From Minisyncoccota bacterium (lineage in GTDB: Bacteria > Patescibacteriota > Microgenomatia > PFEM01 > JAFGMK01): a DNA stretch of 64,000 nucleotides. Below, piece by piece: positions 1 through 64,000 of the stretch. How positions within the stretch are numbered: position 1 is the stretch's first letter; every line of letters starts with the position of its first letter. Under the pieces are notes generated by a model. That model searched no databases, was not told the origin of the DNA, and was given only the letters and a program-made list of their open reading frames with translations. Position numbers and translations under genes: made by a program. The DNA lies in the NCBI GenBank assembly GCA_016927565.1, contig JAFGMK010000006.1, forward strand, positions 37,942-101,941. The letters are read 5' to 3'.

Positions 1-12
1 ATCGCACACGAT

Positions 13-264
13 TTGGTTTTGACTGCCCATTTTCAAGAGGGAGATGATTCGATTACCGTCCGCCTGACCCACGATCATTATTCCTTAGCCGCCGGAGAAC
101 CTTTCCGAGTGGCTGTCTATAAAAATAACCAAATTGCGGTCGGTTACAACCCTCAAGAAATAACTCTAAGAGTACTTGGTCATTTTTTAAAAGCCGTGGT
201 CGATCCGGAAGTAACCGAAAGGTTAAAATCAAAACAAGAACCGGCCGGGAATAAAAGTAAATAA
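13..264 (+). CDS. hypothetical protein; true N-terminus may lie before the window start
   Basis: ORF-track ORF at the window edge. No recognisable motifs. Confidence 0.3.
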   Translation: MVLTAHFQEGDDSITVRLTHDHYSLAAGEPFRVAVYKNNQIAVGYNPQEITLRVLGHFLKAVVDPEVTERLKSKQEPAGNKSK

Positions 265-331
265 AAGCCCGGATTAGAAAGGCCCCACCCAAAGATACGA
301 GCAGCGCCAGAATTTTACTGATCAACTGGTT

Positions 332-700
332 TCAGCCTTTATCTGCCTTAATTGACGGCCAGCGGAGAACAACAACTAAGGAATCTTCTTCGGCACGCCG
401 GACATAGCCGAGATTGGCTCCGTAAAAAACAAAATCGCCTTCTTTGTCTAAAATCACTTCCCGATCCAGATCCGGAAAGAAAAAAACATATTTACCCCGG
501 ACGAGAAAAGTCAGAGTTTTGGTTCTTTCTCTTTTGCCGGCTTCAAGTCTCTCGGCAATTTCGCCTTTTTTGTGTTCGGCCCATTTGACTTCAACATTAC
601 CGGTTTGAAGACCGGTTTCTTTTTCCATAAAATGACCAACCACCCAACCCCGATGATTGGGTGCTTCCAGGGAAAGATTACCGGTAATAATTTTTTTCAT
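332..700 (-). CDS. hypothetical small protein, possibly cupin-like
   Basis: 122-aa ORF whose start abuts an intergenic hairpin at 724-749. Beta-rich pattern. No firm family assignment. Confidence 0.4.
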   Translation of the reverse strand: MKKIITGNLSLEAPNHRGWVVGHFMEKETGLQTGNVEVKWAEHKKGEIAERLEAGKRERTKTLTFLVRGKYVFFFPDLDREVILDKEGDFVFYGANLGYVRRAEEDSLVVVLRWPSIKADKG

Positions 701-777
701 CTCAAAAAACTCTTTTTTTCCTGATACTATGATTCATATCATGGTATCAAACTTTGCCGTTTCAAGATTGGCGTTTT

Positions 778-1680
778 TTATCTTAGCCTAGCCTTATTTT
801 TGACCGTTCTTTTCTGTTTAAAGTTTTCCCAAACAGAAAGCAGAGGGACTGCCGTAAAGGTAGAAGAAAAGGTGCCGGCAATGGTACCAATCAAAAGGGC
901 GGCCACAAACCACCTGATTGTCGCCCCGCCCATCAGCAAAAGGGCGATCAGCATAAAAATAATAGTTAAGGAATTATTAAAAGACCTCACGATAGTTTTG
1001 GCAATTGCCTGATTAGCCAGATCATCAAAGTTTGCCTGGGGATAAAGATTCCGGTTTTCCCGGATCGAATCAAAAACCACCACGGTATCATGAACCGAAA
1101 AAGAAAGAGTCGTTAAAACCGCGGTCACAAACAGGGTATCGACTTCAACCTGGTAAAAATGGCCCAAAAGAGAAAAGCTGCCCAAAAGAATCAGGGAATC
1201 GTGAAACATAGCCAATACAGCCCCCACCCCGAATCTTCTGTCCTTAAAACGCCAGGCAACATAGATCAGGATGCCAATCGAGGCCAGAATGATTCCGGCA
1301 ATGGTTTTCCATAAAAGTTCCTTACCCAGGCTCGGGCCGACGGCTTCAAATCGAATCTCAACCAACTCCGTTGCCAGAACCTCTTCCAGGCTGGTTTTGA
1401 TTTCCGCCACTTTTTCCCGCTGGGCCGGTTCGCCTTTGATGACAAATTTTTTTTCTCCGGAGATTTGAACCGAATCAAAACTAAATTCTTTTTCATCCAA
1501 AACCTTCTTTATTTTTTCAATCTCAATCCCCTGATCTGTTTTTTGCTCATATTCCAAAATCGTTCCGCCGGCAAAGTCAATCGCAGGCTCCAAACCCCAA
1601 CGCACCAGGCTATAAAAACCAGGCACTAAAAAAAGAGCCGAGATTAAAAAATAAAACCATTTGTATTTTAAAAAGTTCAT
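778..1680 (-). CDS. secF: protein-export membrane protein SecF
   Basis: Multi-TM protein immediately downstream of secD with the SecF-like periplasmic region AIDFAGGT. Start chosen at MNFLKYKW (1680), preceded by GAGGTG. The ORF-track start at 1710 has no SD. Confidence 0.8.
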   Translation of the reverse strand: MNFLKYKWFYFLISALFLVPGFYSLVRWGLEPAIDFAGGTILEYEQKTDQGIEIEKIKKVLDEKEFSFDSVQISGEKKFVIKGEPAQREKVAEIKTSLEEVLATELVEIRFEAVGPSLGKELLWKTIAGIILASIGILIYVAWRFKDRRFGVGAVLAMFHDSLILLGSFSLLGHFYQVEVDTLFVTAVLTTLSFSVHDTVVVFDSIRENRNLYPQANFDDLANQAIAKTIVRSFNNSLTIIFMLIALLLMGGATIRWFVAALLIGTIAGTFSSTFTAVPLLSVWENFKQKRTVKNKARLR

Positions 1681-1737
1681 TTTTTTAACATCACCTCGCA
1701 GGAGTCCCAATCCTTACACCCCGGGGAGTGAAAGGAT

Positions 1738-3090
1738 TCAGACACCCCCGAGGCGGGGATCCTTCTTTCTGGAAAAAACCTCCAAAAAAGTCCGTGTAAC
1801 AATAATACCGGTAAACATGCTCAAAAAGACTCCCAGTCCCAGAGTCAAAGCAAAACCCCTAATTGAACCGGAAGTATTTAAAAAAGACCACTCGAAGGGA
1901 TTAAAAAGAATAAAACAGATAATCAAAGTGCAGACATTGGCATCCCTAATTGAATCCCAAGCCCGGCCAAAACCCAATTCGCGGGCTACCGGCCGCGGCT
2001 TACCCAATCTGATCTCCTCTTTTATTCTTTCAAAAATCAGGATATTTGAATCAACCGCCATTCCGACCGTCAGGACAAAGCCGGCCATTCCCGGCAGGGT
2101 CAAAGTAACCGGAATCAGCTTGTAAATAGCTAGAGTCGCTAAACCATAAATTACCAAGCCTAAGGAGGCCAGCACTCCCAAAAAACCATAATAAATAATC
2201 ATAAAACCGACAACCATCAAAAGACCGATTAAACCGGCCCGGAGACTCTCTTGGATAGAATCCTCGCCTAAAGTCGGTCCGATATTCCTTTGCTCGATGA
2301 GCTCAAAGGGAACCGGCAAAGCCCCGCCGTTTAACTGAGCGGAAAAACGCTTAACATCTTTGACTTCAAAGTCCTCGCCCGTAATTGAAGCATTGCCTCC
2401 GGTTATCGGTTCGTTAATCACCGGCGCCATCAAAATCAGCTGATCCAAAAGAATCGCCAAACGGCGGCCGACATTATTTTCAGTTATTTCCCCAAACAGA
2501 TCTTTTCCCTCCTCGGTAAAAGTCAAAGTAATCATGGGCGCTCCGGTTTGCTGGTCAAAAGCCGGCTGAGCTTTTTCTAAAAAACGACCCGTCAATCCGG
2601 TTTCCTCAAAGGGCACAGCGGCATCAGTCGCTTCATTGATTAAACGGAAATCAAGCTGGGCCGTTTGGCCGATCAGGCCAATCGCCTGATCAACCTCGTC
2701 AATTCCCGCCAATTCAACTACTATCCGGTGTTCTTCACCAACTCTGGAAGTTCGGATCACCGGCTCAGCCAAACCAAAAAGATCAACCCGTCTTTGAATA
2801 ATCTCTTTGGCTGAATCCAAAGCCTCGCCTTTCTCCTCGGGATCAATTTGGCTCATATCTGCCTTAAAAACCAGATGAGCCCCTCCGGCTAAGTCCAGAC
2901 CCTTTTTAACCGCCAGATCCCGCTGAAATTTAAAAGGCCCCAATTTAAAATCAATTTCCGGTCGATTAAGAACAGTATCAATCTTAAATTTACCCAAAGA
3001 AATTTTAATCGGCATTTTTCCGGGCAAATCAACATAAGCCGAAACAAGCGTGAGAAAAATAATCAGCAGAAACAACCTTTTTTTATTCAT
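1738..3090 (-). CDS. secD: protein-export membrane protein SecD
   Basis: 450 aa with an N-terminal TM, a LDLAGG motif and a C-terminal six-TM SecD/SecF domain. Adjacent to secF. Confidence 0.85.
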   Translation of the reverse strand: MNKKRLFLLIIFLTLVSAYVDLPGKMPIKISLGKFKIDTVLNRPEIDFKLGPFKFQRDLAVKKGLDLAGGAHLVFKADMSQIDPEEKGEALDSAKEIIQRRVDLFGLAEPVIRTSRVGEEHRIVVELAGIDEVDQAIGLIGQTAQLDFRLINEATDAAVPFEETGLTGRFLEKAQPAFDQQTGAPMITLTFTEEGKDLFGEITENNVGRRLAILLDQLILMAPVINEPITGGNASITGEDFEVKDVKRFSAQLNGGALPVPFELIEQRNIGPTLGEDSIQESLRAGLIGLLMVVGFMIIYYGFLGVLASLGLVIYGLATLAIYKLIPVTLTLPGMAGFVLTVGMAVDSNILIFERIKEEIRLGKPRPVARELGFGRAWDSIRDANVCTLIICFILFNPFEWSFLNTSGSIRGFALTLGLGVFLSMFTGIIVTRTFLEVFSRKKDPRLGGV

Positions 3091-3338
3091 TGTTTAACCA
3101 TTTTCTCTTTTGGATCATCTTTCTCCGGAGAGATATTCTCCGATCTGGCCAGCCGTTTTTTCAGCTGGCCGGAAATTGACAGTTGCTTAGCCCCGGAAAA
3201 AGTATAAATCACCCGACCCGATTCCGGCAAGGCTCTTACCCCAACGCTTTGCCCGGCCTTAATCCCGATGGTATTAACAAAGTTTGAAGGGATAACAACC
3301 GCCAAACTATTACCCGTCTTAATAATTTTTTGGCGCAT
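3087..3338 (-). CDS. AbrB/MazE/SpoVT-type swapped-hairpin DNA-binding protein (antitoxin-like)
   Basis: KIIKTGNSLAVVIPSNFVNTIGIKAGQSV is a classic SpoVT/AbrB looped-hinge motif. 83 aa. Overlaps the secD start by 4 nt (ATGA). Confidence 0.55.
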   Translation of the reverse strand: MRQKIIKTGNSLAVVIPSNFVNTIGIKAGQSVGVRALPESGRVIYTFSGAKQLSISGQLKKRLARSENISPEKDDPKEKMVKQ

Positions 3339-3350
3339 AATTTTTTTTCT

Positions 3351-3929
3351 TTAACTGACCAACCCTTCTTCACTGCCGTAAATCATTATCCTCGGCCCGG
3401 CCAAAATTGACAGGATAAAAGGATCGCGCCTTTTTTTCCGGAAAATAAATTCTTCTTTATTCATAACGCTGTAGTTAATTTCCCGCCCGCGGCTTGATTC
3501 TTCTTCTCTGACCAACTTTGCCAGTTCAGGCAAAACCACCTGGCCGACAACCAAAAGATCAACCTCATTCTCCCTTTTTCTTTCCAGCTCCCGGACAAAC
3601 CGGCCGGAAAACATCACATAATTTATTTTACCCAGTTTGTTCTTATTTTTGATAATCTCTCGACCAAGACCGGTAGTCTTGGCAATGATTGAAAGCAGGT
3701 CGCCGTACAAAAAATGATCTTTATTGACCCAATAATAAAGCCTGTTACCCCGCGGTTCTTTCTTAACCAGACCAAATTTTTCCAGGCGGGATAATTCCCG
3801 CCGGACAGCGTTTATCTCTTCACTGGCCAAACGAACCAGACCTCGGACATGAAACATCTCCTCAGGCTGGCTTAAAAAAATCTCCAACAGTTTAACTCTG
3901 ACCTTGGAAACTAATAATACCTGAAGCAT
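3351..3929 (-). CDS. winged helix-turn-helix transcriptional regulator (ArsR/MarR-like N-terminal domain)
   Basis: An N-terminal ~80 aa with wHTH pattern (LLEIF...RGLVRLASEEINAVRRELSRLEKFGLV). The C-terminal half is unassigned. Confidence 0.45.
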   Translation of the reverse strand: MLQVLLVSKVRVKLLEIFLSQPEEMFHVRGLVRLASEEINAVRRELSRLEKFGLVKKEPRGNRLYYWVNKDHFLYGDLLSIIAKTTGLGREIIKNKNKLGKINYVMFSGRFVRELERKRENEVDLLVVGQVVLPELAKLVREEESSRGREINYSVMNKEEFIFRKKRRDPFILSILAGPRIMIYGSEEGLVS

Positions 3930-3947
3930 ATTCTTGTTAAAAATTTG

Positions 3948-5156
3948 CTAATAGGCCACCTCTTGGCCGGTCGGCAGAATCTCCAGCCAAATCGGTCCGG
4001 GATTAAAAGCAATTTCCTGACCGTTTTCTTGGGTAAAGGAAGTCCTTCCCTCTCTTTGTTTTTTTCGCCAATTTCCTTTAATAACCTGACCGTCCTGAAA
4101 AACCAGCGCCTGTCCCTGGCCGATTGTCTGATAAAGTAAATGCTTTGAAGCATCTCCGGTCCGGGTTTCTTTTAAAAATTGGATCGCCACCACTTTAGCC
4201 GAAAGCTGCTGATTGGTATTAAGATCCAAATGAGGCTGGTTGTTGTTAAAGCGAAGATACTGATTTTTATCTTTGTCATATTCCCAACGAACTTCATAAC
4301 CGGATTGGCTTTGCCAGAAAGCAAACTCAATTTTGGAAACCTGGCCTTCTTGGGCCGTTTCCTCTTTAGCGGGCCAGGGGACAAAGTTTTCATCCCAACG
4401 ATCTCCCGCCTCGTCAGTTTGAGTCAATCCTCTTGATTGGGCAATCCACCAAAGCCGGTCGGGCGTAGAGTACATGGTATGCTCCATCGCCACTCCTTTT
4501 AAGCGCTCCATATCCCGCCAAAAAGTCAAACCGCCTTCCGGATATTGGGTTTCCTTGGCCCGGAGAGAGGTCTGGTCAATATCGCTATAAAGACGCCAAC
4601 CGTAACTCTCAATTTGTTCCAAAGCTTTGGCTTTGGAATTAGTTTTGCCTAAATTACCAAAATCGTTTGCTCCGCCGACATGAACATAAAGAGGATAATC
4701 ACCATATTCGGAAATCCAGTCAAGGAAGTAAGTCCTGGATGATCTTACCGGGCCAACAAAGAAATCCTCAGCTGAAGCCCGGCAAAAGTAAACCGCTAAA
4801 AATCTGGTAATCCCCCCTTCTGCCACCGCTTCGTAGACAATATCAGCTTTTGAAAGACCGGATTGCGGCCGGGAATCAAGATGATTTTCAATCATCACCC
4901 CCAAAGGTCTTCTTTTTTCCCAGATTGCCCTTTCTTCTTTAGTAAATTTTTCTCCGGTCAGAGGACAGATTTCAGTTTTCGGCGCCTCAAAATTAATCCG
5001 CGGGCGGCCGTCTTCAATTGACACCGGAGAAACCAGTATTGATGCTTCTCCTTTTTTACCACCAAAATAAGCAAAACCGGCATAAGAAAGACCGGCCGAA
5101 AGCAAATAAAGGCCCAAAGCGCTTAAAAGGTAAAAAATTATTTTCTTTTTTGGCAT
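3948..5156 (-). CDS. DUF3048 (YerB-like) lipoprotein-type secreted protein
   Basis: N-terminal signal/TM followed by a conserved DUF3048-like core (RPLGVMIENHLDSRPQSGLSKADIVYEAVAEGGITRFLAVYF). Confidence 0.55.
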   Translation of the reverse strand: MPKKKIIFYLLSALGLYLLSAGLSYAGFAYFGGKKGEASILVSPVSIEDGRPRINFEAPKTEICPLTGEKFTKEERAIWEKRRPLGVMIENHLDSRPQSGLSKADIVYEAVAEGGITRFLAVYFCRASAEDFFVGPVRSSRTYFLDWISEYGDYPLYVHVGGANDFGNLGKTNSKAKALEQIESYGWRLYSDIDQTSLRAKETQYPEGGLTFWRDMERLKGVAMEHTMYSTPDRLWWIAQSRGLTQTDEAGDRWDENFVPWPAKEETAQEGQVSKIEFAFWQSQSGYEVRWEYDKDKNQYLRFNNNQPHLDLNTNQQLSAKVVAIQFLKETRTGDASKHLLYQTIGQGQALVFQDGQVIKGNWRKKQREGRTSFTQENGQEIAFNPGPIWLEILPTGQEVAY

Positions 5157-5165
5157 TTTATTTTA

Positions 5166-5639
5166 TTATTTTAATTTTTTTGCTTCTTTAATTGCTCTTC
5201 CTTCTTCCTCAGAAAAAGAATAGCCGGCCTCTTTGCCTTCCTTGACGGGTTTGGCATAAATCCTGGTTGTTTCCCGACTGTGGAGACTGGAAATCACCAA
5301 ACCGCTTTTTCGATCATCCAGAAGGGCCAGACAAAAACTTTGGTCCCCACCGGTTTCAGCAAAGGGGTTAAATCTTACCAAACCAACCTGTTGCAAATGA
5401 AAAAGACCCTCCCTTTCAATTCTTTTGCTAATTTCCAGTAAGTTTTCAATCTGTTTTTTCCCTTCGCTAGTGCTTTTTAAAACTTCTTCCAAAACCGATT
5501 TAAGATCTTTTCCCGCTCCGGCAATTCCCAAACGACGGTAATGAGCCGATAAGCGAAAAAACAATACTGTTAAAACTAAAAGCCAAACAAAAAGAACCCC
5601 TGCCCCGACCCAAAGCGCAGTTGGGAAATTGAACAACAT
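5166..5639 (-). CDS. DUF4446 family membrane-anchored protein
   Basis: N-terminal TM plus the conserved GLVRFNPF...GGDQSFCLALLD...G.VISSLHSRE block. Confidence 0.55.
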   Translation of the reverse strand: MLFNFPTALWVGAGVLFVWLLVLTVLFFRLSAHYRRLGIAGAGKDLKSVLEEVLKSTSEGKKQIENLLEISKRIEREGLFHLQQVGLVRFNPFAETGGDQSFCLALLDDRKSGLVISSLHSRETTRIYAKPVKEGKEAGYSFSEEEGRAIKEAKKLK

Positions 5640-5800
5640 CTGTATCCTTCCTGTCTTTCCTATTCTAATCCGGCTCTGATCAAACTGTCAACTCCTGCAA
5701 ATGTCCAGAATGCCTGATGGAAACAACGAGCCCGGACACCTGCAATACTTCCTGCCGCCCTTGAACTTGAAACTGGGTTATGATAACTTAAAACTCAATT

Positions 5801-6127
5801 ATGGCTAAAAAAAGAAAAACAAGACAAGAAAAAATTATCCTCCAGCTAAAGCGGCAATTAGCTCATCAGAAGTCTCAAAAACACTCCGGCGACGGAATTC
5901 AACCAAGCCAGGCAAAAAAGCTAAAAACATCTTCTACCCAACCTCGTCAAGGGGCAATTTTCAAACCTGATCTTAAAACTGACTTAAGAAAAAAATCCAT
6001 AAAAAGGCCTGATAAATCGATCTTTTCCTATTCTCCGAGGCTAATCAGGCTTGATCTTATTAAAAGCCTCAGCCTGGCCCTAGCCATCATCACCCTCGAA
6101 ATCGTGTTATACTTGAGGCTAAGATAA
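5801..6127 (+). CDS. hypothetical basic protein with C-terminal TM helix
   Basis: 108-aa ORF that is K/R-rich at the N-terminus with a hydrophobic C-terminus. No family recognised. Confidence 0.3.
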   Translation: MAKKRKTRQEKIILQLKRQLAHQKSQKHSGDGIQPSQAKKLKTSSTQPRQGAIFKPDLKTDLRKKSIKRPDKSIFSYSPRLIRLDLIKSLSLALAIITLEIVLYLRLR

Positions 6128-6199
6128 TCCACTTCAGGCAGGCCAAATCTATCTGCCCTAATAGAATTGAGAAGATTTATTTGAGAGGGGGTGAAAAAT

Positions 6200-6352
6200 A
6201 TGACTTCTTTTTACTGTGTTAAGTGCCGCGCTAAAAAACAGGTTGATGACGAAGCAGTTGAACATGTCACGATGAAAAACGGCAAACCGGCAATGAAAAG
6301 CAAATGCCCGGACTGTGGCACCACCATGTTTAAAATTGGCGGCAAAAGCTAA
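6200..6352 (+). CDS. DUF5679-type small zinc-ribbon protein (50 aa)
   Basis: Translation by hand: MTSFYCVKCRAKKQVDDEAVEHVTMKNGKPAMKSKCPDCGTTMFKIGGKS. Two CxxC pairs. GGGGGTG SD sits 7 nt upstream. Followed by a hairpin terminator. Absent from the ORF track because it is under 60 aa. Confidence 0.6.
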   Translation: MTSFYCVKCRAKKQVDDEAVEHVTMKNGKPAMKSKCPDCGTTMFKIGGKS

Positions 6353-6372
6353 TAATTTTTTTGACTTTTAAA

Positions 6373-6400
6373 AACAACCCCGCTATGAGCGGGGTTGTTT
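6373..6400. terminator. bidirectional intrinsic terminator hairpin between convergent genes
   Basis: CAACCCCGCT-ATG-AGCGGGGTTG is a perfect 10-bp stem. It is followed by a T-rich tract on the plus strand and by TTTTT on the minus strand. Confidence 0.45.
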
Positions 6401-6439
6401 GCTGGTAAAAATTTATTATCGGCCAGAGAAAAATATTTT

Positions 6440-7906
6440 TTAGCGTCTCAGATACAACGACAGTTCACCGAATTGTTCGTACGAATCTAAATAGAAGTTT
6501 GAATATAAGTATTGATAGAATCCGGGGTCAAGAATGTGTATTTTTGCCGCGCTATCCAAAAGGGCATAATCAGAACTAGCCAAAATTTTTTGGTGCATAT
6601 AGCAAGAATTCCCCCAGCGACAGGGACCATCGGGTATTGTCACAAAATACCAGAAGTGAGGCTCTTTTCCGGTAATCATGTAAAAAAAATTGTTGTTGGC
6701 AAACATCTTTCCTTCTAACTTACTCGCCCTCTCATATATTTCCCCAGTTTTAAGATTATTATAGGCAAGCAGGACTAATGAATAAAAAGTGTGTTTTGTT
6801 AAAAAAATTGCCAGTGTAAGTGAAGCCAAACTGAAAACAAAATTTTTATTAGGCATTCTCTGTTTGTTAAAAAAGGCCAAAAAAGCTTTAGCAGCACTGG
6901 CTACTAAAGATAAACCAATTGGCAAAACAGTAATCAGGTGATGTTGATAAAAATGACGAGGTATAAAAACTGAGAAAATAAAAAAAACTAAAAAAAAGAG
7001 CGCCCGGTGCTTTACCTTTTTATCCCTGACAAGAAAAAGCATTGGCCAAGCAACCAGGAAGGCCAGCAGAAGTAATACTGGCGAAAGGCTGAGAGTGTGA
7101 AATAAAAAGAAGAGCCGTTCCTTTAGAGACATTGCCGGTCTTAAAAGATGAGAGGAAAGAATATCCGGCAATAACTCCGGCATTGATACTTTCAAAGCAA
7201 GCAAAGTAATTGAAGTCGAGAAAAAAAAGGTCAATCCGATTTTTATCACCTTAATTACTTCCACTCTGTTTTGATAGTAGACAACAAAAAATGAAAAAAG
7301 GAAAAATGCCCAATAATAAGCCGCTGTAATCTTAATCAGAAAGTTTACGGAGAAAAGAAGGGCTAGCAACAAATAATCCCTCCTCAATAACGTCTTTTTA
7401 CCAAGAACAAGGAGAATGAAAACAATAAAGACTAGGGCTAAACAGTCAAAGGTGACCACCTTAGCATATAAGGTTAAAAGGGGGTCGCCCAAAAAAAGAA
7501 TTACTGCCAATAAAACTATAAAATCTTCCTTAAAAAAAGTCTTAGTGAAGAAGTAAAGACCCGGAACAACTAAACTAACTACCAGAACATAAAAAAGAAA
7601 TGGCCAAAAAACAGAATCAGAAACTAGAAAACCCAATCTTAAAAGCCAATAAAGGCCTGGCATATGGGTAAGAGAAAATTCCCTGTAAGGAACTTTTCCC
7701 TCAACCATATATTTAGAAATCAATAAATGATTTCCATAATCAGAAGTTGCCACTGGATTGCGATAACCTAAAAAACGGGTAACAATAAAAAAAAATTGAA
7801 GAAAGAGCACTAAAAACAAACGATCCCTCTGGCTTGGGCGGAAAATCACTTTAATCAGTTTTCGTACAATTTTCTTTTTTTTAAACATTTTTAAATAGTT
7901 TGGCAC
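6440..7906 (-). CDS. polytopic membrane protein, probable GT-C-type glycosyltransferase (ArnT/PMT-like architecture)
   Basis: 488 aa with more than 10 predicted TM helices. Sits in a cluster with a GT2 gene and two other GT-C-like genes. No sharp motif, so the family call is tentative. Confidence 0.4.
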   Translation of the reverse strand: MPNYLKMFKKKKIVRKLIKVIFRPSQRDRLFLVLFLQFFFIVTRFLGYRNPVATSDYGNHLLISKYMVEGKVPYREFSLTHMPGLYWLLRLGFLVSDSVFWPFLFYVLVVSLVVPGLYFFTKTFFKEDFIVLLAVILFLGDPLLTLYAKVVTFDCLALVFIVFILLVLGKKTLLRRDYLLLALLFSVNFLIKITAAYYWAFFLFSFFVVYYQNRVEVIKVIKIGLTFFFSTSITLLALKVSMPELLPDILSSHLLRPAMSLKERLFFLFHTLSLSPVLLLLAFLVAWPMLFLVRDKKVKHRALFFLVFFIFSVFIPRHFYQHHLITVLPIGLSLVASAAKAFLAFFNKQRMPNKNFVFSLASLTLAIFLTKHTFYSLVLLAYNNLKTGEIYERASKLEGKMFANNNFFYMITGKEPHFWYFVTIPDGPCRWGNSCYMHQKILASSDYALLDSAAKIHILDPGFYQYLYSNFYLDSYEQFGELSLYLRR

Positions 7907-9486
7907 CCGGGAGAACGCTCATACACAATGACTGAGGAACTAACTTTTTCCTTAAAAACAAAACAATCCGTAAGTAGTTTTTCTATTTGATCTTGAACGG
8001 GTTGGAGCTGCCAACTGAAAAAATAGACGAAATTTTTTTCACTAATAGCGCTATTAAAAACTTTTTCCGCCTTGGTGTTAGTTAAAACATTCCGCCCCAA
8101 AACAAGTTCATAGTTTAGCTGGTTACCAGATTTTTTTGCTTGAACAAGCAACACCCGGAGTTTACCTAAAGGACCAGTATCAAAAACCTCCGCATTATCC
8201 AAAAAAACAACCCTCATTCTTGGGGCACTCGGGCAATACTGAAGGGCATTGTAATTGTAAAATTCCGTTATGAACACCCCGGGATCAAGCCCTCTCAAAG
8301 TAGCGCAAAAATCATCAAAGTAAAATTTCCTAAGACTAACAATTTTGTAAAAATAGATGTTGCCAAGGAAAAAAAAGAAAAGCATGCTCAGAAGCACATA
8401 TTTCCTGATTTTTCTTTCAAGAAACGTGCAACCGCAAAAAAGTAATGTGAGAAAAGGAGCAATTATAAAAATGAAGTGACGACCAATCAATCCTCTCATC
8501 AGCGGGGCAATTGCAAAAAAAAGTAGGCTTGGCAAGGAAATAACTAGATATTTTTTTTCAAGGGAGGGCTTTTTCGCTAAAAAAAGTGTCCACAAAAAGA
8601 CGCAAAAAAGACAAAATAAAAACGAATAAAATTGAGCTGAGACAATTTTTTCGAACTCCCATTTAGTAGGAAAAAAAAGAAACAACCCCGGTTTCTGATA
8701 AAGAGGGGTCCGATGCGCCCTTATGTAGTCACCCCCGGTACCAAGATAAGTTCTGACTAAGTCTGCTTTGCTTAAAAACTGGCTTCCCGCCAGAAATATG
8801 GTTAATACCAGTAAAAAAAAATAGAATAGAAATTGCCCTTTTTCCCCTTTTAGTAAAAAAACTCCCAGAATCAAAAACAGCAAAACCGCAATAATGCCGC
8901 TGGGAATAATCAGAACAATCATTGCCAAGCTAGAAAAATTTAGCATCAGCCAAAAAAAACGATCGGTTTCAAAATATTTTAAGAAAGAATAAAAGCTAAT
9001 AATCGCCAATAAATTATATAAACCATATACCCTGATGTAGAAAGCATAATAGGCAACGTTGCTGGTAAGGATATAAATAAGGGTAAAAAATAAACATTGT
9101 TTCTGACCGGCAAAATAGATCTTTAGCAGTTTGTAAAAAAAGAAAATTGAAAACAGCCAAATTAAAAAATTAAAGATAATCGCTACTGCTTCGTGATTCG
9201 GAGACAGGAAAAACAGCCGATGAAGAATCTGGTAATAAAGAGGGAAATTTTGTTCATGAGAGAGAATTAGGTTAATGTTTCGGGGAGTTTGCTCGGCAAT
9301 TTGCATCGTGTTTGATTCGTCAAAGTCAAGGCGGGGATTATGATTTATGGCAATTAAGAAAATATGTAAAACACTTAGAGCAATCAGAAAATAAAGAAAC
9401 CAATCTACTATCCTCCTTTTTAGAATCATTTCGAGCCAACTGTCAACTTTTTGAAAAATCTCGGAACGTTCCCGCCGCTTTGTCAT
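7891..9486 (-). CDS. polytopic membrane protein, probable GT-C glycosyltransferase (GT39/ArnT-like)
   Basis: 531 aa, multi-TM. Overlaps neighbouring genes in an operon-like arrangement with the GT2 gene. Confidence 0.45.
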   Translation of the reverse strand: MTKRRERSEIFQKVDSWLEMILKRRIVDWFLYFLIALSVLHIFLIAINHNPRLDFDESNTMQIAEQTPRNINLILSHEQNFPLYYQILHRLFFLSPNHEAVAIIFNFLIWLFSIFFFYKLLKIYFAGQKQCLFFTLIYILTSNVAYYAFYIRVYGLYNLLAIISFYSFLKYFETDRFFWLMLNFSSLAMIVLIIPSGIIAVLLFLILGVFLLKGEKGQFLFYFFLLVLTIFLAGSQFLSKADLVRTYLGTGGDYIRAHRTPLYQKPGLFLFFPTKWEFEKIVSAQFYSFLFCLFCVFLWTLFLAKKPSLEKKYLVISLPSLLFFAIAPLMRGLIGRHFIFIIAPFLTLLFCGCTFLERKIRKYVLLSMLFFFFLGNIYFYKIVSLRKFYFDDFCATLRGLDPGVFITEFYNYNALQYCPSAPRMRVVFLDNAEVFDTGPLGKLRVLLVQAKKSGNQLNYELVLGRNVLTNTKAEKVFNSAISEKNFVYFFSWQLQPVQDQIEKLLTDCFVFKEKVSSSVIVYERSPGCQTI

Positions 9487-10178
9487 CTTATCAATCTCTT
9501 TCTCACTGCCAAAGTTAAATATTGCCAGCCATCCTGAAAAGCCCTTAATTTACTTTTCCCCAATCTTTGATCATAGCTAATTTTCATCTGACCCCAACGG
9601 CATTTTAAATAATGAATCGCCTCAATCTTTATCTCATGACTAAAAAAGTATTGATTAGATCTTACTTTTAATTTTTGCCAAAGATTCCTTTGAATCAGGA
9701 ACATTCCTGACAAAGAATCATTAAGGCGGACTTTATAAATCAGGCGGAAATGCCAAGTTAAGAGCAGATTCCCAATCCGCTTAACCAACTGCATCGTCTT
9801 TAAAAACAGATAGTTTGAACCAAAACGGTCAGCCACCAAGAATTCTAATTTTCCTTTCAGGGAATAATCTAGCAACCGGGGAATTTCCTCAACCGGATAA
9901 GTCCCGTCAGCATCACAAACGACCATGATTTCTCCGCGGGAATCATTAAGGCCTCTTTTAATGGCATAACCATAACCCTGATTTTTTTCCCTTAAAACCC
10001 TAGCTCCTAATCGCCGGGCAACTTCGGCAGTTTTATCGGTTGAGTTGTTATCAACGACAACAATCTCGGTTTCAAAACCTCTGGCTCGGATCTCTTTAAC
10101 AGGAACAGCGGGAATAATCTTTTCTACACCCTGTTCCTCATTGTAGGCTGGTAAAATAAGAGAAAAATAATGTTTCAC
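9483..10178 (-). CDS. GT2 family glycosyltransferase, polyprenol-phosphate sugar synthase-like (DPM1/ArnC-like)
   Basis: LILPAYNEE...VVVDNNSTDKT...VCDADG are GT-A DxD-family motifs. 231 aa. Confidence 0.8.
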   Translation of the reverse strand: MKHYFSLILPAYNEEQGVEKIIPAVPVKEIRARGFETEIVVVDNNSTDKTAEVARRLGARVLREKNQGYGYAIKRGLNDSRGEIMVVCDADGTYPVEEIPRLLDYSLKGKLEFLVADRFGSNYLFLKTMQLVKRIGNLLLTWHFRLIYKVRLNDSLSGMFLIQRNLWQKLKVRSNQYFFSHEIKIEAIHYLKCRWGQMKISYDQRLGKSKLRAFQDGWQYLTLAVRKRLIR

Positions 10179-10201
10179 ACCATTATTATATAATACTTGA
10201 A

Positions 10202-11536
10202 ATGCCTAAATCAGTTCTGGCAATTTTTTATCAGGATTACTGGCGAGATGAAGCAATCAGTCTTCTGATTGCTTCCAAGAATCTGAAAGAATTCTTTCCT
10301 TTTGCTGCCAAAGATATTCATCCGCCACTTTACTACCTTTTACTTCACTTTTGGATTAAGTTATTTAGCGAATCCGAGTTTGCAACACGAAGTCTTTCCC
10401 TTATCTGCCATCTTTTATTAGTCTTTTTTTCCTACCAAATATTAAAACACCTTTTAAAAAATCGTTTAATCTCACTCTGGATTACTCCATCAATCTTGCT
10501 AAACCCCTTTTTAATCAAGTATGCCGCTGAAGCCAGAGCCTATTCTCTCTTTGGTTTCTTGGTTATTGCCGCTATCTTTTTTTATCTCAAGAAGCGTTTT
10601 TTTCTAAGTTCGTTTTTTTGGGCTTTGACAATCATCACTCACAATATCAGCCTTCTTTACCTGACATCCTTGGCTATTTTTTGGTTCTGGCAAAACAAGA
10701 AGCGTTTCCGGAAAAAGATCCGTCAGTTTACTCTTATATTTGGCCTCCCTATTTTAGTTTTCCTACTCCGGATCAAGTTTATCTGGTCCCAATCTGCACG
10801 AATTGGGCAGAGGTTTTGGATCAAACCGGCTCCTTTCCCAATTTTTCTAACTGCTTTCAAGGCTTTTTTCCAAGGTCAACTATACAGCCCCAAAACCAGG
10901 ATGTTAAACTATAGATTGGCCCTAGCCCTGATTTTAATCAGCTTTTTTTATTGGATTATTAAAAGAATTTATCCTCAGAAAACCAGGAAAAGCCCTGATC
11001 AGCAAAGTCTAATTTTAGTTTTCCTATCCTTTGCTCCTCTTGTCTTAATTGAAAGTATTTCTCTTATCTGGATCCCTCTTTATCATGAAAAGGTGGTCAT
11101 TCCCAGTCTTCCCCTTTTTATTATCTGGATTGCCTGCGCTCTCTTAAAGTTAGGAAAGATCAGCAGAAGCCTTAAGCTTTCCCTTGTCTTCCTGGCTCTA
11201 ATTTATAATTTTACTTTGGCTTTTGGAGCCAAAGAAACTCTAGCCGCTACCTCCAAACCCCCAATTAGACAGGCTGTTAATCAAATTCTTTTAAAGGCAA
11301 AAGAAACAGACATTATTATCCCTGAGTCGCCGCTCAATTTTCCCGAAACTAAGTATTACCTTAATAAGTCGGCCAAAAAACTACCAGTGCTTGCTTTCTT
11401 TAAAGAACCAGAAGAGTCCTTCCATGTTTATTATATTTGGATCGAGCCAGAGGAAAGAATTTATAAATATCCCCAAGATCAAAATGTCTGGATTATTACC
11501 CTTGACGGGAAATATTTCTTAAGAGGCAATCAGTAA
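10202..11536 (+). CDS. GT39/GT83-like (ArnT/PMT family) membrane glycosyltransferase
   Basis: The first periplasmic loop has WRDEAISLL and KDIHPPLYYLLL, which match the DE...HPPL signature of the ArnT/PMT family. Multi-TM, 444 aa. Confidence 0.6.
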   Translation: MPKSVLAIFYQDYWRDEAISLLIASKNLKEFFPFAAKDIHPPLYYLLLHFWIKLFSESEFATRSLSLICHLLLVFFSYQILKHLLKNRLISLWITPSILLNPFLIKYAAEARAYSLFGFLVIAAIFFYLKKRFFLSSFFWALTIITHNISLLYLTSLAIFWFWQNKKRFRKKIRQFTLIFGLPILVFLLRIKFIWSQSARIGQRFWIKPAPFPIFLTAFKAFFQGQLYSPKTRMLNYRLALALILISFFYWIIKRIYPQKTRKSPDQQSLILVFLSFAPLVLIESISLIWIPLYHEKVVIPSLPLFIIWIACALLKLGKISRSLKLSLVFLALIYNFTLAFGAKETLAATSKPPIRQAVNQILLKAKETDIIIPESPLNFPETKYYLNKSAKKLPVLAFFKEPEESFHVYYIWIEPEERIYKYPQDQNVWIITLDGKYFLRGNQ

Positions 11537-11538
11537 CT

Positions 11539-11868
11539 CTATCCCCCATATCTCTTTAAAAGCCCCGGGTGATCGGCTTGCATTTTTTTGTAAATCGTTA
11601 AGGCCAGAAATAAAGACTCCTGGATGAATTTTTCTGACGCCCCAACTTCTTTAATGTTTTGGGTAATCCTTTTAATATCCGGCTGATTCTCGAGATTTGC
11701 GATGTTTCGGGTCCGGACCAAGACATCGACCGCCTGCCAAGCCAGCTGTCTTAATCTTAGACGCTCCATTTCGGTTTTATCACCGCAATGTTTTTCGATC
11801 AGCTCGTCAATTGGCCTTCTTAGCCTGGCCATAATTTCCTGGTCAGTTTCCTGTTTTAATTGGTTCAT
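11539..11868 (-). CDS. hypothetical protein
   Basis: 109-aa ORF that converges on the GT39-like gene. No motif recognised. Confidence 0.35.
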   Translation of the reverse strand: MNQLKQETDQEIMARLRRPIDELIEKHCGDKTEMERLRLRQLAWQAVDVLVRTRNIANLENQPDIKRITQNIKEVGASEKFIQESLFLALTIYKKMQADHPGLLKRYGG

Positions 11869-11994
11869 TAAATCCTATTCTACTACAGCCTTAGAATTCT
11901 TTTCCATCTCCCGCAGCAAAAAATAACTTTAATGCCTTTAACGATCCGGGATCATTTTTAAGTAGACGATCCGGTAAAAATATCTGGGAAATCG

Positions 11995-13524
11995 TTAGTA
12001 AAACTGATCTTTAGGTCTATATTGAAGCGCCTCAGCCAAATGGATAATTTTAATCTTTCCTTCCCCGGCCAAATCAGCAATGGTGCGGGCAATTTTAATG
12101 GTTTTAAAGTACGCCCGGGCAGAGAGATTCATTTGAGAAACAGCCTGACGAAGGAGACTAAGACAGTCTTTATCCAAGAGACAATGTTTTTTAATATCTT
12201 TGTTTTTCATTTCCGAGTTGGCTTTAATCTTTGTCTTTTTAAATCTTTGCCCCTGCTGATCCCGAGCAACCTGAACTCTTTTTTGAACGCTTTTTGAAGA
12301 TTCACTAATGACATTATCGCTGGTTAATTTTTCCACCGAAACAGCGGGCACTTGGACATGAAGGTCAATCCGGTCGAGGATCGGGCCGGAGATCTTTTTT
12401 TGGTAGCGGATAATCTGACCGGGCAAACACTTACATTCTTTTTTATCACTTCCAAGCCAACCGCAGGGGCAGGGATTCGAAGCGGCAATCAAAATAAACT
12501 CAGCCGGATAAGTAACTGTCCCTGCCGCTCGAGAAATGGTTACCCGACCATCCTCCATGGGTTGTCTCAGAGATTCCAAAACCGACCGGGGGAATTCCGG
12601 AAATTCGTCCAGAAACAGAACCCCCCGATGAGCCAAAGAAACCTCTCCCGGCCGGGGCCGGGCACCACCGCCGATTATTCCAACCTGGGAAACCGTGTGA
12701 TGAGGTGAACGAAAAGGACGGTTTTTAACAATTGCACTTTTCTCGGGTAAATTACCGGTAATCGAGTAAATTTTAGTTATCTCTAAAGCCTCTTCTTCGG
12801 TTAAATCAGGCAGAATTCCCGGCAAAGACCGGGCTAACATTGTTTTCCCGGAACCCGGTAAACCTTTTAGAAAAAGGTTGTGGCCTCCAGCGGCTGAGAT
12901 TTCCAGAGCTCTTTTGGCAAACTCTTGGCCCTTGATTTCTGAGAGGTCAAATTCGGCCTGAGGATCAGAAACCAAGGAAGAAAAGTCGGTTTTGGGAAAG
13001 GGCTTAACTTTTTTAAAACCGGAAAAATGACTAAAAAGCTTAACTAGATTAGGAATCGGGTAAACCTTAAGTCCGCCAACAACAGCGGCTTCAGAAGCAT
13101 CAACTTGGGGTAAAAAAACTTTTTTTAGCTTTTTCTTCTTGGCCAAAAGTGCTAAGGGCAAGACGCCGTTAGTGTGTCTTAAGGAGCCGTCGAGAGAGAG
13201 TTCGCCTAAAAAGAAGGTTTCTTTTAAGTTGGCGGCCATCTGGCCAGAGGCAATTAGGATTCCCACTGCCAAGGGTAGGTCATAAGCCGGGCCTTCTTTG
13301 GGCAGATTGGCGGGAGCCAAATTGATTGTAACCCGGTGGTCGGGAAACTTAGCTCCGGAGTTTCTAATAGCCGTAAAAACTCTTTCCTTGGCTTCTTCGA
13401 TGGCTTTGTTGGGCAGACCAACAATTTTAAATGAGGGAAAGCCTTTGGAGGAGACATCAACCTCAACCTCAACCAAAACCCCATCCAAACCAACGGTGGC
13501 GCCGGAAAAAACTTTGGCAAGCAT
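11995..13524 (-). CDS. comM: YifB/ComM family Mg-chelatase-like AAA+ ATPase
   Basis: N-terminal Lon-protease-like domain (MLAKVFSGATVGLDGVLVEVEVD), Walker A GLPGSGKT, and a C-terminal ChlI-like region. 509 aa. Confidence 0.9.
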   Translation of the reverse strand: MLAKVFSGATVGLDGVLVEVEVDVSSKGFPSFKIVGLPNKAIEEAKERVFTAIRNSGAKFPDHRVTINLAPANLPKEGPAYDLPLAVGILIASGQMAANLKETFFLGELSLDGSLRHTNGVLPLALLAKKKKLKKVFLPQVDASEAAVVGGLKVYPIPNLVKLFSHFSGFKKVKPFPKTDFSSLVSDPQAEFDLSEIKGQEFAKRALEISAAGGHNLFLKGLPGSGKTMLARSLPGILPDLTEEEALEITKIYSITGNLPEKSAIVKNRPFRSPHHTVSQVGIIGGGARPRPGEVSLAHRGVLFLDEFPEFPRSVLESLRQPMEDGRVTISRAAGTVTYPAEFILIAASNPCPCGWLGSDKKECKCLPGQIIRYQKKISGPILDRIDLHVQVPAVSVEKLTSDNVISESSKSVQKRVQVARDQQGQRFKKTKIKANSEMKNKDIKKHCLLDKDCLSLLRQAVSQMNLSARAYFKTIKIARTIADLAGEGKIKIIHLAEALQYRPKDQFY

Positions 13525-13545
13525 TAGTTTTTATGATAGCAAAAG
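13465..13545. repeat. copy A (genuine) of the comM 5'-end/promoter repeat
   Basis: AACCTCAACCAAAACCCCATCCAAACCAACGGTGGCGCCGGAAAAAACTTTGGCAAGCAT...TATGATAGCAAAAG covers the comM start codon and first ~20 codons. It recurs at 16175, 21465 and 22448. Confidence 0.85.
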
Positions 13546-13603
13546 GAGCTGTGAAGGGCAAAGCCTCAAGGGTTTAAAGCTAAAACATCTGAACGGGATT
13601 GAT

Positions 13604-14224
13604 TCATTTAAGAACATATCTTTCTATCTGAGAAACTACTAGCTCAGGTGTTAAACGAGTGGTGTCAATTGTCTCTGAATGAAAGTGTTTCCTGCCTATT
13701 TCGACAATTACTGCCTCCATAGCCATAAATCTTTCAGGCGCAGCAACAATCATTAAATCTCTCTCTGTGACTAGATCTGTTCTATCTTTACGCCTTTGCT
13801 CAAGCCGCTGCAGCCTTGCTTCTAGACTAGCAGTTAAAATAAACGAGTGATCAAAGAGGGGGTGTTGCGGCAACATATCAACTAGAACCTCGGGAATTCT
13901 TGGCGTTCCAGATACCGTGTGGAAAGCTAACGATCTTAAAATTATTGTCGAGTCCTGAATTGTATTAACTTCGGGCCATGTAAACATTTCCAAATCTGCC
14001 ATTAAAGCAACCGCATATAGGTTTCCTAAAATTTCTGGACTGAAGGAATCACTTCTACCAATCGAATCGGCTAATAATCGGATTATGTTTTCTTCTTGGC
14101 AAATACTTTTTCTTTGGACTATCCAGGGAGCTGATTGTCGGGAGGCAAAACTATTAGCTATTAAAGATTTACCAGCAAGATCCATTCCATCTAAATGGAT
14201 GAATTTAGCTCTTTCGGAATTCAT
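13604..14224 (-). CDS. thymidylate/dNMP kinase-like P-loop protein
   Basis: FIHLDGMDLAGKS fits GxxxxGKS in the position of the dTMP kinase P-loop. The LID-like and DR.x regions are weakly alignable to Tmk. The assignment is tentative. Confidence 0.45.
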   Translation of the reverse strand: MNSERAKFIHLDGMDLAGKSLIANSFASRQSAPWIVQRKSICQEENIIRLLADSIGRSDSFSPEILGNLYAVALMADLEMFTWPEVNTIQDSTIILRSLAFHTVSGTPRIPEVLVDMLPQHPLFDHSFILTASLEARLQRLEQRRKDRTDLVTERDLMIVAAPERFMAMEAVIVEIGRKHFHSETIDTTRLTPELVVSQIERYVLK

Positions 14225-14609
14225 TTAAGAAAACTTTGGTTTGGGGCACAATTTTTGAGGGCAACTTATTAAGAGAAAACCAGCGAACCTCCACTGTCTT
14301 ATCTAATGGCTTCGGGTTTCCGCTTAGATAATAAGATCTAAATCTTAGGTATATTTTTGCCTTTTTTTGATTAACTTCGGAAGATACTAGAAAATGATTC
14401 TTGATTCGAATATTGGTTTCCTCTAAAACTTCACGCGCCAAGCCGGAAGTTATTGTCTTATCCTTAAGCTCTATTTTCCCTCCGGGAATAACCCAAAAAC
14501 CAGGAAAAGTATCTTCATCTTGGCCACGCTTAACAAGTAAGACCTGGTCATCCTTAAAAATAGCGGTTGAAACATTAATTACAAATTGGGTGGCTTTTTT
14601 GTTTTTCAT
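14205..14609 (-). CDS. NUDIX hydrolase
   Basis: Nudix box GGKIELKDKTITSGLAREVLEETNI matches Gx5Ex7REUxEExGU. Confidence 0.75.
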   Translation of the reverse strand: MKNKKATQFVINVSTAIFKDDQVLLVKRGQDEDTFPGFWVIPGGKIELKDKTITSGLAREVLEETNIRIKNHFLVSSEVNQKKAKIYLRFRSYYLSGNPKPLDKTVEVRWFSLNKLPSKIVPQTKVFLNEFRKS

Positions 14610-14807
14610 CGGTGAAAATTATAATTTATTCAAAGGCAAGGTTACAGTCATTATTTTCAAAATTTCCCTTAAAGTAAACTATTTTATTTAATTAACTAAT
14701 TTATTTGTTTTTAAAACTGTATCATTAGCAATGTCCTAATGCTATTTATTACTTAGGCAATGTGTAAATAAGCTGCCCGTTATGATGCCTCTTGCTATAA
14801 TACATCC

Positions 14808-15368
14808 ATGGGTTATAAACGAATAAACTTCATTCTTGAAAAGAGCTTATATGCCCAGCTCAAGAAGCGCGCCGCAAAACAAGGTGTCCCAATTTCAAAA
14901 ACAGTTACTACTTGGATACAGAATTCCAATATTAACTCCGCTAAGATATCTCAACAGAAAATCACCGGAAGATTAACTACCTACAATTTCTGGGTTGATA
15001 AAGAAACCTATAAATTCCTAAAACAAATTTCGGGTGTAAAAAATGCTCAAATAAGCACCATTTTAAGATCATTAATATTTAACAATCTCAATCAAATAAA
15101 AGGCAGAAATGCCTGCGAAATTATTAAAATTAAAGCCGATAGATTATGGCTTGGCGGCCAGTTAATGCCCTTAAAAAAATATCTTTACTCCAACCTGGAT
15201 AGTCTAGATACTGACTCTCGACTTATACTTGCCCGGGTCTACTTAGAGCTGGGGATGTTTGACGAAGCGAAGCGCATAGGACGAGATGTGGCTAATAAGA
15301 AAAATAATCAGATTAACTCCATTAAGGCAAACACCATCCGGAGCAAATCCGAAGCTCTGCTTTATTAA
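14808..15368 (+). CDS. ribbon-helix-helix (CopG/Arc-like) domain protein, probably two RHH repeats
   Basis: N-terminal KRINFILEKSLYAQLKKRAAKQGVPISKTV has the RHH pattern. A second similar segment sits at residues ~60-95. TATAAT lies 6 nt upstream of the ATG, so the mRNA may be leaderless. Confidence 0.4.
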   Translation: MGYKRINFILEKSLYAQLKKRAAKQGVPISKTVTTWIQNSNINSAKISQQKITGRLTTYNFWVDKETYKFLKQISGVKNAQISTILRSLIFNNLNQIKGRNACEIIKIKADRLWLGGQLMPLKKYLYSNLDSLDTDSRLILARVYLELGMFDEAKRIGRDVANKKNNQINSIKANTIRSKSEALLY

Positions 15369-15409
15369 CTTTGGAAAACAAGAAAATTAGCCCAATGGCA
15401 ATATGATTT

Positions 15410-16039
15410 TTATTTTTTCATGCCTAGGAGCCGGTCCTTATCGATAGCGGCGTCATTTTCCATTAATTCACTCCACCACCACTCATTGGGATTGCTTTCT
15501 TTCATCAGGTAAACAATTTTTTTGGCAGAAGCAGTATTCATAGCCGGAACACGATCGTTAAAGTCAGACTCAAACCATTTTTGGGCCAGTTTATGTCCTT
15601 GCCACATCATTACCCACTCGGTGTAGATCTGGGTCAGGCTGTCGGCGTCTTTGACAATCTTGGCAATTCTGGTTTCTTGTCTTTCATACTCATCAAAAAG
15701 GGATTTGATGTTTTGGCCAAATTTGATACCTTCGACCTGTTTAGTTAAGGCTTTGTTTTCATCGATTTTGACATAATGCTTGGCGATAAAACCGATTTCG
15801 CCGGTCCTGGCTTCAACCAGATCATGGAAAAGAGCCATGGAAACACACTTGAGGCCGTCTTTATGGGATAAACCCTCCATCTGGGATAAAACATAAGCAA
15901 TAACACTACATTGATAGGAATGAGAAGCAACCGTATCAAAGGCATTACCCAGATGATACTGATGTGATCTTGGCATCAGCATTAAAAGACCCGATTGCTG
16001 AATCAAATGGAAAATTTTGGTTATCTCACTCTTAGTCAT
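15410..16039 (-). CDS. HD-domain phosphohydrolase, YfbR-like 5'-deoxynucleotidase family
   Basis: HSYQCSVIAYVL...ALFHDLVEARTGE is an H...HD metal-binding signature with YfbR-like spacing. Confidence 0.65.
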   Translation of the reverse strand: MTKSEITKIFHLIQQSGLLMLMPRSHQYHLGNAFDTVASHSYQCSVIAYVLSQMEGLSHKDGLKCVSMALFHDLVEARTGEIGFIAKHYVKIDENKALTKQVEGIKFGQNIKSLFDEYERQETRIAKIVKDADSLTQIYTEWVMMWQGHKLAQKWFESDFNDRVPAMNTASAKKIVYLMKESNPNEWWWSELMENDAAIDKDRLLGMKK

Positions 16040-16089
16040 AAGGTGAAATATACTATATCACAAAAATAACTCCTGATATTCCCTTTCTA

Positions 16090-16254
16090 ATTTTCTCCAA
16101 ACTTTGCTGTTTTGGTTCTTTATCTTGGAAATCTTTTTTTTAATTTCAAAGTGGCAGGTTAAATTGTGATCATAACCTCAACCAAAACCCCATCCAAACC
16201 AACAGTGGCGCCGGAAAAAACCTTTGAAAGCATTTGAGGTTATGATAGCAAAAT
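16090..16254. repeat. copy B of the comM 5'-end repeat (extended ~165 bp unit)
   Basis: Core 16175-16254 is near-identical to comM codons 1-20 plus ~25 bp upstream. An extra ~85 bp left arm is shared with copy C. It has an internal inverted repeat CATAACCTCAA...TTGAGGTTATG. Confidence 0.8.
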
Positions 16255-16306
16255 AGAGGGAGCAGAGCAAAGACTTGGAGGTGTAAATTTGACTTTTGAT
16301 TTTAGA

Positions 16307-16561
16307 CTAATAAATGATTGGGTTTCCTTCTGGGTCGTAAGTTAGAAATGGCCATTCAGTGCCAAGATGGCTTAATTCTTCCACTTCTCGGACAGGGTAT
16401 TGCCTATCACCCACCGTGATCCGGCCCTCTTCTAGACAACCTCCCTCGGCTAGGCTGGTAGCCTGACCAGCACTAAGAACAACCCCTTGAGGAGACCAGC
16501 CTCTTCGCAGGTCTTCTTGGAGCTTTTCACGAACTTGAGCACATGTTAATCGTTCGCACAT
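16307..16561 (-). CDS. hypothetical protein, G/E/R-rich composition atypical for the window
   Basis: 84-aa ORF inside the repeat-bounded segment 2. No motif recognised. Confidence 0.3.
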   Translation of the reverse strand: MCERLTCAQVREKLQEDLRRGWSPQGVVLSAGQATSLAEGGCLEEGRITVGDRQYPVREVEELSHLGTEWPFLTYDPEGNPIIY

Positions 16562-16647
16562 GATTAATTTATTAAGTAAATTAGTTGAAATAACAGTAAT
16601 ACTATTTTAAACTAGTTTTACTATAACTAAATAATTTTTCAGCTGAA

Positions 16648-17187
16648 ATGGAGTATAACACAGAAATAGCCTTTAGCAAAGACTTATGGGGTGAAATCGT
16701 TGAGGTTGAGTTTTGCCCCCAAGAAACACTTCCTTCTGAGGAGGAACTTCCTTTAACTGCAGTTTCTTGCATTGCTGTTACCGATGATAATAGAAGGGTT
16801 GTTTTGGCTAAAGTGCCCCGAGGTTGTGATCTGCCGGGTGGCCATATTGAAAGCGGCGAGAAGCCGGAGGACGCTCTAGCCCGTGAGCTAGAGGAAGAGA
16901 CCGGAGCTCGGTTTCAGGATAAACCGCACCTTATTGGGATTCGGAGAATGACTAAGAAGGCTGAGACTGTTCGAGTTCAACAATATCCGTTGGTAAGCGG
17001 GATTGCGGTATACATAGGAAGAGTAGTGTTGGATAAAAGCTTTGTTCCTCAGAAAGAATCATCGGAGAGAATTTTGGTCGATGTTCAAGAGATTGATCAG
17101 ATTCATCACCACTGGAGCCGGCAAGAGCAGGAGATTTTTGCTTATGCTAAAGAACGCTACCCTGATTACTTTCCCGACAAAATTTAA
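16648..17187 (+). CDS. NUDIX hydrolase
   Basis: Nudix box GGHIESGEKPEDALARELEEETGA. 179 aa. Converges on the 1368-aa gene with a 4-nt overlap. Confidence 0.75.
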   Translation: MEYNTEIAFSKDLWGEIVEVEFCPQETLPSEEELPLTAVSCIAVTDDNRRVVLAKVPRGCDLPGGHIESGEKPEDALARELEEETGARFQDKPHLIGIRRMTKKAETVRVQQYPLVSGIAVYIGRVVLDKSFVPQKESSERILVDVQEIDQIHHHWSRQEQEIFAYAKERYPDYFPDKI

Positions 17188-20100
17188 AGGCTGAATTTTT
17201 CTTTAATTATTGCAGCTGCTTTTTTGGCTCCTTCTAGACTTATTCGGGGTGATATCTCCGACATACGAGCAGCGTAGGTCGCTTGATCAGTAAGAGCTTG
17301 CTGAATCCCAGCATCAAGCCGGTCATTGTCTAGTCTGGAAAGAGGCAGGTTTTGGCCTAAGCCATGCTGTTCAACCAAAGCAGCATTATATTGCTGATCA
17401 GCGTTGGTAGTAATGGTAATAATCCCCCCCCTGCCCCTTTTCATAAAGGGATAAAGAGTACCGCTTCCACCCTGGCAGAGCAAGACATCGGCGTGGCTGG
17501 CGAGTTCAGGAAGATTGGCAAATTTTACGGGAACAAAGTTTTCCGGCAAATCAGCTGGTAATTCGGCATCGGCAGTAGTAACCATTATCATTGCCTCCGG
17601 TCTTTTTTGGGCAACTGCAAATAAGGCTTGATAAAGTTTGGGCTCTTTAATGCTCCCAAAACTACCAAAAATGATTTTTTTACCTTCTAATTTAGCCTGA
17701 GCAAGCTTAGCAACCGCTTCTTTGGTTGCCCCTTCGTCAACATACTGATTAATAATGGTTTCTGGCTGAATTGAACCGACGTAAGCCACCTCATTACCAT
17801 TGACCAGCTCTCGAAGCCGGGGGTCAAGATTAAAATCAGGGCCGACTCCCTGATTGACGAAAGCTTCATTATCGGCAATTATGGTCAGATCGGCAGCTTC
17901 CATATGTTGAAACCAGCTTGGATTATCGGTAGGCGGCTCGCCGATGTATTGTCTATGCGCTTCTTGATAAACCTGACGCAACTTAGGATCAAGCGGACGG
18001 TAGTACTTATCAGCCAATCTTTCTGCCTCAGGACCAAGTTTATGAATAAACGCCTCGGAGGTAAAACCAACATTGCTAAGATTGGTGATTGACACCGTGG
18101 GAACACCAGCCATTTTAGCAGCCATTAAAAGAGGGACATTATGATCTGAAAGAACAAATGGTGGCGGATTTTCTTCCAAGCGCTGGGCAATACGGACAAC
18201 ATTCCCGGCCATTTCTTTAACACTAAATTCTCCTTTGATTAAATGACCAGGATGGTAAAAATAATCATCAGATCTCTCAACTGTTACAGGCTTGCCTGGA
18301 GTTTCAAATCCCCGGCCAAGGTCAAAGACTTGCCGGCCACTTTCAGACCCACACATATTAGTTGGCACTCCGGCTCGGGCAAGTTCTAAAGCGACCTCAA
18401 GAGGTCGACCAGTATGAGCTGATACTCCAGGCAGATAACCCACCTCAACTGGCCTTGCCTGGCTTTTTTGTTCGCTAGCGATTGGGACTTCCGGATCTTC
18501 TTTTTCTTTTTTAGCCTGACTAAGCCTTTTCTCCTCGGCTCCCAACTCGTAGGCTGCATCAACTAAACTTGGCCAGACTTGATAGGTCCTAAGATAGCGC
18601 CGAACCCCCTTGCGGACTGACCGAATCTCTTTTGGCAAGGGCTGATTTTCGAGATCTTTCTCAACAGCTTCAATTGCTCCCTCAGGAAAGGCGTGAAGAA
18701 AACTTTCTAACTCATCAATAACCTGATCAGGCTCCGCAGAATCTATTTGCCTGGCAAATTCTACTTGTGCATCCAACAAACCTCTGAGTCTTTTTATTTC
18801 TTCAAGTTTTGCATGATTGGCCTCAAATGTTCGGATCGAAGCTTGGAGAGACTTGTCATCAGCAGGGGCAATTCCTAAAGCCTGCTTGGCTTCATTTTGA
18901 AGGCTAGGGCTACCATCAATAGCTTTAGAAATTTTGAATTGTTCCCTGGCGTAATTGTTGCTAAAAGCACCAACCATTTCGGCACCAAAAGCATCACCAC
19001 CACCCTGACGGGCAGCTCGCTGGTGCATTAGAGGCCTTTCTCGGCGGATAACCCGATTTGGATCAGCTGCGGTAGCTGCTTGAGCTCGAATAGCGCCGCT
19101 AAGATTATAGTCAAATATGCCCCCTAATGGAGTCGGGATTCCCTTAATCGCCTCACCTGAAAAAGTAATATTACCAAGATCAAGCTTACTGGCTTCTTGC
19201 CAATCTAAACCTTCTTTAAAATGGCGTTCCTCAGTCCACAGGGCGGCAATTGGCTGGCGGCGGACAGCCGCTTCAAGTATTTGAGGGAGCAATCGGTAGG
19301 CTTCGCTGGTTGACACCTGACGGAAGGCACCAGTTTCAGGATCAAAAATATTATAAGTACTAAAAGCGCCGCTATTTCTTTCAGTCATAATCTGAGTGGT
19401 TAGTTCCAGAGTATCCTTTACTAAAGAAATGGGGTTGCCGGTATGGCCAGTGTATCGGCCAATAGTGACTTGAGTTTCTGGATCTTCAAACCAGGCCGCT
19501 CTTTCAGCCAAGATATCGTGCTGATCTGTTCTTATAGTTCCTTCTTCGGTTCTAGTAAGAGTCCGATAGCGCTGATCGTCTTCATTAATGGTGATCGTTG
19601 TTTCCTTCAAGGGAACTCCTCGTTTACCAGCCTCATACGCCGCTGCTAAATAGCCAAAATTCTGAGTGCCGGCAATGCCTCCAAGCTCAGCTAAGGGATC
19701 AGCAAATTCAAAACTTTCTAAGTCCTCTCGAAGTGGCGCCTGAAGTCGGTCTTTTAATAAAGCCCGACTAAGCCAAAATTGATATCTTCTCTGTTTTTCG
19801 GTAAGGTCAGGATCTGCTTTTAGTTCTTGGGCAACTTTTTGGGCAAGTCTTTGAGCGAACCCAGTATTTTCCCTAACTCGGTAATAGCCGACTTGATATT
19901 TTTTAGCAACTTTGGCGATCTGTCTGGCAGCTTCATCATCCCAAGAATCATCAATAATAAAAACACCCACCTCACCTTGGTAAGCACTTTTTTGTCTAGA
20001 CTCAGCAAAATCTTCCAAAAATCGGTCAATTAATTCCGGGTTTTGTAAAGACTTGATACCAACCATTTGGAGCTTAGTCTCCCGAGGCTCTTCCTCCATT

Positions 20101-21290
20101 CGTTCTAAGTAACCTTCAATAAATGCTTTTACCCTGTCTGGTTCATGCATTTGAGGATCTGGCAGGGGCGGACTTTCGTACTTTTTCTTAAGAGCTTCGA
20201 CCTGATCTGGTCTGGCCGCCCACTTTTTTTTCCGAGGCTCGGTCCAATATTGGTCATACAAATACCATTCCTCAGCTCGTCTTTGCCAGGGAACTACTTC
20301 TTTGAGAAGGCGAATGCCCCTGGTTTCTTCACCAGCGACAAAGCCAACAAATTTATCAACGGCTGCTTTTACACCACCCGTTTTAATAGAATCATAATCA
20401 TCAGTCGCATCCTCAATCCCCCTAATGGCCACCTCATTTAGCAAAACAAGGCTTTGGGCTGAAAGACCCTTAATGGCAGTTTTTTCAGTAGGGTTTTTTC
20501 TGGTGATTACCGGGATATATTGACCTGAATCTTGATCTAAAACAATATCAGTGGCTGAGTTATAAACACCACTATATAAAGCTTCAACTAACTGGAGGCG
20601 GTTTTTGTAGACATTGAGGTGAAAATCGGGGTCACTACCTTCTTCAAGAATTCCGTGAGTATTTCTGGTTCCATTTGGCCACAGATCAACAAACTCCCCC
20701 TCTATCTCTGCTTCGGGATTAACATCATTTATCAGGCCAGTTAATCCCCGGTAGCTTAGGCCAACAGCGCTTTGACTATCCGCCAAAATTACTTTTTTAG
20801 CTTTGGCGACTCCCATTTGTCTTAAATAGCCTCGATAACGGTCATAAAAATCCGGGCCATGAGCAGTTCCCCTAACCAAGGGATTAAATTGGCCGTTGTA
20901 ATGGAGATATCTTGTTCTGCCGGGATCAATTTCTTGATATTCAGCTACTTTTTCCCTGAGTTTTTGGGCAGCAATATGAATCGGCAAACCATCTCTGGCC
21001 AAGGTCAAAGCAAGACTATCTGGTTCGTTTTTGAGCTTGGTTAATACTTTATCGGCTAAGAGGATATATACCGGAGCAACAACTTCCCTTGTCTGGGAGT
21101 AAACCTCTTTTGCCAAGGCGCGGAAGCGCTCCTCTTGTTCTGGTGGAACCTTCCTTTCTTTGACCAGGTGATCGAGATACTGACCAAGCCTATCCGAATC
21201 CTGCTCGTGTTCCTGGCCTGTTTCTTGGTCGGCAATTGGTTTGCTTGGCTGATCCTCGATTGGCTTAACCCCGTTAGCACCTTCTCCCAT
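17184..21290 (-). CDS. 1368-aa multidomain protein: unknown N-terminal ~880 aa with a possible GT-A-like segment, plus a C-terminal GT1-family (MGT/UGT-like, GT-B fold) glycosyltransferase domain
   Basis: The C-terminal ~480 aa has a GT1 N-lobe motif (YLPGVSAHTGRPLEVALELARAGVP) and a C-lobe nucleotide-sugar motif (HADVLLCQGGSGTLYPFMKRGRGGIITITTNADQQYNAALVEQHGLG). A mid-protein segment (VGVFIIDDSWDDEAARQIAKVAKKYQVGYYRVRENTGFA) weakly resembles a GT2 N-terminal region. The protein is rich in A/E/R/Q/G/P, unlike the neighbouring proteins. Confidence 0.65.
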   Translation of the reverse strand: MGEGANGVKPIEDQPSKPIADQETGQEHEQDSDRLGQYLDHLVKERKVPPEQEERFRALAKEVYSQTREVVAPVYILLADKVLTKLKNEPDSLALTLARDGLPIHIAAQKLREKVAEYQEIDPGRTRYLHYNGQFNPLVRGTAHGPDFYDRYRGYLRQMGVAKAKKVILADSQSAVGLSYRGLTGLINDVNPEAEIEGEFVDLWPNGTRNTHGILEEGSDPDFHLNVYKNRLQLVEALYSGVYNSATDIVLDQDSGQYIPVITRKNPTEKTAIKGLSAQSLVLLNEVAIRGIEDATDDYDSIKTGGVKAAVDKFVGFVAGEETRGIRLLKEVVPWQRRAEEWYLYDQYWTEPRKKKWAARPDQVEALKKKYESPPLPDPQMHEPDRVKAFIEGYLERMEEEPRETKLQMVGIKSLQNPELIDRFLEDFAESRQKSAYQGEVGVFIIDDSWDDEAARQIAKVAKKYQVGYYRVRENTGFAQRLAQKVAQELKADPDLTEKQRRYQFWLSRALLKDRLQAPLREDLESFEFADPLAELGGIAGTQNFGYLAAAYEAGKRGVPLKETTITINEDDQRYRTLTRTEEGTIRTDQHDILAERAAWFEDPETQVTIGRYTGHTGNPISLVKDTLELTTQIMTERNSGAFSTYNIFDPETGAFRQVSTSEAYRLLPQILEAAVRRQPIAALWTEERHFKEGLDWQEASKLDLGNITFSGEAIKGIPTPLGGIFDYNLSGAIRAQAATAADPNRVIRRERPLMHQRAARQGGGDAFGAEMVGAFSNNYAREQFKISKAIDGSPSLQNEAKQALGIAPADDKSLQASIRTFEANHAKLEEIKRLRGLLDAQVEFARQIDSAEPDQVIDELESFLHAFPEGAIEAVEKDLENQPLPKEIRSVRKGVRRYLRTYQVWPSLVDAAYELGAEEKRLSQAKKEKEDPEVPIASEQKSQARPVEVGYLPGVSAHTGRPLEVALELARAGVPTNMCGSESGRQVFDLGRGFETPGKPVTVERSDDYFYHPGHLIKGEFSVKEMAGNVVRIAQRLEENPPPFVLSDHNVPLLMAAKMAGVPTVSITNLSNVGFTSEAFIHKLGPEAERLADKYYRPLDPKLRQVYQEAHRQYIGEPPTDNPSWFQHMEAADLTIIADNEAFVNQGVGPDFNLDPRLRELVNGNEVAYVGSIQPETIINQYVDEGATKEAVAKLAQAKLEGKKIIFGSFGSIKEPKLYQALFAVAQKRPEAMIMVTTADAELPADLPENFVPVKFANLPELASHADVLLCQGGSGTLYPFMKRGRGGIITITTNADQQYNAALVEQHGLGQNLPLSRLDNDRLDAGIQQALTDQATYAARMSEISPRISLEGAKKAAAIIKEKFSL

Positions 21291-21364
21291 TATATAATGC
21301 TAGCTCATTAGCTGAAAAATTAAAATCCCTACTTTCTCGAACCCTATCATAAACACAAGCCCCG

Positions 21365-21544
21365 ATATTCCTTTTCAGGTTTTTTCCAAATCTCACTCTT
21401 TTGATTCTTAATCTTAGGAATCCTCTTTTAAACCTCAAAGTGGCAGGTTAAATTGTGATTCATAACCTCAACCAAAACCCCATCCAAACCAACGGTGGCG
21501 CCGGAAAAAACCTTTGAAAGCATTTGAGGTTATGATAGCAAAAG
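21365..21544. repeat. copy C of the comM 5'-end repeat (extended unit, near-identical to copy B)
   Basis: Core is 21465-21544. Left arm 21378-21464 matches 16090-16174. Confidence 0.8.
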
Positions 21545-21671
21545 AATGCTAAGGACACAAAGATCCTAAGACGTGAACTCAAATCAATCTAAGGGCGGAG
21601 AATCGCTAAAGGAAAGGAGTTGTGTTATTATGACGGGGTAAAGACTATTTTAAAACATTTGATTTTTTAAT

Positions 21672-22418
21672 ATGAACTCTAAACCCCAAAAGGAGGTTTC
21701 TAAGTCAGGAATACCAATTTTGCGCCATCAGCAAGCAGCTAAACCGCCTAAAAAAACTTCCTATCCTACCGAAGAATACCTCAAAGTTTTGGATAAACAC
21801 ATTAAAAAATATATTGGGGAGGCAAAAACTGTTTTTCATGAATTGATTTCGGAGTATGTCCACTTGGATGTTTACTTTATTGAGGCTAGTAAAAAAAGAA
21901 ATTTTCATACCCTAGTGACCGCAGGAATGAGCCTTTTGCCAATGAATGTTCCTCCCGGATTAGAAAGTCATCGCTTTGCCGAACTTTTAATTTGTCTACC
22001 GGCTAGCTGGCCTTTGAGTAAAGAAGCTTTTAAAAAAGAAGCTAATTACTGGCCGGTAAGACAACTTAAGATGTTGGCACGCCTGCCCCATGTTTACCGA
22101 ACCTTTCTTTACATTGGTCATACTGTGCCCAATGGTAACCCTCCCAAGCCTCTTGCTAATAATACCCGCTTTGATTGTCTGCTTTTACTCCCACCAATTC
22201 TTTTCCCCAAAGAATTCAGCTCTCTTAAAATCAACAAAGATAAAACAGTTCATTTTTACGCTCTAATCCCTCTCTACCCTGAAGAAACTGCCTTTAAACT
22301 AGACCAGGGAACGTCTAAGTTATTCCGGAAGTTGGACCAGGCCCGAGTTACCGAGTTGGTAGATATTAACAGACCCAGTTTGATTAGCAAAAAAAATAAC
22401 AAAGGGCAGGCAGCATAA
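21672..22418 (+). CDS. SUFU-like (suppressor-of-fused family) domain protein
   Basis: FHTLVTAGMSLLPMNVPPG, WPVRQLKMLARLPHVY, GHTVPNGNPPKPLANNTRFDCLLLLPP and FYALIPLYPEE match the conserved blocks of bacterial SUFU-family proteins. These are recalled from memory and were not searched. Confidence 0.5.
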   Translation: MNSKPQKEVSKSGIPILRHQQAAKPPKKTSYPTEEYLKVLDKHIKKYIGEAKTVFHELISEYVHLDVYFIEASKKRNFHTLVTAGMSLLPMNVPPGLESHRFAELLICLPASWPLSKEAFKKEANYWPVRQLKMLARLPHVYRTFLYIGHTVPNGNPPKPLANNTRFDCLLLLPPILFPKEFSSLKINKDKTVHFYALIPLYPEETAFKLDQGTSKLFRKLDQARVTELVDINRPSLISKKNNKGQAA

Positions 22419-22447
22419 ACTTAAAGAAAACCTTTTAAAGAGACAGC

Positions 22448-22525
22448 AACCTCAACCAAAACCCCATCCAAGCCAACGTGGCGTCGGAAAAAACTTTAGC
22501 CAGCATTTGAAATCATGACAGCAAA
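22448..22525. repeat. copy D of the comM 5'-end repeat (most diverged, 1-nt deletion)
   Basis: AACCTCAACCAAAACCCCATCCAAGCCAACGTGGCGTCGGAAAAAACTTTAGCCAGCAT...CATGACAGCAAAAA. Confidence 0.75.
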
Positions 22526-22596
22526 AAAAGAGAGGGAGAGTAAAATTCCTGAGATGTAAAGCTAAACTACCCTAAGGGTGTAAACTGATAAAAATA

Positions 22597-22636
22597 ACGA
22601 TCCCGGATCGTCTGCAGATTTCGATCCGGGATCGGG
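22597..22636. repeat. dispersed palindromic repeat, copy 1 (CGATCCCGGATCG-TCTGCAGATTT-CGATCCGGGATCG)
   Basis: Perfect 13-bp inverted arms around a palindromic PstI-like loop. The flanks (GATAAAGATAACG on the left, GCTCCGGA..GTCAAAGAA on the right) are shared with the other copies, so the full unit is ~75 bp. Confidence 0.8.
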
Positions 22637-22895
22637 GAAGCTCCGGATAGTCAAAGAACATGAGCAGTTACGTACTGGGTTGGCACCTGTCTCCGGAACG
22701 GCCAAGCCGGAATCGAACCTATCAATGGAAAATGTCAGTCAATTTTTCCTGGCTTTTGTTGCCGTGAATCGCCGCTGCCCTAAAACCACTTCTGACTAGG
22801 TTTATGGCAAGCTTATTTACCCCCCTCAATAGTGTATGGAAAATCTCGATCTTCTTCTTTTACCAACATGGAAAAAAATTTACGAAAACGGCCAG

Positions 22896-23336
22896 TTAAA
22901 TTATCCTTTTTTTAATCCTATGGCTAAAAAAATAGCCGGTCACCCCAACCGCCCCAGTTAAAAAACCCAAAGGGCAGACAATAGTTGAGGTTAGAAAAAA
23001 GGTAACATGAAGGGCTTCGGCGAAAAAATGAAGGATTTGGATTTTTTCAGTGATTATGGCTAAGGCATAAAGCAGATTGTGGAAAACGACGCCGGGGAAA
23101 AAAGCCGCCGCCGAAACCCCACTAAGAAGCAGGAATTTTTTTAGGCGATTTTTAAACTTTCTTCTTCTAATGACTATGATTAAGCCAAAACCCAAAAAGG
23201 AAAAAACCGCCAACGGCAGAAGAAACAAAAAAGTGCCTCGGAATAATTCTCTGATTGGTTCAAGAAAAAATTGCGCCACCCCAAAAATAAAACTCAAAAG
23301 CAACCACCAGAACAACCGCGGTATTTTTTGCTTCAT
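22896..23336 (-). CDS. small integral membrane protein (4 predicted TM helices)
   Basis: 146-aa hydrophobic ORF, 11 nt downstream of the 220-aa secreted-protein gene. Probably co-transcribed with it. Confidence 0.4.
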   Translation of the reverse strand: MKQKIPRLFWWLLLSFIFGVAQFFLEPIRELFRGTFLFLLPLAVFSFLGFGLIIVIRRRKFKNRLKKFLLLSGVSAAAFFPGVVFHNLLYALAIITEKIQILHFFAEALHVTFFLTSTIVCPLGFLTGAVGVTGYFFSHRIKKRII

Positions 23337-23347
23337 CTTAAAAAAGC

Positions 23348-24010
23348 TTAGCGAAACTGACCAAAGCCCGGGCCGACCGGCGTACGATATTGCAGGCCGT
23401 GACTACCGGCACAAGAATCATTCTCAACCTTTTGAATAACAGCAAATTCATCCCAGATTACCGGCCCAAGCTCCCGACGGTTTTTCTCATACCACATTCC
23501 ATTCTCTTTATAAGCGCCACTAGGCGCTGCTGCAATTTTGACAAAATAATTCCATTGGCAAGTCTCGCCGTCCTGTTCATACTCACCGGACTGATGGTTG
23601 GTCAACCAGGCACCGGATCCAACATAGCCGGCAAAACCATAATGACGGTCAAGCAAGCCATCACCATCACAATCTCTGTTTGAAAGCCAGGCGTCATTCC
23701 ACTTCATAGCCAGCCTGACGTCCTTATAAGGTTGACACCAGGCCGCATTCCGGTAGGAATCACAATAAAAACCATTGAATGAGCGGGCTTGGTAGTTATA
23801 ACCCCACCCGTCATAACCGGAAGTAATCGGATAACCGTCACTAGTCAAAAGATCCCCTTGTTGAATAGTTTTACAGGCAGTAAATTTTCCTAAAACCCTG
23901 GAAGGAACAGCCCGAGGCACAAGCGGCAGCAGGGCTACATTAAAAGCCAATACAATTCCGCCGACTACTAAAGCCACCGGCAAAACCGTATGTAAAATTT
24001 TATTTTCCAT
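23348..24010 (-). CDS. secreted or membrane-anchored Gly/Trp/Tyr/Asp/Cys-rich protein
   Basis: N-terminal TM/signal peptide (VLPVALVVGGIVLAFNVALLPLV). The mature part has about 8 Cys and DCDGDGLLD. Its GC-rich codon usage is atypical for the window. Confidence 0.45.
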   Translation of the reverse strand: MENKILHTVLPVALVVGGIVLAFNVALLPLVPRAVPSRVLGKFTACKTIQQGDLLTSDGYPITSGYDGWGYNYQARSFNGFYCDSYRNAAWCQPYKDVRLAMKWNDAWLSNRDCDGDGLLDRHYGFAGYVGSGAWLTNHQSGEYEQDGETCQWNYFVKIAAAPSGAYKENGMWYEKNRRELGPVIWDEFAVIQKVENDSCAGSHGLQYRTPVGPGFGQFR

Positions 24011-24160
24011 CCCCTTTCACCCCCTTTCTTTATCATTGCCTAATTCAAGGTAACAAACCTCAACGATGACTGTCAAGGCACACAATTAAACACCCATAAA
24101 AAAACCGCCTCTTAAAGCGGGCTTCCGAATTAATTCTTTTAGAAGCAAATTTTAAAAACT

Positions 24161-24244
24161 TTAAAGCAGCTCAAAGGCAACTGTTTTTTCCAAAGCCAGA
24201 TGCATTACCACCAAAGCCAAAAAAAAGAAAAGAGGAAATAAGAT
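24161..24244 (-). CDS. 27-aa hydrophobic peptide (MKKILFPLFFFLALVVMHLALGKNSCL)
   Basis: Strong SD GGAGGT 5 nt upstream of the ATG. Signal-peptide-like. Lies immediately upstream of the secreted-protein and membrane-protein genes. Very short, so it may not be a real gene. Confidence 0.25.
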   Translation of the reverse strand: MLFPLFFFLALVVMHLALEKTVAFELL

Positions 24245-24371
24245 TTTCTTCATCTTCGACCTCCAATTTTTGTTTTTTAAAGCTTTTCTTTTATACCACA
24301 ATCAACTGATTTTTAACAACTTCATTCTCCCGATCCCAACAAAAAAAAGGCCCTGATCCGAAAACAGTCTG

Positions 24372-24881
24372 CTAAACCCAACAGACTTTATCCTGATCGT
24401 ATTCTGCCTCCGTATGCTGAGGCGGATCCTGGGCCGGATAACCAATCGGAAAAATTCCCAAAATCCTTTTTGACGGAGGAATCGCCAAAATCCGGCGGAC
24501 AAATTCCTCCCGATCGGCTCCGGTTTGAGTTTTTCCCTGATAGACATTAGCCCAACAAGTAGCTAATCCCTGATTGGCAGTTTCAAGATAAATATGAGCC
24601 CCGGCAATTGAGGCGTCCACCAGCCAATACTTGCTCTGTCCGGGGTCAGCCAAAATCACAATTGCAATCGGAGCGCCGCCGATAAATTTTTGCCAGGGGC
24701 CACACTGGGACAACTTTGACAATTTAACTCGGCTCTTAACCACCACAAACTCAACCGGATGGAGACTGTTAGCCGAAGGGGCAACCATGGCAGCAGCCAA
24801 AATTGACCTTATTTGCCGATCATTTACCGGCTCAGAAGTGTATTGCCTGATGCTTCTTCTTTTTTTAAAAAGTTCGTTCAT
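24372..24881 (-). CDS. nitroreductase family protein
   Basis: MNELFKKRRSIRQYTSEPV...AAAMVAPSANSLHPVEFVVV is a nitroreductase fold signature. Start moved to the ATG at 24881 (GAAAGG SD). The ORF track extends it to 24959. Confidence 0.7.
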   Translation of the reverse strand: MNELFKKRRSIRQYTSEPVNDRQIRSILAAAMVAPSANSLHPVEFVVVKSRVKLSKLSQCGPWQKFIGGAPIAIVILADPGQSKYWLVDASIAGAHIYLETANQGLATCWANVYQGKTQTGADREEFVRRILAIPPSKRILGIFPIGYPAQDPPQHTEAEYDQDKVCWV

Positions 24882-25196
24882 AAAATTACCTTTCTTTTCC
24901 ATCCTATCAAAAAAGCCAAAGAACAGCCAGTCCCCAAGTCCTTCCCGGACTTGGGGCAAAAAGGAAATTTTCTGGCTATCATTTTATTTCCCCGGCGGCT
25001 TATTTTTCTTTTTATGGGCTATGCAAGTAGTACACACTTCTTTTCACCTCCTTTAAACTATTTTTCAATTTTTAACTAACTAAAGATAACAAAGGAAGTC
25101 TTCGAATTCTGTAAGCCAGCTAACATTATTATCAATCATCTTGGCTGTCTGAACTGCTCTTATTATCAAGACGAGCCTTCTCCTTTAGATATCTTC

Positions 25197-25227
25197 TTGA
25201 CAAGTGAACATTCGTTCACTAAAATAG
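25197..25227 (+). promoter_or_regulatory. promoter (TTGACA ... TAAAAT) with an embedded Cheo-type LexA operator TGAACATTCGTTCA at 25205-25218
   Basis: A GAAC-N4-GTTC dyad of the Gram-positive SOS-box type sits between the -35 and -10 hexamers, directly upstream of the lexA-like gene. Confidence 0.55.
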
Positions 25228-25234
25228 TTCTTTA

Positions 25235-25798
25235 ATGGAAGACTCCCGTTTAAACAAGGTTCGCGATTTTTACAAAAATCACCACCGATTACCCTCTTAC
25301 TCGGAAATGCTAAGATTGTTTAAACTGGCTTCTAAGAATGCGATTTATAAAATTGTTAAAAAATGGCAGGAAACCGGCCTGGTAGAAAAAATCAACCATA
25401 AACTGGCTCCCACCAAAGATTTTTTCCGCCTGCCATTTTTTGGTTTGGTCAAGGCCGGCTTCCCCACCGGCGCTGACGAAGACCACCGCTTCTTAAGCCT
25501 GGAAGATTATTTAATCGATAAACCCCAAGCCTCTTTCTTACTAACGGTTGACGGCGATTCTCTCTCCGGCATCGGCATCTTACCGGGAGACTTGGCCATC
25601 ATCGAGAAAAGAACCGAAGCCCGGACAGAAGAGATTGTCTTAGCTTTAATCGACAATCATTGGAGCCTAAAAATTCTCCGGCGGCAAAACGGCCGGCTCC
25701 GGCTGGAATCAGCCAATGAAAAGTATCCCCCCCTCTACCCCAAAGAAGATTTACAGATCTTCGGAGTTTTAAAAGGAGTAATTAGAAAAATTAAATAA
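25235..25798 (+). CDS. lexA: LexA-like repressor (wHTH plus S24 peptidase)
   Basis: N-terminal wHTH. VKAG/FP carries the Ala-Gly cleavage site, GDSLSGIGI carries the Ser nucleophile, and LKILRR carries the Lys. Confidence 0.7.
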   Translation: MEDSRLNKVRDFYKNHHRLPSYSEMLRLFKLASKNAIYKIVKKWQETGLVEKINHKLAPTKDFFRLPFFGLVKAGFPTGADEDHRFLSLEDYLIDKPQASFLLTVDGDSLSGIGILPGDLAIIEKRTEARTEEIVLALIDNHWSLKILRRQNGRLRLESANEKYPPLYPKEDLQIFGVLKGVIRKIK

Positions 25799-25803
25799 AA
25801 TCC

Positions 25804-27036
25804 ATGTTTCAAATCCATCCCTGGCCCAACGCCATTCTTCATCTTGACGCTGACGCCTTCTTTGCCTCAGTGATGCAGGCCGTCAACCCGAATTTAAAAG
25901 GAAGAGCAGTGATTGTCGGCAGGGAAAGAGGCATCGCAACGGCAGTTTCTTATGAGGCTAGAGGATGGGGTGTTAAACGGGGAATGAGACTGAACGAGAT
26001 CAAAAGGACTTGCCCCCATTGCCTTTTGATAGACTCGGATTATGAACTTTATCAGCTTTTTTCCCAAAAAATATTCAAACTTTTAAGAGAATTTTCTCCT
26101 GCGATTGAAGAATATTCAATTGACGAAGGCTTTGCTGATCTTAAAGGCCTGAGACGGCCACTTCGGGCCAGTTACCGTCAAATCGGGCAAGAAATCAAAG
26201 AAAAAATCGAAAAATCACTGGGAATTACAGTTTCAGTCGGCATTTCTTTGACAAAATCGCTCGCTAAACTGGCTTCCTCTTTCCAAAAACCCTCCGGCCT
26301 GACCGTAGTTGACGGGTTAGGTCTGGAAAAATTCCTTTCTCAAATCCCTTTAAAAAAAGTTTGGGGAATCGGCGAACAAACCAGCGCCTACCTGGAGAAG
26401 CTGGGATTGATCAGCGCCCTGGATTTAGCCCTTAAACCGGAAAGTTTTATCAGCGCTTATTTGATTAAACCCCATCTTGAAATCTGGCATGAGCTTCGGG
26501 GAGAACAAGTTTACCTTTTAAACACCCACCCCAAAACAACCTATCAGAGTATCTTAAAAAGCGAGACTTTCCGGCCGGCCACTAATGAACCCCATCTGCT
26601 TTGGGCCAGATTGTTAAATAATATTGAAGCGGCCTTTACCAAGGCCCGGCACTATCAATACTCGGTTGGCCAGGTGTCTCTTTTTTTAAAGAGTCAGGAC
26701 TTTATTTATCATACCAGCCAAGTCCGGCTTCTGGAAAAAGCCGCTTATCCTTTTTTAATCAGAAAGGAATTAAAAAAAAGTTTTAACGGCCTTCTTTCCC
26801 GGCAAACTCTTTACCGGACTACCGGTTGTTGCTTATCAAATCTTCAAGATAACCGTCAGTCTCAATTGAGTTTTTTCCCCCCAAGTCAGGCCAAACTTAA
26901 TAAAGCAGTTAAATTTTATCCGCTATATGAAAACAAAAAAATTGATTTTGGCACTAGTCTTTTTGATCCTCAACTCGGAAAAAGAAGAAAAAAACAACCC
27001 CGGACCCGAATCCCTTTTTTATCTCTTCCCGCTTGA
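25804..27036 (+). CDS. Y-family DNA polymerase (DinB/UmuC-like)
   Basis: ILHLDADAFFASV is the Y-family catalytic motif. 410 aa. Starts 5 nt after the lexA stop, so the two form an operon. Confidence 0.8.
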   Translation: MFQIHPWPNAILHLDADAFFASVMQAVNPNLKGRAVIVGRERGIATAVSYEARGWGVKRGMRLNEIKRTCPHCLLIDSDYELYQLFSQKIFKLLREFSPAIEEYSIDEGFADLKGLRRPLRASYRQIGQEIKEKIEKSLGITVSVGISLTKSLAKLASSFQKPSGLTVVDGLGLEKFLSQIPLKKVWGIGEQTSAYLEKLGLISALDLALKPESFISAYLIKPHLEIWHELRGEQVYLLNTHPKTTYQSILKSETFRPATNEPHLLWARLLNNIEAAFTKARHYQYSVGQVSLFLKSQDFIYHTSQVRLLEKAAYPFLIRKELKKSFNGLLSRQTLYRTTGCCLSNLQDNRQSQLSFFPPSQAKLNKAVKFYPLYENKKIDFGTSLFDPQLGKRRKKQPRTRIPFLSLPA

Positions 27037-27081
27037 CTTTTCCAAACCTTATCCTCCTGATATGAAATAAACCTTGACAAA

Positions 27082-28095
27082 TTATTTCTGATTCAAAGCC
27101 CGACGGATAATTCCCACCAGACTGTTAAAGTGGCATTGGTCATAATCGCTTCGGTAAAAACCGCCTTTAAACATGGGGGCTAATTTTTGCAAACTGGAAA
27201 GAACTAAACCAATCTTTAGGGCCCGATCAAACAAATCATCCTGAATCCGTTTTGATTTTTTAACTTCTTTAATTAATTTTTTTCCCAGCTTGATATTTTC
27301 CCAAGCCCGGGTATAAAAACTAGCCACATCCAAGCCCCAATCAAGAAGGGGCAAACAAGACCAATAGGCGCTTTCCCAATCAAGCAAAACCGCTCTTTTG
27401 GTCCCAAAGAAGACATTATTGGGAGCCAGGTCGCCGTGAATTAAAACGCCCGGGGCTTGTTTGGCTTTGAAGAATGATTCTTTAAACTTTTTAAAAAAAA
27501 GAATGACAGTTTGGCCATCAGATTTCAGCCAATTCAAGTCGGAAACTTCTAGAGCCGGATAAAGAGTTTCAAGGTGCTCCCGAATCCGACTTTCGACTTC
27601 GTTGATAATGACTGATTTTTGCTTATTAATCAAAAGATAGGGTTTTAGCTTAATGGGAAGGTCTGACTGTTTAATTTGCCAAAGTTGACGAAGAGCATGG
27701 CCGAGAGCAATCATCTTTTTGGGTTTAAGCGAGGAGATGTTTTCTTCCCGACAAATTAGTCCCTGATTATCTCTAAAATACTGACCAACGTACCAAAAAA
27801 GGTTTTTTATTTGGCCGGAGTCAAAGATCCGCCGGGCCAGATTACTCTCCCGGGAAAGCCATTTTTGGATTAATAATTCTTTTTGGAACCTTCGCAATAG
27901 GCCGGGCTTATCACTAAAAGCGCCTTTGAAAAATAATTTTTTACCCTCGGAATTGATAAGTGGAAAATAAACAAAGCGGGGGGTCTCTTTAGTCAAACAC
28001 CGGCGAAGCTCAATTCGATCGGGCTGCCAGCTTCTTCTTTCAGTTAAAGAAAGAATCACTTTTAATCTTTGTTGATACTCGGTTTCAGATAACAT
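27082..28095 (-). CDS. phosphotransferase family protein (APH/choline-kinase-like kinase fold)
   Basis: The catalytic loop region VLIHGDLAPNNVFF...LLDWESAYW matches the HGDxxxxN...D motif of PF01636-like kinases. Confidence 0.55.
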   Translation of the reverse strand: MLSETEYQQRLKVILSLTERRSWQPDRIELRRCLTKETPRFVYFPLINSEGKKLFFKGAFSDKPGLLRRFQKELLIQKWLSRESNLARRIFDSGQIKNLFWYVGQYFRDNQGLICREENISSLKPKKMIALGHALRQLWQIKQSDLPIKLKPYLLINKQKSVIINEVESRIREHLETLYPALEVSDLNWLKSDGQTVILFFKKFKESFFKAKQAPGVLIHGDLAPNNVFFGTKRAVLLDWESAYWSCLPLLDWGLDVASFYTRAWENIKLGKKLIKEVKKSKRIQDDLFDRALKIGLVLSSLQKLAPMFKGGFYRSDYDQCHFNSLVGIIRRALNQK

Positions 28096-28114
28096 TTTTT
28101 TAAGACAAAATCTC

Positions 28115-29122
28115 CTAAACTAAAGCGGCTCTTAACATCTTGATCAGGGTATTAAAATGCCGCCGGTCATAGTCTGTTTGACAGATCCCAAACTTAAACA
28201 TCGGGGCAATTTTTTGCAGAATGGAAAAGACCAAACCAATGGTCAGGCTTTTGGGGAAAAAAGGCTCTTTTGCCCAAGGCGATTTTTTTACTTCGGCGAT
28301 TAACTCTTTTCCCAACTCAGGCCGTAACCAGGCCCGGGTGGAAAAATTAGCCACATCAATGCCCAAAGCCAAAAGGAGATTATCGGTCCAACAAACCCAT
28401 TCCCAATCAAAAATAACCAGCTTATTTTCTTTAAAAAAAACATTGTTCGGCGCCAGGTCGCCATGGACTAAAACTCCCCGGCCATTCTGAAACTTGACGA
28501 TCTCTTTTTTTAGGCTTTTAAAAAAGCCTAAGATTGCTTTTTCATCTGCCTCGCTCCAATCCAGTTTAGTTTTACCAAAAGCTCCTCTTAGGGTTATCAG
28601 ATAACGCCGCGTCTTGGTGATTAATCTTTCAAAGGTCTTAATATTTTTCGGGGCTGATGATAACTCTTTAAAAAGATTCCGGGGGATTTGACTTTGTTTA
28701 ATTTGCCACAGTTTTTTTATCTCCACCCCCAGAGCGCGCATGTGTGCCAACGTCAAAAGGGAAATATCCTCATCCAAACAAACAATACCATTCTTACCCG
28801 AATAATAAGGACCAATATACCAAAAAACCCTGCCTTCTTGGGAAAAATCAGCTACAGGCCTAACCGGCCCGCCTTGCCTGGCTAACCAAACCTGAGCTGC
28901 CATTTCCTTCCTGAGGTTGTTACCAAGAGACTGGCCGCCAATCAAACAGCCTTTATAAAAAAATTCTTTTCCGGCAGAGTCGGTGAAAGGAAAGTAAAGA
29001 AAGCGGGGCTTTTCCTTTTTAAGAACTTTATTAACTTGAGAATAATTTATCTGCCAACCTTTTTTTTGAGCTAAGTCAATCAAAAAGTCGAGGTTTTTTT
29101 GCTGATTCTTTTGGGAAAGCAT
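28115..29122 (-). CDS. phosphotransferase family protein (APH-like), tandem paralogue of the 27082-28095 gene
   Basis: VLVHGDLAPNNVFF...IFDWEWVCW. Same length and overall collinearity as its neighbour. Confidence 0.55.
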   Translation of the reverse strand: MLSQKNQQKNLDFLIDLAQKKGWQINYSQVNKVLKKEKPRFLYFPFTDSAGKEFFYKGCLIGGQSLGNNLRKEMAAQVWLARQGGPVRPVADFSQEGRVFWYIGPYYSGKNGIVCLDEDISLLTLAHMRALGVEIKKLWQIKQSQIPRNLFKELSSAPKNIKTFERLITKTRRYLITLRGAFGKTKLDWSEADEKAILGFFKSLKKEIVKFQNGRGVLVHGDLAPNNVFFKENKLVIFDWEWVCWTDNLLLALGIDVANFSTRAWLRPELGKELIAEVKKSPWAKEPFFPKSLTIGLVFSILQKIAPMFKFGICQTDYDRRHFNTLIKMLRAALV

Positions 29123-29284
29123 CGTTTAAACTTTAATTTAATCCAGAGCCTTAGTCAAACCCTGAATACCGGCACCTTCCTCCAAGTGGAAAAATCCACG
29201 ACGGAAGTCTTAATTTTGTGCTATGATTGGGACAAAGAAGGTTATCCAGAAAGCTTGCAGGATTAACTCTTAATTAAGAACATA

Positions 29285-30010
29285 ATGATCAAAATCCGGA
29301 ATCTGACCAAAAAATTCGGGCAACTGACAGCAGTCGATAATCTTAGTTTGGAAATCAAAAAAGGAGAAATCTTTGGGCTTTTGGGACCTAACGGCGCCGG
29401 CAAAACAACAACGATCAAAATGCTTACCGGTGTTCTTCTGCCGACTTCAGGCAAGATCTTTATTGGCCCCCATAATCTGGAAATTTTTCATGTCGAGGCT
29501 AAGAGACTTATCGGCTATATTCCCGACGAGCCCTATGTTTATCCAGAGCTGACCGGCCGGGAATTTTTATACTTCATCGGCCACCTGTTTGAGACCAGAA
29601 ATCTCAAAGAAAAAATCAGGAAACTTTTGCCGATTTACGATTTTGAGAAAACCGCTGACAGTCCTTTTAAAAACTACTCCCGGGGAAACAAACAAAAGCT
29701 GACGATTTTAGCCGCTCTGCTTCATGAACCCCGGGTTTTAGTTATCGATGAGCCGATTCTGGGCCTTGATCCTTTGAGCAGTCAAAAAACAATCAAGATC
29801 TTTAAAGATTTTGCCCAGAAAGGCGGCTCGATCCTGGTTTCCACCCACACCCTCGCGATTGCCGAACAAATCTGCCACCGGATCGGTATTATTGATCAAG
29901 GCAGGCTTATCTTTGACGGAAATCTCAGAGAGCTTTCCGAGAGACTTAAAGAAAAAGGCAAGCACTTGGAAGAACTTTACCTGAAACTGACCACTAACAG
30001 CCAAAAATGA
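29285..30010 (+). CDS. ABC transporter ATP-binding protein
   Basis: Walker A GLLGPNGAGKTTT, signature YSRGNKQKL, and Walker B LVIDEP. Confidence 0.85.
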   Translation: MIKIRNLTKKFGQLTAVDNLSLEIKKGEIFGLLGPNGAGKTTTIKMLTGVLLPTSGKIFIGPHNLEIFHVEAKRLIGYIPDEPYVYPELTGREFLYFIGHLFETRNLKEKIRKLLPIYDFEKTADSPFKNYSRGNKQKLTILAALLHEPRVLVIDEPILGLDPLSSQKTIKIFKDFAQKGGSILVSTHTLAIAEQICHRIGIIDQGRLIFDGNLRELSERLKEKGKHLEELYLKLTTNSQK

Positions 30011-31659
30011 TTGACCCGGCTTTTTTTACCCTGCAAAAAAATAAATTAAAGCTGCTGCTGGCCTGGTTTAAAAACGGCAATTGGGCTCGAATTGTCGTTG
30101 CCGGCTTAACCACTGCAATTTTTATTTCACTCGCCCTGGGGGTTTTCGGGTTTGCCTATGCCGGGTTTTCCTTTTTGGGCCAATACCCGGAAGCAAGCGA
30201 GCCGATTATCGCCTATACCCTGGCAGTTACTTTCATTTTGACTTTGTCCCTGACTACTTTTTCCGCCTTTGCCACCAGCCTAACCAGTCTATTCCAGAAA
30301 GATGATAATCATCTCCTTTTAAGCCTGCCCATCAGATCAACCATTATTTTTGAATCACGACTGATTGATATTGTCCTGATCTCCAGCTGGCCTCTTCTGG
30401 TTTTTGGTTTACCCCAAACTTTGGGCTATGGCCTGGGAGTCGGGCTTGACTGGGGGTCAATTTTTATTTTTTTGTTCGGTTTTTTGACGCTGGCTCTTTT
30501 CTCAGCCCTTGCCGGAGTAATCACCGCCATGATTATCAGCCGTCTTTGGGGAAATCTAAAAAGTGCTGCTTTAAGCTGGTTCAGTTTTTTGCTCACGCCT
30601 TTTTTAGCCTGGGGACTGATCAAGATTCTTCTGCCAGCGCCTCTTTTGGTTAACTTGGAATCTCTTTCTATCCCGGAAATTGCCAGCCTGATCAAAAACC
30701 AATTCTTTCTTTATGAATTTTTACCGACTACCTGGCTGGTTAATCTCATTATCTACTGGCCCCAACAATCAAGACTGGCTCTTCAGAATTTAGCTTTAAT
30801 CTTTCTTGCCTATTTGGCGCTTCTGATTTTTGCCGCTCTGTTAAAAGACGCTTTTTACCGAAAAACCGTCAATCAAACTGCCGCCGGCAAATTTATTGCC
30901 GGCGACCGGGATCAATCCGGGAAAAAGGGGCGTTTCTTCCCCTACTTTCTTCCAGGCCGGATAGGCGCCCTGATCGAAAAAGACTGGTTAGTTATTTTCC
31001 GCTCACCCGGCCAATTTTTCCAATTGCTTTTTATTGTCTTTCTGGAGTTGATTTATTTTTTGATTGTTTCTCAAATCCCGATCGCCAGAATCCGGCAACT
31101 TTTCCCAATCTGGTATGAAAACAAAATAATGGCTTTAAACTTTTTATTTATCAGCTATTTGGCTACTGTTTTGGCAATGAAGTTTTTATTTCCGCTGATT
31201 TCCCTGGAAGGCCAAAGCAGCTGGATCATCTGGAGCGCACCCATTTCCCGAAAAAAAGTTTTTGGAGCAAAACTGATCTCTTCTTTTTTGATTATCCTAA
31301 TCTGGCTTGAAGCCTCGACTGCTCTTTCTCTTAAAACTCTTGACCTTTCTTTGAGTTCGGCTAAATCTTTTTTTCTGGCAAATCTGCCTTTAGCCCTTAC
31401 TCTAACCGCTTTAACTCTGGGAATCGGCGCAATTAAGCCTAACTTTTGGGAGAAAAATGCCGAAGTACTTTCCACCAGCCCCAGCGGCCTCACAGCCACT
31501 CTGCTTTGTCTAATTTACACCGGCCTGGTCAGTTTCTTATTATTTACCCAGAAAGAGCTTAACTTTAATTTTCAGGCAATAATCTGGCTGATTAGCTTGT
31601 TATTGATCATTCCGATCCTTTTTGAAGCCAGCCGAAGAATCCAACACCACGAAACCTAG
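30007..31659 (+). CDS. ABC transporter permease (large polytopic membrane protein)
   Basis: 550 aa with more than 10 TM helices. Translationally coupled to the ATPase through an ATGA overlap. Confidence 0.55.
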   Translation: MIDPAFFTLQKNKLKLLLAWFKNGNWARIVVAGLTTAIFISLALGVFGFAYAGFSFLGQYPEASEPIIAYTLAVTFILTLSLTTFSAFATSLTSLFQKDDNHLLLSLPIRSTIIFESRLIDIVLISSWPLLVFGLPQTLGYGLGVGLDWGSIFIFLFGFLTLALFSALAGVITAMIISRLWGNLKSAALSWFSFLLTPFLAWGLIKILLPAPLLVNLESLSIPEIASLIKNQFFLYEFLPTTWLVNLIIYWPQQSRLALQNLALIFLAYLALLIFAALLKDAFYRKTVNQTAAGKFIAGDRDQSGKKGRFFPYFLPGRIGALIEKDWLVIFRSPGQFFQLLFIVFLELIYFLIVSQIPIARIRQLFPIWYENKIMALNFLFISYLATVLAMKFLFPLISLEGQSSWIIWSAPISRKKVFGAKLISSFLIILIWLEASTALSLKTLDLSLSSAKSFFLANLPLALTLTALTLGIGAIKPNFWEKNAEVLSTSPSGLTATLLCLIYTGLVSFLLFTQKELNFNFQAIIWLISLLLIIPILFEASRRIQHHET

Positions 31660-32041
31660 AAAGACAGCAATTTCCCAAGCGCTATACCTGTTGCGCCCGG
31701 AAGGCGGTATTAGTCTGTTTGCTTTCATTTTTTAATTCCTGATTTAAAATTGAGGGTAAAATAAGCCATCTGATCAGTAATTTCCTCACCAGCCACAGAA
31801 TAGCTCATCGCCACTCGAAGATAAACAGCCGTCGGTTGAGTTTGATAAGGGGCGTCTAAGCAAGGCGCGCTACTCCTCACCAGGATAAAGTTCTTTAAGC
31901 CTGTCCAAGTATGCTCGGGATAATTCTCCTTGCTGAAAAGCCGCCTCCGGATTAAACTCCAGGAAATACCCTGAAGGCAAAAATTAGACTAATAGATTCT
32001 TAAAAAAGGAATTTCCGGGTAAGCCCAAGGCATATAACTTT

Positions 32042-34345
32042 TCAATAAAGGTCAGCAAACAAAACAGCGCCGCGGGGATAAAAACCCAAAGTGATCTGAG
32101 GCGGATAAAGCGGCTCTTTAAAATAATAGCCATCAGCCCAAGCCTGGGGATTGTCCAAAAGTAAAGGGAAAAAAATATCCTCCGCCTGACCGGAAAAGTC
32201 AAAAAGTTTTTGGGAAATAAAGTCGGCCATAAGGCTATGGGAAACCCACCCTAAGCCCAAATCCTGATATTGGGTTAGCTTGAGGCCAATGAGAGTTCCA
32301 TTTTCATCTTTGGCTAAACTTTTTTGATAGGCCTGAGGATAAGCTTGGCGCAGAAGAGAAACAACATTGTCTAAAGCGGGGTGCTTAAGACCGGTCAGGG
32401 CCGGGTAAAAAAGCCCGGTTATGATAGCAAAACCCTGCTCCTCAATTCCGGAAATTGTCTTGTTTTCAAAAGCTATTTTTTCCTTGAACTCGGAATCAAG
32501 CGAAAGCGGAATCAGGCCGTATTTTTCAAAAGCGGCCTCCAGAGACCGGCTAATCAGTTCTGCCTGTTCACTAGCAGTCTGATAAAAATCTTCCCGATTA
32601 AAGGTTTTGAAAATTTCAAGCGCCGAAGTATAGGCCGCCAGTTGTTTTATACCCAGATAACTGCTGTCAGGGCCCTGTTTCAGGGCAGCGTTTCCGTCAT
32701 TATCATAAGTGGTTATTCCGATTCCCTCATCGGCAATGCCGTTATTATTAGTGTCTCTTTTAGCCAGAGAAACAATCAGCTCATTTAAAAAAGGCAATAA
32801 TTCCTTAATAAAATCCTGATCCTGAGATTGGCGCCAATACCAGAAAGTCAAAAGGATAAAATTACTGTTCTCTTCCACAGGCATGCCCGAGGTTTCCCAG
32901 CCCGGAATGCCGTATGCTTGAGTGTTTTTAAGCCGGAAACGGGAACCCAGATCATGAGGAATCACCACTCCCCAATCATCTTTTTTGGCCGCTTGCTGCC
33001 AGGAGTTTAGCTCTGACTTTAAAACCCAGGGGAAAAATAACCCTTCCAGAACAGCATAGTCATGAGCCACATCCAAAGTATTCAAATACTTAAAATGGCC
33101 TTCCCAGACAAACCAGTCAAAATCCGGGCAATCAGCCTCTTCGCAAACCAACCAAGTGTTGCCCAGATATGAATGAAAGGCTTGGGCCAACAGCCATTTC
33201 CGGCGGGGAGAAATTATCTGCCGGCCGACTTTGTTTTCGAAATTGATTGTCTTCGCTAAAATTTCTTCCTCCTCAACAACAGCAAAGCGGATCACCTCAT
33301 CAAGGTCGCCGAACCAACGATGATAGGCAAAAGTAAAGAGACGATGGACCGGATCGTCTTGGGTCAGAACCTTCCCGTCTAAAAAACCGGCATAAACCAG
33401 TCTAAGAGTGTCCGTTTCTCCGGGTTCAAGCTCAATCAACCATTCGAAACCGCCGCGCTTATTGGCAATAAAGGGTTTTATCTGATCCTGGTTAGACAAA
33501 ACAACCAAAGCCCGCCGGCCCTCCTTTCTTACCCCGTCCCGAAAGTAAACAGCTTTCAAACCGCCAGACAAACCTGCCTCTGTTGCCTGACTGAAGGAAG
33601 TTTTAAGACCTGCTGACTGCTTCTGAGCGGTTTTATTAGTCAAAGAAATCTGCAAATAAAAAAAGGGGGCAACATTCATTTTATTAGCCTCGTCCTGAAA
33701 AGATTCGGTCGGAGAAAAGGGAGAGATAATCTTTAGGCTAACCAGAGCGTCTTGACTGACAAAATCCGTCTGCTGGTAAGTCAAGCCCAAATCAACTGAA
33801 GTCACTGCAAACCGGCTGTTAGGCAAAATCGGAAAGAGTCGGACAGTCTCTTTTTCGTTTCTCAAGCTGAGGTCAAAACCAGTCTCTTTATCTTCAAAAG
33901 TTCCCAAAATGCCTGAATTTATCTTATTTTCAGAAAACAACCAATCAAAATTAAAACGCGAGCCAAAACGAGAATTCATTATCGCCAGGCAATTAGGCCG
34001 GGCTTGAATCCTGCCGTCAGCTAAGAATAAATTTTCGGGGTTTACCCGTTGAGGACAGACTGACGAAGCAATATCAAGAGGGAAACTGGAAAGAGTCAAG
34101 CAGGAAGGAATTTGGGCTGATTTTTTATATCTTATAAAAACTATGCCAAAAAGAATTGCCAAACCGGAAAAAAGCAAACCTAAAATGACGGCTATTTTCT
34201 GGATTCTTTCTTGATTTTCCGGCCAAAATTTCATAAACGGTGCTTTTTTAAAAAAAAGACTAAAAGGCCTCACGAGCCCCTTAGTCTTTTTTAAATTACA
34301 AAAACTTTTTATCTTATCGGGTGATTGTAATCGTTGCCAGCTCAC
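32042..34345 (-). CDS. large membrane-anchored exported protein of unknown function
   Basis: 767 aa with an N-terminal TM (IAVILGLLFSGLAILFGIVFI). No firm family. The start may be the internal ATG at 34234, since the long form overlaps the pilin gene's 3' end by 32 nt. Confidence 0.45.
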   Translation of the reverse strand: MSWQRLQSPDKIKSFCNLKKTKGLVRPFSLFFKKAPFMKFWPENQERIQKIAVILGLLFSGLAILFGIVFIRYKKSAQIPSCLTLSSFPLDIASSVCPQRVNPENLFLADGRIQARPNCLAIMNSRFGSRFNFDWLFSENKINSGILGTFEDKETGFDLSLRNEKETVRLFPILPNSRFAVTSVDLGLTYQQTDFVSQDALVSLKIISPFSPTESFQDEANKMNVAPFFYLQISLTNKTAQKQSAGLKTSFSQATEAGLSGGLKAVYFRDGVRKEGRRALVVLSNQDQIKPFIANKRGGFEWLIELEPGETDTLRLVYAGFLDGKVLTQDDPVHRLFTFAYHRWFGDLDEVIRFAVVEEEEILAKTINFENKVGRQIISPRRKWLLAQAFHSYLGNTWLVCEEADCPDFDWFVWEGHFKYLNTLDVAHDYAVLEGLFFPWVLKSELNSWQQAAKKDDWGVVIPHDLGSRFRLKNTQAYGIPGWETSGMPVEENSNFILLTFWYWRQSQDQDFIKELLPFLNELIVSLAKRDTNNNGIADEGIGITTYDNDGNAALKQGPDSSYLGIKQLAAYTSALEIFKTFNREDFYQTASEQAELISRSLEAAFEKYGLIPLSLDSEFKEKIAFENKTISGIEEQGFAIITGLFYPALTGLKHPALDNVVSLLRQAYPQAYQKSLAKDENGTLIGLKLTQYQDLGLGWVSHSLMADFISQKLFDFSGQAEDIFFPLLLDNPQAWADGYYFKEPLYPPQITLGFYPRGAVLFADLY

Positions 34346-34736
34346 CAGTGGCGCTAGCTGTCAACCTCCCGTCAGCTTCCTCAAACAAAACATAACCGGT
34401 GGTAGCAGCGGTTCCGCTACTCGGATCCATAGGAATAGCCGGAATAAAGTCAGTCACCAGCTCGCCTTCCAAATTCAAGCCATCGGTACCGATATCTTGA
34501 GGAGCAGTCGTAATTCCGGTGGGAAAACTACCATCATTCGAAACAGCAAATTGGTGACAAGCATTCAAGACCTGATAAATATCATTTCGGCGCTGAGTGT
34601 CTCTGGCCTGGGCAAAATTCCGGGCCGGATTAACGGCAACCAGAACAATCGCCGCCAAAATACCGATAACGCCGATCACTACCAGAAGTTCGATTAGAGT
34701 GAAGCCCCTAATTTTTTTCACTTTGGGCAGTTTCAT
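34314..34736 (-). CDS. type IV pilin (prepilin-type N-terminal cleavage/methylation domain)
   Basis: MKLPKVKKIRG/FTLIELLVVIGVIGILAAIV is a class III signal peptide with GFTLIE. Confidence 0.8.
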   Translation of the reverse strand: MKLPKVKKIRGFTLIELLVVIGVIGILAAIVLVAVNPARNFAQARDTQRRNDIYQVLNACHQFAVSNDGSFPTGITTAPQDIGTDGLNLEGELVTDFIPAIPMDPSSGTAATTGYVLFEEADGRLTASATGELATITITR

Positions 34737-34871
34737 TTTTTCACCCCCCTTCTTTTTTGAGAAATTATTTTTTGATTCCGAATATGATCTCAGCTTAGCA
34801 GAGAAATAAGAAACTTGTCAATAAGCCTCTTTTCTCTGTGTTTACTCAGTTTCTTTAATAAATCGCGGCCA

Positions 34872-34910
34872 TTCGATCCCGGATCGAAATCTGCAGTCCA
34901 TCCGGAACCG
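34872..34910. repeat. dispersed palindromic repeat, copy 2 (reverse orientation, second arm degenerate)
   Basis: TTCGATCCCGGATCGAAATCTGCAGTCCATCCGGAACCG. Located in the 5' region of the pilin gene. Confidence 0.65.
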
Positions 34911-34963
34911 TTGTTCTCGTCAAAAAGTGTGAGCAGCTGCCTTTTCTCTTTATTCTTTTCAGC

Positions 34964-35173
34964 TTATTCACTCGAATAGCCCAAAGCCCGGGCCGCTCTT
35001 TTAACTGAATCAACATCCAAATAAGGCCGATTGGCTTCAACTAACACCGGATTGACTCTGAAAGCCTGAGACAAACGGTCATAGATATTTTTTCCGGAAA
35101 AGACAAAACCGCCCAAAAGAACCAGAATCAGCAGTAATTTTATTAAATTGGCAGCCTTGATTCCTTTCATCAA
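34964..35173 (-). CDS. small single-TM membrane protein in the pilus operon
   Basis: 69 aa with one TM helix. Its start overlaps the stop of the PilO-like gene. Confidence 0.35.
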   Translation of the reverse strand: MMKGIKAANLIKLLLILVLLGGFVFSGKNIYDRLSQAFRVNPVLVEANRPYLDVDSVKRAARALGYSSE

Positions 35174-35754
35174 CTTTCCCCCTGAAAAAAAGGAGTATTA
35201 ACAAAAATTCTGGCATGCAAAATCATTTCCGTCTCTTCCTGATCGGTTTTGGAAAAATCAATCAGGCTTAACTTCAATAAGTAGGGAAGTCCGGCCAAAT
35301 CAGTCAAAAACCTTCGGAGATTGGCAAAACCACCCTTCGCCTCAAGAGAAAAATCAATGTAGGAACGGCCCAACTCATCAAGAATCGGCTGATCAGTCGC
35401 AAACTGAAATACACTCAAGGAAACATCCCGGCTGATTCCCTTGAGCTCTTTAACAAAACGGACAATTCCGGCCTCGTCAGGTAATGAGTTTTCAATTATT
35501 TCAGTTTCTTCCGCAACCAGGCTAAAATTTTGAGAAATCACTTTCAGACTGGTTTCCTGTTCTTTAAGAGCAATCAGCTGACTCCGGCTTATTTCAGCTT
35601 GACTGCCGAAAGAAGACAACCGGCCAATCAGCCAGAAAGTTCCGCCTAAAAAAAGGGCGGAAAAGAATACTGCCAGCGAAAGATGAAGCCAGGGATAAAA
35701 TTGATGCTGTTTTTTGGAAACCGCTTTGATTTTTTTGTTTTTTTCCTTCTCCAT
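35170..35754 (-). CDS. PilO-like pilus assembly protein (N-terminal TM plus coiled coil)
   Basis: Bitopic architecture typical of PilO/PilN-family proteins. Sits in the pilMN-pilO position. Confidence 0.45.
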   Translation of the reverse strand: MEKEKNKKIKAVSKKQHQFYPWLHLSLAVFFSALFLGGTFWLIGRLSSFGSQAEISRSQLIALKEQETSLKVISQNFSLVAEETEIIENSLPDEAGIVRFVKELKGISRDVSLSVFQFATDQPILDELGRSYIDFSLEAKGGFANLRRFLTDLAGLPYLLKLSLIDFSKTDQEETEMILHARIFVNTPFFQGES

Positions 35755-35764
35755 TAGTAGAAAA

Positions 35765-37171
35765 TTATTTTATCGCCAAAAAAGAAATTGTAAAACTGAT
35801 GCTTTCTTCCTTTTCCAAACTTGAAAGCGGAATTCTCACCTGAGAAAGTTGACCCGTCTGTTCAAGCCTTTGTCTGAAATTGATCAACTGATCTTGATGA
35901 TCGGCAAAACCATTAATCAGGTATTCTCCTCTGGTAAAATCTATTGACCAATGCTGAAGATCAATTCCGGCGGGGGCGGCCGATTTAACCACTTCAATCA
36001 AAGGAAGCAATTCCTGCTGAGAAGCAGTCAATGCCAAAATCTGGCTAGCCTTGATATTGATCATTTTGGCCCGGACAGCAAGCTGATCCATTTGAGGAGT
36101 CAAAAGGGCCTGGACTTCAATCAATTCCCCTTTGATTTTCTGAAGTTCAAAATAAACTTTGGCAGTAGCAACGCCAAAACTAAAAAGGATTAAAAAAAGC
36201 CCGAAAAGCCAAAGCTTAACCCAGTTAGAAAGGATCCGGCTTTTTTCATTCCGGTCATAAACTCCTTGAATTCGGGGAGGGATCAGATTAATTGTTTTCT
36301 CATCAAGCGGAGCGGCAACGTCTTTCCTGGACAAAGAAACGGTAATGGCCAATTCTGCCGGCTTAATCGGAATCAAACCGGCTTTGATTTGAAACTTTTG
36401 CGAAACTTCGGCCGCCAAAGTTTCGCTCGATCCCTGACCGCAGAACAGAATACCGGCAATCCGGGTTTTCTTTTTGGCCTGAACTTGTTTTTTTTGATAA
36501 AAGGCTAACAAGTCCTGAATACTGGTTAAAAGCTTTCCCTGCTTGTCTTGAGAACCAAAATTAATGGTTGAACTAAGTTTTATCTCTCCTCGAGGGCCGA
36601 CGATTACTAAAGTAGCTTCACCTTCATCAACTTTAATCGCCAAACGATCATCTTTGCTCTTTCCCGTTAACCGCGCCAAACTCAAAGAAGTGGGTTCAAA
36701 AGCAACCGGTTCAAAACCCAAAAACTCCAATACTTGAGCATATCCCTCAACCAATTTGGCTGGCAAAGCCATAACTAAAACCTGGCTGGATTTCCTATCC
36801 TGCTCTAAAAGCATCCAATCGAGATAAACGGCCTCCAGCGATAAAGGCAACAAAGGTTCGGACTGCCAACGGACCGCGTCATCAAGCTCAGCCGGAGAAA
36901 GAGGCGGCAAACTAAGAACCCGGCTAAAAGCCGCCACTTCCGGTAAACCGACAACCACAAATTTACTTTTTAATTTTTTAATAAAAAGAAACTTCTTAAG
37001 ATATGTTAAAAGCTCTTTTGGTTTTTTTACCCATCCCCTGACAATTATTCCCGGTGCCAAAGCCAGGCTGGAAGCAATTACCGGCTGGCCTTTTTGATCA
37101 GCCTGAACCAAAAAAACCTTTTGGTCAGAAAAAGTCAGGGCAAAGTAGTTTTTTTTCCGTTTAAAAAGCAT
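35765..37171 (-). CDS. PilM-PilN fusion protein (actin-like ATPase domain plus a C-terminal TM/periplasmic PilN-like region)
   Basis: The N-terminal ~330 aa has the PilM/FtsA-like fold pattern. A TM helix (LWLFGLFLILFSFGV) follows, then a ~130-aa tail. Confidence 0.6.
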   Translation of the reverse strand: MLFKRKKNYFALTFSDQKVFLVQADQKGQPVIASSLALAPGIIVRGWVKKPKELLTYLKKFLFIKKLKSKFVVVGLPEVAAFSRVLSLPPLSPAELDDAVRWQSEPLLPLSLEAVYLDWMLLEQDRKSSQVLVMALPAKLVEGYAQVLEFLGFEPVAFEPTSLSLARLTGKSKDDRLAIKVDEGEATLVIVGPRGEIKLSSTINFGSQDKQGKLLTSIQDLLAFYQKKQVQAKKKTRIAGILFCGQGSSETLAAEVSQKFQIKAGLIPIKPAELAITVSLSRKDVAAPLDEKTINLIPPRIQGVYDRNEKSRILSNWVKLWLFGLFLILFSFGVATAKVYFELQKIKGELIEVQALLTPQMDQLAVRAKMINIKASQILALTASQQELLPLIEVVKSAAPAGIDLQHWSIDFTRGEYLINGFADHQDQLINFRQRLEQTGQLSQVRIPLSSLEKEESISFTISFLAIK

Positions 37172-37185
37172 GGGCAGAATCTATT

Positions 37186-37647
37186 TCATTCTATCTCCCG
37201 GACATGGTTGACTTCCATAATCCCGTCAACAAAATTTACCTCGGCTTGGATCTTTTTTACCTGAGACCCGTTATCGCAGTTGGCAACAATTATGTCCGGC
37301 GTTCCGGCGTTAACAGTTATTGTACACAAGCTTTCGCCAATCTGTAAACTCTCGCCATCATAAGCCGGATTTCTCAGGAGACGCAAAAGGCTGTTTTCAA
37401 GCGCCGATTCGGTTTCGTAAAAGATAATCAAACCCTCACAGGAATAACGGTCAATTAGATTTTGGCTAATTGCCAATTCTATTGCCGCCGTTCCCAATCC
37501 CAGAACAATCAGAATGACAATCAAAAGAGGAATTAAGGCCTGGCCGCGGATTTCACCTGATCTTCTTTCAGTTCGACAGCCTGATCTGCCGCCTCCCTCA
37601 AAGGAAGAGGATCGATCAGGGATACTGCTTAATTTGTAATTTAACAT
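37186..37647 (-). CDS. hypothetical membrane protein, possibly a divergent minor pilin
   Basis: One TM helix (ALIPLLIVILIVLGLG). No clear GFxxxE prepilin motif. Confidence 0.3.
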   Translation of the reverse strand: MLNYKLSSIPDRSSSFEGGGRSGCRTERRSGEIRGQALIPLLIVILIVLGLGTAAIELAISQNLIDRYSCEGLIIFYETESALENSLLRLLRNPAYDGESLQIGESLCTITVNAGTPDIIVANCDNGSQVKKIQAEVNFVDGIMEVNHVREIE

Positions 37648-37655
37648 CAGTGAAT

Positions 37656-38150
37656 TTATCTTAAACTAATGGTTGTTTCCCAGTTTTCTGATAATTTCCG
37701 TCCTCCCTGAAGCAAATAATTTGACTCTGCTGTAACTTTAATTTTTATTACTGCAGTTTGAGTTGCTTCAGTCGTATTAGTAAAAGAAAGATCAGTTACA
37801 GTAACTTCATTCGTGGTTAAATCCCAGGTTTGGCCGCTATCTGTTTTTTTTAAAAACCCATCCTGAAGCTGATAAACAATCACCCCGTCATTAAGACTGA
37901 GTGTCGCGGTTGAATTGCCGGCTGTCGGACTGGTAACCCCGGCTGCCCCTCTAATAGTCCGGGTCATATCACTGGCCATTTGGCGGAGATTTTTACTTAG
38001 CGTCACGAAAGCAGTCGAGTGGGCGTTAGCCAATTTAATACTGATAAAAATCTGAACCAACAAAACCAGAAAAAGAGAGAGAATACTGGAATAAATCAAG
38101 ATCTCAATCAGAGAATAACCCTTGGTTATTTTTAAACTTTTCTTTTTCAT
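37656..38150 (-). CDS. pseudopilin/minor pilin (prepilin-type N-terminal domain)
   Basis: MKKKSLKITKG/YSLIEILIYSSILSLFLVLL. Confidence 0.65.
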   Translation of the reverse strand: MKKKSLKITKGYSLIEILIYSSILSLFLVLLVQIFISIKLANAHSTAFVTLSKNLRQMASDMTRTIRGAAGVTSPTAGNSTATLSLNDGVIVYQLQDGFLKKTDSGQTWDLTTNEVTVTDLSFTNTTEATQTAVIKIKVTAESNYLLQGGRKLSENWETTISLR

Positions 38151-38187
38151 CTAAATTCGCTTGTCTATCCCGAGACAAAAGATCCCG

Positions 38188-39621
38188 CTAAGGCGAATAA
38201 TTGATCCCAATCTCATTTAAAACCGGCGTCTCTTCCCCATCAAACGAACGCAAATAGGCTTTAAAACGAATATATTGACCATAATTATTCCCCAACCAGA
38301 GCCCCTCGCCCTCCGGGATAGTATAAAGATCGTTCGTATCAGTAGTTCCGCCGGGTCCATAAAATAACCACGGCCCGACATCACTGTCCGCTACTGAAAC
38401 CTGAAAACCAATCTCTGTCTGAACGGAAACATCGCCCTGGTAAGTAATCCGGTTAAAGGCCGTCGGCCTGCCGGCATCAAAAACAGAAGAAGTATATGTC
38501 CCCTGGGTAAAATAGCCGCCAACGCCGCCGGTCAACTCAATCTGATCAACATATAAAATGACAGCCGGTTCACCGGCGCTCATCCATTTCGAAAAATATA
38601 TTGAACGAAGGCTGTCCCAATCACCCTGGGCCTGCTCATAATCAATATCTATCTCTGTCCATTCCTTCGCGGGAACAATCAATTCAACATTATCCCAATC
38701 ATTGTGAACCGCAGTAAAATTAAGCACTACCTCATCATCACCCGGATTATAGGCATAAAAATGAATATTTCTGAATCCTTTGGTGCAAACTGAGCTGTAA
38801 TTGTAAAATCTTACCCAAGACCAAAAAGAACCGGAACCGGGCGGTTCCAGAGTGATTTTCAAAGCATAAGGCGAATCATTCCAGGTATAATCAGTTGCCT
38901 TTTCCTGAACACTGCCGTTATTGAAAAACTGGATTAGCTGGCAAAGAAGCCATTGCAAAAACCGCAAGCCATTGCAATTTACCCGCCAGTTATTTTGCAA
39001 TTGGTCATCGTAAATCAAAGACTCAGGTGAACCGCCGAAACAACCCCCCTCTAACTCAATCTCGCCGTCAGCCCGGGGCGGATCGGTCACCTTGGTTAAA
39101 TCAAACTCCCCGGGTTCAAAATCGGCGATAGTACTCTGCTGCCACGAAAGATTATCCAGCCGAGTCAAATAAGCGGAAACTGAAAAACTGCGTTCTCTTA
39201 AAAGATGCCAGAAAATACTGGCGGTAATCTTTTTAGTTGAGGGATCAAATCTGGCTCCAGGCTCGCCTTCGGCTACCATTAAATCAGTCTCATTCCGGTA
39301 AACCGGGGAAATTTCAAGCAGCCGCCGGAATTCATCCTCGGTTTCACCCTCTTCGCTGGCAACTAATTCCCAACGGTCGCCGGCTAAATCAAGATAATAA
39401 GTGCCCGCTGCCAATTCTTCCCAGTTCCGCTCCCTGATAGACCGCGCCGCCTCTAAATATTCTTCAATCAAACTCTGAGCTTTTACCTCTTTTGAAGCAA
39501 GCCAGCTTGATTCAAGACTGGTAACAAAAAAATTCAAAATCGGCACTAGGAGCAAGCCCAAGATGCCGACAGCTAACAAAACTTCAACAAGGATAAGGCC
39601 TTGATTTTCTGAACTCTGCAT
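38188..39621 (-). CDS. large (477 aa) pilin-like protein, candidate tip or minor pilin
   Basis: MQSSENQG/LILVEVLLAVGILGLLLV is a prepilin-like N-terminus with the conserved Glu at +5. It is followed by a large W/Y/G-rich globular region. Confidence 0.55.
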   Translation of the reverse strand: MQSSENQGLILVEVLLAVGILGLLLVPILNFFVTSLESSWLASKEVKAQSLIEEYLEAARSIRERNWEELAAGTYYLDLAGDRWELVASEEGETEDEFRRLLEISPVYRNETDLMVAEGEPGARFDPSTKKITASIFWHLLRERSFSVSAYLTRLDNLSWQQSTIADFEPGEFDLTKVTDPPRADGEIELEGGCFGGSPESLIYDDQLQNNWRVNCNGLRFLQWLLCQLIQFFNNGSVQEKATDYTWNDSPYALKITLEPPGSGSFWSWVRFYNYSSVCTKGFRNIHFYAYNPGDDEVVLNFTAVHNDWDNVELIVPAKEWTEIDIDYEQAQGDWDSLRSIYFSKWMSAGEPAVILYVDQIELTGGVGGYFTQGTYTSSVFDAGRPTAFNRITYQGDVSVQTEIGFQVSVADSDVGPWLFYGPGGTTDTNDLYTIPEGEGLWLGNNYGQYIRFKAYLRSFDGEETPVLNEIGINYSP

Positions 39622-39622
39622 T

Positions 39623-40231
39623 TTAGATTTTTTCCACCGTCACCACTCCTAATTTATTAATGCTTATCTTTCTTTTCTGGTTTCCCCGCCGGTCAGTCAA
39701 AATAAAATAATTGTTCACCGGATCAAAGTTGCGGACCTGTCCGGTAATTTTTTCAAAAACACAATCATCTGAAGAAAGGCTGATATCATTTATCGCTAAT
39801 TCTGGGGCTAAATCAAATTTTTGATTGAGCGGATTATCGGGATTAAAGCCGATTCCTCCAAAAAGAGTGTAGCGGGCACTTTCAAAATGGACACCGAAAT
39901 TTAAAGCCGTCGGCTGGCCATAAGAATAACCGGCCAGAGTTTTGACCCTGGCCTGGAAAAGACAGGCAGTTATTTTCTTTGCCTCAGCTTCAATTCTGTC
40001 TTGCCGGGCAAAACCGCTCATCACCACCGTTCCCAAACCGAAAAGGACTGATAAAACACCAATAACAACAATTATCTCGATTAGAGTCAGACCGGCTTCC
40101 TTTTTATAATTGCTCACATTCTTTGATAAAGATAACGGTCTCGGATCGTCTGCAGATTTCGATCCGGGATCGAATAACAGCTCGGAATCGTTATTTTTTT
40201 CAAAGAGAACAGACAGTTTCTCTTTTTTCAT
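39623..40231 (-). CDS. type IV pilin; the real start is probably the internal GTG at 40117
   Basis: ...VSNYKKEAG/LTLIEIIVVIGVLSVLFGL. The ATG-initiated ORF gives an implausible 42-aa leader, and that leader contains the dispersed palindromic repeat. A GTG start would give the 9-aa leader MSNYKKEAG. Confidence 0.65.
   Translation of the reverse strand: MKKEKLSVLFEKNNDSELLFDPGSKSADDPRPLSLSKNVSNYKKEAGLTLIEIIVVIGVLSVLFGLGTVVMSGFARQDRIEAEAKKITACLFQARVKTLAGYSYGQPTALNFGVHFESARYTLFGGIGFNPDNPLNQKFDLAPELAINDISLSSDDCVFEKITGQVRNFDPVNNYFILTDRRGNQKRKISINKLGVVTVEKI
40134..40172. repeat. dispersed palindromic repeat, copy 3
   Basis: GGTCTCGGATCGTCTGCAGATTTCGATCCGGGATCG, with GATAAAGATAACG on the left and GCTCGGAATCG..CAAAGAGAA on the right. 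Lies just upstream of the likely pilin start. Confidence 0.75.
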
Positions 40232-40374
40232 CTATAAAAAATGTCAAAAGTCAATTGTTAAATTATCTCTTGATTTAATTAATTTTAAAAAGCGGCAATT
40301 TTCTTTTCTTGAGAAAATTGTAAATTGACTCTGATTATCCCGGAAACGGGCTACATGTTTTTCATCGCATCATT

Positions 40375-41607
40375 TCAATTTGACGATAGGCTTTTGGATA
40401 AACTTCCGACAAAAGAATAAATCGGAGCAATCACCGAAATCACCATCACCCCAACGCCAATCCCGATTAACAACATCATGATCGGCTCAATTACGCTGGT
40501 TAAGGTCTTTAAGGCGTCGCTCACTTCTTCTTCATAAAACCGCGCCAGATCAAGTAAAAGTTTGTCTAAAGCCCCGGTTTTCTCCCCGGTTGAAACCATC
40601 CGCACCATAATTGAGGGAAAAGTTTTTGTTTTTTTTAAAACCTGAGAAAGAGCGATTCCTTTTTCTACTTCCTCGGCAAAAACATTGCCAATGTTTTTAT
40701 ACTGGGGTAAATTGAGAGTGCTGGAAGCTACCCTCAAGGCATCAATAATCGGCACTCCGCTTTTTAAAAGAGTCGAGAGAGTCCGGTTAAATCTTCCCAG
40801 TGCCAGCTTAATCAAAAGCTGGCCGAAAAATGGAATCCGGGCCAGCAAGTTACCTAAAAGCTTCTTCCCCGCCGGTCTGGTCAGGCCCGAAACCAAACCA
40901 GCGATCAAAATGAAAAGACCACCGAAAAACAAAAGCAGATTCTGAGAAATAAAAAGACCGCTTCTTAAAATAAAAAGCGTATAAGCCGGCAGGGGAAATT
41001 CACGGTGAAGATTTAAAAGAATCGGGGCAATCTTCGGCACGACAAAGACTAACATTGCCACCCCCAAGCCTCCGCTGGTTAAAACAATAACCGTCGGATA
41101 AGCCAAGGTGCTTTTAACTTTGCTGTTGAGTTCATAATCAGAATAAAGTTGATTTCCCAGATACTCGAAGGTCTTGCCCAAAGTGCCGCTTTTTTCCCCG
41201 GCTTTAACCAAAGTTAAAAAAATTTCATCAAAAACTGCCGAATGTTTGGCAAAAGCCTCAGACAAGGGTTGACCGTTTTGCAAAGCCGCCTGAAGATCAT
41301 CCAGGACTTTTCTCATGGTCGGATTTTTAGTTTCCGCAGAAATTGCCTCCACCGCTTCAGTAAGAGCCAAACCGGCATTGATCATTGTCGCCAAATAGCG
41401 GCAAAGATCAGCCTTATCAATCAGGCTGATTTTTTTCCGGGTCAGAAAGGATTGCTTCTCAGTCTCTCCACCGACTTCTTTGACAAAAAGGGGCGAAAGC
41501 TGGTCAGCCTTTAATTGAGCTCCGGCTTCTTTTTTACTTGCCGCTACCAGAACCCCTTCTTTGATTTTGCCTTTTTCTTCTTTAGCTTTATATTTAAAAA
41601 CAGCCAT
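40375..41607 (-). CDS. pilC: type IV pilus/T2SS platform protein PilC/GspF
   Basis: 410 aa with a duplicated GspF domain and three TM segments. Confidence 0.85.
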   Translation of the reverse strand: MAVFKYKAKEEKGKIKEGVLVAASKKEAGAQLKADQLSPLFVKEVGGETEKQSFLTRKKISLIDKADLCRYLATMINAGLALTEAVEAISAETKNPTMRKVLDDLQAALQNGQPLSEAFAKHSAVFDEIFLTLVKAGEKSGTLGKTFEYLGNQLYSDYELNSKVKSTLAYPTVIVLTSGGLGVAMLVFVVPKIAPILLNLHREFPLPAYTLFILRSGLFISQNLLLFFGGLFILIAGLVSGLTRPAGKKLLGNLLARIPFFGQLLIKLALGRFNRTLSTLLKSGVPIIDALRVASSTLNLPQYKNIGNVFAEEVEKGIALSQVLKKTKTFPSIMVRMVSTGEKTGALDKLLLDLARFYEEEVSDALKTLTSVIEPIMMLLIGIGVGVMVISVIAPIYSFVGSLSKSLSSN

Positions 41608-41629
41608 GCTTTAAACTTAAAATCCGAAA

Positions 41630-43318
41630 TTATTCCTGTACCATTCTTAAGATTTCTTCAATCGTTGTAATCCCGGCGGCCACTTTATTCAGACCATCAG
41701 CGACCATACCGATCATCCCATTGGCTAAAGCCGCTTTTCTGATTTCATCACTGGAAACTTTTTTCAAGATCAGCTGCCTGATTTCAGCGTTAGTTTCTAA
41801 AATCTCAAAAATGCCAACGCGACCCCGATAACCCTTGCCGCCGCACTCTTCGCAACCCTTACCCCGATAGAAATCCTGACTCATTTTCTTTTGACCCGAA
41901 AGTTTTTTGACTAAACCCAGAGTTTTATCGTCCGGCTCAAATCGCTGGATACAAGCCGAACAAATCCTTCTGACCAATCTTTGCGCAATTACCAGATTCA
42001 CCGTCGAAGCAACCAAAAAATTTTCGGCTCCCATATCCAAAAGGCGGGGAACCGCTCCCGGAGCGTCATTAGTGTGGAGAGTGGACAGAACCAGATGTCC
42101 GGTCAGAGCCGAGTTAATTGCCATTTCAACCGTTTCCGGATCACGAATTTCGCCTACCATAATAATATCCGGGTCGTGTCTGACCAAAGCCCGGATACCG
42201 GCGGCAAAAGAAAGGCCGGTTTCCGGATTAGCCTGAATTTGAGTTATCCGGGGCATACTATATTCAATCGGATCCTCGACAGTGCAAATTTTAACTTCAG
42301 TCGAATTAATCATATTTAAAAGACTGTAAAGCGTTGTCGTTTTGCCGGAACCGGTTGGGCCGGTCACTAAAATCATTCCGTGGGGCTTTTTGATATTTTC
42401 TTTGAGAATTTCAAAATTTTTCCCTGATAAACCCAACTCTTCCAAACTTAAAGGCCGGGCCGATTCAAAAAGAAGCCGCATAACGATATTTTCCCCGTAA
42501 AAAGCCGGAATAATAGAAACTCTCAGGGAAATAAAACCTCCACCCAGGCCGAATTTGAACCGGCCATCCTGAGGCAACCGGTGTTCGTCAATTTTAAGAT
42601 GGGTCAAAACCTTCACCCGGGCCACAATCGCCGAATGAATCTCCACCGGTAAAGAAATAATATCTCTCAGCATACCGTCGATTCTATAACGGATAATCAA
42701 CTCGTTTTCCAAAAGCTCAATATGGATATCTGAAGCCCGTTCGGCAATGGCGTATTCCAGAAGCGTATCCAGGATTCTGACCACCGGAACATCAACGGCT
42801 GCTTTAACTAAGTTGTTACCGGTCGCCCCTTTGGCTTTAGTTTTTTTAACATTCTCAGTAATTATTTTCTCAAATTCTTTCCGGATATTTTTTTTGTACT
42901 GGGAAAGGCCTTTGACTATTGCTTCAGAAGTAGCGAAAAAAGGCTTTACCGCTAAACCGGACTGGCGCTTAACCAGCTCAATTGCCTCAAAATCCTCAGG
43001 ATCCTCCATCGCCAAGAAGAGCTCTTGGTCATTTTTCCCAAAAGGCAGGATATGAAAAGACCGGGCCGATTTTTCCGGAAGAAGACTTAGAATCTCAAGA
43101 GGGATTACCTTATGAGCCAAAGAAACAAAAGGAACCTGGTAATGTTCGGCCACCAATTGACCAAGAGACTCCTCATTGATCAAGCCCCGGAAAATTAAGA
43201 CATCAACCAGGGGCTTCTCCAATTCCTCGGCAATTTTAGCCGCCTTGTTGAAATCTTCCTCACCGACAAAACCTGCCTTTAAAACAATCTCTTTTAACTT
43301 TTCTGGCAGAATTTTCAC
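41630..43318 (-). CDS. pilB: type IV pilus assembly ATPase PilB/GspE
   Basis: N-terminal GSPII domain. Walker A GPTGSGKTTTLYS. Asp and His boxes. C-terminal tetracysteine CxxC...CxxC. Confidence 0.9.
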   Translation of the reverse strand: MKILPEKLKEIVLKAGFVGEEDFNKAAKIAEELEKPLVDVLIFRGLINEESLGQLVAEHYQVPFVSLAHKVIPLEILSLLPEKSARSFHILPFGKNDQELFLAMEDPEDFEAIELVKRQSGLAVKPFFATSEAIVKGLSQYKKNIRKEFEKIITENVKKTKAKGATGNNLVKAAVDVPVVRILDTLLEYAIAERASDIHIELLENELIIRYRIDGMLRDIISLPVEIHSAIVARVKVLTHLKIDEHRLPQDGRFKFGLGGGFISLRVSIIPAFYGENIVMRLLFESARPLSLEELGLSGKNFEILKENIKKPHGMILVTGPTGSGKTTTLYSLLNMINSTEVKICTVEDPIEYSMPRITQIQANPETGLSFAAGIRALVRHDPDIIMVGEIRDPETVEMAINSALTGHLVLSTLHTNDAPGAVPRLLDMGAENFLVASTVNLVIAQRLVRRICSACIQRFEPDDKTLGLVKKLSGQKKMSQDFYRGKGCEECGGKGYRGRVGIFEILETNAEIRQLILKKVSSDEIRKAALANGMIGMVADGLNKVAAGITTIEEILRMVQE

Positions 43319-43321
43319 TTT

Positions 43322-43753
43322 TTAAGACGGAAAATAACTCTTAACGAAAGCCACCACCTGGCTGGGAGTGTAATTCGATTTAATCAGAAAATGTTGAACC
43401 CCCAATTCTTTGGCCTTTTTAATATCCTGATCTTGAGATAAGTTAGAAAGAATGATCACCGGAATTTTATTCAACCGCTCGTTAGTTCTTACCTTTTCTA
43501 AAACATCCATCCCGCCAATCTTAGGGATCATCAGGTCTAAAACCACAAGGTCGATTTTCTTTTCGGCTAGTTTGACCAATCCCTCTTCGCCGTCATAAGC
43601 GGTTTCCACATTGAAACCTTCGGTTTTAAATTTGGTTGAATACATCTTAACCATCGGCAAATCATCCTCAACCAAAAGAATGGTTTTTGCCGAAACAGAC
43701 GAAACTGCCGGATCAGCTGTTTGGGAAATTTTCTCTTGCTGGTTTTGGCCCAT
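43322..43753 (-). CDS. stand-alone response-regulator receiver (CheY-like) protein
   Basis: ILLVEDDLPMV...DLVVLDLMIPKIGGMDVL has the D/D/K receiver residues. There is no output domain. Confidence 0.8.
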   Translation of the reverse strand: MGQNQQEKISQTADPAVSSVSAKTILLVEDDLPMVKMYSTKFKTEGFNVETAYDGEEGLVKLAEKKIDLVVLDLMIPKIGGMDVLEKVRTNERLNKIPVIILSNLSQDQDIKKAKELGVQHFLIKSNYTPSQVVAFVKSYFPS

Positions 43754-43762
43754 ATCTTTATT

Positions 43763-44725
43763 CTATTTTTTATTAATTATTGCCGGCAGGGAAAAATAAA
43801 AGGTGGTTCCTTTGCCTGGTTTGGATTTTAACCAAATATCACCGCCAAATTCATTAATCAGCATTCGACAAATATAAAGGCCCAAGCCCGAGCCTTTTTT
43901 TAAGGGCACCCCGACACCGATTTGAGAAAATTTTTTAAAAAGTTGTTTCTGATCCTCAAGGGCAATACCCACTCCGGTATCTTCCACTGTCACTGTAATC
44001 ATTTCATTTTCTTCATAAGCCCGGACATAAATATGACCATGGGGAGTAAAATTAATCGCATTGCCGATTAGATTGGAAACTACTTCCCTGATCCGATCCG
44101 GGTCAACTCTAACCTTAGGCAATTTTTTTCTCGGCTTAATAAATTTTAGCTCAAGGCCGTGCCCTTGAGCTTCTAAACGAAACTCCCTGACTACTCCTTC
44201 AATTACCTCTTCAATCTGAATATCCTCCAAACCAATAATTAATTTACCGGATTCAATTCGGGAGACATTAAGCATGTTGTTGATCAGGCGGATCATCCGA
44301 TCGTTGCTTTCTGAAACATCTTTTAAATACTCTTGAGCCTTAGGCGGAATTTTGCCGGCATCCCCCTCCCTCACCATTGAAATATAACCCTTAATCGTGG
44401 TCATCGGAGCTCTTAACTCATGGCTGGCCACAGTAACAAATTCATCCTTAAGCGCGGAAAGTTCTCTAAGCTTCACATTGGCTTTTTTTAATTGATTAGT
44501 CAGGTCCCGCAGTTTTTTGGTCGCCCTATAAGCTTCGGCCCGAAACTGCTCTCCGAAAAAAATTTTATCGATAAAAATAATTATCCAAACCGTAAAAATT
44601 ATTACCTGATTTTGAAAATTAAACCATTGGGGAAAAGCCAGCAAAATCAAGCCGCTGGCGGCCATTAATATCAGAATCAGCCCATTCCAGGTTTTTTGAA
44701 ATTGACGCGCGGTCAGCTCCAGCAT
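43763..44725 (-). CDS. sensor histidine kinase (2 TM, HisKA, HATPase_c)
   Basis: H-box VASHELRAPMTTIKGY, plus N, G1 and G2 boxes (GLGLYICRMLI). Confidence 0.8.
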   Translation of the reverse strand: MLELTARQFQKTWNGLILILMAASGLILLAFPQWFNFQNQVIIFTVWIIIFIDKIFFGEQFRAEAYRATKKLRDLTNQLKKANVKLRELSALKDEFVTVASHELRAPMTTIKGYISMVREGDAGKIPPKAQEYLKDVSESNDRMIRLINNMLNVSRIESGKLIIGLEDIQIEEVIEGVVREFRLEAQGHGLELKFIKPRKKLPKVRVDPDRIREVVSNLIGNAINFTPHGHIYVRAYEENEMITVTVEDTGVGIALEDQKQLFKKFSQIGVGVPLKKGSGLGLYICRMLINEFGGDIWLKSKPGKGTTFYFSLPAIINKK

Positions 44726-44764
44726 ACTTTGAGAATATCATTTTAACCTTTCCCTTTCAATCCC

Positions 44765-45580
44765 GCCATTTAAAACTTCTATACACCCCTGGGGTGTCTT
44801 AAGTTGGCACCCCCGGGAAATTTTTAGTTAGTCTTCCATGAACAGATGCTTTATCTCCTCTAATCTTCTTTGGTAATCAGCTTGATCCAGAACAAATTTT
44901 CGGTAATCATTTCTATTTCTGGAACGATCAAGAATTACTCCCTGGTCACAAAGCCCAAGTTCTTTTTTTCCAAGATACTCGGGAAAAGAAGAATATGGGT
45001 ATTCCGTCAGCTGATTTCTATCTTTTAACAAATAAGCGGAAAAGGGGTTTAGATGGATATATCTTGAAAGATGGAGAAGTTGGGCTTCGGTTTCCACTCT
45101 GACTGCCTTAAATCTTCCCTGAAACAAAGGGCCGATTCTTTTCCTTTTAGTGTTAAAATATTTGGTATAGCTGTTGGCTATCTGACTAATAAATTCTTTA
45201 ATTCCGTCTTCCCTCTCTTGTTTTAAAAGAAAGTGAAAATGATTAGGCATTAAGCAAAAGGCAATAATTTTCACTAAATAATTTTGCTTTTCTTCTACCT
45301 TCTCCCAAAGGAGTTGTCTTTCCTTTTTAGGCAAAAGCAAAAACTTAGAATATCTTAAGGGAAAATCGGATCGACGATAAAAATCAATTACTTTTAACAT
45401 CCGCTTATAGTCCCGGGTGCTAAGGAAAATAGGCTGAAAGGCCACGCCCCGATTAAAAACATGATAAAACTCACCGGTTACCAGGGGTATTCTTGGGTTG
45501 GTCATATACTTCTTAAGTTATGCCAAAAATCCTGAGGTGTCAATAGAAATACACCCCAGGGGTGTATATTTCAGGGATTG
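44765..45580. mobile_element. IS200/IS605-family or RAYT-like element: a Y1 HUH transposase gene flanked by inverted 18-nt identical palindromes
   Basis: TATACACCCCTGGGGTGT occurs on the plus strand at 44779-44796. Its reverse complement occurs at 45551-45568. Each is itself a palindromic hairpin. Confidence 0.6.
44828..45505 (-). CDS. IS200/IS605-family Y1 (HUH) transposase, REP-associated tyrosine transposase-like
   Basis: YHVFNRG, the HUH motif MPNHFHFLL, a catalytic Tyr region SYTKYFN, and GPLFQGRF...YIHLNPF. 225 aa is long for IS200 TnpA and closer to RAYT size. Confidence 0.7.
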   Translation of the reverse strand: MTNPRIPLVTGEFYHVFNRGVAFQPIFLSTRDYKRMLKVIDFYRRSDFPLRYSKFLLLPKKERQLLWEKVEEKQNYLVKIIAFCLMPNHFHFLLKQEREDGIKEFISQIANSYTKYFNTKRKRIGPLFQGRFKAVRVETEAQLLHLSRYIHLNPFSAYLLKDRNQLTEYPYSSFPEYLGKKELGLCDQGVILDRSRNRNDYRKFVLDQADYQRRLEEIKHLFMED

Positions 45581-45633
45581 AGACTCGGCACAAAAGAGCC
45601 TATACTTGTAATTAATTAGTTTCTTTATTTCTA

Positions 45634-47079
45634 ATGCACACTTACAGCGTTTCCCTAGCTCAAAAAATCCCTGAAGAGCAACAAGCCCGCAATCAAGCAC
45701 AAGAATTAGTCAACAAACTTCAAAAAGCAGAAGAACAAATCAAACTCCAATTAACGGATTTGTCAGAAAAAAACCGGGTTTTAGCCGCGCTAAGACGATT
45801 AAACCTAATCATTATGGAATCTTTGGAGATGGAAAGTTTGTGCCAAAAAATTGTTGACACTCTTTCTGTGGAGTTAAAGTGCAGCTTTGGCCTGATCGGC
45901 ATAATTGATGAAACCAGAAATCGATTTTATTTCAAAGCGATTAATAAAGATTCGCGCCTGGCCCGGCTTTTTCGGCAAAAGCATATCAAAATTGAAGAGA
46001 GCTATCTCTCACTTGAAGAAAAAAATAATTCAATTAATCAAAGCATCAGTCTTAAAAAGAAAATTTCGGCTAAAAAAATCGCTGACATTCTTTGTCCTCT
46101 TTTCCCCCGAAAAAAACTCCAAGGCTGGCAAAAGATAGTAAAAATTTCAACTTGCCGGATTTATCCGATTATTTCCAAAACCAATGTTTTGGGAGCGATG
46201 GTGTTCGGCTGGAAAAAAGCGAAACACAAAATTTCCCCGGAAGAGAAAGATTTGATGAAAAATGTGATTGACCAAACCAGCATTGCCCTGGACAATACCA
46301 TTCTTTACCAAAAACTAAAACGGAGCGTTAGTCAACTCAAGCAAGCCAATCTGAAACTTCAGGATTTAGACCGGATGAAGAATGAATTTGTTTCAATTGC
46401 ATCTCACGAACTCAGAACCCCGATGACTTCGGTCAACAATTATATTTGGATGGTGCTTCGCGGCAAGGGCGGGCAGATTACCACCAGACAACGCTTTTAT
46501 CTGGACCGGGCCGCGACCTCAACCCAAAGACTGATCAATCTGGTTGAAGACATGCTGACCGTTTCCCGAATTGAAGGCGGCAAACTGGAAATCAACCTTA
46601 AGCCGGGGAGTATTTTAAAAATCGGCAAAAATGTCATTGAAGAACTAAAGCCCAAAGCCAGAGAAAAGAAGATCAAATTATTTCTGGAATTACCAAAAAA
46701 GGAACTTCCCCTGGCCTTAATCGACCAAGAAAAGATTAAAGAAGTTTTCATCAATTTGGTTGACAATGCCCTTAAATTCACTCCGGTCGGGGGCCAAGTA
46801 AAAGTCACTTTCAATCTCAAAGGCAAAATGATCCTAATCCAAATTACCGATACCGGCCGAGGCATTCCTAAAAATGATATTCCTAAACTTTTCAAAAAAT
46901 TCGGCCGGCTGGACCGTTCTTTTGTCACTATCGCCGAAACCGGCGGCACCGGCCTGGGCCTTTATATCTGCAAACAAATCATCGATCTTCACCGAGGCCG
47001 AATCGGGGTCAGGTCGATTCCGGACAAAGGGTCTTGTTTTTACTTTAATATAAAAATTGCAGAGGAGGTGAAAAAATGA
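45634..47079 (+). CDS. sensor histidine kinase (GAF-like N-terminus plus HisKA plus HATPase_c)
   Basis: H-box IASHELRTPMTSV and a G-box GGTGLGLYICKQII. Overlaps the downstream receiver gene (ATGA). Confidence 0.8.
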   Translation: MHTYSVSLAQKIPEEQQARNQAQELVNKLQKAEEQIKLQLTDLSEKNRVLAALRRLNLIIMESLEMESLCQKIVDTLSVELKCSFGLIGIIDETRNRFYFKAINKDSRLARLFRQKHIKIEESYLSLEEKNNSINQSISLKKKISAKKIADILCPLFPRKKLQGWQKIVKISTCRIYPIISKTNVLGAMVFGWKKAKHKISPEEKDLMKNVIDQTSIALDNTILYQKLKRSVSQLKQANLKLQDLDRMKNEFVSIASHELRTPMTSVNNYIWMVLRGKGGQITTRQRFYLDRAATSTQRLINLVEDMLTVSRIEGGKLEINLKPGSILKIGKNVIEELKPKAREKKIKLFLELPKKELPLALIDQEKIKEVFINLVDNALKFTPVGGQVKVTFNLKGKMILIQITDTGRGIPKNDIPKLFKKFGRLDRSFVTIAETGGTGLGLYICKQIIDLHRGRIGVRSIPDKGSCFYFNIKIAEEVKK

Positions 47080-47444
47080 AAAAAATATTATTGGTTGAGG
47101 ACGAACAATTCTTAAGTGACTTATATGCTGAAGTTTTAAAAGCGGAAGGCTTTTCAGTTGAAACGGCTCACGACGGCCAAAAAGGCTATGAGACCATGAA
47201 AAAAAGCAGCTTTGACCTGGTTCTCCTGGATATCATGCTGCCAAAAATGGACGGAATTGATATTTTGAACCGCCTGAAAAAGGAAAAAAAGCTAAAGCTC
47301 AATAAACACATTATTTTACTGACCAACCTTTCCGGAGAAGCGGTCTTAAGAAAAAAGGGGCATATCGAAGTTGACGAATATCTTATCAAAAGCTCTCTTA
47401 CGCCTGATATTTTAGTAGAAAAAGTGAAAGAATATCTGAAGTAG
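47076..47444 (+). CDS. stand-alone receiver-domain protein
   Basis: KILLVEDEQFL...DLVLLDIMLPKMDG. 122 aa with no output domain. Confidence 0.8.
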   Translation: MKKILLVEDEQFLSDLYAEVLKAEGFSVETAHDGQKGYETMKKSSFDLVLLDIMLPKMDGIDILNRLKKEKKLKLNKHIILLTNLSGEAVLRKKGHIEVDEYLIKSSLTPDILVEKVKEYLK

Positions 47445-47461
47445 CCGTTAAGCGTCGGCTG

Positions 47462-47839
47462 TCAGTTCTCGGAGGATAAAAAAACCTCCACTTCAGCTAA
47501 AATCTCATCCGGTTTTAGAGCCTGTTTCATTAAATAGCCATTGGCCCCCAAACGCATGGCCCTTTTGATAAATTTATCCTGATTCAAAACCGTCAGCATG
47601 ACAATTTTTTGATTGCTGATCGGAGGACTAAGTTGTTTCAGCTGAAAAAGAAGGGAAATGCCGTCTTTTTTGGGCAGCATGATGTCAAGCAGAATTAGAT
47701 CATAACCCCCCCGGGAAGCCAAATCAAACCCGGCTTGGCCGTCGCTGGCTGTTTCAACCTGATAACCTTGCTGTTTGAAAAGAAGTTCGTAAAGTTCCCT
47801 CGTAAAACGATCATCTTCAACCAGAAGAAGTTTATACAT
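47462..47839 (-). CDS. stand-alone receiver-domain protein (tandem paralogue 1)
   Basis: MYKLLLVEDDRFTRELY...DLILLDIMLPKKDG. Start taken at the ATG at 47839. The ORF track starts it at a GTG at 47863. Confidence 0.7.
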   Translation of the reverse strand: MYKLLLVEDDRFTRELYELLFKQQGYQVETASDGQAGFDLASRGGYDLILLDIMLPKKDGISLLFQLKQLSPPISNQKIVMLTVLNQDKFIKRAMRLGANGYLMKQALKPDEILAEVEVFLSSEN

Positions 47840-47859
47840 TTTAAAAAAGATGATAACAA

Positions 47860-48234
47860 TCACTCCGTCTTTAAAAAGACGGCTATCTCAGCCAAAACCT
47901 CATCCGGCCTCAGGGCTGATTTCATCAGATAGCCATGAGCTCCCATTCGCAAGGCGTTTTTAATAAACTCATCCTGATTCAAAACCGTCAGCATGACAAT
48001 TTTTTTATTTTTTTTCTTAGCCGGAATTTCTTTTATTTTTCTCAGAAAAGTCAAACCGTCAATCTTGGGCATAATGATATCCAGCAGGATTAGATCAAAC
48101 CCGCCTTCAATTGCCTTAGCAAGACCGGCTGCCCCGTCTTCAGCTACTTCCAAATCATAACCCTCTCCTTTTAAAAGAGTTTCATATAGCTCGCGGGTGA
48201 AACGATCGTCCTCAATTAAAAGTATCCTGACCAT
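47860..48234 (-). CDS. stand-alone receiver-domain protein (tandem paralogue 2)
   Basis: MVRILLIEDDRFTRELY...DLILLDIIMPKIDG. Roughly half identical to its neighbour by eye. Start taken at the ATG at 48234. The ORF track uses a TTG at 48270. Confidence 0.7.
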   Translation of the reverse strand: MVRILLIEDDRFTRELYETLLKGEGYDLEVAEDGAAGLAKAIEGGFDLILLDIIMPKIDGLTFLRKIKEIPAKKKNKKIVMLTVLNQDEFIKNALRMGAHGYLMKSALRPDEVLAEIAVFLKTE

Positions 48235-48301
48235 TAAATTTAATATAACATTCTTTAGAAAGCCGATCAAGGTAAATTACTCGCACTCTTTAACAAAGAT
48301 A

Positions 48302-48338
48302 ACGATTCCGGATCGTCTGCAGATTTTGATCCGGGATC
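48302..48338. repeat. dispersed palindromic repeat, copy 4
   Basis: CGATTCCGGATCGTCTGCAGATTTTGATCCGGGATCA, with AAAGATAACG on the left and GCCTGGAATTGTCAAAGAA on the right. Confidence 0.75.
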
Positions 48339-48427
48339 AAGTGAGCCTGGAATTGTCAAAGAAACTAAGTAAAGACCAATCAAGATAATCTTGGCAAAAA
48401 ATAAAATTTATAGTATGATGAAAAATA

Positions 48428-48703
48428 ATGGATGAAAACAAAATAGCCATTCTGTTTCATGATTTACTCGGGCCAGCTTCATCAATCAGAAATTTCTTGT
48501 ATTTTGTCCTTACCAAGAAAGGGAAGAGCTTGGATAAAAAAACAGAATATTTTATCAAGGCATCCTTAGAATCCTCGGAAATTTTAATTAAAAGACTCCA
48601 ATCTCTCCACCAAAATTGGACCGAGGCCTGCAATCCGATTGATGACTCTTCAAAAAAAGAGCCAGCCTCCCAAGAGAAAACAATAAATTCCAAAAAGCCA
48701 TAG
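48428..48703 (+). CDS. small DHp/HisKA-like protein, possibly a phosphotransfer protein or kinase fragment
   Basis: IAILFHDLLGPASSIRNFL resembles the H-box of HisKA (SHELRTPL..I). 91 aa with no ATPase domain. Its 3' end overlaps the convergent uppP gene. Confidence 0.35.
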   Translation: MDENKIAILFHDLLGPASSIRNFLYFVLTKKGKSLDKKTEYFIKASLESSEILIKRLQSLHQNWTEACNPIDDSSKKEPASQEKTINSKKP

Positions 48704-49414
48704 TTTATTACTGACCAAAACCAGCCTCAAAGCCTTCAGGCTGAAATAACCCACAACTCCGGCTACCACCAATCCGACTCCTCCTTGAATAAGGACTTCA
48801 GAGGGTAATCCCAAAAGTTGGGGAAGTTTTAAAAAAAAAGCCCCGGTTACGGCCGGAACAGCCAAAAGAAAAGAAAAGTCAAAAGCAGCTGAAGGAGACA
48901 ATCCTTGACCCAAGCCGGCGGCAAGAGTTGCTCCGGAGCGGGAAACCCCGGGAAAAACCGCCAAACCCTGGAAAAACCCGATTAGTAAAATTTCCCGCCA
49001 GTTTAATTGACTTAACTCTTTTTTTCTTTTACCATTGACAGTAGAAAAAAGGAAAAAGGCTGTTAATAAAAGCATCAGGCCCACCAACCTAACGGAATTA
49101 AAAATAACCTCTTCGAAAAAGGAAACTCCCAGACCTATCAGAACAGCCGGCGCCGTTCCTAAAATCAGCTGGCCAATCAATCTCAACTGTTCCTTATCGC
49201 CTCTCAGCAAACCTTCAAGGATTCGCCTTAGTCTTTTTTTTAAAAAAAATATCACTGCTCCTAAGGTACCGATATGAAGAGTGATATCAAACCAAATCGG
49301 AGGATCAAGATTAAAAATCTTTTGGAAAATCACCAAATGACCCGAAGAAGAAATCGGCAAAAACTCAGTCAAGCCCTGAATGACACTTAGGAAAATAGCT
49401 TGGGGAAAGCTCAT
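48650..49414 (-). CDS. uppP: undecaprenyl-diphosphatase UppP (BacA)
   Basis: MSFPQAIFLSVIQGLTEFLPISSSGHL. Eight-TM UppP-type architecture. Confidence 0.85.
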   Translation of the reverse strand: MSFPQAIFLSVIQGLTEFLPISSSGHLVIFQKIFNLDPPIWFDITLHIGTLGAVIFFLKKRLRRILEGLLRGDKEQLRLIGQLILGTAPAVLIGLGVSFFEEVIFNSVRLVGLMLLLTAFFLFSTVNGKRKKELSQLNWREILLIGFFQGLAVFPGVSRSGATLAAGLGQGLSPSAAFDFSFLLAVPAVTGAFFLKLPQLLGLPSEVLIQGGVGLVVAGVVGYFSLKALRLVLVSNKLWLFGIYCFLLGGWLFF

Positions 49415-49571
49415 TAGCCTATTTTACTAAATTTTATCCCGGGGTGTCGACCCGAAAAGCGGTTCAAAATGATTACTCAGGCTTTTTTGATATCTATTTA
49501 GAATCCGGGGTGAGATTGTCACAGCTATGGCTGAATCACACATTCCGAAATGTAATATGCGAAAGCATTTT

Positions 49572-49600
49572 TTGCCAAAAAAAACCCGGCTTGGTATAAT
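49572..49600 (+). promoter_or_regulatory. sigma-70-type promoter of rnpB (TTGCCA -17- TATAAT)
   Basis: Perfect -10 TATAAT at 49595-49600. A -35 TTGCCA sits at 49572-49577 with 17-bp spacing. The RNA 5' end lies ~7 nt downstream. Confidence 0.55.
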
Positions 49601-49606
49601 CAGTTT

Positions 49607-49939
49607 AATCTGGGAGGCTGGCAGCAAGTCCGATATTATGTCGGACAGGAAAGTCCAGACAGCTGAAAGCAGGGTGTCCCAATGTAAAATTGGGAGCGGG
49701 TTGAAATTTCGACCCGACAGACAGGACCACAGAGACAACGACTCAGCCCCGCATCTTGCGGAGCAAGAGGGTGAAAAGAGGCAACCCTCCCCGCTGCAAC
49801 CTCCGACCGGCACGTTCGAGGACGCTTTCCCAAGTCCGGGGTAATACCCGGACACGCGCCAAAGATAGAGGGCATCAGACAGATAGCTGCAAATCGAAAT
49901 TTCGATCGAACAGAATCTGGCTTACACGCTTCCCAGATT
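49607..49939 (+). ncRNA. rnpB: RNase P RNA (bacterial type)
   Basis: GGAAAGTCCAGACAG (P4 5' strand), AAGAGGGTGAAA, and the near-3' ACAGAATCTGGCTTAC (consensus ACAGAAyCCGGCTTA). A P1 stem pairs AATCTGGGAGGC with GCTTCCCAGATT. About 330 nt. The overlapping ORF-track ORFs are spurious. Confidence 0.75.
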
Positions 49940-49941
49940 AA

Positions 49942-50928
49942 TTATTGTTTGGGAAAATAATCAGAAGTCCTAATTTCATGCGCCGCTTCCTGCAAAACTA
50001 AAAAAGTGGGCACTGCCAAAACAGCCCCCCCGATCCCCCCTAATTTAATTCCCACCGATAAGGCAATAATCACCAGCAAAGGATTAATTCCCAGATTTTT
50101 ACCCATCACCTTCGGCACGATAATACTATTTTCAATTTCCTGAATCAGGATATATAAAGCTGCCACCGCCACCCCGTGAAAAGAAGAAATTGTAAGGCCA
50201 AAAATAACTGCCGGCACCGCCGACATCGTCGGCCCAATGCTGGGAATAAGCTCCAAAATTCCGGCTAAAACCGCCAAGGGAAGGCAAAAATCGACTCCGA
50301 CCAATCTTAAACCAATGTAAGACATCACTCCGATAATCGTCATTAAAAAAATTTCTGCTCTGACCCAGCTTCCCAAACGCTTTTCCAATCTCCGGACAAA
50401 CTGACTCGCCCGATCCAAGCTGTTATTGCTAAAGAGAAGTTCCAGGTATTTACCCAGGTTTTTTCTCTCCATCAAAAGATAAAAGGTAATCACTGCCTGA
50501 AAAATAATCTTAAAAAGATTCTGGAAAATATTAATCGTCAATTTAAGCAAAGTTTCGGGTAATGAGGCTAACTGAGCGAATTGGGATAAAACCACTTCCT
50601 TGTCAAGCCAGGGTAAATTAACCTGCTCAATGTAACCGGGAATCTGATCAATCAAAATTGCCGTCTGTTCGACCAGGGGCGGCACTAAACCGGCAATTAC
50701 CAAACTGAAAAAGGTAAAAAAGACGATATAGATCAGCAAGATTGCCAACGGCCGGGGGATTTTAACCTTTTCCATTTTTTCGACGGTTGGATTTAAAGCC
50801 GCCATCAAAATAAAAGCCACAAATAAGGTAAAAATTATTTCCCTTATTTGATATAAAAACCAAATGCCAAGAAGAAAGGCAACGCTGAAAATAATTGTCC
50901 GGTGGGAAATTTCAATTTTTCTGGGCAT
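49942..50928 (-). CDS. AI-2E family transporter (PerM/UPF0118)
   Basis: 328 aa with eight TM helices and the characteristic N-terminal RTIIFSVAFLLGIWFLYQIREII region. Confidence 0.75.
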   Translation of the reverse strand: MPRKIEISHRTIIFSVAFLLGIWFLYQIREIIFTLFVAFILMAALNPTVEKMEKVKIPRPLAILLIYIVFFTFFSLVIAGLVPPLVEQTAILIDQIPGYIEQVNLPWLDKEVVLSQFAQLASLPETLLKLTINIFQNLFKIIFQAVITFYLLMERKNLGKYLELLFSNNSLDRASQFVRRLEKRLGSWVRAEIFLMTIIGVMSYIGLRLVGVDFCLPLAVLAGILELIPSIGPTMSAVPAVIFGLTISSFHGVAVAALYILIQEIENSIIVPKVMGKNLGINPLLVIIALSVGIKLGGIGGAVLAVPTFLVLQEAAHEIRTSDYFPKQ

Positions 50929-51058
50929 ATTTAGCTTCTTCCTAATATATCATACTTTCTTCCTTTTTGCTGTTTCTGAATCCAAGTGATAAAATAATCA
51001 AGGCAAACTAAAAAAATTCCCTTTCGGCTGATTAGAAAACAAAATTTTAAAAAAGCGC

Positions 51059-51766
51059 ATGAAAATTATTGTCAACCTGAGAAATATCAGCGGGGCAATT
51101 AAAAGCAAAATTTCTTTTTTAAAACCACTGGAAAGAAAGCTTATCCGTTTTTTAGTTCCCTTTGTTCCTCCCTGGCTGGAAACTTATCATCTGACTACCA
51201 TGACAATTCCCTTCGGCCTTATTCTGATCGCCGCCAGCTTTCTAGCCCGGCAAAATCTTAAATGGCTCTGGGTAAGCGGCTTAATGGTTTTTTGCCAATA
51301 TATCACCGATATTCTTGATGGAGAAATCGGCCGACAAAGAAAAACCGGCCTAATCAAATGGGGCTTTTATTTAGATCACTTTTTAGATTTTGTCTTTACT
51401 TCTCTGATTATCATCGGTTACGGAATTGTATTTCCTCAATATCGCTCGTTTTTAGAAATCCTTCTGATGGCCTTAAGCGGCCTTTTTATTCATGAAGCCC
51501 TGGCCTGCGTTTGTCTGGGAAAATATAATGTCGCCGGCTATTACGGCGTAGGCGCAACCGAAATAAGACTCCTAACCATTCTGAGTAATCTTCTGATTCC
51601 CTTCTTTCCTCAGGAAAAACTGAAAACAATTTTTTTAGTCATCTCAATTATTCTTCTGTCGGGTTTAGCGTTTCAGGTTTTCCGAACCCAAAAAAGACTC
51701 TGGCGGGAAGATATGGAAAAAAAAGAAGCTGCTGAAAAAAGATCCAAAAAGGCCGTCAAAAATTAA
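51059..51766 (+). CDS. CDP-alcohol phosphatidyltransferase family protein
   Basis: DILDGEIGRQRKTGLIKWGFYLDHFLDFV matches the D-G-x2-A/G-R...G...D...D motif. Multi-TM. Confidence 0.6.
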   Translation: MKIIVNLRNISGAIKSKISFLKPLERKLIRFLVPFVPPWLETYHLTTMTIPFGLILIAASFLARQNLKWLWVSGLMVFCQYITDILDGEIGRQRKTGLIKWGFYLDHFLDFVFTSLIIIGYGIVFPQYRSFLEILLMALSGLFIHEALACVCLGKYNVAGYYGVGATEIRLLTILSNLLIPFFPQEKLKTIFLVISIILLSGLAFQVFRTQKRLWREDMEKKEAAEKRSKKAVKN

Positions 51767-51769
51767 TAA

Positions 51770-52777
51770 TCATTTTGTAATCCAGGCGGCAATTTCATTT
51801 TCGATTTTTCTTTTCCGGGTTTTCTTGTCAGGATCAAACCAACAAACCCCCCGGATTTTTCTAAACCAAGTCAGTTGCCGCCGGGCATAGGCATGTTCGT
51901 CATATTGCCAGCGGCGGATAACTTCCTCTCTGGCCGCCCTTCTTTCAAAAAATAACCGCCATTCCTGATAACCCAGGGTTTTTCCCAAACTTGAATTTTG
52001 CCAATGATAACCTTTTACTAAGAGTTCTTTGATTTCTGCCTCTATTCCCTGACTGACTCTTGCTTTCACCCGCTGATCAATTCTTTGATAAAGAACCGGT
52101 AACGGCGCTTTCAGCCCCAATATCAGAATCCGATCAAATCTCAATTTTTTTATTTTTTTTTGATTCTTGTATTCCGACTTACCCCCCGCCGGCTGCCTGC
52201 TTTTTGCCACTTCCAGCGCCCGAATCAATCGCCGGGGATTCTGCCGATCAGACAAATTCATCAACCGCCAACGCGTGGAGTCAAGCCGCCTTAATTTCCT
52301 GGCCAGATCCGTTGTTTTCTGGTCTTTCAGCTTTTCCCTCAATCTCCAGTCCGGTTTTATTCCCAAAGTTCCGACTCCTTCGATCAGGCTTTTGATATAA
52401 AAACCGGTCCCTCCGACTATAATCGGCAATTTTTCCTGACGCCAAATATCTTTGATCACCAGATGAGCGCAAATTAACCAATCGGCAACAGTAAAACGAT
52501 AATCCGGCAGTACCAAATCGTAAAGCCAAACCGGAATGTTCCGGATCAGATAAAATCCTAATTGATATTTTTCATTTTTAATCCGCATTTCTGATCTTTG
52601 ATATTTAACATTTGATTTCGGGCCCAAATCTTTACCGGTTCCGATATCCATTCCTGAATAAACTTGTCTTGAGTCGGCCGAAATTATTTCCCCGTTAAAG
52701 CGTTTTGCCAAATCAATTCCCAGGCCGGTTTTGCCGGTTGCCGTCGGTCCGCAAATAACCAAAAGCTTTCTCAACAT
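51770..52777 (-). CDS. miaA: tRNA dimethylallyltransferase MiaA
   Basis: LVICGPTATGKTGLGIDLAKRFNGEIISADSRQVY. Confidence 0.9.
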   Translation of the reverse strand: MLRKLLVICGPTATGKTGLGIDLAKRFNGEIISADSRQVYSGMDIGTGKDLGPKSNVKYQRSEMRIKNEKYQLGFYLIRNIPVWLYDLVLPDYRFTVADWLICAHLVIKDIWRQEKLPIIVGGTGFYIKSLIEGVGTLGIKPDWRLREKLKDQKTTDLARKLRRLDSTRWRLMNLSDRQNPRRLIRALEVAKSRQPAGGKSEYKNQKKIKKLRFDRILILGLKAPLPVLYQRIDQRVKARVSQGIEAEIKELLVKGYHWQNSSLGKTLGYQEWRLFFERRAAREEVIRRWQYDEHAYARRQLTWFRKIRGVCWFDPDKKTRKRKIENEIAAWITK

Positions 52778-52900
52778 TGATCCTCCGGGCTTATTTTAAC
52801 AACTTCATCCCGGAGGGGAAATACGCAAGCTTCTCTTGATTGTCTGGCCGGAAGAAAACCCGCCCTTTCAAAAAGGAATAAAAAGGAATAAACTACAATT

Positions 52901-54502
52901 ATGAATTCCTCAATCAGCGTCACCGTTCTCGGCGGTCAGGAAGAGGTCGGCCTCAATTCAACAGTTGTCGAGGTTGATAATGATATTGTCATTATTGACT
53001 TGGGAAATAATTTCGAAGACAGTGATTTTGGTGTCAGTTATTATCTTCCCAACATCGAAAGCCTTCTGGGCAAAACTGACAGAATCAGGGGAATTTTCAT
53101 TACCCACGGACACTATGATCATCGGGCCGCCCTTCCTTTTTTAATTGATAAACTAGGCTTCCCGCCTGTCTATGGTTCTCCCTTTACGATTCAACTGATT
53201 AAACAACACCTCAAAGGATTTAAAAAAGTAAGCCAAACCCGGCTGATTCCTCTCCAGCCGAGGCAAGAAATAAATCTCGGCAAAATCCAGGTTAAGGCAG
53301 TTCACCTTACCCACAGCATTATCGGCACTTACGGTTATTTTTTGAAAACCATCCGGGGCAACCTTTTCCACAGCGGTGATTTTAAATTTGACGACACTCC
53401 CTTCCGGGAAAAAGCAACCGACTATCAATCCCTTAGGGAAATCGGTCGGCAGGGAGTTTTGGTCGCTTTCATCGACAGCACCAGAGCAACCTCAGAAGGC
53501 CATTCCCAATCTGAAACCGAAATTACCCAAAACCTGGAAAAATTAATCAGAGAGGCTCCGGGCAGAATTATTGTGAGTACTTTTGCCCAGATGCTTTCCC
53601 GTATCAATCAAATTGCCCTGATCGGCAAAAAATACCAAAGGCAAATTTTTATCAAAGGCAGAACCCTGGAAAAAACCACTCAAATAGGCAAACAGATGGG
53701 TCTTTTTGACAAATCCCTAAAAATCAGAGACGCCAAGCAAATGGAGCAGTTCCCGGACCGGGAAATCCTTCTTTTCGCCACCGGAAGCCAGGGAGAGGAA
53801 AAAGCCGCCCTGGCCCGAATGCTTGAAGCAAAAAAAGGCCTTTTCAAGGTCAAACCCACTGACACCATTATTCTTTCTTCTTCAACCATTCCCTCCAACA
53901 TTGTGACCATTCAAAAATTGGTAGACCGCTTTGCCGATCGGGGCTGCCGGGTTTTTACCGATGACATTATTGACATTCATGCCGGGGGCCACGGTCATCA
54001 AGACGAAATTAAAAAAATGATTCAACTTTTAAAGCCCAAGTTCATTTTTCCGGTCCAGGGCTATATTTCTTTTCGTCATCAACTTGGTTTTTTGGCTCGT
54101 TCATTCGGTTACCGGAAGAACGAAATTATCCTGGCTAAAAATAATCAACCGGTCTTAATCAACCGGCAGGGCTTTAAAAAAACCAGCGGGAAAACCAGGC
54201 CGCCGACAGCGGTTATAGAAAATTACCCAATCAAAAACGGAGCCGAAATTGTTTTCCAGCGAAAAAAAGCCGCCTTAAGGGGGCTTTTGACTGTCTTTAT
54301 CAATCCGCAAACAAGACAACTCAAAACCAGCTTTTGGGGAGTCCCCGAATTTATTAAAAAAGAAATTAAAATTGCATTGCAACAGGAAATAATTGCCAAG
54401 CGGGATCCTCAAGTTACTAAAAGAAAAATTGAGGACCTTCTCTGGGAATATCTTGACGAGGAATTGATTCCCGCCATCAAGGTTGAAATATCTTCGAATT
54501 AA
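52901..54502 (+). CDS. rnj: ribonuclease J (metallo-beta-lactamase/beta-CASP)
   Basis: ITHGHYDHRAAL (HxHxDH). beta-CASP motifs. 533 aa. Confidence 0.9.
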   Translation: MNSSISVTVLGGQEEVGLNSTVVEVDNDIVIIDLGNNFEDSDFGVSYYLPNIESLLGKTDRIRGIFITHGHYDHRAALPFLIDKLGFPPVYGSPFTIQLIKQHLKGFKKVSQTRLIPLQPRQEINLGKIQVKAVHLTHSIIGTYGYFLKTIRGNLFHSGDFKFDDTPFREKATDYQSLREIGRQGVLVAFIDSTRATSEGHSQSETEITQNLEKLIREAPGRIIVSTFAQMLSRINQIALIGKKYQRQIFIKGRTLEKTTQIGKQMGLFDKSLKIRDAKQMEQFPDREILLFATGSQGEEKAALARMLEAKKGLFKVKPTDTIILSSSTIPSNIVTIQKLVDRFADRGCRVFTDDIIDIHAGGHGHQDEIKKMIQLLKPKFIFPVQGYISFRHQLGFLARSFGYRKNEIILAKNNQPVLINRQGFKKTSGKTRPPTAVIENYPIKNGAEIVFQRKKAALRGLLTVFINPQTRQLKTSFWGVPEFIKKEIKIALQQEIIAKRDPQVTKRKIEDLLWEYLDEELIPAIKVEISSN

Positions 54503-55661
54503 TCAGCTTGTTCAAAATTTGCCACCGCCTTTTTTTTTCTTGGCAAGAAACATCATCCTCAAACTCAAAAGCAGCCGTTCCCGGCCGGGGCGAATAAGCC
54601 GCAATGTAGGCCTTAGAAAAACCAATCTGCCGACAAAGTCGGCAGGTATTGTTAAAAGCTTTTCTGGTCTCACCCGGAAAGCCGACAATGATATCGGTTC
54701 CGATTTTTACTTCAGGAATTTCCCTTTTGATTTTTTGAATTAAGCCAAGATATTCCCCGGCCGTATAAGGCCGATTCATTCTCGCCAAAATTTGGTCATC
54801 ACCGGACTGAACCGGCAAATGAAGCTCGCGGCTGATTTTGGCCAATTTCATTGCTCTGATCAGATCATCGCTGAAATCCCAGGGATTGCTGGTCAAAAAA
54901 GAAATTTTTTTAACTCCTTCAATGGTGTGGATAATTTCCAACAGCAAAGCGAATAGACAGCGCCTTTTCTCCTGACAGCCCGCTTGGCCATTCCGAGTTA
55001 GACCCTGGTATTTTTGATATATTTCCGTTCTTTCTTTTGGCAAAAAGTCATTTCCATAGGAATTGACATTCTGACCCAATAACACTATTTCTTCCCAGCC
55101 CTTCCTGACCAGCTCCTCCACTTGACAAACGATATCGCTGAAGGGAAATGAAGCTTCTCGGCCTTTAGCGTATGGGACAACACAATAACTGCAGAAATGA
55201 TTGCAGCCCTTCATAATGGGAATAAAAGCTTTTTTCTTGCTGAAACGGCTCTTCTCAGTCTTAATCTTCCCAAATCCCCATTCCCACCAGGCTTTAAATT
55301 CGGCTACCTGAGGCAGTTTTTTTTTAAGCTGGCGAAGCGAATATCGCTTCCTTTCCCCCCTGGCTGACCCGACCATGCAACCGGTAAGGATTGTCTTCGG
55401 TTTGGTTAAGTTATTTTTTCGCCTTAACCCCCCGGTTTTTTGAATAGAAGAATCCGCTTTAAACCTATTTATATTATTAATCAGGCCAAAAACCCGATTT
55501 TCAGCTGATTCCCGGATTGAGCAGGAATTAATGATCACCTCATCGGCTTCTTGCCAGATCTTTGCCTCTTCCCAACCTCGGGACTGATACCAACCAGCAA
55601 TCATTTCCGATTCCGCCTCATTCATCTGACAACCGAAGGTGCGGATAAAGTATTTCTTCAT
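54477..55661 (-). CDS. miaB: MiaB-family radical-SAM methylthiotransferase
   Basis: MTTase N-terminal domain FIRTFGCQMNEAESE. Radical-SAM CNHFCSYC. TRAM-like C-terminus. Lies near miaA. Confidence 0.75.
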   Translation of the reverse strand: MKKYFIRTFGCQMNEAESEMIAGWYQSRGWEEAKIWQEADEVIINSCSIRESAENRVFGLINNINRFKADSSIQKTGGLRRKNNLTKPKTILTGCMVGSARGERKRYSLRQLKKKLPQVAEFKAWWEWGFGKIKTEKSRFSKKKAFIPIMKGCNHFCSYCVVPYAKGREASFPFSDIVCQVEELVRKGWEEIVLLGQNVNSYGNDFLPKERTEIYQKYQGLTRNGQAGCQEKRRCLFALLLEIIHTIEGVKKISFLTSNPWDFSDDLIRAMKLAKISRELHLPVQSGDDQILARMNRPYTAGEYLGLIQKIKREIPEVKIGTDIIVGFPGETRKAFNNTCRLCRQIGFSKAYIAAYSPRPGTAAFEFEDDVSCQEKKRRWQILNKLINSKIFQP

Positions 55662-55779
55662 GAGAATAATTTTATCATTTTTGAGTTTAAAGATTGTTTA
55701 ATCAGAACGGGTAAAATTGAATATCCCGGCGCGCAAGAAAAAACTCACACTAGCGCGAAAATGTGAGAATTATTTTTAA

Positions 55780-56430
55780 CTAAAGATAGCACGCACCACT
55801 AAGAGCTGTTCCCAAACAAGCATGAGCCAAAAAAACACCCCAAAAATTATTGGTTTTGACAAACCACCAGTTAAGGTAAAGCCCGAAAAATAATGAGCCA
55901 AAAGAAAGTCCCGGCCCCCAGGCCAAATGAAGCCAAGCAAACAAAAATGTTCCCCAGATTAAAAAAGAACCGGGATTACCAAAATGGGTTTTTAAAAAAT
56001 TAAATAAAAATAACCGGTAGATCAACTCCTGAAGAAAAGTGGAAAGACAAATGTAAATTAAGGCCTGCTGCCAAAAGGGAATTTTCAACTTAAAAATTAT
56101 TGTCAATTCATTACAGGAAATTGGCAAAGATATTTTTTCGGATAAGACAATCAGAGAAATAACAACAACCGGAATTAAAAATATGAGATCAGGTTTACCC
56201 GGCCGGGAAAAAAATACTTTTAATTTGCCGAGTTTGGCAATAGTTAACCCGGCAATGGCGGCCATTGTTAATAAAACCAAGACTATTCTCAGCTTAAAAA
56301 AAGGCAGGCCCTCTAAAATTAATAAAGGAAGTAAAATTAACAGAAGAAGAGGAAAAAAAGTTTCAAAACTCTGACTAAAACTTTTTTGCCTCACTCTTTG
56401 TCTTTTATTAGAAACTGATAAAACTTTCAT
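55780..56430 (-). CDS. CPBP family intramembrane metalloprotease (CAAX protease-like)
   Basis: EELIYRLFLF (EExxxR), FAWLHLAWG (FxxxH), and HACLGT. Confidence 0.6.
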   Translation of the reverse strand: MKVLSVSNKRQRVRQKSFSQSFETFFPLLLLILLPLLILEGLPFFKLRIVLVLLTMAAIAGLTIAKLGKLKVFFSRPGKPDLIFLIPVVVISLIVLSEKISLPISCNELTIIFKLKIPFWQQALIYICLSTFLQELIYRLFLFNFLKTHFGNPGSFLIWGTFLFAWLHLAWGPGLSFGSLFFGLYLNWWFVKTNNFWGVFLAHACLGTALSGACYL

Positions 56431-56437
56431 TCCCTGA

Positions 56438-56908
56438 TTATTTTGACTTTAAGAATTTTTTTATGAATTCTTCATGATGAGGAAACAGCCTGGAAGGAAT
56501 CCTGGTAAAGAAGCGACCCGCTTTCGGCTTTTGCGGACTTTGGCAAAGACAGATCAAAGAAACGACTTGGGCATAAGGATGATCCGGCCAAACGAAAATG
56601 TCGATAAACTTTTTAAGAGATACTTCAATTTTCAACTCCCAACGGCCGATCCGCTGGCAAGTTTCCTCAAGACTTTCACCGGCGATCATAAATCCCCCGG
56701 GCAAATGCCAGCCATGCCAGCGATGATCATTTCTTTTGGTTAATAAAAAATCTTTTCCGGTTTGAGAAATAATGACTTCAACAGCCGGAAGAGTAACTAG
56801 CCAGGCCAGTTCAGCCCAAACCGGAAAGGGCAATCTTTTCCCTGGTTGTCTTTGTTCTTTAAGTTTCCTTAAGAGCCGGACTAACTGGTCAATTTCTTTT
56901 TGCTTCAT
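56438..56908 (-). CDS. NUDIX-like hydrolase (degenerate Nudix box)
   Basis: GGFMIAGESLEETCQRIGRWELKIE matches only part of the Gx5Ex7REUxEExGU box. Confidence 0.35.
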   Translation of the reverse strand: MKQKEIDQLVRLLRKLKEQRQPGKRLPFPVWAELAWLVTLPAVEVIISQTGKDFLLTKRNDHRWHGWHLPGGFMIAGESLEETCQRIGRWELKIEVSLKKFIDIFVWPDHPYAQVVSLICLCQSPQKPKAGRFFTRIPSRLFPHHEEFIKKFLKSK

Positions 56909-56921
56909 TTAAAAGTTTTGT

Positions 56922-57338
56922 TTATTCTAAAGCTCTGATTCTGTCCTGACTGACAACCATTTTAATTTCCTTGACGAGTTTAATTCCCAGAGCAGCAATT
57001 TTAAAACCGACCGAGGACAAAAAACCCATTAATAAAAGATAGATACTCATATTAACCAAGCCATTTACCACCTCATCGGGCAAAAGCTTTAACTCTTGAG
57101 GGGGCGATTTTTCTCCAGGGTCAGATAAAGAAAACCTTTCTGGCAATTCGTAGCCTTCAGGCAACCGAATTTGATAATTCTGCTGGCCGGGCAGAGTGAT
57201 CCCGGGAGCTTCAAAAGAAAAAACCTCAGGCGGTGTTTTTAAACCGGTAAAAACCTGATAAATGGAAAAGGCGCTGGCGACAATTACGCCTAGACCAACC
57301 GCCAGTAAAAGGTAGCCTGCAAGCTTTTCGCTGTTCAT
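56922..57338 (-). CDS. hypothetical two-TM membrane protein
   Basis: 138 aa with an N-terminal and a C-terminal TM helix. Confidence 0.35.
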   Translation of the reverse strand: MNSEKLAGYLLLAVGLGVIVASAFSIYQVFTGLKTPPEVFSFEAPGITLPGQQNYQIRLPEGYELPERFSLSDPGEKSPPQELKLLPDEVVNGLVNMSIYLLLMGFLSSVGFKIAALGIKLVKEIKMVVSQDRIRALE

Positions 57339-57466
57339 TTTAAAAATCCCTCCTTTTTTTTAGAAATTCCAACTTGGGGCGCTGTGGCAATATCTTGAAG
57401 ACCGGGGCCGGAATTAAGCAATAACATCTCATTGGGGTCAGTCATTATTTTTGGATAGCAAAATAA

Positions 57467-58450
57467 TTAAGCATAATCTTTCCCGGTAAACAATTCTCGA
57501 ATAATATCTTCTATCTTTTCTTCCTCAAGAGTCAAGTCAGCTATCGGAAAGTGCTGGAGAAGTTCGGCAGCCGCCAAAGGGGCAGTCTCTCTTTTAATGG
57601 AAAGAGTGGCTTCGGGAAAATGATAGCTTTTCACTTGACCAATTTTAGCTAGCTTTTTAGGATCGATTTCTTGAGAAAAGACAACCGAAACAATTTTATG
57701 GTCAGCATATTTTGAGATGATCTCACTAAGCCGACCATCAAAGACCAGTCGACCTCGATCAATAATTAAAACCCGCTGACAAAGCTCTTTAACATCATCC
57801 ATATTGTGACTGGTCAGAATAATCGCCGACTTAAAACGCCGATTATAAAGCTTAATAAAATCACGCACTCGCTTTTGCATTACCACATCCAAACCAATTG
57901 TCGGTTCATCCAGAAAAAGCACTTTGGGCGAATGGATTAAAGCGGCAATCAACTCGCACTTCATTCGCTGGCCTAAAGAAAGTTTTCGAGTTTGGATTTT
58001 TAATACCTCTTCAACTTCTAATATTTTTACCAATTCGTTAAGAGTTTGTTCATATTGTTTTTGAGGCACTTCATAAATTTCCCGATTCAAGATAAAGGTT
58101 TCAATCGGCGGCAGATCCCACCAAAGTTGATTTTTCTGGCCCATAACTAAGGAAAACTGCTTTTGAAACTCCGGCTTTCGATCCCAAGGGGTAAAACCCA
58201 GAACTTCGACTGTTCCTTCATTAGGAAACAAAAGTCCGGAGAGACATTTTAGAGTCGTGGTTTTACCCGCTCCGTTCGGACCGATAAAACCCACCAGTTC
58301 TCCCCGGCCAATCGAGAAAGAAATGTTGTCTACTGCCTTAACGGGTTGATATTTCCGCCTTAACAAGGACTTCATCGACCCCAGAAGGCCCGGTTCTTTT
58401 TGATAAACCCGGTAATATTTTTTAAGATTCCTGACTCTGATAACCGACAT
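57467..58450 (-). CDS. ABC transporter ATP-binding protein
   Basis: GFIGPNGAGKTTT. Signature LSLGQRMK. Walker B LFLDEPT. Confidence 0.85.
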   Translation of the reverse strand: MSVIRVRNLKKYYRVYQKEPGLLGSMKSLLRRKYQPVKAVDNISFSIGRGELVGFIGPNGAGKTTTLKCLSGLLFPNEGTVEVLGFTPWDRKPEFQKQFSLVMGQKNQLWWDLPPIETFILNREIYEVPQKQYEQTLNELVKILEVEEVLKIQTRKLSLGQRMKCELIAALIHSPKVLFLDEPTIGLDVVMQKRVRDFIKLYNRRFKSAIILTSHNMDDVKELCQRVLIIDRGRLVFDGRLSEIISKYADHKIVSVVFSQEIDPKKLAKIGQVKSYHFPEATLSIKRETAPLAAAELLQHFPIADLTLEEEKIEDIIRELFTGKDYA

Positions 58451-58575
58451 TGGTTTTCTCTATCTTCTTATTATACACGCAGCGCCTTCGGATCCGGGAT
58501 CAAAAATGGCCAACAATCCCACATCGCTAACATTGAAGCTTCTCCATGCCAGAATAACCGAATGTTTCATCCATT

Positions 58576-59391
58576 TTATGAACTGGCTGACTGATAATGC
58601 TTCAGGGCTAGCCGCCAAAATAAGGCGGAAGTCTTTAAAAAAACTGCCGCCAGCGCCAGAGCTGCCGGAACCCACCACCAAATAAAATCACCCATCAAGG
58701 TCTGGGTCGGAAAACTAACCATAAAAGCAATTGGCAAAACCAATATAAAAAAAATTCTAAAGGGCCCTTTAAAAATGCTATGAGGTCTTTCGGCTAAAAA
58801 AAGCAAGTGTTCAGCCAGTTCCGGCAACGGAGTAGCATTAATCAACCAGACCGACAAGGTCGTAATTATCATCCCCACCGAATATGCAATCACCAGGCCG
58901 GAAAGAAAAATGGTCAAAAAGGGTAAGAATAACCAAGGATCAAAACCATAACCGCCGCCGGTAAATCCTAAATAAATCAGGATCAACCCGGGAATCAAAC
59001 TTGGGATAAAAGTAAAATAAGGCCGCCACATTGAAACTACGAACTGAGAGTTCAGAGGCTTAGTCAAAATTAAATCCAGCTCACCCCGGGTGATTTTCTC
59101 GGGTAGTTTTCGAAGATTAAAAATAAAAAATAATCCCAAGATCGTTTCGGAAAAAACCGTTCCCAAACCGATCAAAATCAGCATCTGGTGAAAATTCCAG
59201 CCCGCCACTTCGGAGATATTAACAAAGATAATTCGCAGAGAAATTAAACCGGTTAAAACATAGCCAAATTCAACTAACCATTCCAGGAAAAAGTTTAACC
59301 GATAGGTCATATCTCGAATCGCGGCAAACTTGATTAATTGCCAATAAATCTTGAGGTGTTTTCTGAAATTATTAACTTCCATAGGCTTCAT
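58576..59391 (-). CDS. ABC-2 type transporter permease
   Basis: Six-TM permease. Overlaps the upstream permease gene. Confidence 0.5.
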   Translation of the reverse strand: MKPMEVNNFRKHLKIYWQLIKFAAIRDMTYRLNFFLEWLVEFGYVLTGLISLRIIFVNISEVAGWNFHQMLILIGLGTVFSETILGLFFIFNLRKLPEKITRGELDLILTKPLNSQFVVSMWRPYFTFIPSLIPGLILIYLGFTGGGYGFDPWLFLPFLTIFLSGLVIAYSVGMIITTLSVWLINATPLPELAEHLLFLAERPHSIFKGPFRIFFILVLPIAFMVSFPTQTLMGDFIWWWVPAALALAAVFLKTSALFWRLALKHYQSASS

Positions 59392-60166
59392 ATTTAGTCA
59401 ATCCCCGGCGCCAAAGATGCCTTGACAAAAAATAAAAAAAACCGCTCCAGAGCACTATCTTTATAAAACCGGAAAAAATCTCATCCGGGGAAAAATAGCC
59501 TTGGGCTATTTTAATCGGAAAAAAGTAAAAAAACTGCCAGGGTAAAAAAAAGAAAATCCTTTTCCAACCGGCCGGAACCAAATCAAGCGGGATCATCATT
59601 CCCCCGAAAATCATAATTGAAACAAGTTTAAAATGTTTTAATGCCCAAACATTAGTTAACCAAAAAGCTCCCAAAGACAAAGCGTAGTCTAACCAGAAAT
59701 GAAGCCAAAAAGCCAGCAAAGAAAAACCAAAAGCCAGCAAAAGATTGATTCCCTTAAGATGGAAATCCAAAGCAGAAGAAAAAAATAAAAAAAAGACCAG
59801 AAAAAACGGCACTTTAAAAAGCTGCTCGTTAGTTTTATTAGCCAATTGCCGCAAAAGATTAACCAAGGCATAGCTATAGGGTTTTAAAAGGGCAAAAGAA
59901 AACTGACCGCTTTCGATTCTTTGTGGCAAAGAAGAAGAAACGTAAACATGGGTAATTGACCCGATGAGAGGAATTAAAAGATAATAAAAAATCATTTGGC
60001 TGGCATCATAATTACCTACCATGGTTTGATCACGAAAGATGGCAGTCCACAGAAAAACTCCTGAAGCGGTAATTACCAGTTGAATCACCGCCCAACAAAC
60101 GGGAACGGCTCGGTATTCAAAGTGAGTAATTAGATAGCCTCTAAAAAAAGCCCAGTATTTTTTCAT
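59372..60166 (-). CDS. ABC-2 type transporter permease
   Basis: Six-TM permease. First gene of a permease-permease-ATPase operon. Confidence 0.5.
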   Translation of the reverse strand: MKKYWAFFRGYLITHFEYRAVPVCWAVIQLVITASGVFLWTAIFRDQTMVGNYDASQMIFYYLLIPLIGSITHVYVSSSLPQRIESGQFSFALLKPYSYALVNLLRQLANKTNEQLFKVPFFLVFFLFFSSALDFHLKGINLLLAFGFSLLAFWLHFWLDYALSLGAFWLTNVWALKHFKLVSIMIFGGMMIPLDLVPAGWKRIFFFLPWQFFYFFPIKIAQGYFSPDEIFSGFIKIVLWSGFFYFLSRHLWRRGLTKYEAYGS

Positions 60167-60275
60167 TATCTTCTCTTAAGGAGAAGTATAAACTATTCTG
60201 TGGGGGAGTCGTCAAACTTTTTTTAGGTAAAAAAGGCTGAGGTGTGAATCTGAAAGATCTTCAGGGAATATAAAG

Positions 60276-60551
60276 TCAGCGCCTAATAGTTTGTTTAAGA
60301 GGTTTGCCGGGAATAAAACGAGGAGCTCGATGAGCTCGAACAGTTCTTCTTTCTCCGGTTCCGGGGATAACTACTGATTTATCCTCAACCTTAACCACTT
60401 TAAAGGTACCAAAACCGGATAAAAGAATTTTTTCGCCTCTTTTTAAAGATTTAATAATTTCGTCAAGAAAAACGTTTACTGCCTCCCGAGCGGCCTTTCT
60501 CGTTAAATGCGCCTTTTTGGAAACAATTTCCACCAACTCTCTTTTGGTCAC
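60276..60551 (-). CDS. hup: DNA-binding protein HU
   Basis: MTKRELVEIVS...GFGTFKVVKVEDKSVVIPGTGERRTVRAHRAPRFIPGK is an HU/IHF-fold signature. 91 aa. Confidence 0.9.
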   Translation of the reverse strand: MTKRELVEIVSKKAHLTRKAAREAVNVFLDEIIKSLKRGEKILLSGFGTFKVVKVEDKSVVIPGTGERRTVRAHRAPRFIPGKPLKQTIRR

Positions 60552-60640
60552 AATCTTCCTTTCCGAGCAGTTTTTGCGGTTAAGTTGTTCCTAAATTAAC
60601 ACCCCCTGTCTAATTTGTCAAGCTAATTAGGCAAAATCTA

Positions 60641-62161
60641 TCATTTGGCTCTTGTTGTTTCCGTCACTCTTGTCTCCCGGATGCAGGTAACTTTAATCTG
60701 GCCAACATAGGCCACTTCTTTTTCCAGCTTTTCTTTAATTTTCCGAGCTAATAGAGAGAGCTGGCTATCGGAAACTGCCTCCGGCTTGATAAGAATTCTG
60801 ACCTCTCGACCTGCCTGGTAAGCAAAAGCCGCTTGAACTTCGGGATAGGATGTAGCGGCGGTTTCAATCTCGGTCATTCTTTTTACATACTCTCCGTGAG
60901 GTTCGTATCGAGCTCCGGGCCGGGCTCCGGAAATGGCGTCAGCCACCCAAACAATCCTTGATTCAGCTGAAGAAAAGGACTTATCCTCGTGATGTTCAGC
61001 AATACAAGCAACTACCGCCTCGGGTAATCGGTATTTTTTAGCCAGATCCACTCCCAAATCAACATGGGTTCCTTCTTCTTCGGTCACTACCTTACCGATA
61101 TCGTGAAGTAAACAGGCTAACCGGACAATATTAACATTAGCTTTGACTTCAATGGCAATTGCCACACCGATCTTTACCACCTCAAGAGTGTGAACAGCCA
61201 TATTCTGCCCATAAGAAAAACGGAACTTGTACCGGCCCAGGATATTGACCAGATCAGGATGAAGGCGAAAGACACCTGTTTCCCGGCAAAGCCTCCGACC
61301 CTGGTCAGTTAAAATCTGATCCACTTCTTCGCGAGTTTTTTGAACCACCTCTTCTATTCGCGAAGGACGAATCCGCCGGTCTTTGATCAATTTCTCCAAA
61401 GAGCGGCGAGCAACTTCTCTCCTGATCGGATCAAATGAAGAAAGATAAATATCATTGCTTTCATCCAGCTCAATTTCGACTCCGGTTGCCCGCTCAAAAG
61501 CCCGAATATTCCTTCCCTCCCGACCGATAATCCTCCCCTTCATTTCCTCATCGGTCAGTTTTAGCGTGGAAACAGTATATTCAACCACACAATCAGTCAC
61601 CCCCCGCTGCATCGCTTCAGTCAAAATATCCTTAGCTTTTTCCTCAGCTTGAGATTTGATTTCCTGCTCTGACTCCTGAACCTTTTGGGCAATTTCTTCA
61701 GCCAGGCTTTTTTCAACTTGCCCAAGAATCATTTCTTTGGCTTGTTCGCGGGTTAAGGAAGCTATTTTTTCAAGTTTAGCTACCTGGCCTTTCCTAAGCT
61801 GTTCAATTTCAGCCTGCTTTTTTTCGATCACCGATTTTTGCTGTTCAAGAATTCTCTCTCTTTCTTCCAAGGCGCCCCTTTTCCGACCCATCTCCGCTTC
61901 TTGGACAACCGCACTCTCTCTTAACGCTTCCGCCTCTCTCCTGATCATCGCTGCCGCTGATTCGGCCACCGCCTTAATCTCAGCTGCTTCCTTTTGAGCC
62001 CGGTCCAGCACCGCCTCAGCCTTACCCTCTGAAGCAATTGATTGCGGTTTTGGTTTAGGTTTAGGTTTAAAACGAGCAGGCGGAAGTTGTTTTTTGGGCT
62101 GGACTTTTTTTTCCAGGTTGCCTGCCAAAACCCGTTTCAATTGAGAAAAAAATGAGTTCAT
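60641..62161 (-). CDS. rny: ribonuclease Y
   Basis: Coiled-coil N-terminus. KH domain IIGREGRNIRAFERATGVEIELDE. HD domain HTLEVVKIGVAIA...LLHDIGK. Start set at MNSFF (62161), which has a GGGAGGT SD 5 nt upstream. Confidence 0.85.
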   Translation of the reverse strand: MNSFFSQLKRVLAGNLEKKVQPKKQLPPARFKPKPKPKPQSIASEGKAEAVLDRAQKEAAEIKAVAESAAAMIRREAEALRESAVVQEAEMGRKRGALEERERILEQQKSVIEKKQAEIEQLRKGQVAKLEKIASLTREQAKEMILGQVEKSLAEEIAQKVQESEQEIKSQAEEKAKDILTEAMQRGVTDCVVEYTVSTLKLTDEEMKGRIIGREGRNIRAFERATGVEIELDESNDIYLSSFDPIRREVARRSLEKLIKDRRIRPSRIEEVVQKTREEVDQILTDQGRRLCRETGVFRLHPDLVNILGRYKFRFSYGQNMAVHTLEVVKIGVAIAIEVKANVNIVRLACLLHDIGKVVTEEEGTHVDLGVDLAKKYRLPEAVVACIAEHHEDKSFSSAESRIVWVADAISGARPGARYEPHGEYVKRMTEIETAATSYPEVQAAFAYQAGREVRILIKPEAVSDSQLSLLARKIKEKLEKEVAYVGQIKVTCIRETRVTETTRAK

Positions 62162-62312
62162 AAAAACCTCCCGAAAAGCAGTTGGGGCTTTTAAGGCCAA
62201 AAAGAAGGATTAGGGCTTGAAAAAACTAACCAGCACGGATAAACGTATCAGGATCATTTTAAAACCACCTTCTAAATCAAACTGCTTAATTTATTGATTA
62301 ATTACCCTGATT

Positions 62313-62795
62313 TTAAGCTTTTCGGGAAAGAGAATCAATAGCTTTTTTAGCACTGGCCCAGCCAAAACCTCGGCGAAGAAGGTAATTGATCAGTTTGCGA
62401 CGGCCCCGCTGATCAATTTTCTGTTTGGAATTATTAATTTTCTTTTGAAGCAATCTCCGAATCAACAATTCTTCATCAACCGTTTTATCAGTTATTTCTT
62501 TAATCAGTTCTCTGTCTAAGCCCTTAGCTGAAAGCTCGGCGGCAATCATTTTTTTGCTCCGAGGTCGAAACTGAGCTCTTTGCTCACACCACCACACAGC
62601 AAAAGCCTTGTCATCGATCAGGTTTTGTTTTTTGAGCTTTGAAATCACCTTCTCGGTAAATTCCGGCCCGATTTCTAACCGAAGGGATTTTTTGTTTAAG
62701 TGGTCACGGACTTCTTTTTCTGCCCGAGAGCGATAAGTTAAAAACTTAAGCGCCTGGTTATAAAGTTTCTGAAACGGATCGTCCAAAACTATCAT
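62313..62795 (-). CDS. recX: RecX family regulatory protein
   Basis: DPFQKLYNQALKFLTYRSRAEKEVRDHL plus a three-helical-repeat architecture. 160 aa. Confidence 0.75.
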   Translation of the reverse strand: MIVLDDPFQKLYNQALKFLTYRSRAEKEVRDHLNKKSLRLEIGPEFTEKVISKLKKQNLIDDKAFAVWWCEQRAQFRPRSKKMIAAELSAKGLDRELIKEITDKTVDEELLIRRLLQKKINNSKQKIDQRGRRKLINYLLRRGFGWASAKKAIDSLSRKA

Positions 62796-62808
62796 CCTGA
62801 TTTATCCT

Positions 62809-62826
62809 ATCACATTTTTATCATCG
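62809..62826. promoter_or_regulatory. perfect 18-bp palindrome (TTATCATCGCGATGATAA) in the divergent recX / alpha-beta-hydrolase intergenic region, a candidate operator
   Basis: Read directly from the sequence. It extends to 20 bp with the flanking T/A. It is the only perfect dyad of this length seen in a promoter region of the window. Confidence 0.35.
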
Positions 62827-62849
62827 CGATGATAAACTAAAAAATATCT

Positions 62850-63608
62850 ATGAAGACAATAACTAATTCAATTTGGTTTCCGAAAACGAGCGAAAAAGCG
62901 GTCCTTTTGTTTCACGGATTGGCCAGCTCCTCCTTTGAAACCAGAGGTCTGGCAGAATATTTGACCGAAAAGAATCTGGCCGTTTATTCTCCCACTCTTT
63001 CTTTCCACCAAAGCAGAAGACTTGCTGATTTAAAAAAAGCTAATTTGGCCACTTGGAAAAAAGACGCCCGAAAAGCTTATCGAAAAGTTTCCTCTTTCAA
63101 AAAGGTTTTTGCGGGGGGAATCAGCAACGGCGCCCTTTTAGCCGCTTATTTGGCCCGACAGTATTCTCTTGCCGGGTTAATCATGATTTGCCCACCAATC
63201 AAAACCGGTTTTTCCATTTTTAAGTATTTACCCCAGGAAAAGATTTTTAAATGGCTCGGGGATAAATTCGAATACTTGCCGCGCTTCGATTTTCACATGG
63301 TCCAGAATTGGTCACTGGCCAAGAATTTGCCCCGATTCAGAAAATTACCGGCCCATTTCAGCCATCAGGCAATTCTTCTGGCCAGGGAAACGCGGGAAAA
63401 TTTGAGCAAAATCAAGAGCCCCCTCCTCGTAATTCAAGCCAAATATGATAACCGATCGGCTCCCGAAGGAATTGACTACCTTCTAAAAAACGTCGGTTCA
63501 GAAACTAAAGATCTTTTTTTAGCCAGGAATTCAGGCCATGTAGTTTTGCTTGATAATGATCGCCAGGAAATTTTCGAAAAAATTGCCCGGTTTATAAATC
63601 GCCTATGA
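62850..63608 (+). CDS. alpha/beta hydrolase (esterase/lipase-type)
   Basis: HGLASS at the start. Nucleophile elbow GISNG. Late Asp and His motifs. Confidence 0.65.
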   Translation: MKTITNSIWFPKTSEKAVLLFHGLASSSFETRGLAEYLTEKNLAVYSPTLSFHQSRRLADLKKANLATWKKDARKAYRKVSSFKKVFAGGISNGALLAAYLARQYSLAGLIMICPPIKTGFSIFKYLPQEKIFKWLGDKFEYLPRFDFHMVQNWSLAKNLPRFRKLPAHFSHQAILLARETRENLSKIKSPLLVIQAKYDNRSAPEGIDYLLKNVGSETKDLFLARNSGHVVLLDNDRQEIFEKIARFINRL

Positions 63609-64000
63609 AGTTAACCTGCATTACTATCGACATCGAAGAAGAATTCTTGAAAAATCGGACCGTGTTAAAAAAGCAAACAATCCGGCTGCTGTCCCTTTTT
63701 AAAAAGCACCAGGTCAGAGCAACTTTTTTTATTTGCGGTTATTTGGCAGAGCAGGAAGCGGGCCTGATCAAAAAAATCTCTCAAAATCATGAGATAGCTG
63801 CTCACGGCTACACTCACCATAACTTAAAAAGGCTCTGCCCTGAGAGTTTAGAAGCTGAGATTAAAAAAGCCCGGTCGGCCTTTTTAAAAATAGGTCTTGA
63901 TCCTAAAGGGTTCCGCTGTCCCTTTTTGATCATTCCCGACCAGTTGGAAAGAGTCCTTATAAAAAACCAATTTCAATATGATTCCAGCCAAAGCGCGGCT
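63605..64000 (+). CDS. polysaccharide deacetylase (NodB-homology) family protein, 3' end beyond the window
   Basis: MKLTCITIDIEE...ATFFICGYLAEQ...AAHGYTHH are NodB motifs. No stop before the window end. ATGA-coupled to the upstream gene. Confidence 0.55.
   Translation, partial: MKLTCITIDIEEEFLKNRTVLKKQTIRLLSLFKKHQVRATFFICGYLAEQEAGLIKKISQNHEIAAHGYTHHNLKRLCPESLEAEIKKARSAFLKIGLDPKGFRCPFLIIPDQLERVLIKNQFQYDSSQSAA

Follow-up and report, generated by a model that had tools for sequence, protein, structure and literature searches.

The LexA box of Gram-positive bacteria is the Cheo box, and its extended consensus in Bacillus subtilis is CGAAC...GTTCG. Among the Patescibacteria, the SOS network is said to be small and centred on translesion synthesis, with ribonucleotide reductase reportedly one of its targets. 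That network was published by Sánchez-Osuna, Barbé and Erill in 2017 (Environ Microbiol 19:3465, PMID 28618189). In Clostridium, the LexA box reads GAAC-N4-GTTT/C, and recA, uvrB and ruvC are Cheo-box genes (PMC4234289). Where LexA is missing, other regulators replace it, as in the HdiR-UmuC system of the Streptococcaceae and the UmuDAb-umuDC system of Acinetobacter, where UmuDAb, a variant of UmuD, carries an added DNA-binding domain at its N-terminus (PMC8565304).

We analyzed a 64-kb window, the whole stretch of DNA under study, in which a gene for a LexA-family repressor is followed by a gene for a Y-family DNA polymerase (Table 1). The cassette is very probably the lexA of a Pacebacteria/Microgenomates lineage (CPR, Patescibacteria), joined in a self-repressed operon of two genes to a DinB-like translesion polymerase; we infer operator binding, repressor cleavage and induction by DNA damage from the sequence. 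Earlier literature and NCBI annotation already cover this type of system, the protein family and its presence in Patescibacteria; a protein of 100% identity is listed at NCBI as 'LexA family transcriptional regulator [Candidatus Pacebacteria bacterium]'.

Table 1. Positions of the promoter, operator, genes and predicted functional residues of the cassette in the window
Feature	Position	Strand	Evidence or remark
lexA promoter, -35 hexamer TTGACA	25197..25202	+	11/12 promoter match, 17-nt spacer
Predicted LexA operator, perfect 16-bp palindrome GTGAAC-ATTC-GTTCAC, GTGAACATTCGTTCAC	25204..25219	.	PWM 24.5 bits
-10 hexamer TAAAAT	25220..25225	+	9 nt from ATG
lexA-family repressor gene, 187 aa	25235..25798	+	Pfam Peptidase_S24 (PF00717), E 3.5e-21
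Ala74-Gly75 codons, predicted self-cleavage bond	25454..25459	+	K73-A74-G75 invariant, 35 homologs
Ser109 codon, predicted nucleophile (GDS motif)	25559..25561	+	D108-S109 invariant, 35 homologs
Lys146 codon, predicted general base	25670..25672	+	L145-K146-I147 invariant, 35 homologs
Gene for DinB-like translesion (Y-family) DNA polymerase, 410 aa	25804..27036	+	Pfam IMS 3.4e-44, IMS_HHH, IMS_C
QLSFF (aa 354-358), probable beta-clamp-binding motif	26863..26877	+	Aligned with QLSFL of Pol IV 7yll

The lexA promoter, TTGACA-17-TAAAAT, spans positions 25197-25225, is near-consensus and is the best promoter-like site between 24700 and 27400. A preliminary description of this DNA had placed a GAAC-N4-GTTC dyad between the two hexamers, and the dyad is present exactly there: a 14-nt dyad, TGAACATTCGTTCA at 25205-25218, contains the Cheo core as GAACATTCGTTC (25206-25217) and lies inside a full 16-bp dyad, which occupies positions 2-17 of the promoter's spacer. 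The same description had called the site a Cheo-type LexA box. This naming holds for the core and fails for the flanks, which follow the variant GTGAAC-N4-GTTYAC, with T-G/C-A, and not CGAAC...GTTCG. When the window was scanned with a position weight matrix (PWM), the operator was the sole site of at least 8 bits. Because the -10 hexamer is so close to the start codon, at a distance of only 9 nt, the lexA mRNA would be leaderless or nearly so, and there would be no room for a Shine-Dalgarno sequence. The corresponding distance is 6-12 nt in 32 of 70 orthologous promoters.

The repressor combines a winged helix-turn-helix at its N-terminus (residues ~4-59), a linker with the predicted cleavage site and a C-terminal S24 domain. 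Its Ala-Gly site, serine and lysine, all noted in the preliminary description, proved to be invariant across 35 homologs (A74-G75, S109 and K146). In a profile of these homologs, Ala74-Gly75 aligns with the A-G of the Escherichia coli LexA motif VAAGEP, Ser109 with the serine of its GMSM motif and Lys146 with the lysine of its TVKRL motif. The same profile aligns residues 6-186 with the T. maritima LexA 3k2z (E 6e-23), and also aligns the repressor with E. coli LexA, its residue 6 pairing with LexA residues 11 onward (3k2z, 1jhh). In the AF2 model, the N-terminal domain is built of helices at residues 4-16, 22-28 and 34-47 and a beta hairpin at 50-59 (pLDDT ~90), and the top Foldseek matches of the model are full-length LexA proteins, with both domains aligned. 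The Pfam model LexA_DNA_bind (PF01726) gave no match to the repressor at E <= 0.01, and the NCBIfam LexA equivalog TIGR00498 scored 84.4 bits, below its cut-off of 110.95. On these alignments and this model, the repressor is a divergent member of the LexA family, and the palindromic operator in its own promoter points to LexA autoregulation. The preliminary description had also named what would speak against it, a dyad unique to this site jointly with a non-functional S24 catalytic dyad; the second half is false, as the catalytic residues appear intact.

The DinB/UmuC-like polymerase gene reported to follow 5 nt downstream does start at that distance from the end of lexA and has no Shine-Dalgarno sequence, and the two genes are presumably co-transcribed and translationally coupled. 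The Pfam families PF00817, PF11798 and PF11799 all match the polymerase above their gathering cut-offs. Against NCBIfam models it scores 136-199 bits for Pol IV and 141 bits for UmuC, in each case below the model's own cut-off, and the closest solved structure is the Pol IV structure 7yll (E 1e-45). Residues D15, D17 and D107-E108 align with the catalytic residues of Pol IV. On these comparisons, the enzyme appears catalytically intact and is probably DinB-like. Its residues 354-358 read QLSFF, a probable clamp motif by similarity to the pattern QL[SD]LF; three relatives examined (L046, L051 and L076) have QDSLF or QTSLF at this position.

We compared the lexA promoter with those of 81 orthologous loci from Microgenomates-type CPR genomes. 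The motif RAAC-N4-GTTY is present upstream of the lexA ortholog in 80 of the 81 loci and in 2.4% of 4021 control segments, each 300 nt long and taken from the same loci; the operator is therefore not a product of chance. The conserved consensus is GTRAAC-N4-GTTYAC (80/81 promoters), and its flanking GT/AC bases (positions 1-2 and 15-16), which were left free in the motif search and not preset, are kept in ~95% of 104 sites. Most of the 81 loci retain the TTGACA hexamer; a strong promoter is present in 70, and in 67 of these its spacer holds the operator. This retained promoter and operator design supports the self-regulated mutagenic repair (TLS) module that had been proposed from the window. 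About 21 loci carry a second operator site directly after the -10 hexamer. Two sets of PWM matches were rejected as coding coincidences: strong matches in L046, L051, L060 and L076 (GTAAACAATCGTTCAT) fall within a mutY-like ORF and encode the conserved peptide DERLFT, and in some lexA genes matches at +3 code for the N-terminal residues MNDRL.

The breadth of the regulon was estimated on ~1.9 Mb of genome fragments. A PWM scan of lexA flanks totalling 1.26 Mb gave convincing additional sites only ahead of TLS and SRAP genes. Two relatives (L032 and L036) have a separate promoter of the same operator design, which drives a small ORF and a second DinB-like polymerase; this second cassette has dual operators of its own, and in L036 these also lie across the promoter of an SRAP gene that points the other way. 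The small ORF has no Pfam or NCBIfam family (weak DUF6504 match, E 0.18). As in the core SOS regulon, the predicted box thus stands over error-prone polymerase genes.

A classical, broad SOS master regulator would carry the same box over recA, uvrAB, ruvAB and other genes elsewhere in the genome, as in Bacillus and Clostridium, and the cassette would be one target of many. The full-length LexA homology of the protein speaks for this reading, as does the Gram-positive GAAC-N4-GTTC/T core of the box, which controls recA, uvrB and ruvC in Clostridia (PMC4234289). Moreover, 35 of 80 loci have no Y-family polymerase within the flank (some flanks are incomplete), and in most of these lexA is followed by a convergent gene; the repressor must therefore have targets elsewhere in those genomes. 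However, the wider regulon that the preliminary description expected at recA, recX and uvr genes was not seen. The recX gene of the window has no operator site of at least 8 bits, the 21-kb recA-recX and nrdR-RNR loci of two lexA-carrying genomes, JARYMT01 (L030/L161) and JAJYOJ01 (L006/L162), have none of at least 6 bits, and no site was found upstream of recA in any of 80 related metagenomic recA loci, which are not matched to this lexA and by themselves carry little weight. Together with the restriction of convincing extra sites to TLS and SRAP genes, these results make a broad regulon quite unlikely. A search for recA in the window found none. Two relatives with this lexA encode RecA in their genomes. 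Among the lexA flanks there is one recA gene, in L030, which is incomplete at the end of the locus.

The regulon in this lineage appears to be small, comprising lexA, TLS polymerase cassettes and, in one relative, an SRAP gene, and on the sites predicted here recA, recX and ribonucleotide reductase appear to lie outside it. The missing box at recA in the two matched genomes is a departure from the usual core SOS regulon.

Alternatively, the upstream gene might encode a UmuD-like or UmuDAb-like protein, mainly a cleavable subunit that assists the neighbouring polymerase in a Pol V-like pair and serves as its dedicated regulator, and not a LexA. With the S24 gene ahead of the Y-family polymerase gene, the order mimics umuDC, and the regulon is apparently restricted to polymerases, an arrangement that resembles UmuDAb of Acinetobacter and HdiR of Streptococcaceae (PMC8565304). 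In addition, the NCBIfam UmuD subfamily model gives 86.7 bits over the C-terminal domain, on a par with the LexA model. Against this stand the LexA-type winged helix at the N-terminus and the full-length LexA alignment, a polymerase that is nearer to Pol IV/DinB than to UmuC models (199 vs 141 bits), and the loci themselves: of 80, 38 have a close ortholog of the polymerase gene following lexA in the same orientation, and 42 have none. No need for a UmuD' partner is known for DinB-type enzymes. We consider a UmuD-like role in place of a LexA one improbable.

S24 repressors and Y-family polymerases are also common on phages and integrative conjugative elements (ICEs), and the flanking genes vary among the relatives' loci examined, as might be expected of a CI-type repressor that belongs to a prophage or mobile element and carries a polymerase as cargo. 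However, Pfam finds no phage or integrase genes beside the cassette, which is flanked by genes for a nitroreductase, APH-like kinases and an ABC transporter; at the N-terminus, the domain belongs to the LexA type and not to CI/XRE; and the best 80 of 246 genome matches all fall within one CPR lineage. We rejected an identity as phage repressor, as the matches in a phage collection were all below 31% identity, and the annotated ones among the matches listed were bacterial lexA. A mobile-element origin in place of a chromosomal SOS regulator is thus very improbable.

Least credible, and already refuted by conservation, is a chance palindrome with no regulatory role, which could draw on the two bare GAAC-N4-GTTC matches in the window (0.65 expected; 16 of 100 shuffles reach two), a count that by itself is unremarkable and not significant, and which is contradicted by the motif's presence in all but one of the orthologous promoters, its fixed position inside the spacer and flanking bases that are conserved though unconstrained by the search. 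The second of these matches (34905-34916) precedes a type IV pilin-like gene; its flanks do not fit and its score is under 8 bits, and it was set aside as a chance occurrence.

Returning to a self-repressed lexA-polymerase operon, we propose the following switch. A LexA dimer bound to the 16-bp palindrome GTGAAC-N4-GTTCAC would exclude RNA polymerase, because the palindrome fills almost the whole spacer between the -35 and -10 hexamers. Upon DNA damage, RecA-ssDNA filaments would stimulate LexA self-cleavage at Ala74-Gly75 by Ser109 and Lys146, as the conserved residues suggest. Once the repressor had left, lexA and polY would be transcribed as one mRNA with no leader or almost none, the polymerase, whose catalytic carboxylates and clamp motif appear intact, would bypass lesions, and fresh LexA would reset the switch. 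It is tempting to go further and to regard the LexA of Microgenomates-type CPR as a minimal damage-tolerance switch, one that has given up recA and excision repair, controls only itself and translesion cassettes (plus SRAP), and works through leaderless mRNAs and consensus promoters plugged at the spacer, with the cleaved C-terminal fragment perhaps serving as a UmuD'-like partner of the polymerase; as a whole, we hold this extended proposal to be speculative and rather doubtful.

The cassette shows an organism with a reduced genome retaining a module for mutagenic bypass that would be inducible and governed by LexA in the classic manner. The sharp 16-bp operator model, GTGAAC-N4-GTTYAC, can be used to annotate Microgenomates genomes, and the apparently missing box at recA, together with the leaderless design, offers modest refinements for specialists in SOS evolution.

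Among described systems, the Patescibacteria SOS network of 2017 belongs to the same superphylum, has the same kind of LexA and was likewise defined by comparative genomics. Ribonucleotide reductase is reportedly a target there, whereas the two nrdR-RNR loci here have no site. With the Gram-positive LexA/Cheo box (B. subtilis GAAC-N4-GTTC), the cassette shares the core dyad, lexA autoregulation as predicted here, a winged helix-turn-helix joined to an S24 domain, the Ala-Gly bond and the Ser/Lys pair. It differs in its flanks, which are C...G in B. subtilis and G-T...A-C here, in the placement of the operator inside the promoter spacer, and in the recA genes of the two matched genomes, which lack the box that recA has in Clostridium. 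Like HdiR-UmuC and UmuDAb-umuDC, the cassette would place a cleavable S24 repressor over itself and an error-prone polymerase, in a minimal SOS-like network; in contrast to those systems, its repressor aligns with LexA over the full length, and the polymerase paired with it stands nearer to DinB than to UmuC. The E. coli umuDC operon (Pol V) has in common with it the order of S24 protein and Y-family polymerase and, as predicted for the cassette, control by LexA and a cleavable Ala/Cys-Gly bond with RecA-stimulated cleavage. However, UmuD lacks a DNA-binding domain and does not act as a repressor, whereas the upstream gene here encodes a predicted repressor with a winged helix-turn-helix of 60 residues at its N-terminus, and the polymerase that follows it is DinB-like.

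Upstream of the lexA-family gene lies the strongest sigma-70-like site in positions 24700–27400, matching 11 of 12 positions, and its spacer is occupied by a palindrome. The LexA-type dyad that the preliminary description placed between TTGACA and TAAAAT (TGAACATTCGTTCA, 25205–25218) is present and forms the inner 14 bp of this 16-bp palindrome. By itself, the bare GAAC-N4-GTTC core is unremarkable within the window, where it occurs twice compared with 0.65 expected occurrences, and 16 of 100 shuffles reach two. Near matches to GTRAAC-N4-GTTYAC (two or fewer mismatches) number one in the window versus 4.9 ± 1.85 expected from shuffles; this statistically weak deficit may reflect the avoidance of spurious LexA sites. 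Farther upstream, within the long intergenic region from a nitroreductase gene to the lexA promoter, there is a GC-rich hairpin with a 10-bp stem (CCCCAAGTCC-ttcc-GGACTTGGGG, 24930–24957), which a terminator scan did not call.

Coordinates of the lexA–polymerase cassette, its promoter elements and the recX–rny genes
Feature	Position	Strand	Remarks
−35 hexamer TTGACA	25197–25202	+	17 nt from −10
Perfect 16-bp palindrome GTGAACATTCGTTCAC	25204–25219		fills nearly the whole promoter spacer
−10 hexamer TAAAAT	25220–25225	+	ATG 9 nt downstream
lexA-family ORF, 187 codons	25235–25798	+	Pfam Peptidase_S24, E 3.5e-21
Y-family polymerase ORF, 410 codons	25804–27036	+	Pfam IMS, IMS_HHH, IMS_C; starts 5 nt past lexA stop codon
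RNase Y gene (rny)	60641–62200	−	
recX	62313–62795	−	

We scanned one genome per species, identified 246 relatives, took the best 80 of the 246 as orthologous loci, and inspected their upstream regions. In the 300 nt upstream of the gene, 80 of the 81 orthologous loci carry the motif RAAC-N4-GTTY; in the sole exception (L045), a perfect site lies at −337. Among 4021 control segments taken from these loci, only 2.4% contain a match. The two flanking bases on each side, which the motif search did not impose, are G in 99, T in 102, A in 103 and C in 94 of 104 sites, and the operator consensus is GTRAAC-(R-A-W-T)-GTTYAC. Promoters with at least 10 of 12 positions matched were found at 70 of the 81 loci; in 67 of these 70, the operator starts 6–10 nt past the start of the −35 hexamer, and therefore takes up the spacer and extends to the −10 hexamer. 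Around 21 loci have a second operator directly 3′ of the −10. Conservation rules out a chance palindrome, and the comparative sequence evidence is decisive for a real operator. The recurring operator-in-spacer promoter also supports the earlier reading of a self-regulated module.

At 32 of the 70 loci, the start codon follows the −10 hexamer by only 6–12 nt (by 9 nt in the window), a spacing that implies lexA mRNAs with no leader or almost none; in this CPR lineage, these mRNAs appear to be leaderless. Between the window's −10 hexamer and lexA start codon (25220–25237), there is no Shine-Dalgarno sequence.

The repressor is a divergent but genuine LexA family member, as judged from its sequence and predicted fold. 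Three residue groups, K73-A74-G75, D108-S109 and L145-K146-I147, show no variation among 35 aligned homologs. The resulting profile matches solved LexA structures end to end, both Thermotoga maritima 3k2z (query residues 6–186, E 6e-23) and Escherichia coli LexA, aligning A74-G75 with the cleavage bond, S109 with the catalytic serine and K146 with the lysine, which bears out the Ala-Gly site, nucleophile and lysine described earlier. The proposed winged helix is likewise borne out by the AlphaFold model (mean pLDDT 75.6, N-terminal domain ~90), whose predicted N-terminal domain has the three helices and beta hairpin of LexA; Pfam LexA_DNA_bind gave no match at E ≤ 0.01. Against the PDB, the ten best Foldseek matches are all LexA chains of full length, aligned across both domains. 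UmuD and lambda cI match the alignment profile only in the C-terminal domain. NCBIfam scores are 84 bits for the LexA equivalog (cut-off 111) and 87 bits for the UmuD model. An identical (100%) protein, encoded on a 150-kb contig, is recorded as 'LexA family transcriptional regulator [Candidatus Pacebacteria bacterium]', Pacebacteria being part of Minisyncoccota (alias Patescibacteria, CPR). Among more than 200 homologs, the organism-named ones come from Roizman-, Shapiro-, Beckwith-, Pacebacteria or 'Patescibacteria group' MAGs, and the best 80 of 246 relatives all fall within a Microgenomates-type lineage, many relatives bearing placeholder labels such as 'uncultured Gammaproteobacteria'. 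A phage repressor is disfavored by the gene context and the lack of close phage relatives.

The neighboring gene encodes, as first described, a Y-family polymerase. It contains the catalytic D15, D17 and D107-E108, its closest solved relative is Pol IV 7yll (E 1e-45), and its QLSFF (residues 354–358) aligns with QLSFL of that structure. Pol IV models score up to 199 bits, exceeding the UmuC model at 141 bits, all below curated cut-offs. A close ortholog lies 3′ of lexA on the same strand at 38 of 80 loci, separated by 1 to ~790 nt, and 7 further loci have a distant Y-family gene (24–33% identical) nearby. At the remaining 35, no Y-family polymerase was detected within the flank covered, which is truncated at some loci, and most of these have a convergent gene 3′ of lexA. 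The alternative of a dedicated UmuD/UmuDAb-like subunit and regulator is disfavored by the full-length LexA architecture, by the DinB-like nature of the partner, and by the 42 of 80 loci without a close polymerase ortholog 3′ of lexA. Two tandem paralogous APH/kinase-like genes (27082–28095 and 28115–29122, minus strand) run convergently to the polymerase gene and are probably unrelated to the cassette because no operator is nearby.

In sequence, then, a conserved palindrome plugs a strong promoter, the LexA-type cleavage apparatus is intact, and a catalytically intact translesion polymerase gene is co-oriented with lexA and closely abuts it. By analogy with established LexA behavior, a LexA dimer would bind the dyad and occlude the promoter, RecA*-stimulated self-cleavage at A74-G75 would lead to derepression and lesion bypass, and newly made LexA would reset the switch.

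The operator had also been offered as a handle on the rest of the regulon, with recA, recX and uvr promoters named as places to look; it does not appear to lead to a large set of genes. A symmetrized PWM built from the 104 sites finds the lexA operator alone (24.5 bits) in the 64-kb window, with no other site reaching 8 bits. The window's recX has no LexA site, and recA was not found in the window, whose remaining annotated genes are not repair-related (SecDF, type IV pilus, two-component systems, ABC transporters, NUDIX hydrolases and others). We tested recA in two genomes shown to carry this lexA, JARYMT01 and JAJYOJ01, where 21-kb recA-recX loci also hold nrdR-RNR and, in one genome, a PolX gene adjoins lexA; their loci have no site of at least 6 bits beyond the lexA promoter itself. 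Sites upstream of recA are also lacking from 80 metagenomic recA loci, of which 14 are 70–84% identical to a Microgenomates RecA. These recA and recX data disfavor a broad SOS regulon.

Apart from dual operators at two relatives' loci (L032:4480–6077 and L036:10658–12324), 1.26 Mb of lexA flanks yielded no convincing extra sites. At both loci, a second promoter of the same design, with an operator in the spacer and another just past the −10, drives a small ORF (~85–100 aa) and then a DinB-like polymerase ~27% identical to the window's. The small ORF has the motif INEKISV..YNRE.G.VMPRKIRW, matches no Pfam or NCBIfam family, and may encode an uncharacterized polymerase accessory protein. A divergent SRAP (SOS-response-associated peptidase) gene (L036:12286–13013; PF02586, E 2e-60) looks LexA-controlled and leaderless, because the same dual operators overlap its predicted −35 and its −10 lies 6 nt from the ATG. 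Because the window, lexA flanks and recA loci yield no further sites, the regulon appears to be restricted to lexA and damage-tolerance genes, as judged from fragments rather than whole genomes. A conserved operator-like 16-mer, GTAAACAATCGTTCAT, occurs within the 3′-terminal part of a mutY-like gene (L046:11186, L051:12496, L060:11551, L076:10396), upstream of nth by 70–90 nt in L046, L051 and L076 and by ~260 nt in L060. Because this 16-mer codes for the conserved peptide DERLFT, its resemblance to the operator is probably coincidental, a part in nth regulation being conceivable.

The window's recX and RNase Y genes are adjacent as in relatives, whose order is recA-recX-rny; here, a divergent alpha/beta-hydrolase gene (62850–63608) precedes recX, and recA is absent from that place. 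The 54-nt spacer between recX and the hydrolase gene (62796–62849) contains a perfect 20-bp palindrome, TTTATCATCGCGATGATAAA (62817–62836), which bears no relation to the LexA box and may serve a different regulator as its operator. Elsewhere, a type IV pilus cluster (34314–43318: PilB-like ATPase, PilC, PilM/N, PilO and several N-methyl pilins) adjoins a region (43322–48270) that encodes two histidine kinases, four stand-alone response-regulator receiver proteins and an IS200-like Y1 transposase (44828–45505).

This type of system is already known from HdiR/UmuDAb circuits, the Cheo box and the Patescibacteria SOS network, and the locus adds another instance. The last was the subject of work by Sánchez-Osuna, Barbé and Erill in 2017 (PMID 28618189). 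At its core, the dyad matches the Gram-positive Cheo box, GAAC-N4-GTTC in Bacillus subtilis and GAAC-N4-GTTT/C in Clostridium (PMC4234289), whereas the flanks differ. The cassette resembles the minimal SOS-like circuits of HdiR and UmuDAb, where the S24 repressor governs both its own expression and that of an error-prone polymerase (PMC8565304).

What the first reader, a model, noticed from the sequence alone, without database searches (positions are those of the whole stretch)
44765..45580. HUH (Y1) transposase of the IS200/RAYT family flanked by identical inverted 18-nt palindromes, inserted between two histidine-kinase operons
The 225-aa protein has the HUH motif (NHFHFLL), a Tyr-containing SYTKYFN region, and a C-terminal GPLFQGRF...YIHLNPF block.

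TATACACCCCTGGGGTGT occurs 30 nt beyond the 3' end of the gene on one side. Its exact reverse complement occurs 45 nt upstream of the start on the other side. Each is itself a hairpin.

This looks like a REPtron (a RAYT flanked by inverted REPs) or the subterminal hairpins of an IS200/IS605 element. The protein size favours a RAYT.
Basis: partly seen in the sequence, partly recalled or inferred. Interest (0 to 1): 0.5.

Follow-up and report, generated by a model that had tools for sequence, protein, structure and literature searches.

The report
RAYT-like nuclease gene with cognate hairpins
A single-copy gene for a RAYT/TIRYT-type single-strand DNA nuclease sits between two mirror-image ~39-nt modules (hairpin plus promoter-embedded half-copy), an arrangement conserved across a large family in Patescibacteria (CPR) metagenomes and not an ordinary IS200 insertion.

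Summary
ORF 44828-45505 (-) encodes a 225-aa Y1 HUH protein (Pfam Y1_Tnp, 37.9 bits). TATACACCCCTGGGGTGT lies 30 nt past its stop, and its exact reverse complement lies 45 nt before its start.

The repeat is longer than reported. Each side is a ~39-nt module: a distal hairpin, a 6-7 nt spacer, then a truncated hairpin copy beginning TTG(A/G)CACC. The upstream half-copy supplies the -35 of the gene's own promoter.

Among 73 non-redundant homologous loci from metagenomes, 62 have the upstream hairpin and 59 the downstream one. The stem is kept by compensatory changes, the half-copy covaries with it, and tandem paralogues carry different hairpins.

The protein matches the published signature of TnpA-Y1 subclass 2.1 (RAYT group 1, TIRYT): NHFH, FQ, YIHLNP, SS tail. 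Its predicted fold is closest to E. coli TnpA-REP (4ER8).

It is not IS200-like: no near-identical copies, and the same locus in every sample examined. It is not a classic REPtron either: no GTAG foot, no further copy in 64 kb, and about one solo module per 40 kb in relatives.

Verdict: a TIRtron/REPtron-like resident cassette, a new variant of a known kind. That the enzyme binds or nicks these hairpins and represses its own promoter is inferred, not shown.

The parts
44828..45505 (-). Gene for a 225-aa class-2 Y1 HUH single-strand DNA nuclease/transposase-like protein (HUH = H89-F90-H91; catalytic Y149; N153)
   Evidence: ORF. Pfam Y1_Tnp 37.9 bits. NCBIfam REP_Tyr_transpos 57.8 bits, below the cut-off of 80. 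H89, H91 and Y149 are invariant in 110 homologues. AF2 model pLDDT 92.2. Best PDB match 4ER8, E 1.2e-7.
45551..45568 (-). Upstream (5') hairpin, TATACACCCCTGGGGTGT read on the - strand. The stem can extend to 45549-45567.
   Evidence: ssDNA fold -7.2 kcal/mol, z -3.9. It falls in the column block 32-50 of alignment A3, where the stem is supported by covariation.
45530..45543 (-). Upstream half-copy TTGACACCTCAGGA. It is a truncated copy of the hairpin arm plus loop, and its first six bases are a consensus -35 (TTGACA).
   Evidence: Read. TTGAC and the bases after it are >=90% conserved in 62 loci. It covaries with the hairpin 3' arm.
45515..45520 (-). -10-like hexamer TAACTT, 17 nt after the -35 and 9 nt before the ATG. 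This implies a leaderless or nearly leaderless mRNA (inferred).
   Evidence: Sequence. The family consensus is TTGACA-17-TAnnnT at this position. The consensus scan does not call it, because only 3 of 6 bases match.
44780..44797 (+). Downstream (3') hairpin TATACACCCCTGGGGTGT
   Evidence: ssDNA fold -5.0 kcal/mol, z -3.1.
44804..44818 (+). Downstream half-copy TTGGCACCCCCGGGA, the mirror image of the upstream half-copy. It pairs with one arm of the hairpin in the minimum-energy fold of the 61-nt module.
   Evidence: Sequence. The alternative fold GGGGGTG...CACCCC has lower predicted energy (-9.5 kcal/mol, 61-nt module) than the central hairpin folded on its own 26-nt stretch (-5.0 kcal/mol). 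An inverted copy of the half-copy occurs downstream in 25 of 63 loci with a TTGAC anchor.
44780..45568 (.). Whole cassette (789 bp): module - gene - module, bounded by imperfect ~39-nt inverted repeats
   Evidence: The same layout is seen in most of 73 homologous loci.
44732..44760 (-). Context: promoter-like site for the left histidine-kinase operon (HK 43763-44725, RR 43322-43753), just outside the cassette
   Evidence: ORFs. Pfam labels.
45578..45606 (+). Context: promoter-like site for the right histidine-kinase operon (HK 45634-47079, RR 47076-47444), just outside the cassette
   Evidence: ORFs. Pfam labels.

Best explanation
The ORF encodes a class-2 Y1 HUH enzyme. This is the RAYT/TnpA-REP side of the family, and its signature matches TnpA-Y1 subclass 2.1 (RAYT group 1, TIRYT). 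The gene sits in a 789-bp cassette bounded by two mirror-image modules. Each module is a GC-rich hairpin followed by a truncated second copy of that hairpin.

Shown:
- The modules are the protein's cognate DNA. They are present at fixed distances in most homologous loci.
- The stem is maintained by compensatory substitutions, and the half-copy covaries with it.
- The two modules of one gene are the same type, and neighbouring paralogues have different types.

Inferred by analogy with E. coli TnpA-REP and IS608 TnpA:
- The enzyme binds the hairpin when the DNA is single-stranded, for example at a replication fork.
- It uses H89/H91-bound metal and Y149 to nick and rejoin DNA next to or within the hairpin.

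Inferred from the anatomy:
- The upstream half-copy carries the -35 of the gene's own promoter. Occupancy or refolding of that module would then throttle expression (autoregulation).
- The mRNA is leaderless or nearly so.

The cassette behaves as a resident, single-copy, positionally stable gene that only rarely seeds solo modules elsewhere. It does not behave as an actively transposing IS or a prolific REP generator.
For: Protein:
- Pfam Y1_Tnp above threshold.
- All 25 family members tested hit REP_Tyr_transpos at about 1e-15 and no other NCBIfam model.
- HUH histidines, Y149 and N153 align with H59/H61/Y115/N119 of 4ER8 (PMC3479197).
- The AF2 model (pLDDT 92.2) is closest to 4ER8, ahead of the IS608 and ISDra2 TnpA structures.
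- NHFH / LFQG / YIHLNP / YSSF and 225 aa match Table 1 of PMC6006769 for subclass 2.1.

DNA:
- 62 of 73 loci have an upstream hairpin and 59 of 73 a downstream one. The median position is 43 nt before the ATG and 24.5 nt after the stop.
- Hairpin columns are 82% paired against 38-49% when slid. Eight of nine pairs show double changes, and 0 of 500 shuffles reach the observed value.
- The half-copy against the 3' arm is 81.5% paired against 23-57% when slid. Five of six pairs show double changes.
- The two hairpins of one gene share the same 6-nt inner stem in 38 of 38 loci, against 21% between loci.
- Tandem paralogues in L025 and L069 each have their own hairpin type.
- The same 17-mer flanks a homologue that is only 41% identical (L090).

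Behaviour:
- The nearest homologue is 64% identical, and clusters hold 1-7 sequences.
- Identical proteins sit at the same locus on 22 and 10 contigs.
- Only 11 solo hairpins occur in 459 kb of flanks, and none in the window.
Against: - No biochemical data exist for this clade or for subclass 2.1. Binding, strand choice and cleavage sites are all inferred.
- The window's -10 is weak (TAACTT), and the consensus scan did not call this promoter.
- Loop orientation is not conserved (28 direct, 21 inverted). This is unlike the strict strand and orientation specificity of TnpA-REP and IS608.
- About 10-15% of loci lack a perfect hairpin on one side.
- Subclass 2.1 membership rests on published motif strings, not on the authors' HMMs.
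- Only 64 kb of the source genome could be examined. The source genome was not in the genome collection scanned.
Confidence: 0.7

Rival explanations
1. Canonical REPtron: a RAYT whose cognate REP or REPIN population is dispersed at high copy number through the rest of the genome. On this reading the two flanking hairpins are only the local members.
For: - The gene is flanked by its own palindromes.
- Solo and doublet modules exist in short intergenic gaps of related genomes: L030, L037, L086, L087, L089, L092, L093 and L096.
- One MAG carries two further copies on other contigs besides the flanking pair.
- Only 64 kb of the source genome was visible.
Against: - No extra copy in 64 kb at up to 2 mismatches.
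- About one solo copy per 40 kb across 459 kb of homologue flanks.
- In 185,579 genomes the exact 17-mer never occurs more than 3 times per genome.
- No GT[AG]G at the hairpin foot.
- The NCBIfam equivalog score is below its cut-off.
Confidence: 0.12
2. An autonomous IS200/IS605-family insertion sequence (tnpA only). The two hairpins would be its subterminal LE/RE structures, and it would have inserted recently between the two kinase operons.
For: - Y1_Tnp hit.
- Hairpins near both ends.
- The cassette sits exactly between two promoter-like sites.
- The orthologous kinase in relatives is longer, and one relative has no Y1 gene upstream.
Against: - The Y motif is YIHLNP, not Y...Q. The protein is 225 aa with a conserved C-terminal domain, not a ~150-aa core (PMC6006769 Table 1).
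- No NCBIfam IS200 hit.
- No near-identical copies anywhere.
- Fixed locus in populations.
- Paralogues are about 50% identical.
- The ends are mirror-image rather than co-oriented on one strand.
- No tnpB.
Confidence: 0.05
3. The hairpins are ordinary transcription signals: an insulating terminator upstream and a terminator downstream, with a standard promoter. They would have no direct relation to the enzyme's catalytic activity.
For: - The upstream hairpin is called terminator-like on the - strand.
- A consensus TTGACA follows it.
- The downstream hairpin lies after the stop codon.
Against: - The family consensus has no T-run after the stem.
- The same sequence type occurs on both sides of each gene and differs between paralogues.
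- A truncated copy of the hairpin is mirrored inside both modules.
- Solo copies occur elsewhere.
- Known relatives bind such hairpins (PMC3479197, PMC8266576).
Confidence: 0.08

Closest known systems
TIRtron / TIRYT (Di Nocera et al. 2013, PMC3733652) = TnpA-Y1 subclass 2.1 (Quentin et al. 2018, PMC6006769) = RAYT group 1 (Bertels et al. 2017, PMC5581495)
   Same: - Protein signature NH[YF]H, FQ, Y[IV]HLNP and an SS-containing tail; length about 225-238 aa.
- Low copy number with divergent paralogues.
- Gene bracketed by inverted repeats at a roughly constant distance.
- Flanking repeats only modestly repeated in the genome (group 1: about 12 occurrences of flanking 16-mers).
- Plasmid examples fetched here (L126-L128, 31-32% identical) show the same layout.
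   Different: - The published TIR motif is GGGGWSAS (seen as GGGGTCAG and GGGGACAG in L126-L128). Here the conserved core is CAC...GTG, mostly CACCT-loop-AGGTG.
- Quentin et al. found no REP-like secondary structures for subclass 2.1. This clade has a covariation-supported hairpin plus a half-copy that contains the -35.
- No Bac_DnaA_C or HTH Pfam hit in the tail.
- The hosts that carry names are Patescibacteria/CPR.
E. coli REPtron: TnpA-REP (RayT/YafM, PDB 4ER8) with REP/BIME
   Same: - Best structural match.
- HUH, catalytic Tyr and Asn are aligned.
- Y...NP motif.
- Single-copy gene flanked by cognate hairpins.
   Different: - 17% identity, and 165 against 225 aa.
- E. coli REPs have a GTAG foot and a bulged stem and number about 600 copies.
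- Here the stem is a perfect short one with no GTAG and very few copies.
- The promoter-embedded half-copy is not part of the published description of REPtrons.
IS200/IS605 family (IS200, IS608, ISDra2 TnpA)
   Same: - Same Pfam family and fold.
- Hairpins near the ends.
- IS200 also has a hairpin upstream of its tnpA promoter (my recollection, not checked here).
   Different: - Class 1 enzymes have Y...Q, about 150 aa, act as obligate dimers, and occur in multiple near-identical copies.
- Their LE/RE hairpins lie on one strand with guide tetranucleotides, often with tnpB.
- None of these holds here.

Membership tests
Y1 HUH transposase/nuclease superfamily (Pfam PF01797) | Profile match above the curated threshold | tested here: met
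   37.9 bits against a cut-off of 23
Y1 HUH transposase/nuclease superfamily (Pfam PF01797) | HUH metal-binding motif and a single catalytic Tyr on helix alphaD; ferredoxin-like fold | tested here: met
   H89-F90-H91 and Y149 are invariant in 110 sequences. They align to H59/H61/Y115 of 4ER8. The AF2 model matches 4ER8, IS608 and ISDra2.
IS200/IS605 TnpA (TnpA-Y1 subclass 1.1) | Y motif Y---Q; core-only protein of about 150 aa | tested here: not met
   YIHLNP; 225 aa with a conserved 70-aa tail. Criteria from PMC6006769 Table 1.
IS200/IS605 TnpA (TnpA-Y1 subclass 1.1) | Multiple near-identical copies per genome; mobility between loci | tested here: not met
   One copy in 64 kb. Nearest homologue 64% identical. 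Identical proteins always at one locus. The whole source genome was not available.
Canonical RAYT / TnpA-REP REPtron (subclasses 2.2, 2.4, 2.5) | Class-2 Y motif Y---NP | tested here: met
   Y149-I-H-L-N153-P154
Canonical RAYT / TnpA-REP REPtron (subclasses 2.2, 2.4, 2.5) | NCBIfam equivalog NF047646 above its cut-off | tested here: not met
   57.8 bits against 80. No member reported above the cut-off: best E-value among the 25 is 6e-16, close to the window protein's 1.1e-15 (57.8 bits); the other members' bit scores are not listed.
Canonical RAYT / TnpA-REP REPtron (subclasses 2.2, 2.4, 2.5) | Gene flanked by cognate palindromes | tested here: met
Canonical RAYT / TnpA-REP REPtron (subclasses 2.2, 2.4, 2.5) | Conserved 5' GT[AG]G at the foot of the hairpin | tested here: not met
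   No conserved tetranucleotide precedes the stem in 62 aligned loci. The conserved bases are CAC/GTG inside the stem.
Canonical RAYT / TnpA-REP REPtron (subclasses 2.2, 2.4, 2.5) | High-copy dispersed REP population | tested here: inconclusive
   0 extra copies in 64 kb. 11 solo copies in 459 kb of homologue flanks. At most 3 exact copies per genome in 185,579 genomes. The source genome is not fully visible.
TnpA-Y1 subclass 2.1 / RAYT group 1 / TIRYT-TIRtron | Signature NH[YF]H, FQ (in place of W), Y[IV]HLNP, proximal tail with SS; median 238 aa | tested here: met
   NHFH (88-91), LFQG (127-130), YIHLNP (149-154), YSSF (171-174), 225 aa, read against Table 1 of PMC6006769. This is a motif comparison, not an HMM assignment.
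TnpA-Y1 subclass 2.1 / RAYT group 1 / TIRYT-TIRtron | Assignment by the authors' subclass HMMs or MCL clustering | not testable with these tools
   The profiles are not available here.
TnpA-Y1 subclass 2.1 / RAYT group 1 / TIRYT-TIRtron | Terminal inverted repeats at a roughly constant distance from the gene | tested here: met
   ~39-nt mirror modules in the window. Family medians of 43 nt and 24.5 nt.
TnpA-Y1 subclass 2.1 / RAYT group 1 / TIRYT-TIRtron | TIR motif GGGGWSAS | tested here: not met
   The window has GGGGTGTA. The family consensus is GAGGTGGA or AGGTG. Bona fide TIRYTs L126-L128 do show GGGGTCAG or GGGGACAG.
TnpA-Y1 subclass 2.1 / RAYT group 1 / TIRYT-TIRtron | C-terminal HTH / Bac_DnaA_C-like domain (subgroup 2.1.2) | tested here: not met
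   No such Pfam hit at E <= 1. The tail is helical and confidently modelled, but it was not matched to a known domain.

The most novel reading that the evidence does not exclude
The hairpin-plus-half-copy module would be the long-missing DNA substrate of the largest and least understood RAYT group (subclass 2.1 / group 1).

In Patescibacteria it would work as a structure-sensing switch. The same three-arm element that the nuclease recognises as single-stranded DNA also carries the -35 of the nuclease gene. Expression would then be coupled to the folding or occupancy state of the module, for instance during replication. Rare solo modules would act as portable TTGACA promoters or nicking sites.

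The family's persistence as a stable single-copy gene in many reduced genomes would then reflect a host-beneficial single-strand DNA processing function rather than selfish mobility.
Probability: 0.25. Interest if true: 0.65.

Novelty: new variant of a known kind. Interest (0 to 1): 0.45.

Why it matters
RAYT group 1 / subclass 2.1 is the most widespread branch of domesticated Y1 transposases. Yet the phylogenomic survey (PMC6006769) found no REP-like structures next to its genes. No biochemical work on this group turned up in the papers I read, so its function appears to be unknown.

This window led to a very large clade: 1,308 clusters at 50% identity with E <= 1e-30. The members that carry a name are from Patescibacteria. 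In this clade the cognate DNA is obvious, short and supported by covariation.

That makes the group experimentally tractable:
- defined oligonucleotide substrates for cleavage and strand-transfer assays;
- natural specificity variants for swap experiments;
- a simple prediction of autoregulation through a promoter inside the recognition module.

It also shows that 'two copies versus many copies' is not a valid test for separating IS200-like from RAYT-like elements.

Tried and rejected
- **Genome-wide hairpin count.** The exact 17-mer scan of 185,579 genomes did not contain the source genome. Four of the nine Patescibacteria hits were coding coincidences, which I read as a uvrC PGVY motif without testing it. 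The scan therefore could not count copies in this organism.
- **Rfam.** Nothing relevant in 44600-45750; only a chance U4 hit at E 0.97.
- **PADLOC and PHROGs.** No PADLOC match. One weak unannotated PHROG. Defence or phage readings were dropped.
- **Conserved gene neighbourhood.** The commonest neighbour family is shared by only 8 of about 80 loci. There is no obligatory partner gene.
- **Apparent length variation downstream of P0033.** The intergenic spacer varied among samples, but this came from different start-codon calls on identical DNA. It is not evidence of module turnover.
- **Empty-site test.** The closest kinase orthologues are only 62-63% identical and lie on short contigs. One (L129) lacks a Y1 gene upstream. 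The comparison is too distant to prove insertion.
- **Strict 14-mer search for the mirrored half-copy.** It misses many loci, the window's own included, because of indels. The 25 of 63 figure is a lower bound.
- **PDB sequence search with the family profile.** It gives only marginal E-values (0.007-0.05). The fold comparison was needed.
Full report
**Observation**

ORF 44828..45505 on the - strand encodes 225 aa with NHFHFLL, NSYTKYFN, GPLFQGRF and RYIHLNPF. TATACACCCCTGGGGTGT occupies 44780-44797, 30 nt past the stop. Its exact reverse complement occupies 45551-45568, 45 nt before the ATG.

The palindromic core occurs only at these two places in 64 kb, even with two mismatches allowed. Shuffles give a mean of 0.02, and none of 100 reaches two matches. 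As single-stranded DNA the two copies fold at -5.0 and -7.2 kcal/mol, better than all 200 shuffles.

The protein passes Pfam Y1_Tnp at 37.9 bits against a cut-off of 23. No second copy or fragment of the gene is in the window.

**The repeat is longer than 18 nt**

On the gene-proximal side of each hairpin, after 6-7 nt, lies a related half-copy. These are TTGACACCTCAGGA (45543-45530, - strand) and TTGGCACCCCCGGGA (44804-44818, + strand). The cassette 44780-45568 is therefore bounded by imperfect ~39-nt inverted repeats.

The upstream half-copy begins with a consensus -35 (TTGACA). Seventeen nt later comes TAACTT, and the ATG follows 9 nt after that. In the downstream module the lowest-energy fold pairs the half-copy with one hairpin arm rather than forming the central hairpin. 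Each module is thus a three-arm element with alternative structures.

Promoter-like sites for the two flanking histidine-kinase operons lie just outside the two hairpins.

**Family and comparative anatomy**

The protein has more than 7,000 homologues in the word-indexed search. Nearly all are about 225 aa. The nearest is 64% identical, and clusters hold 1-7 sequences. Those that carry names are from Paceibacterota, Microgenomates, Shapirobacteria and similar groups. An exhaustive profile search finds 1,308 clusters (at 50% identity) with E <= 1e-30 and 14,912 with E <= 1e-10. H89, H91 and Y149 are invariant in 110 sequences.

I fetched 80 homologous loci from metagenomes and inspected their flanks.
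- Of 73 non-redundant loci with enough flank, 62 have a GC-rich hairpin upstream and 59 downstream.
- In 54 loci the two hairpins share the same inner stem.
- The upstream hairpin ends a median of 43 nt before the ATG. The downstream one starts a median of 24.5 nt after the stop.

A MAFFT alignment of 62 upstream regions (A3) gives the consensus TCCACCTCnGAGGTGGAnTnCTATTGACACCTCGGGTAnTTTnnnnTAnnnT, followed 7-9 nt later by the ATG. CAC, GTG and TTGACAC are at least 90% conserved.

Two pairings were counted on that alignment.
- **Hairpin stem.** It is 82% paired against 38-49% for slid controls. Eight of nine pairs show compensatory double changes, and no shuffle reaches the observed values.
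- **3' arm against half-copy.** It is 81.5% paired against 23-57% for slid controls. Five of six pairs show double changes.

Extreme variants make the half-copy relation plain.
- L072: hairpin AATCATTCCGGGAATGATT with half-copy TTGACATTCCGGGA.
- L025 gene 1: ATAACGATCCCGTATCGTTAT with TTGACGATACGG.
- L057: ACACTCCGGGAGTGT with TTGACACTCCGGGA.

With 6-nt inner stems, the two hairpins of one gene match in 38 of 38 loci, against 21% between loci. Tandem paralogues on L025 and L069 each carry their own hairpin type. The window's exact 17-mer also flanks a homologue that is only 41% identical (L090).

Loop orientation is not conserved: 28 loci are direct and 21 inverted. What is usually mirrored is the order hairpin, then half-copy, then gene. 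An inverted downstream copy of the half-copy occurs in at least 25 of 63 anchored loci, and a direct one in 7.

**Behaviour**

Copies of each locus's own hairpin core away from the gene are rare. There are 11 in 459 kb of flanks and none in this window. Those that exist are complete modules or doublets in short intergenic gaps.

The exact 17-mer never occurs more than three times per genome among 185,579 species representatives. Four of the Patescibacteria hits are coding coincidences, which I read as a uvrC PGVY motif without testing it.

Identical proteins occupy one fixed locus in every sample examined.
- P0033 lies between mraZ and def on 22 contigs.
- P0004 lies at one site on 10 contigs.

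Gene neighbourhoods differ between distant loci, and there is no recurrent partner gene. This is the profile of a resident, low-copy gene, not of an IS.

**What the protein is**

The profile and sequence searches point to the RAYT side of the family.
- NCBIfam gives only REP_Tyr_transpos, at 57.8 bits and below its cut-off of 80. All 25 members tested hit only this model at E-values near 1e-15; their individual bit scores are not listed.
- The best PDB sequence hit is E. coli TnpA-REP. H89/H91/Y149/N153 sit opposite H59/H61/Y115/N119, the published active site (PMC3479197).
- A confident AF2 model (pLDDT 92.2, pTM 0.87) is closest to 4ER8 (E 1.2e-7), ahead of the IS608 and ISDra2 transposases.

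Against the published classification (PMC6006769 Table 1), the motifs fit TnpA-Y1 subclass 2.1. These are NHFH, FQ in place of the W motif, YIHLNP, an SS-containing tail, and a length of 225 aa. Subclass 2.1 equals RAYT group 1 of Bertels et al. (PMC5581495) and the TIRYT/TIRtron class of Di Nocera et al. (PMC3733652).

That group is reported to have low copy number, no REP-like structures, and TIRs sharing GGGGWSAS. Three plasmid TIRYTs fetched for comparison (31-32% identical) do show GGGGTCAG or GGGGACAG repeats at both ends. The present clade instead conserves CAC...GTG within a hairpin, has no GT[AG]G foot, and adds the promoter-embedded half-copy.

I found no paper in the held library linking RAYT terms with Patescibacteria beyond one passing KEGG annotation.

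**Mechanism**

Shown: the modules are the gene's cognate, co-evolving DNA, and the catalytic residues are intact.

Inferred from TnpA-REP and IS608 (PMC8266576; PMC3479197): the enzyme recognises the folded hairpin on single-stranded DNA. It nicks and rejoins through a 5'-phosphotyrosine intermediate.

Inferred from the anatomy:
- The -35 lies inside the half-copy, so module occupancy or refolding should repress the gene.
- The short distance from the -10 to the ATG implies a leaderless or nearly leaderless transcript.

A possible footprint of activity is the recurrent partial tandem duplication of 'outer flank + distal arm (+ loop)' next to hairpins in several loci. Its junctions tend to fall at the loop. 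This is suggestive only.

**Rivals**

- **High-copy REPtron.** Not excluded for the unseen part of the genome, but every available count disfavours it.
- **Active IS200-type element.** Contradicted by protein class, copy number and locus stability.
- **Purely transcriptional role for the hairpins.** Does not explain paralogue-specific types, the mirrored half-copies or the solo modules.

**Context**

'Inserted between two kinase operons' is right as a description and unproven as history. The orthologue of the right-hand kinase is 719 aa in one relative. Its N-terminal 266 aa have no counterpart anywhere in the window. Another relative has a membrane ORF, not a Y1 gene, directly upstream. A rearrangement at the cassette boundary is possible, but the comparison rests on proteins only 62-63% identical.

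**Verdict**

This is a real feature, correctly spotted. It is a TIRtron/REPtron-like cassette of the RAYT group 1 / subclass 2.1 kind. Its hairpin-plus-promoter module has not been described in the literature I could search and is conserved across a very large clade whose named members are from Patescibacteria. I rate it a new variant of a known kind, of moderate interest.

Noticed in passing
L110:4528-5972 compared with L113:3263-3338: A ~1.45-kb IS110-family element (DEDD_Tnp_IS110 + Transposase_20) is inserted inside the promoter half-copy of a homologue, at TTGACACCT^TGGG. The insertion is absent from another sample of the same population. The right end of the IS supplies a new TTGACA at about the same distance from the ATG. 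My recollection, not checked here, is that IS110-family elements target REP-like palindromes.
   Followed up: partly
Upstream or downstream flanks of L014, L041, L043, L044, L046, L051, L042 and L113 (L113 3265-3290): Partial tandem duplications of 'outer flank + distal hairpin arm (+ loop)' lie immediately outside the hairpins. Their junctions often fall at the junction of the loop and the 3' arm. They may be footprints of nicking and rejoining, or of replication slippage at the hairpin. None is present in the window.
   Followed up: no
window 45634-47079 (+); P0122; L129:1-1770: The right-hand GAF histidine kinase (481 aa) lacks the N-terminal ~266 aa (membrane and GAF region) of its closest orthologue, P0122 (719 aa, 62% identical). 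That part is found nowhere in the 64-kb window. In L129 a membrane ORF, not a Y1 gene, precedes the kinase. Homology to the window starts at 45616, 48 nt from the hairpin. This may be truncation or rearrangement at the cassette boundary.
   Followed up: partly
L082:3690-3706, L099:3031-3047, L100:3082-3098, L104:1943-1959: In these genomes the exact hairpin 17-mer lies inside a conserved coding context (...ccagACACCCCAGGGGTGTATttt..., read as P-D-T-P-G-V-Y-F). I take this to be the UvrC N-terminus, but did not test it. It is a palindromic coding coincidence that inflates hairpin counts in Patescibacteria.
   Followed up: partly
L025:3649-4338 and 5045-5719; L069:2015-2692 and 11282-11923: Two divergent paralogues (about 50% identical) lie on one contig, each bracketed by its own distinct hairpin type. 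These are natural specificity pairs for swap experiments.
   Followed up: partly
L032:3575-3604, L058:864-893, L071 upstream of 2765: A sub-clade has a different layout. The hairpin (TCACACACCCGGTGTGTGA type) ends only 12-13 nt before the ATG, with no TTGACA half-copy. It directly follows a conserved membrane-protein gene end, which by eye looks like a SecD/F C-terminus (untested).
   Followed up: no
L086:7794-7830, L096:1050-1092, L037:8586-8625, L030:8265-8304, L092:3256-3294, L089:5112-5150: Solo or doublet modules (hairpin plus half-copy, some with an intact TTGACA) sit in short intergenic gaps, 1.4 kb or more from any homologous gene or on a different contig. This is low-level REP-like dispersal. 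Whether any serves as a promoter for the neighbouring gene was not examined.
   Followed up: partly
L090, L086, L096 (CAZJNI01) and L105 (CAYNFZ01): The two most divergent homologues (40-41% identical) that carry the window's exact hairpin come from MAGs labelled Gammaproteobacteria and Pseudomonadales, but with 36-46% GC. Either the family extends beyond Patescibacteria or these bins are mislabelled or chimeric. L105 has four hairpins within 4 kb.
   Followed up: no
window 41630-43318 (-), 47076-48270: The cassette lies in a signalling-rich stretch. It includes a PilB/GspE-like ATPase ORF (my reading of the translation, not tested), two histidine kinase-response regulator pairs (Pfam labels) and two further ORFs that I read as response regulators (47462-47863 and 47860-48270, -; not profile-tested).
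   Followed up: no
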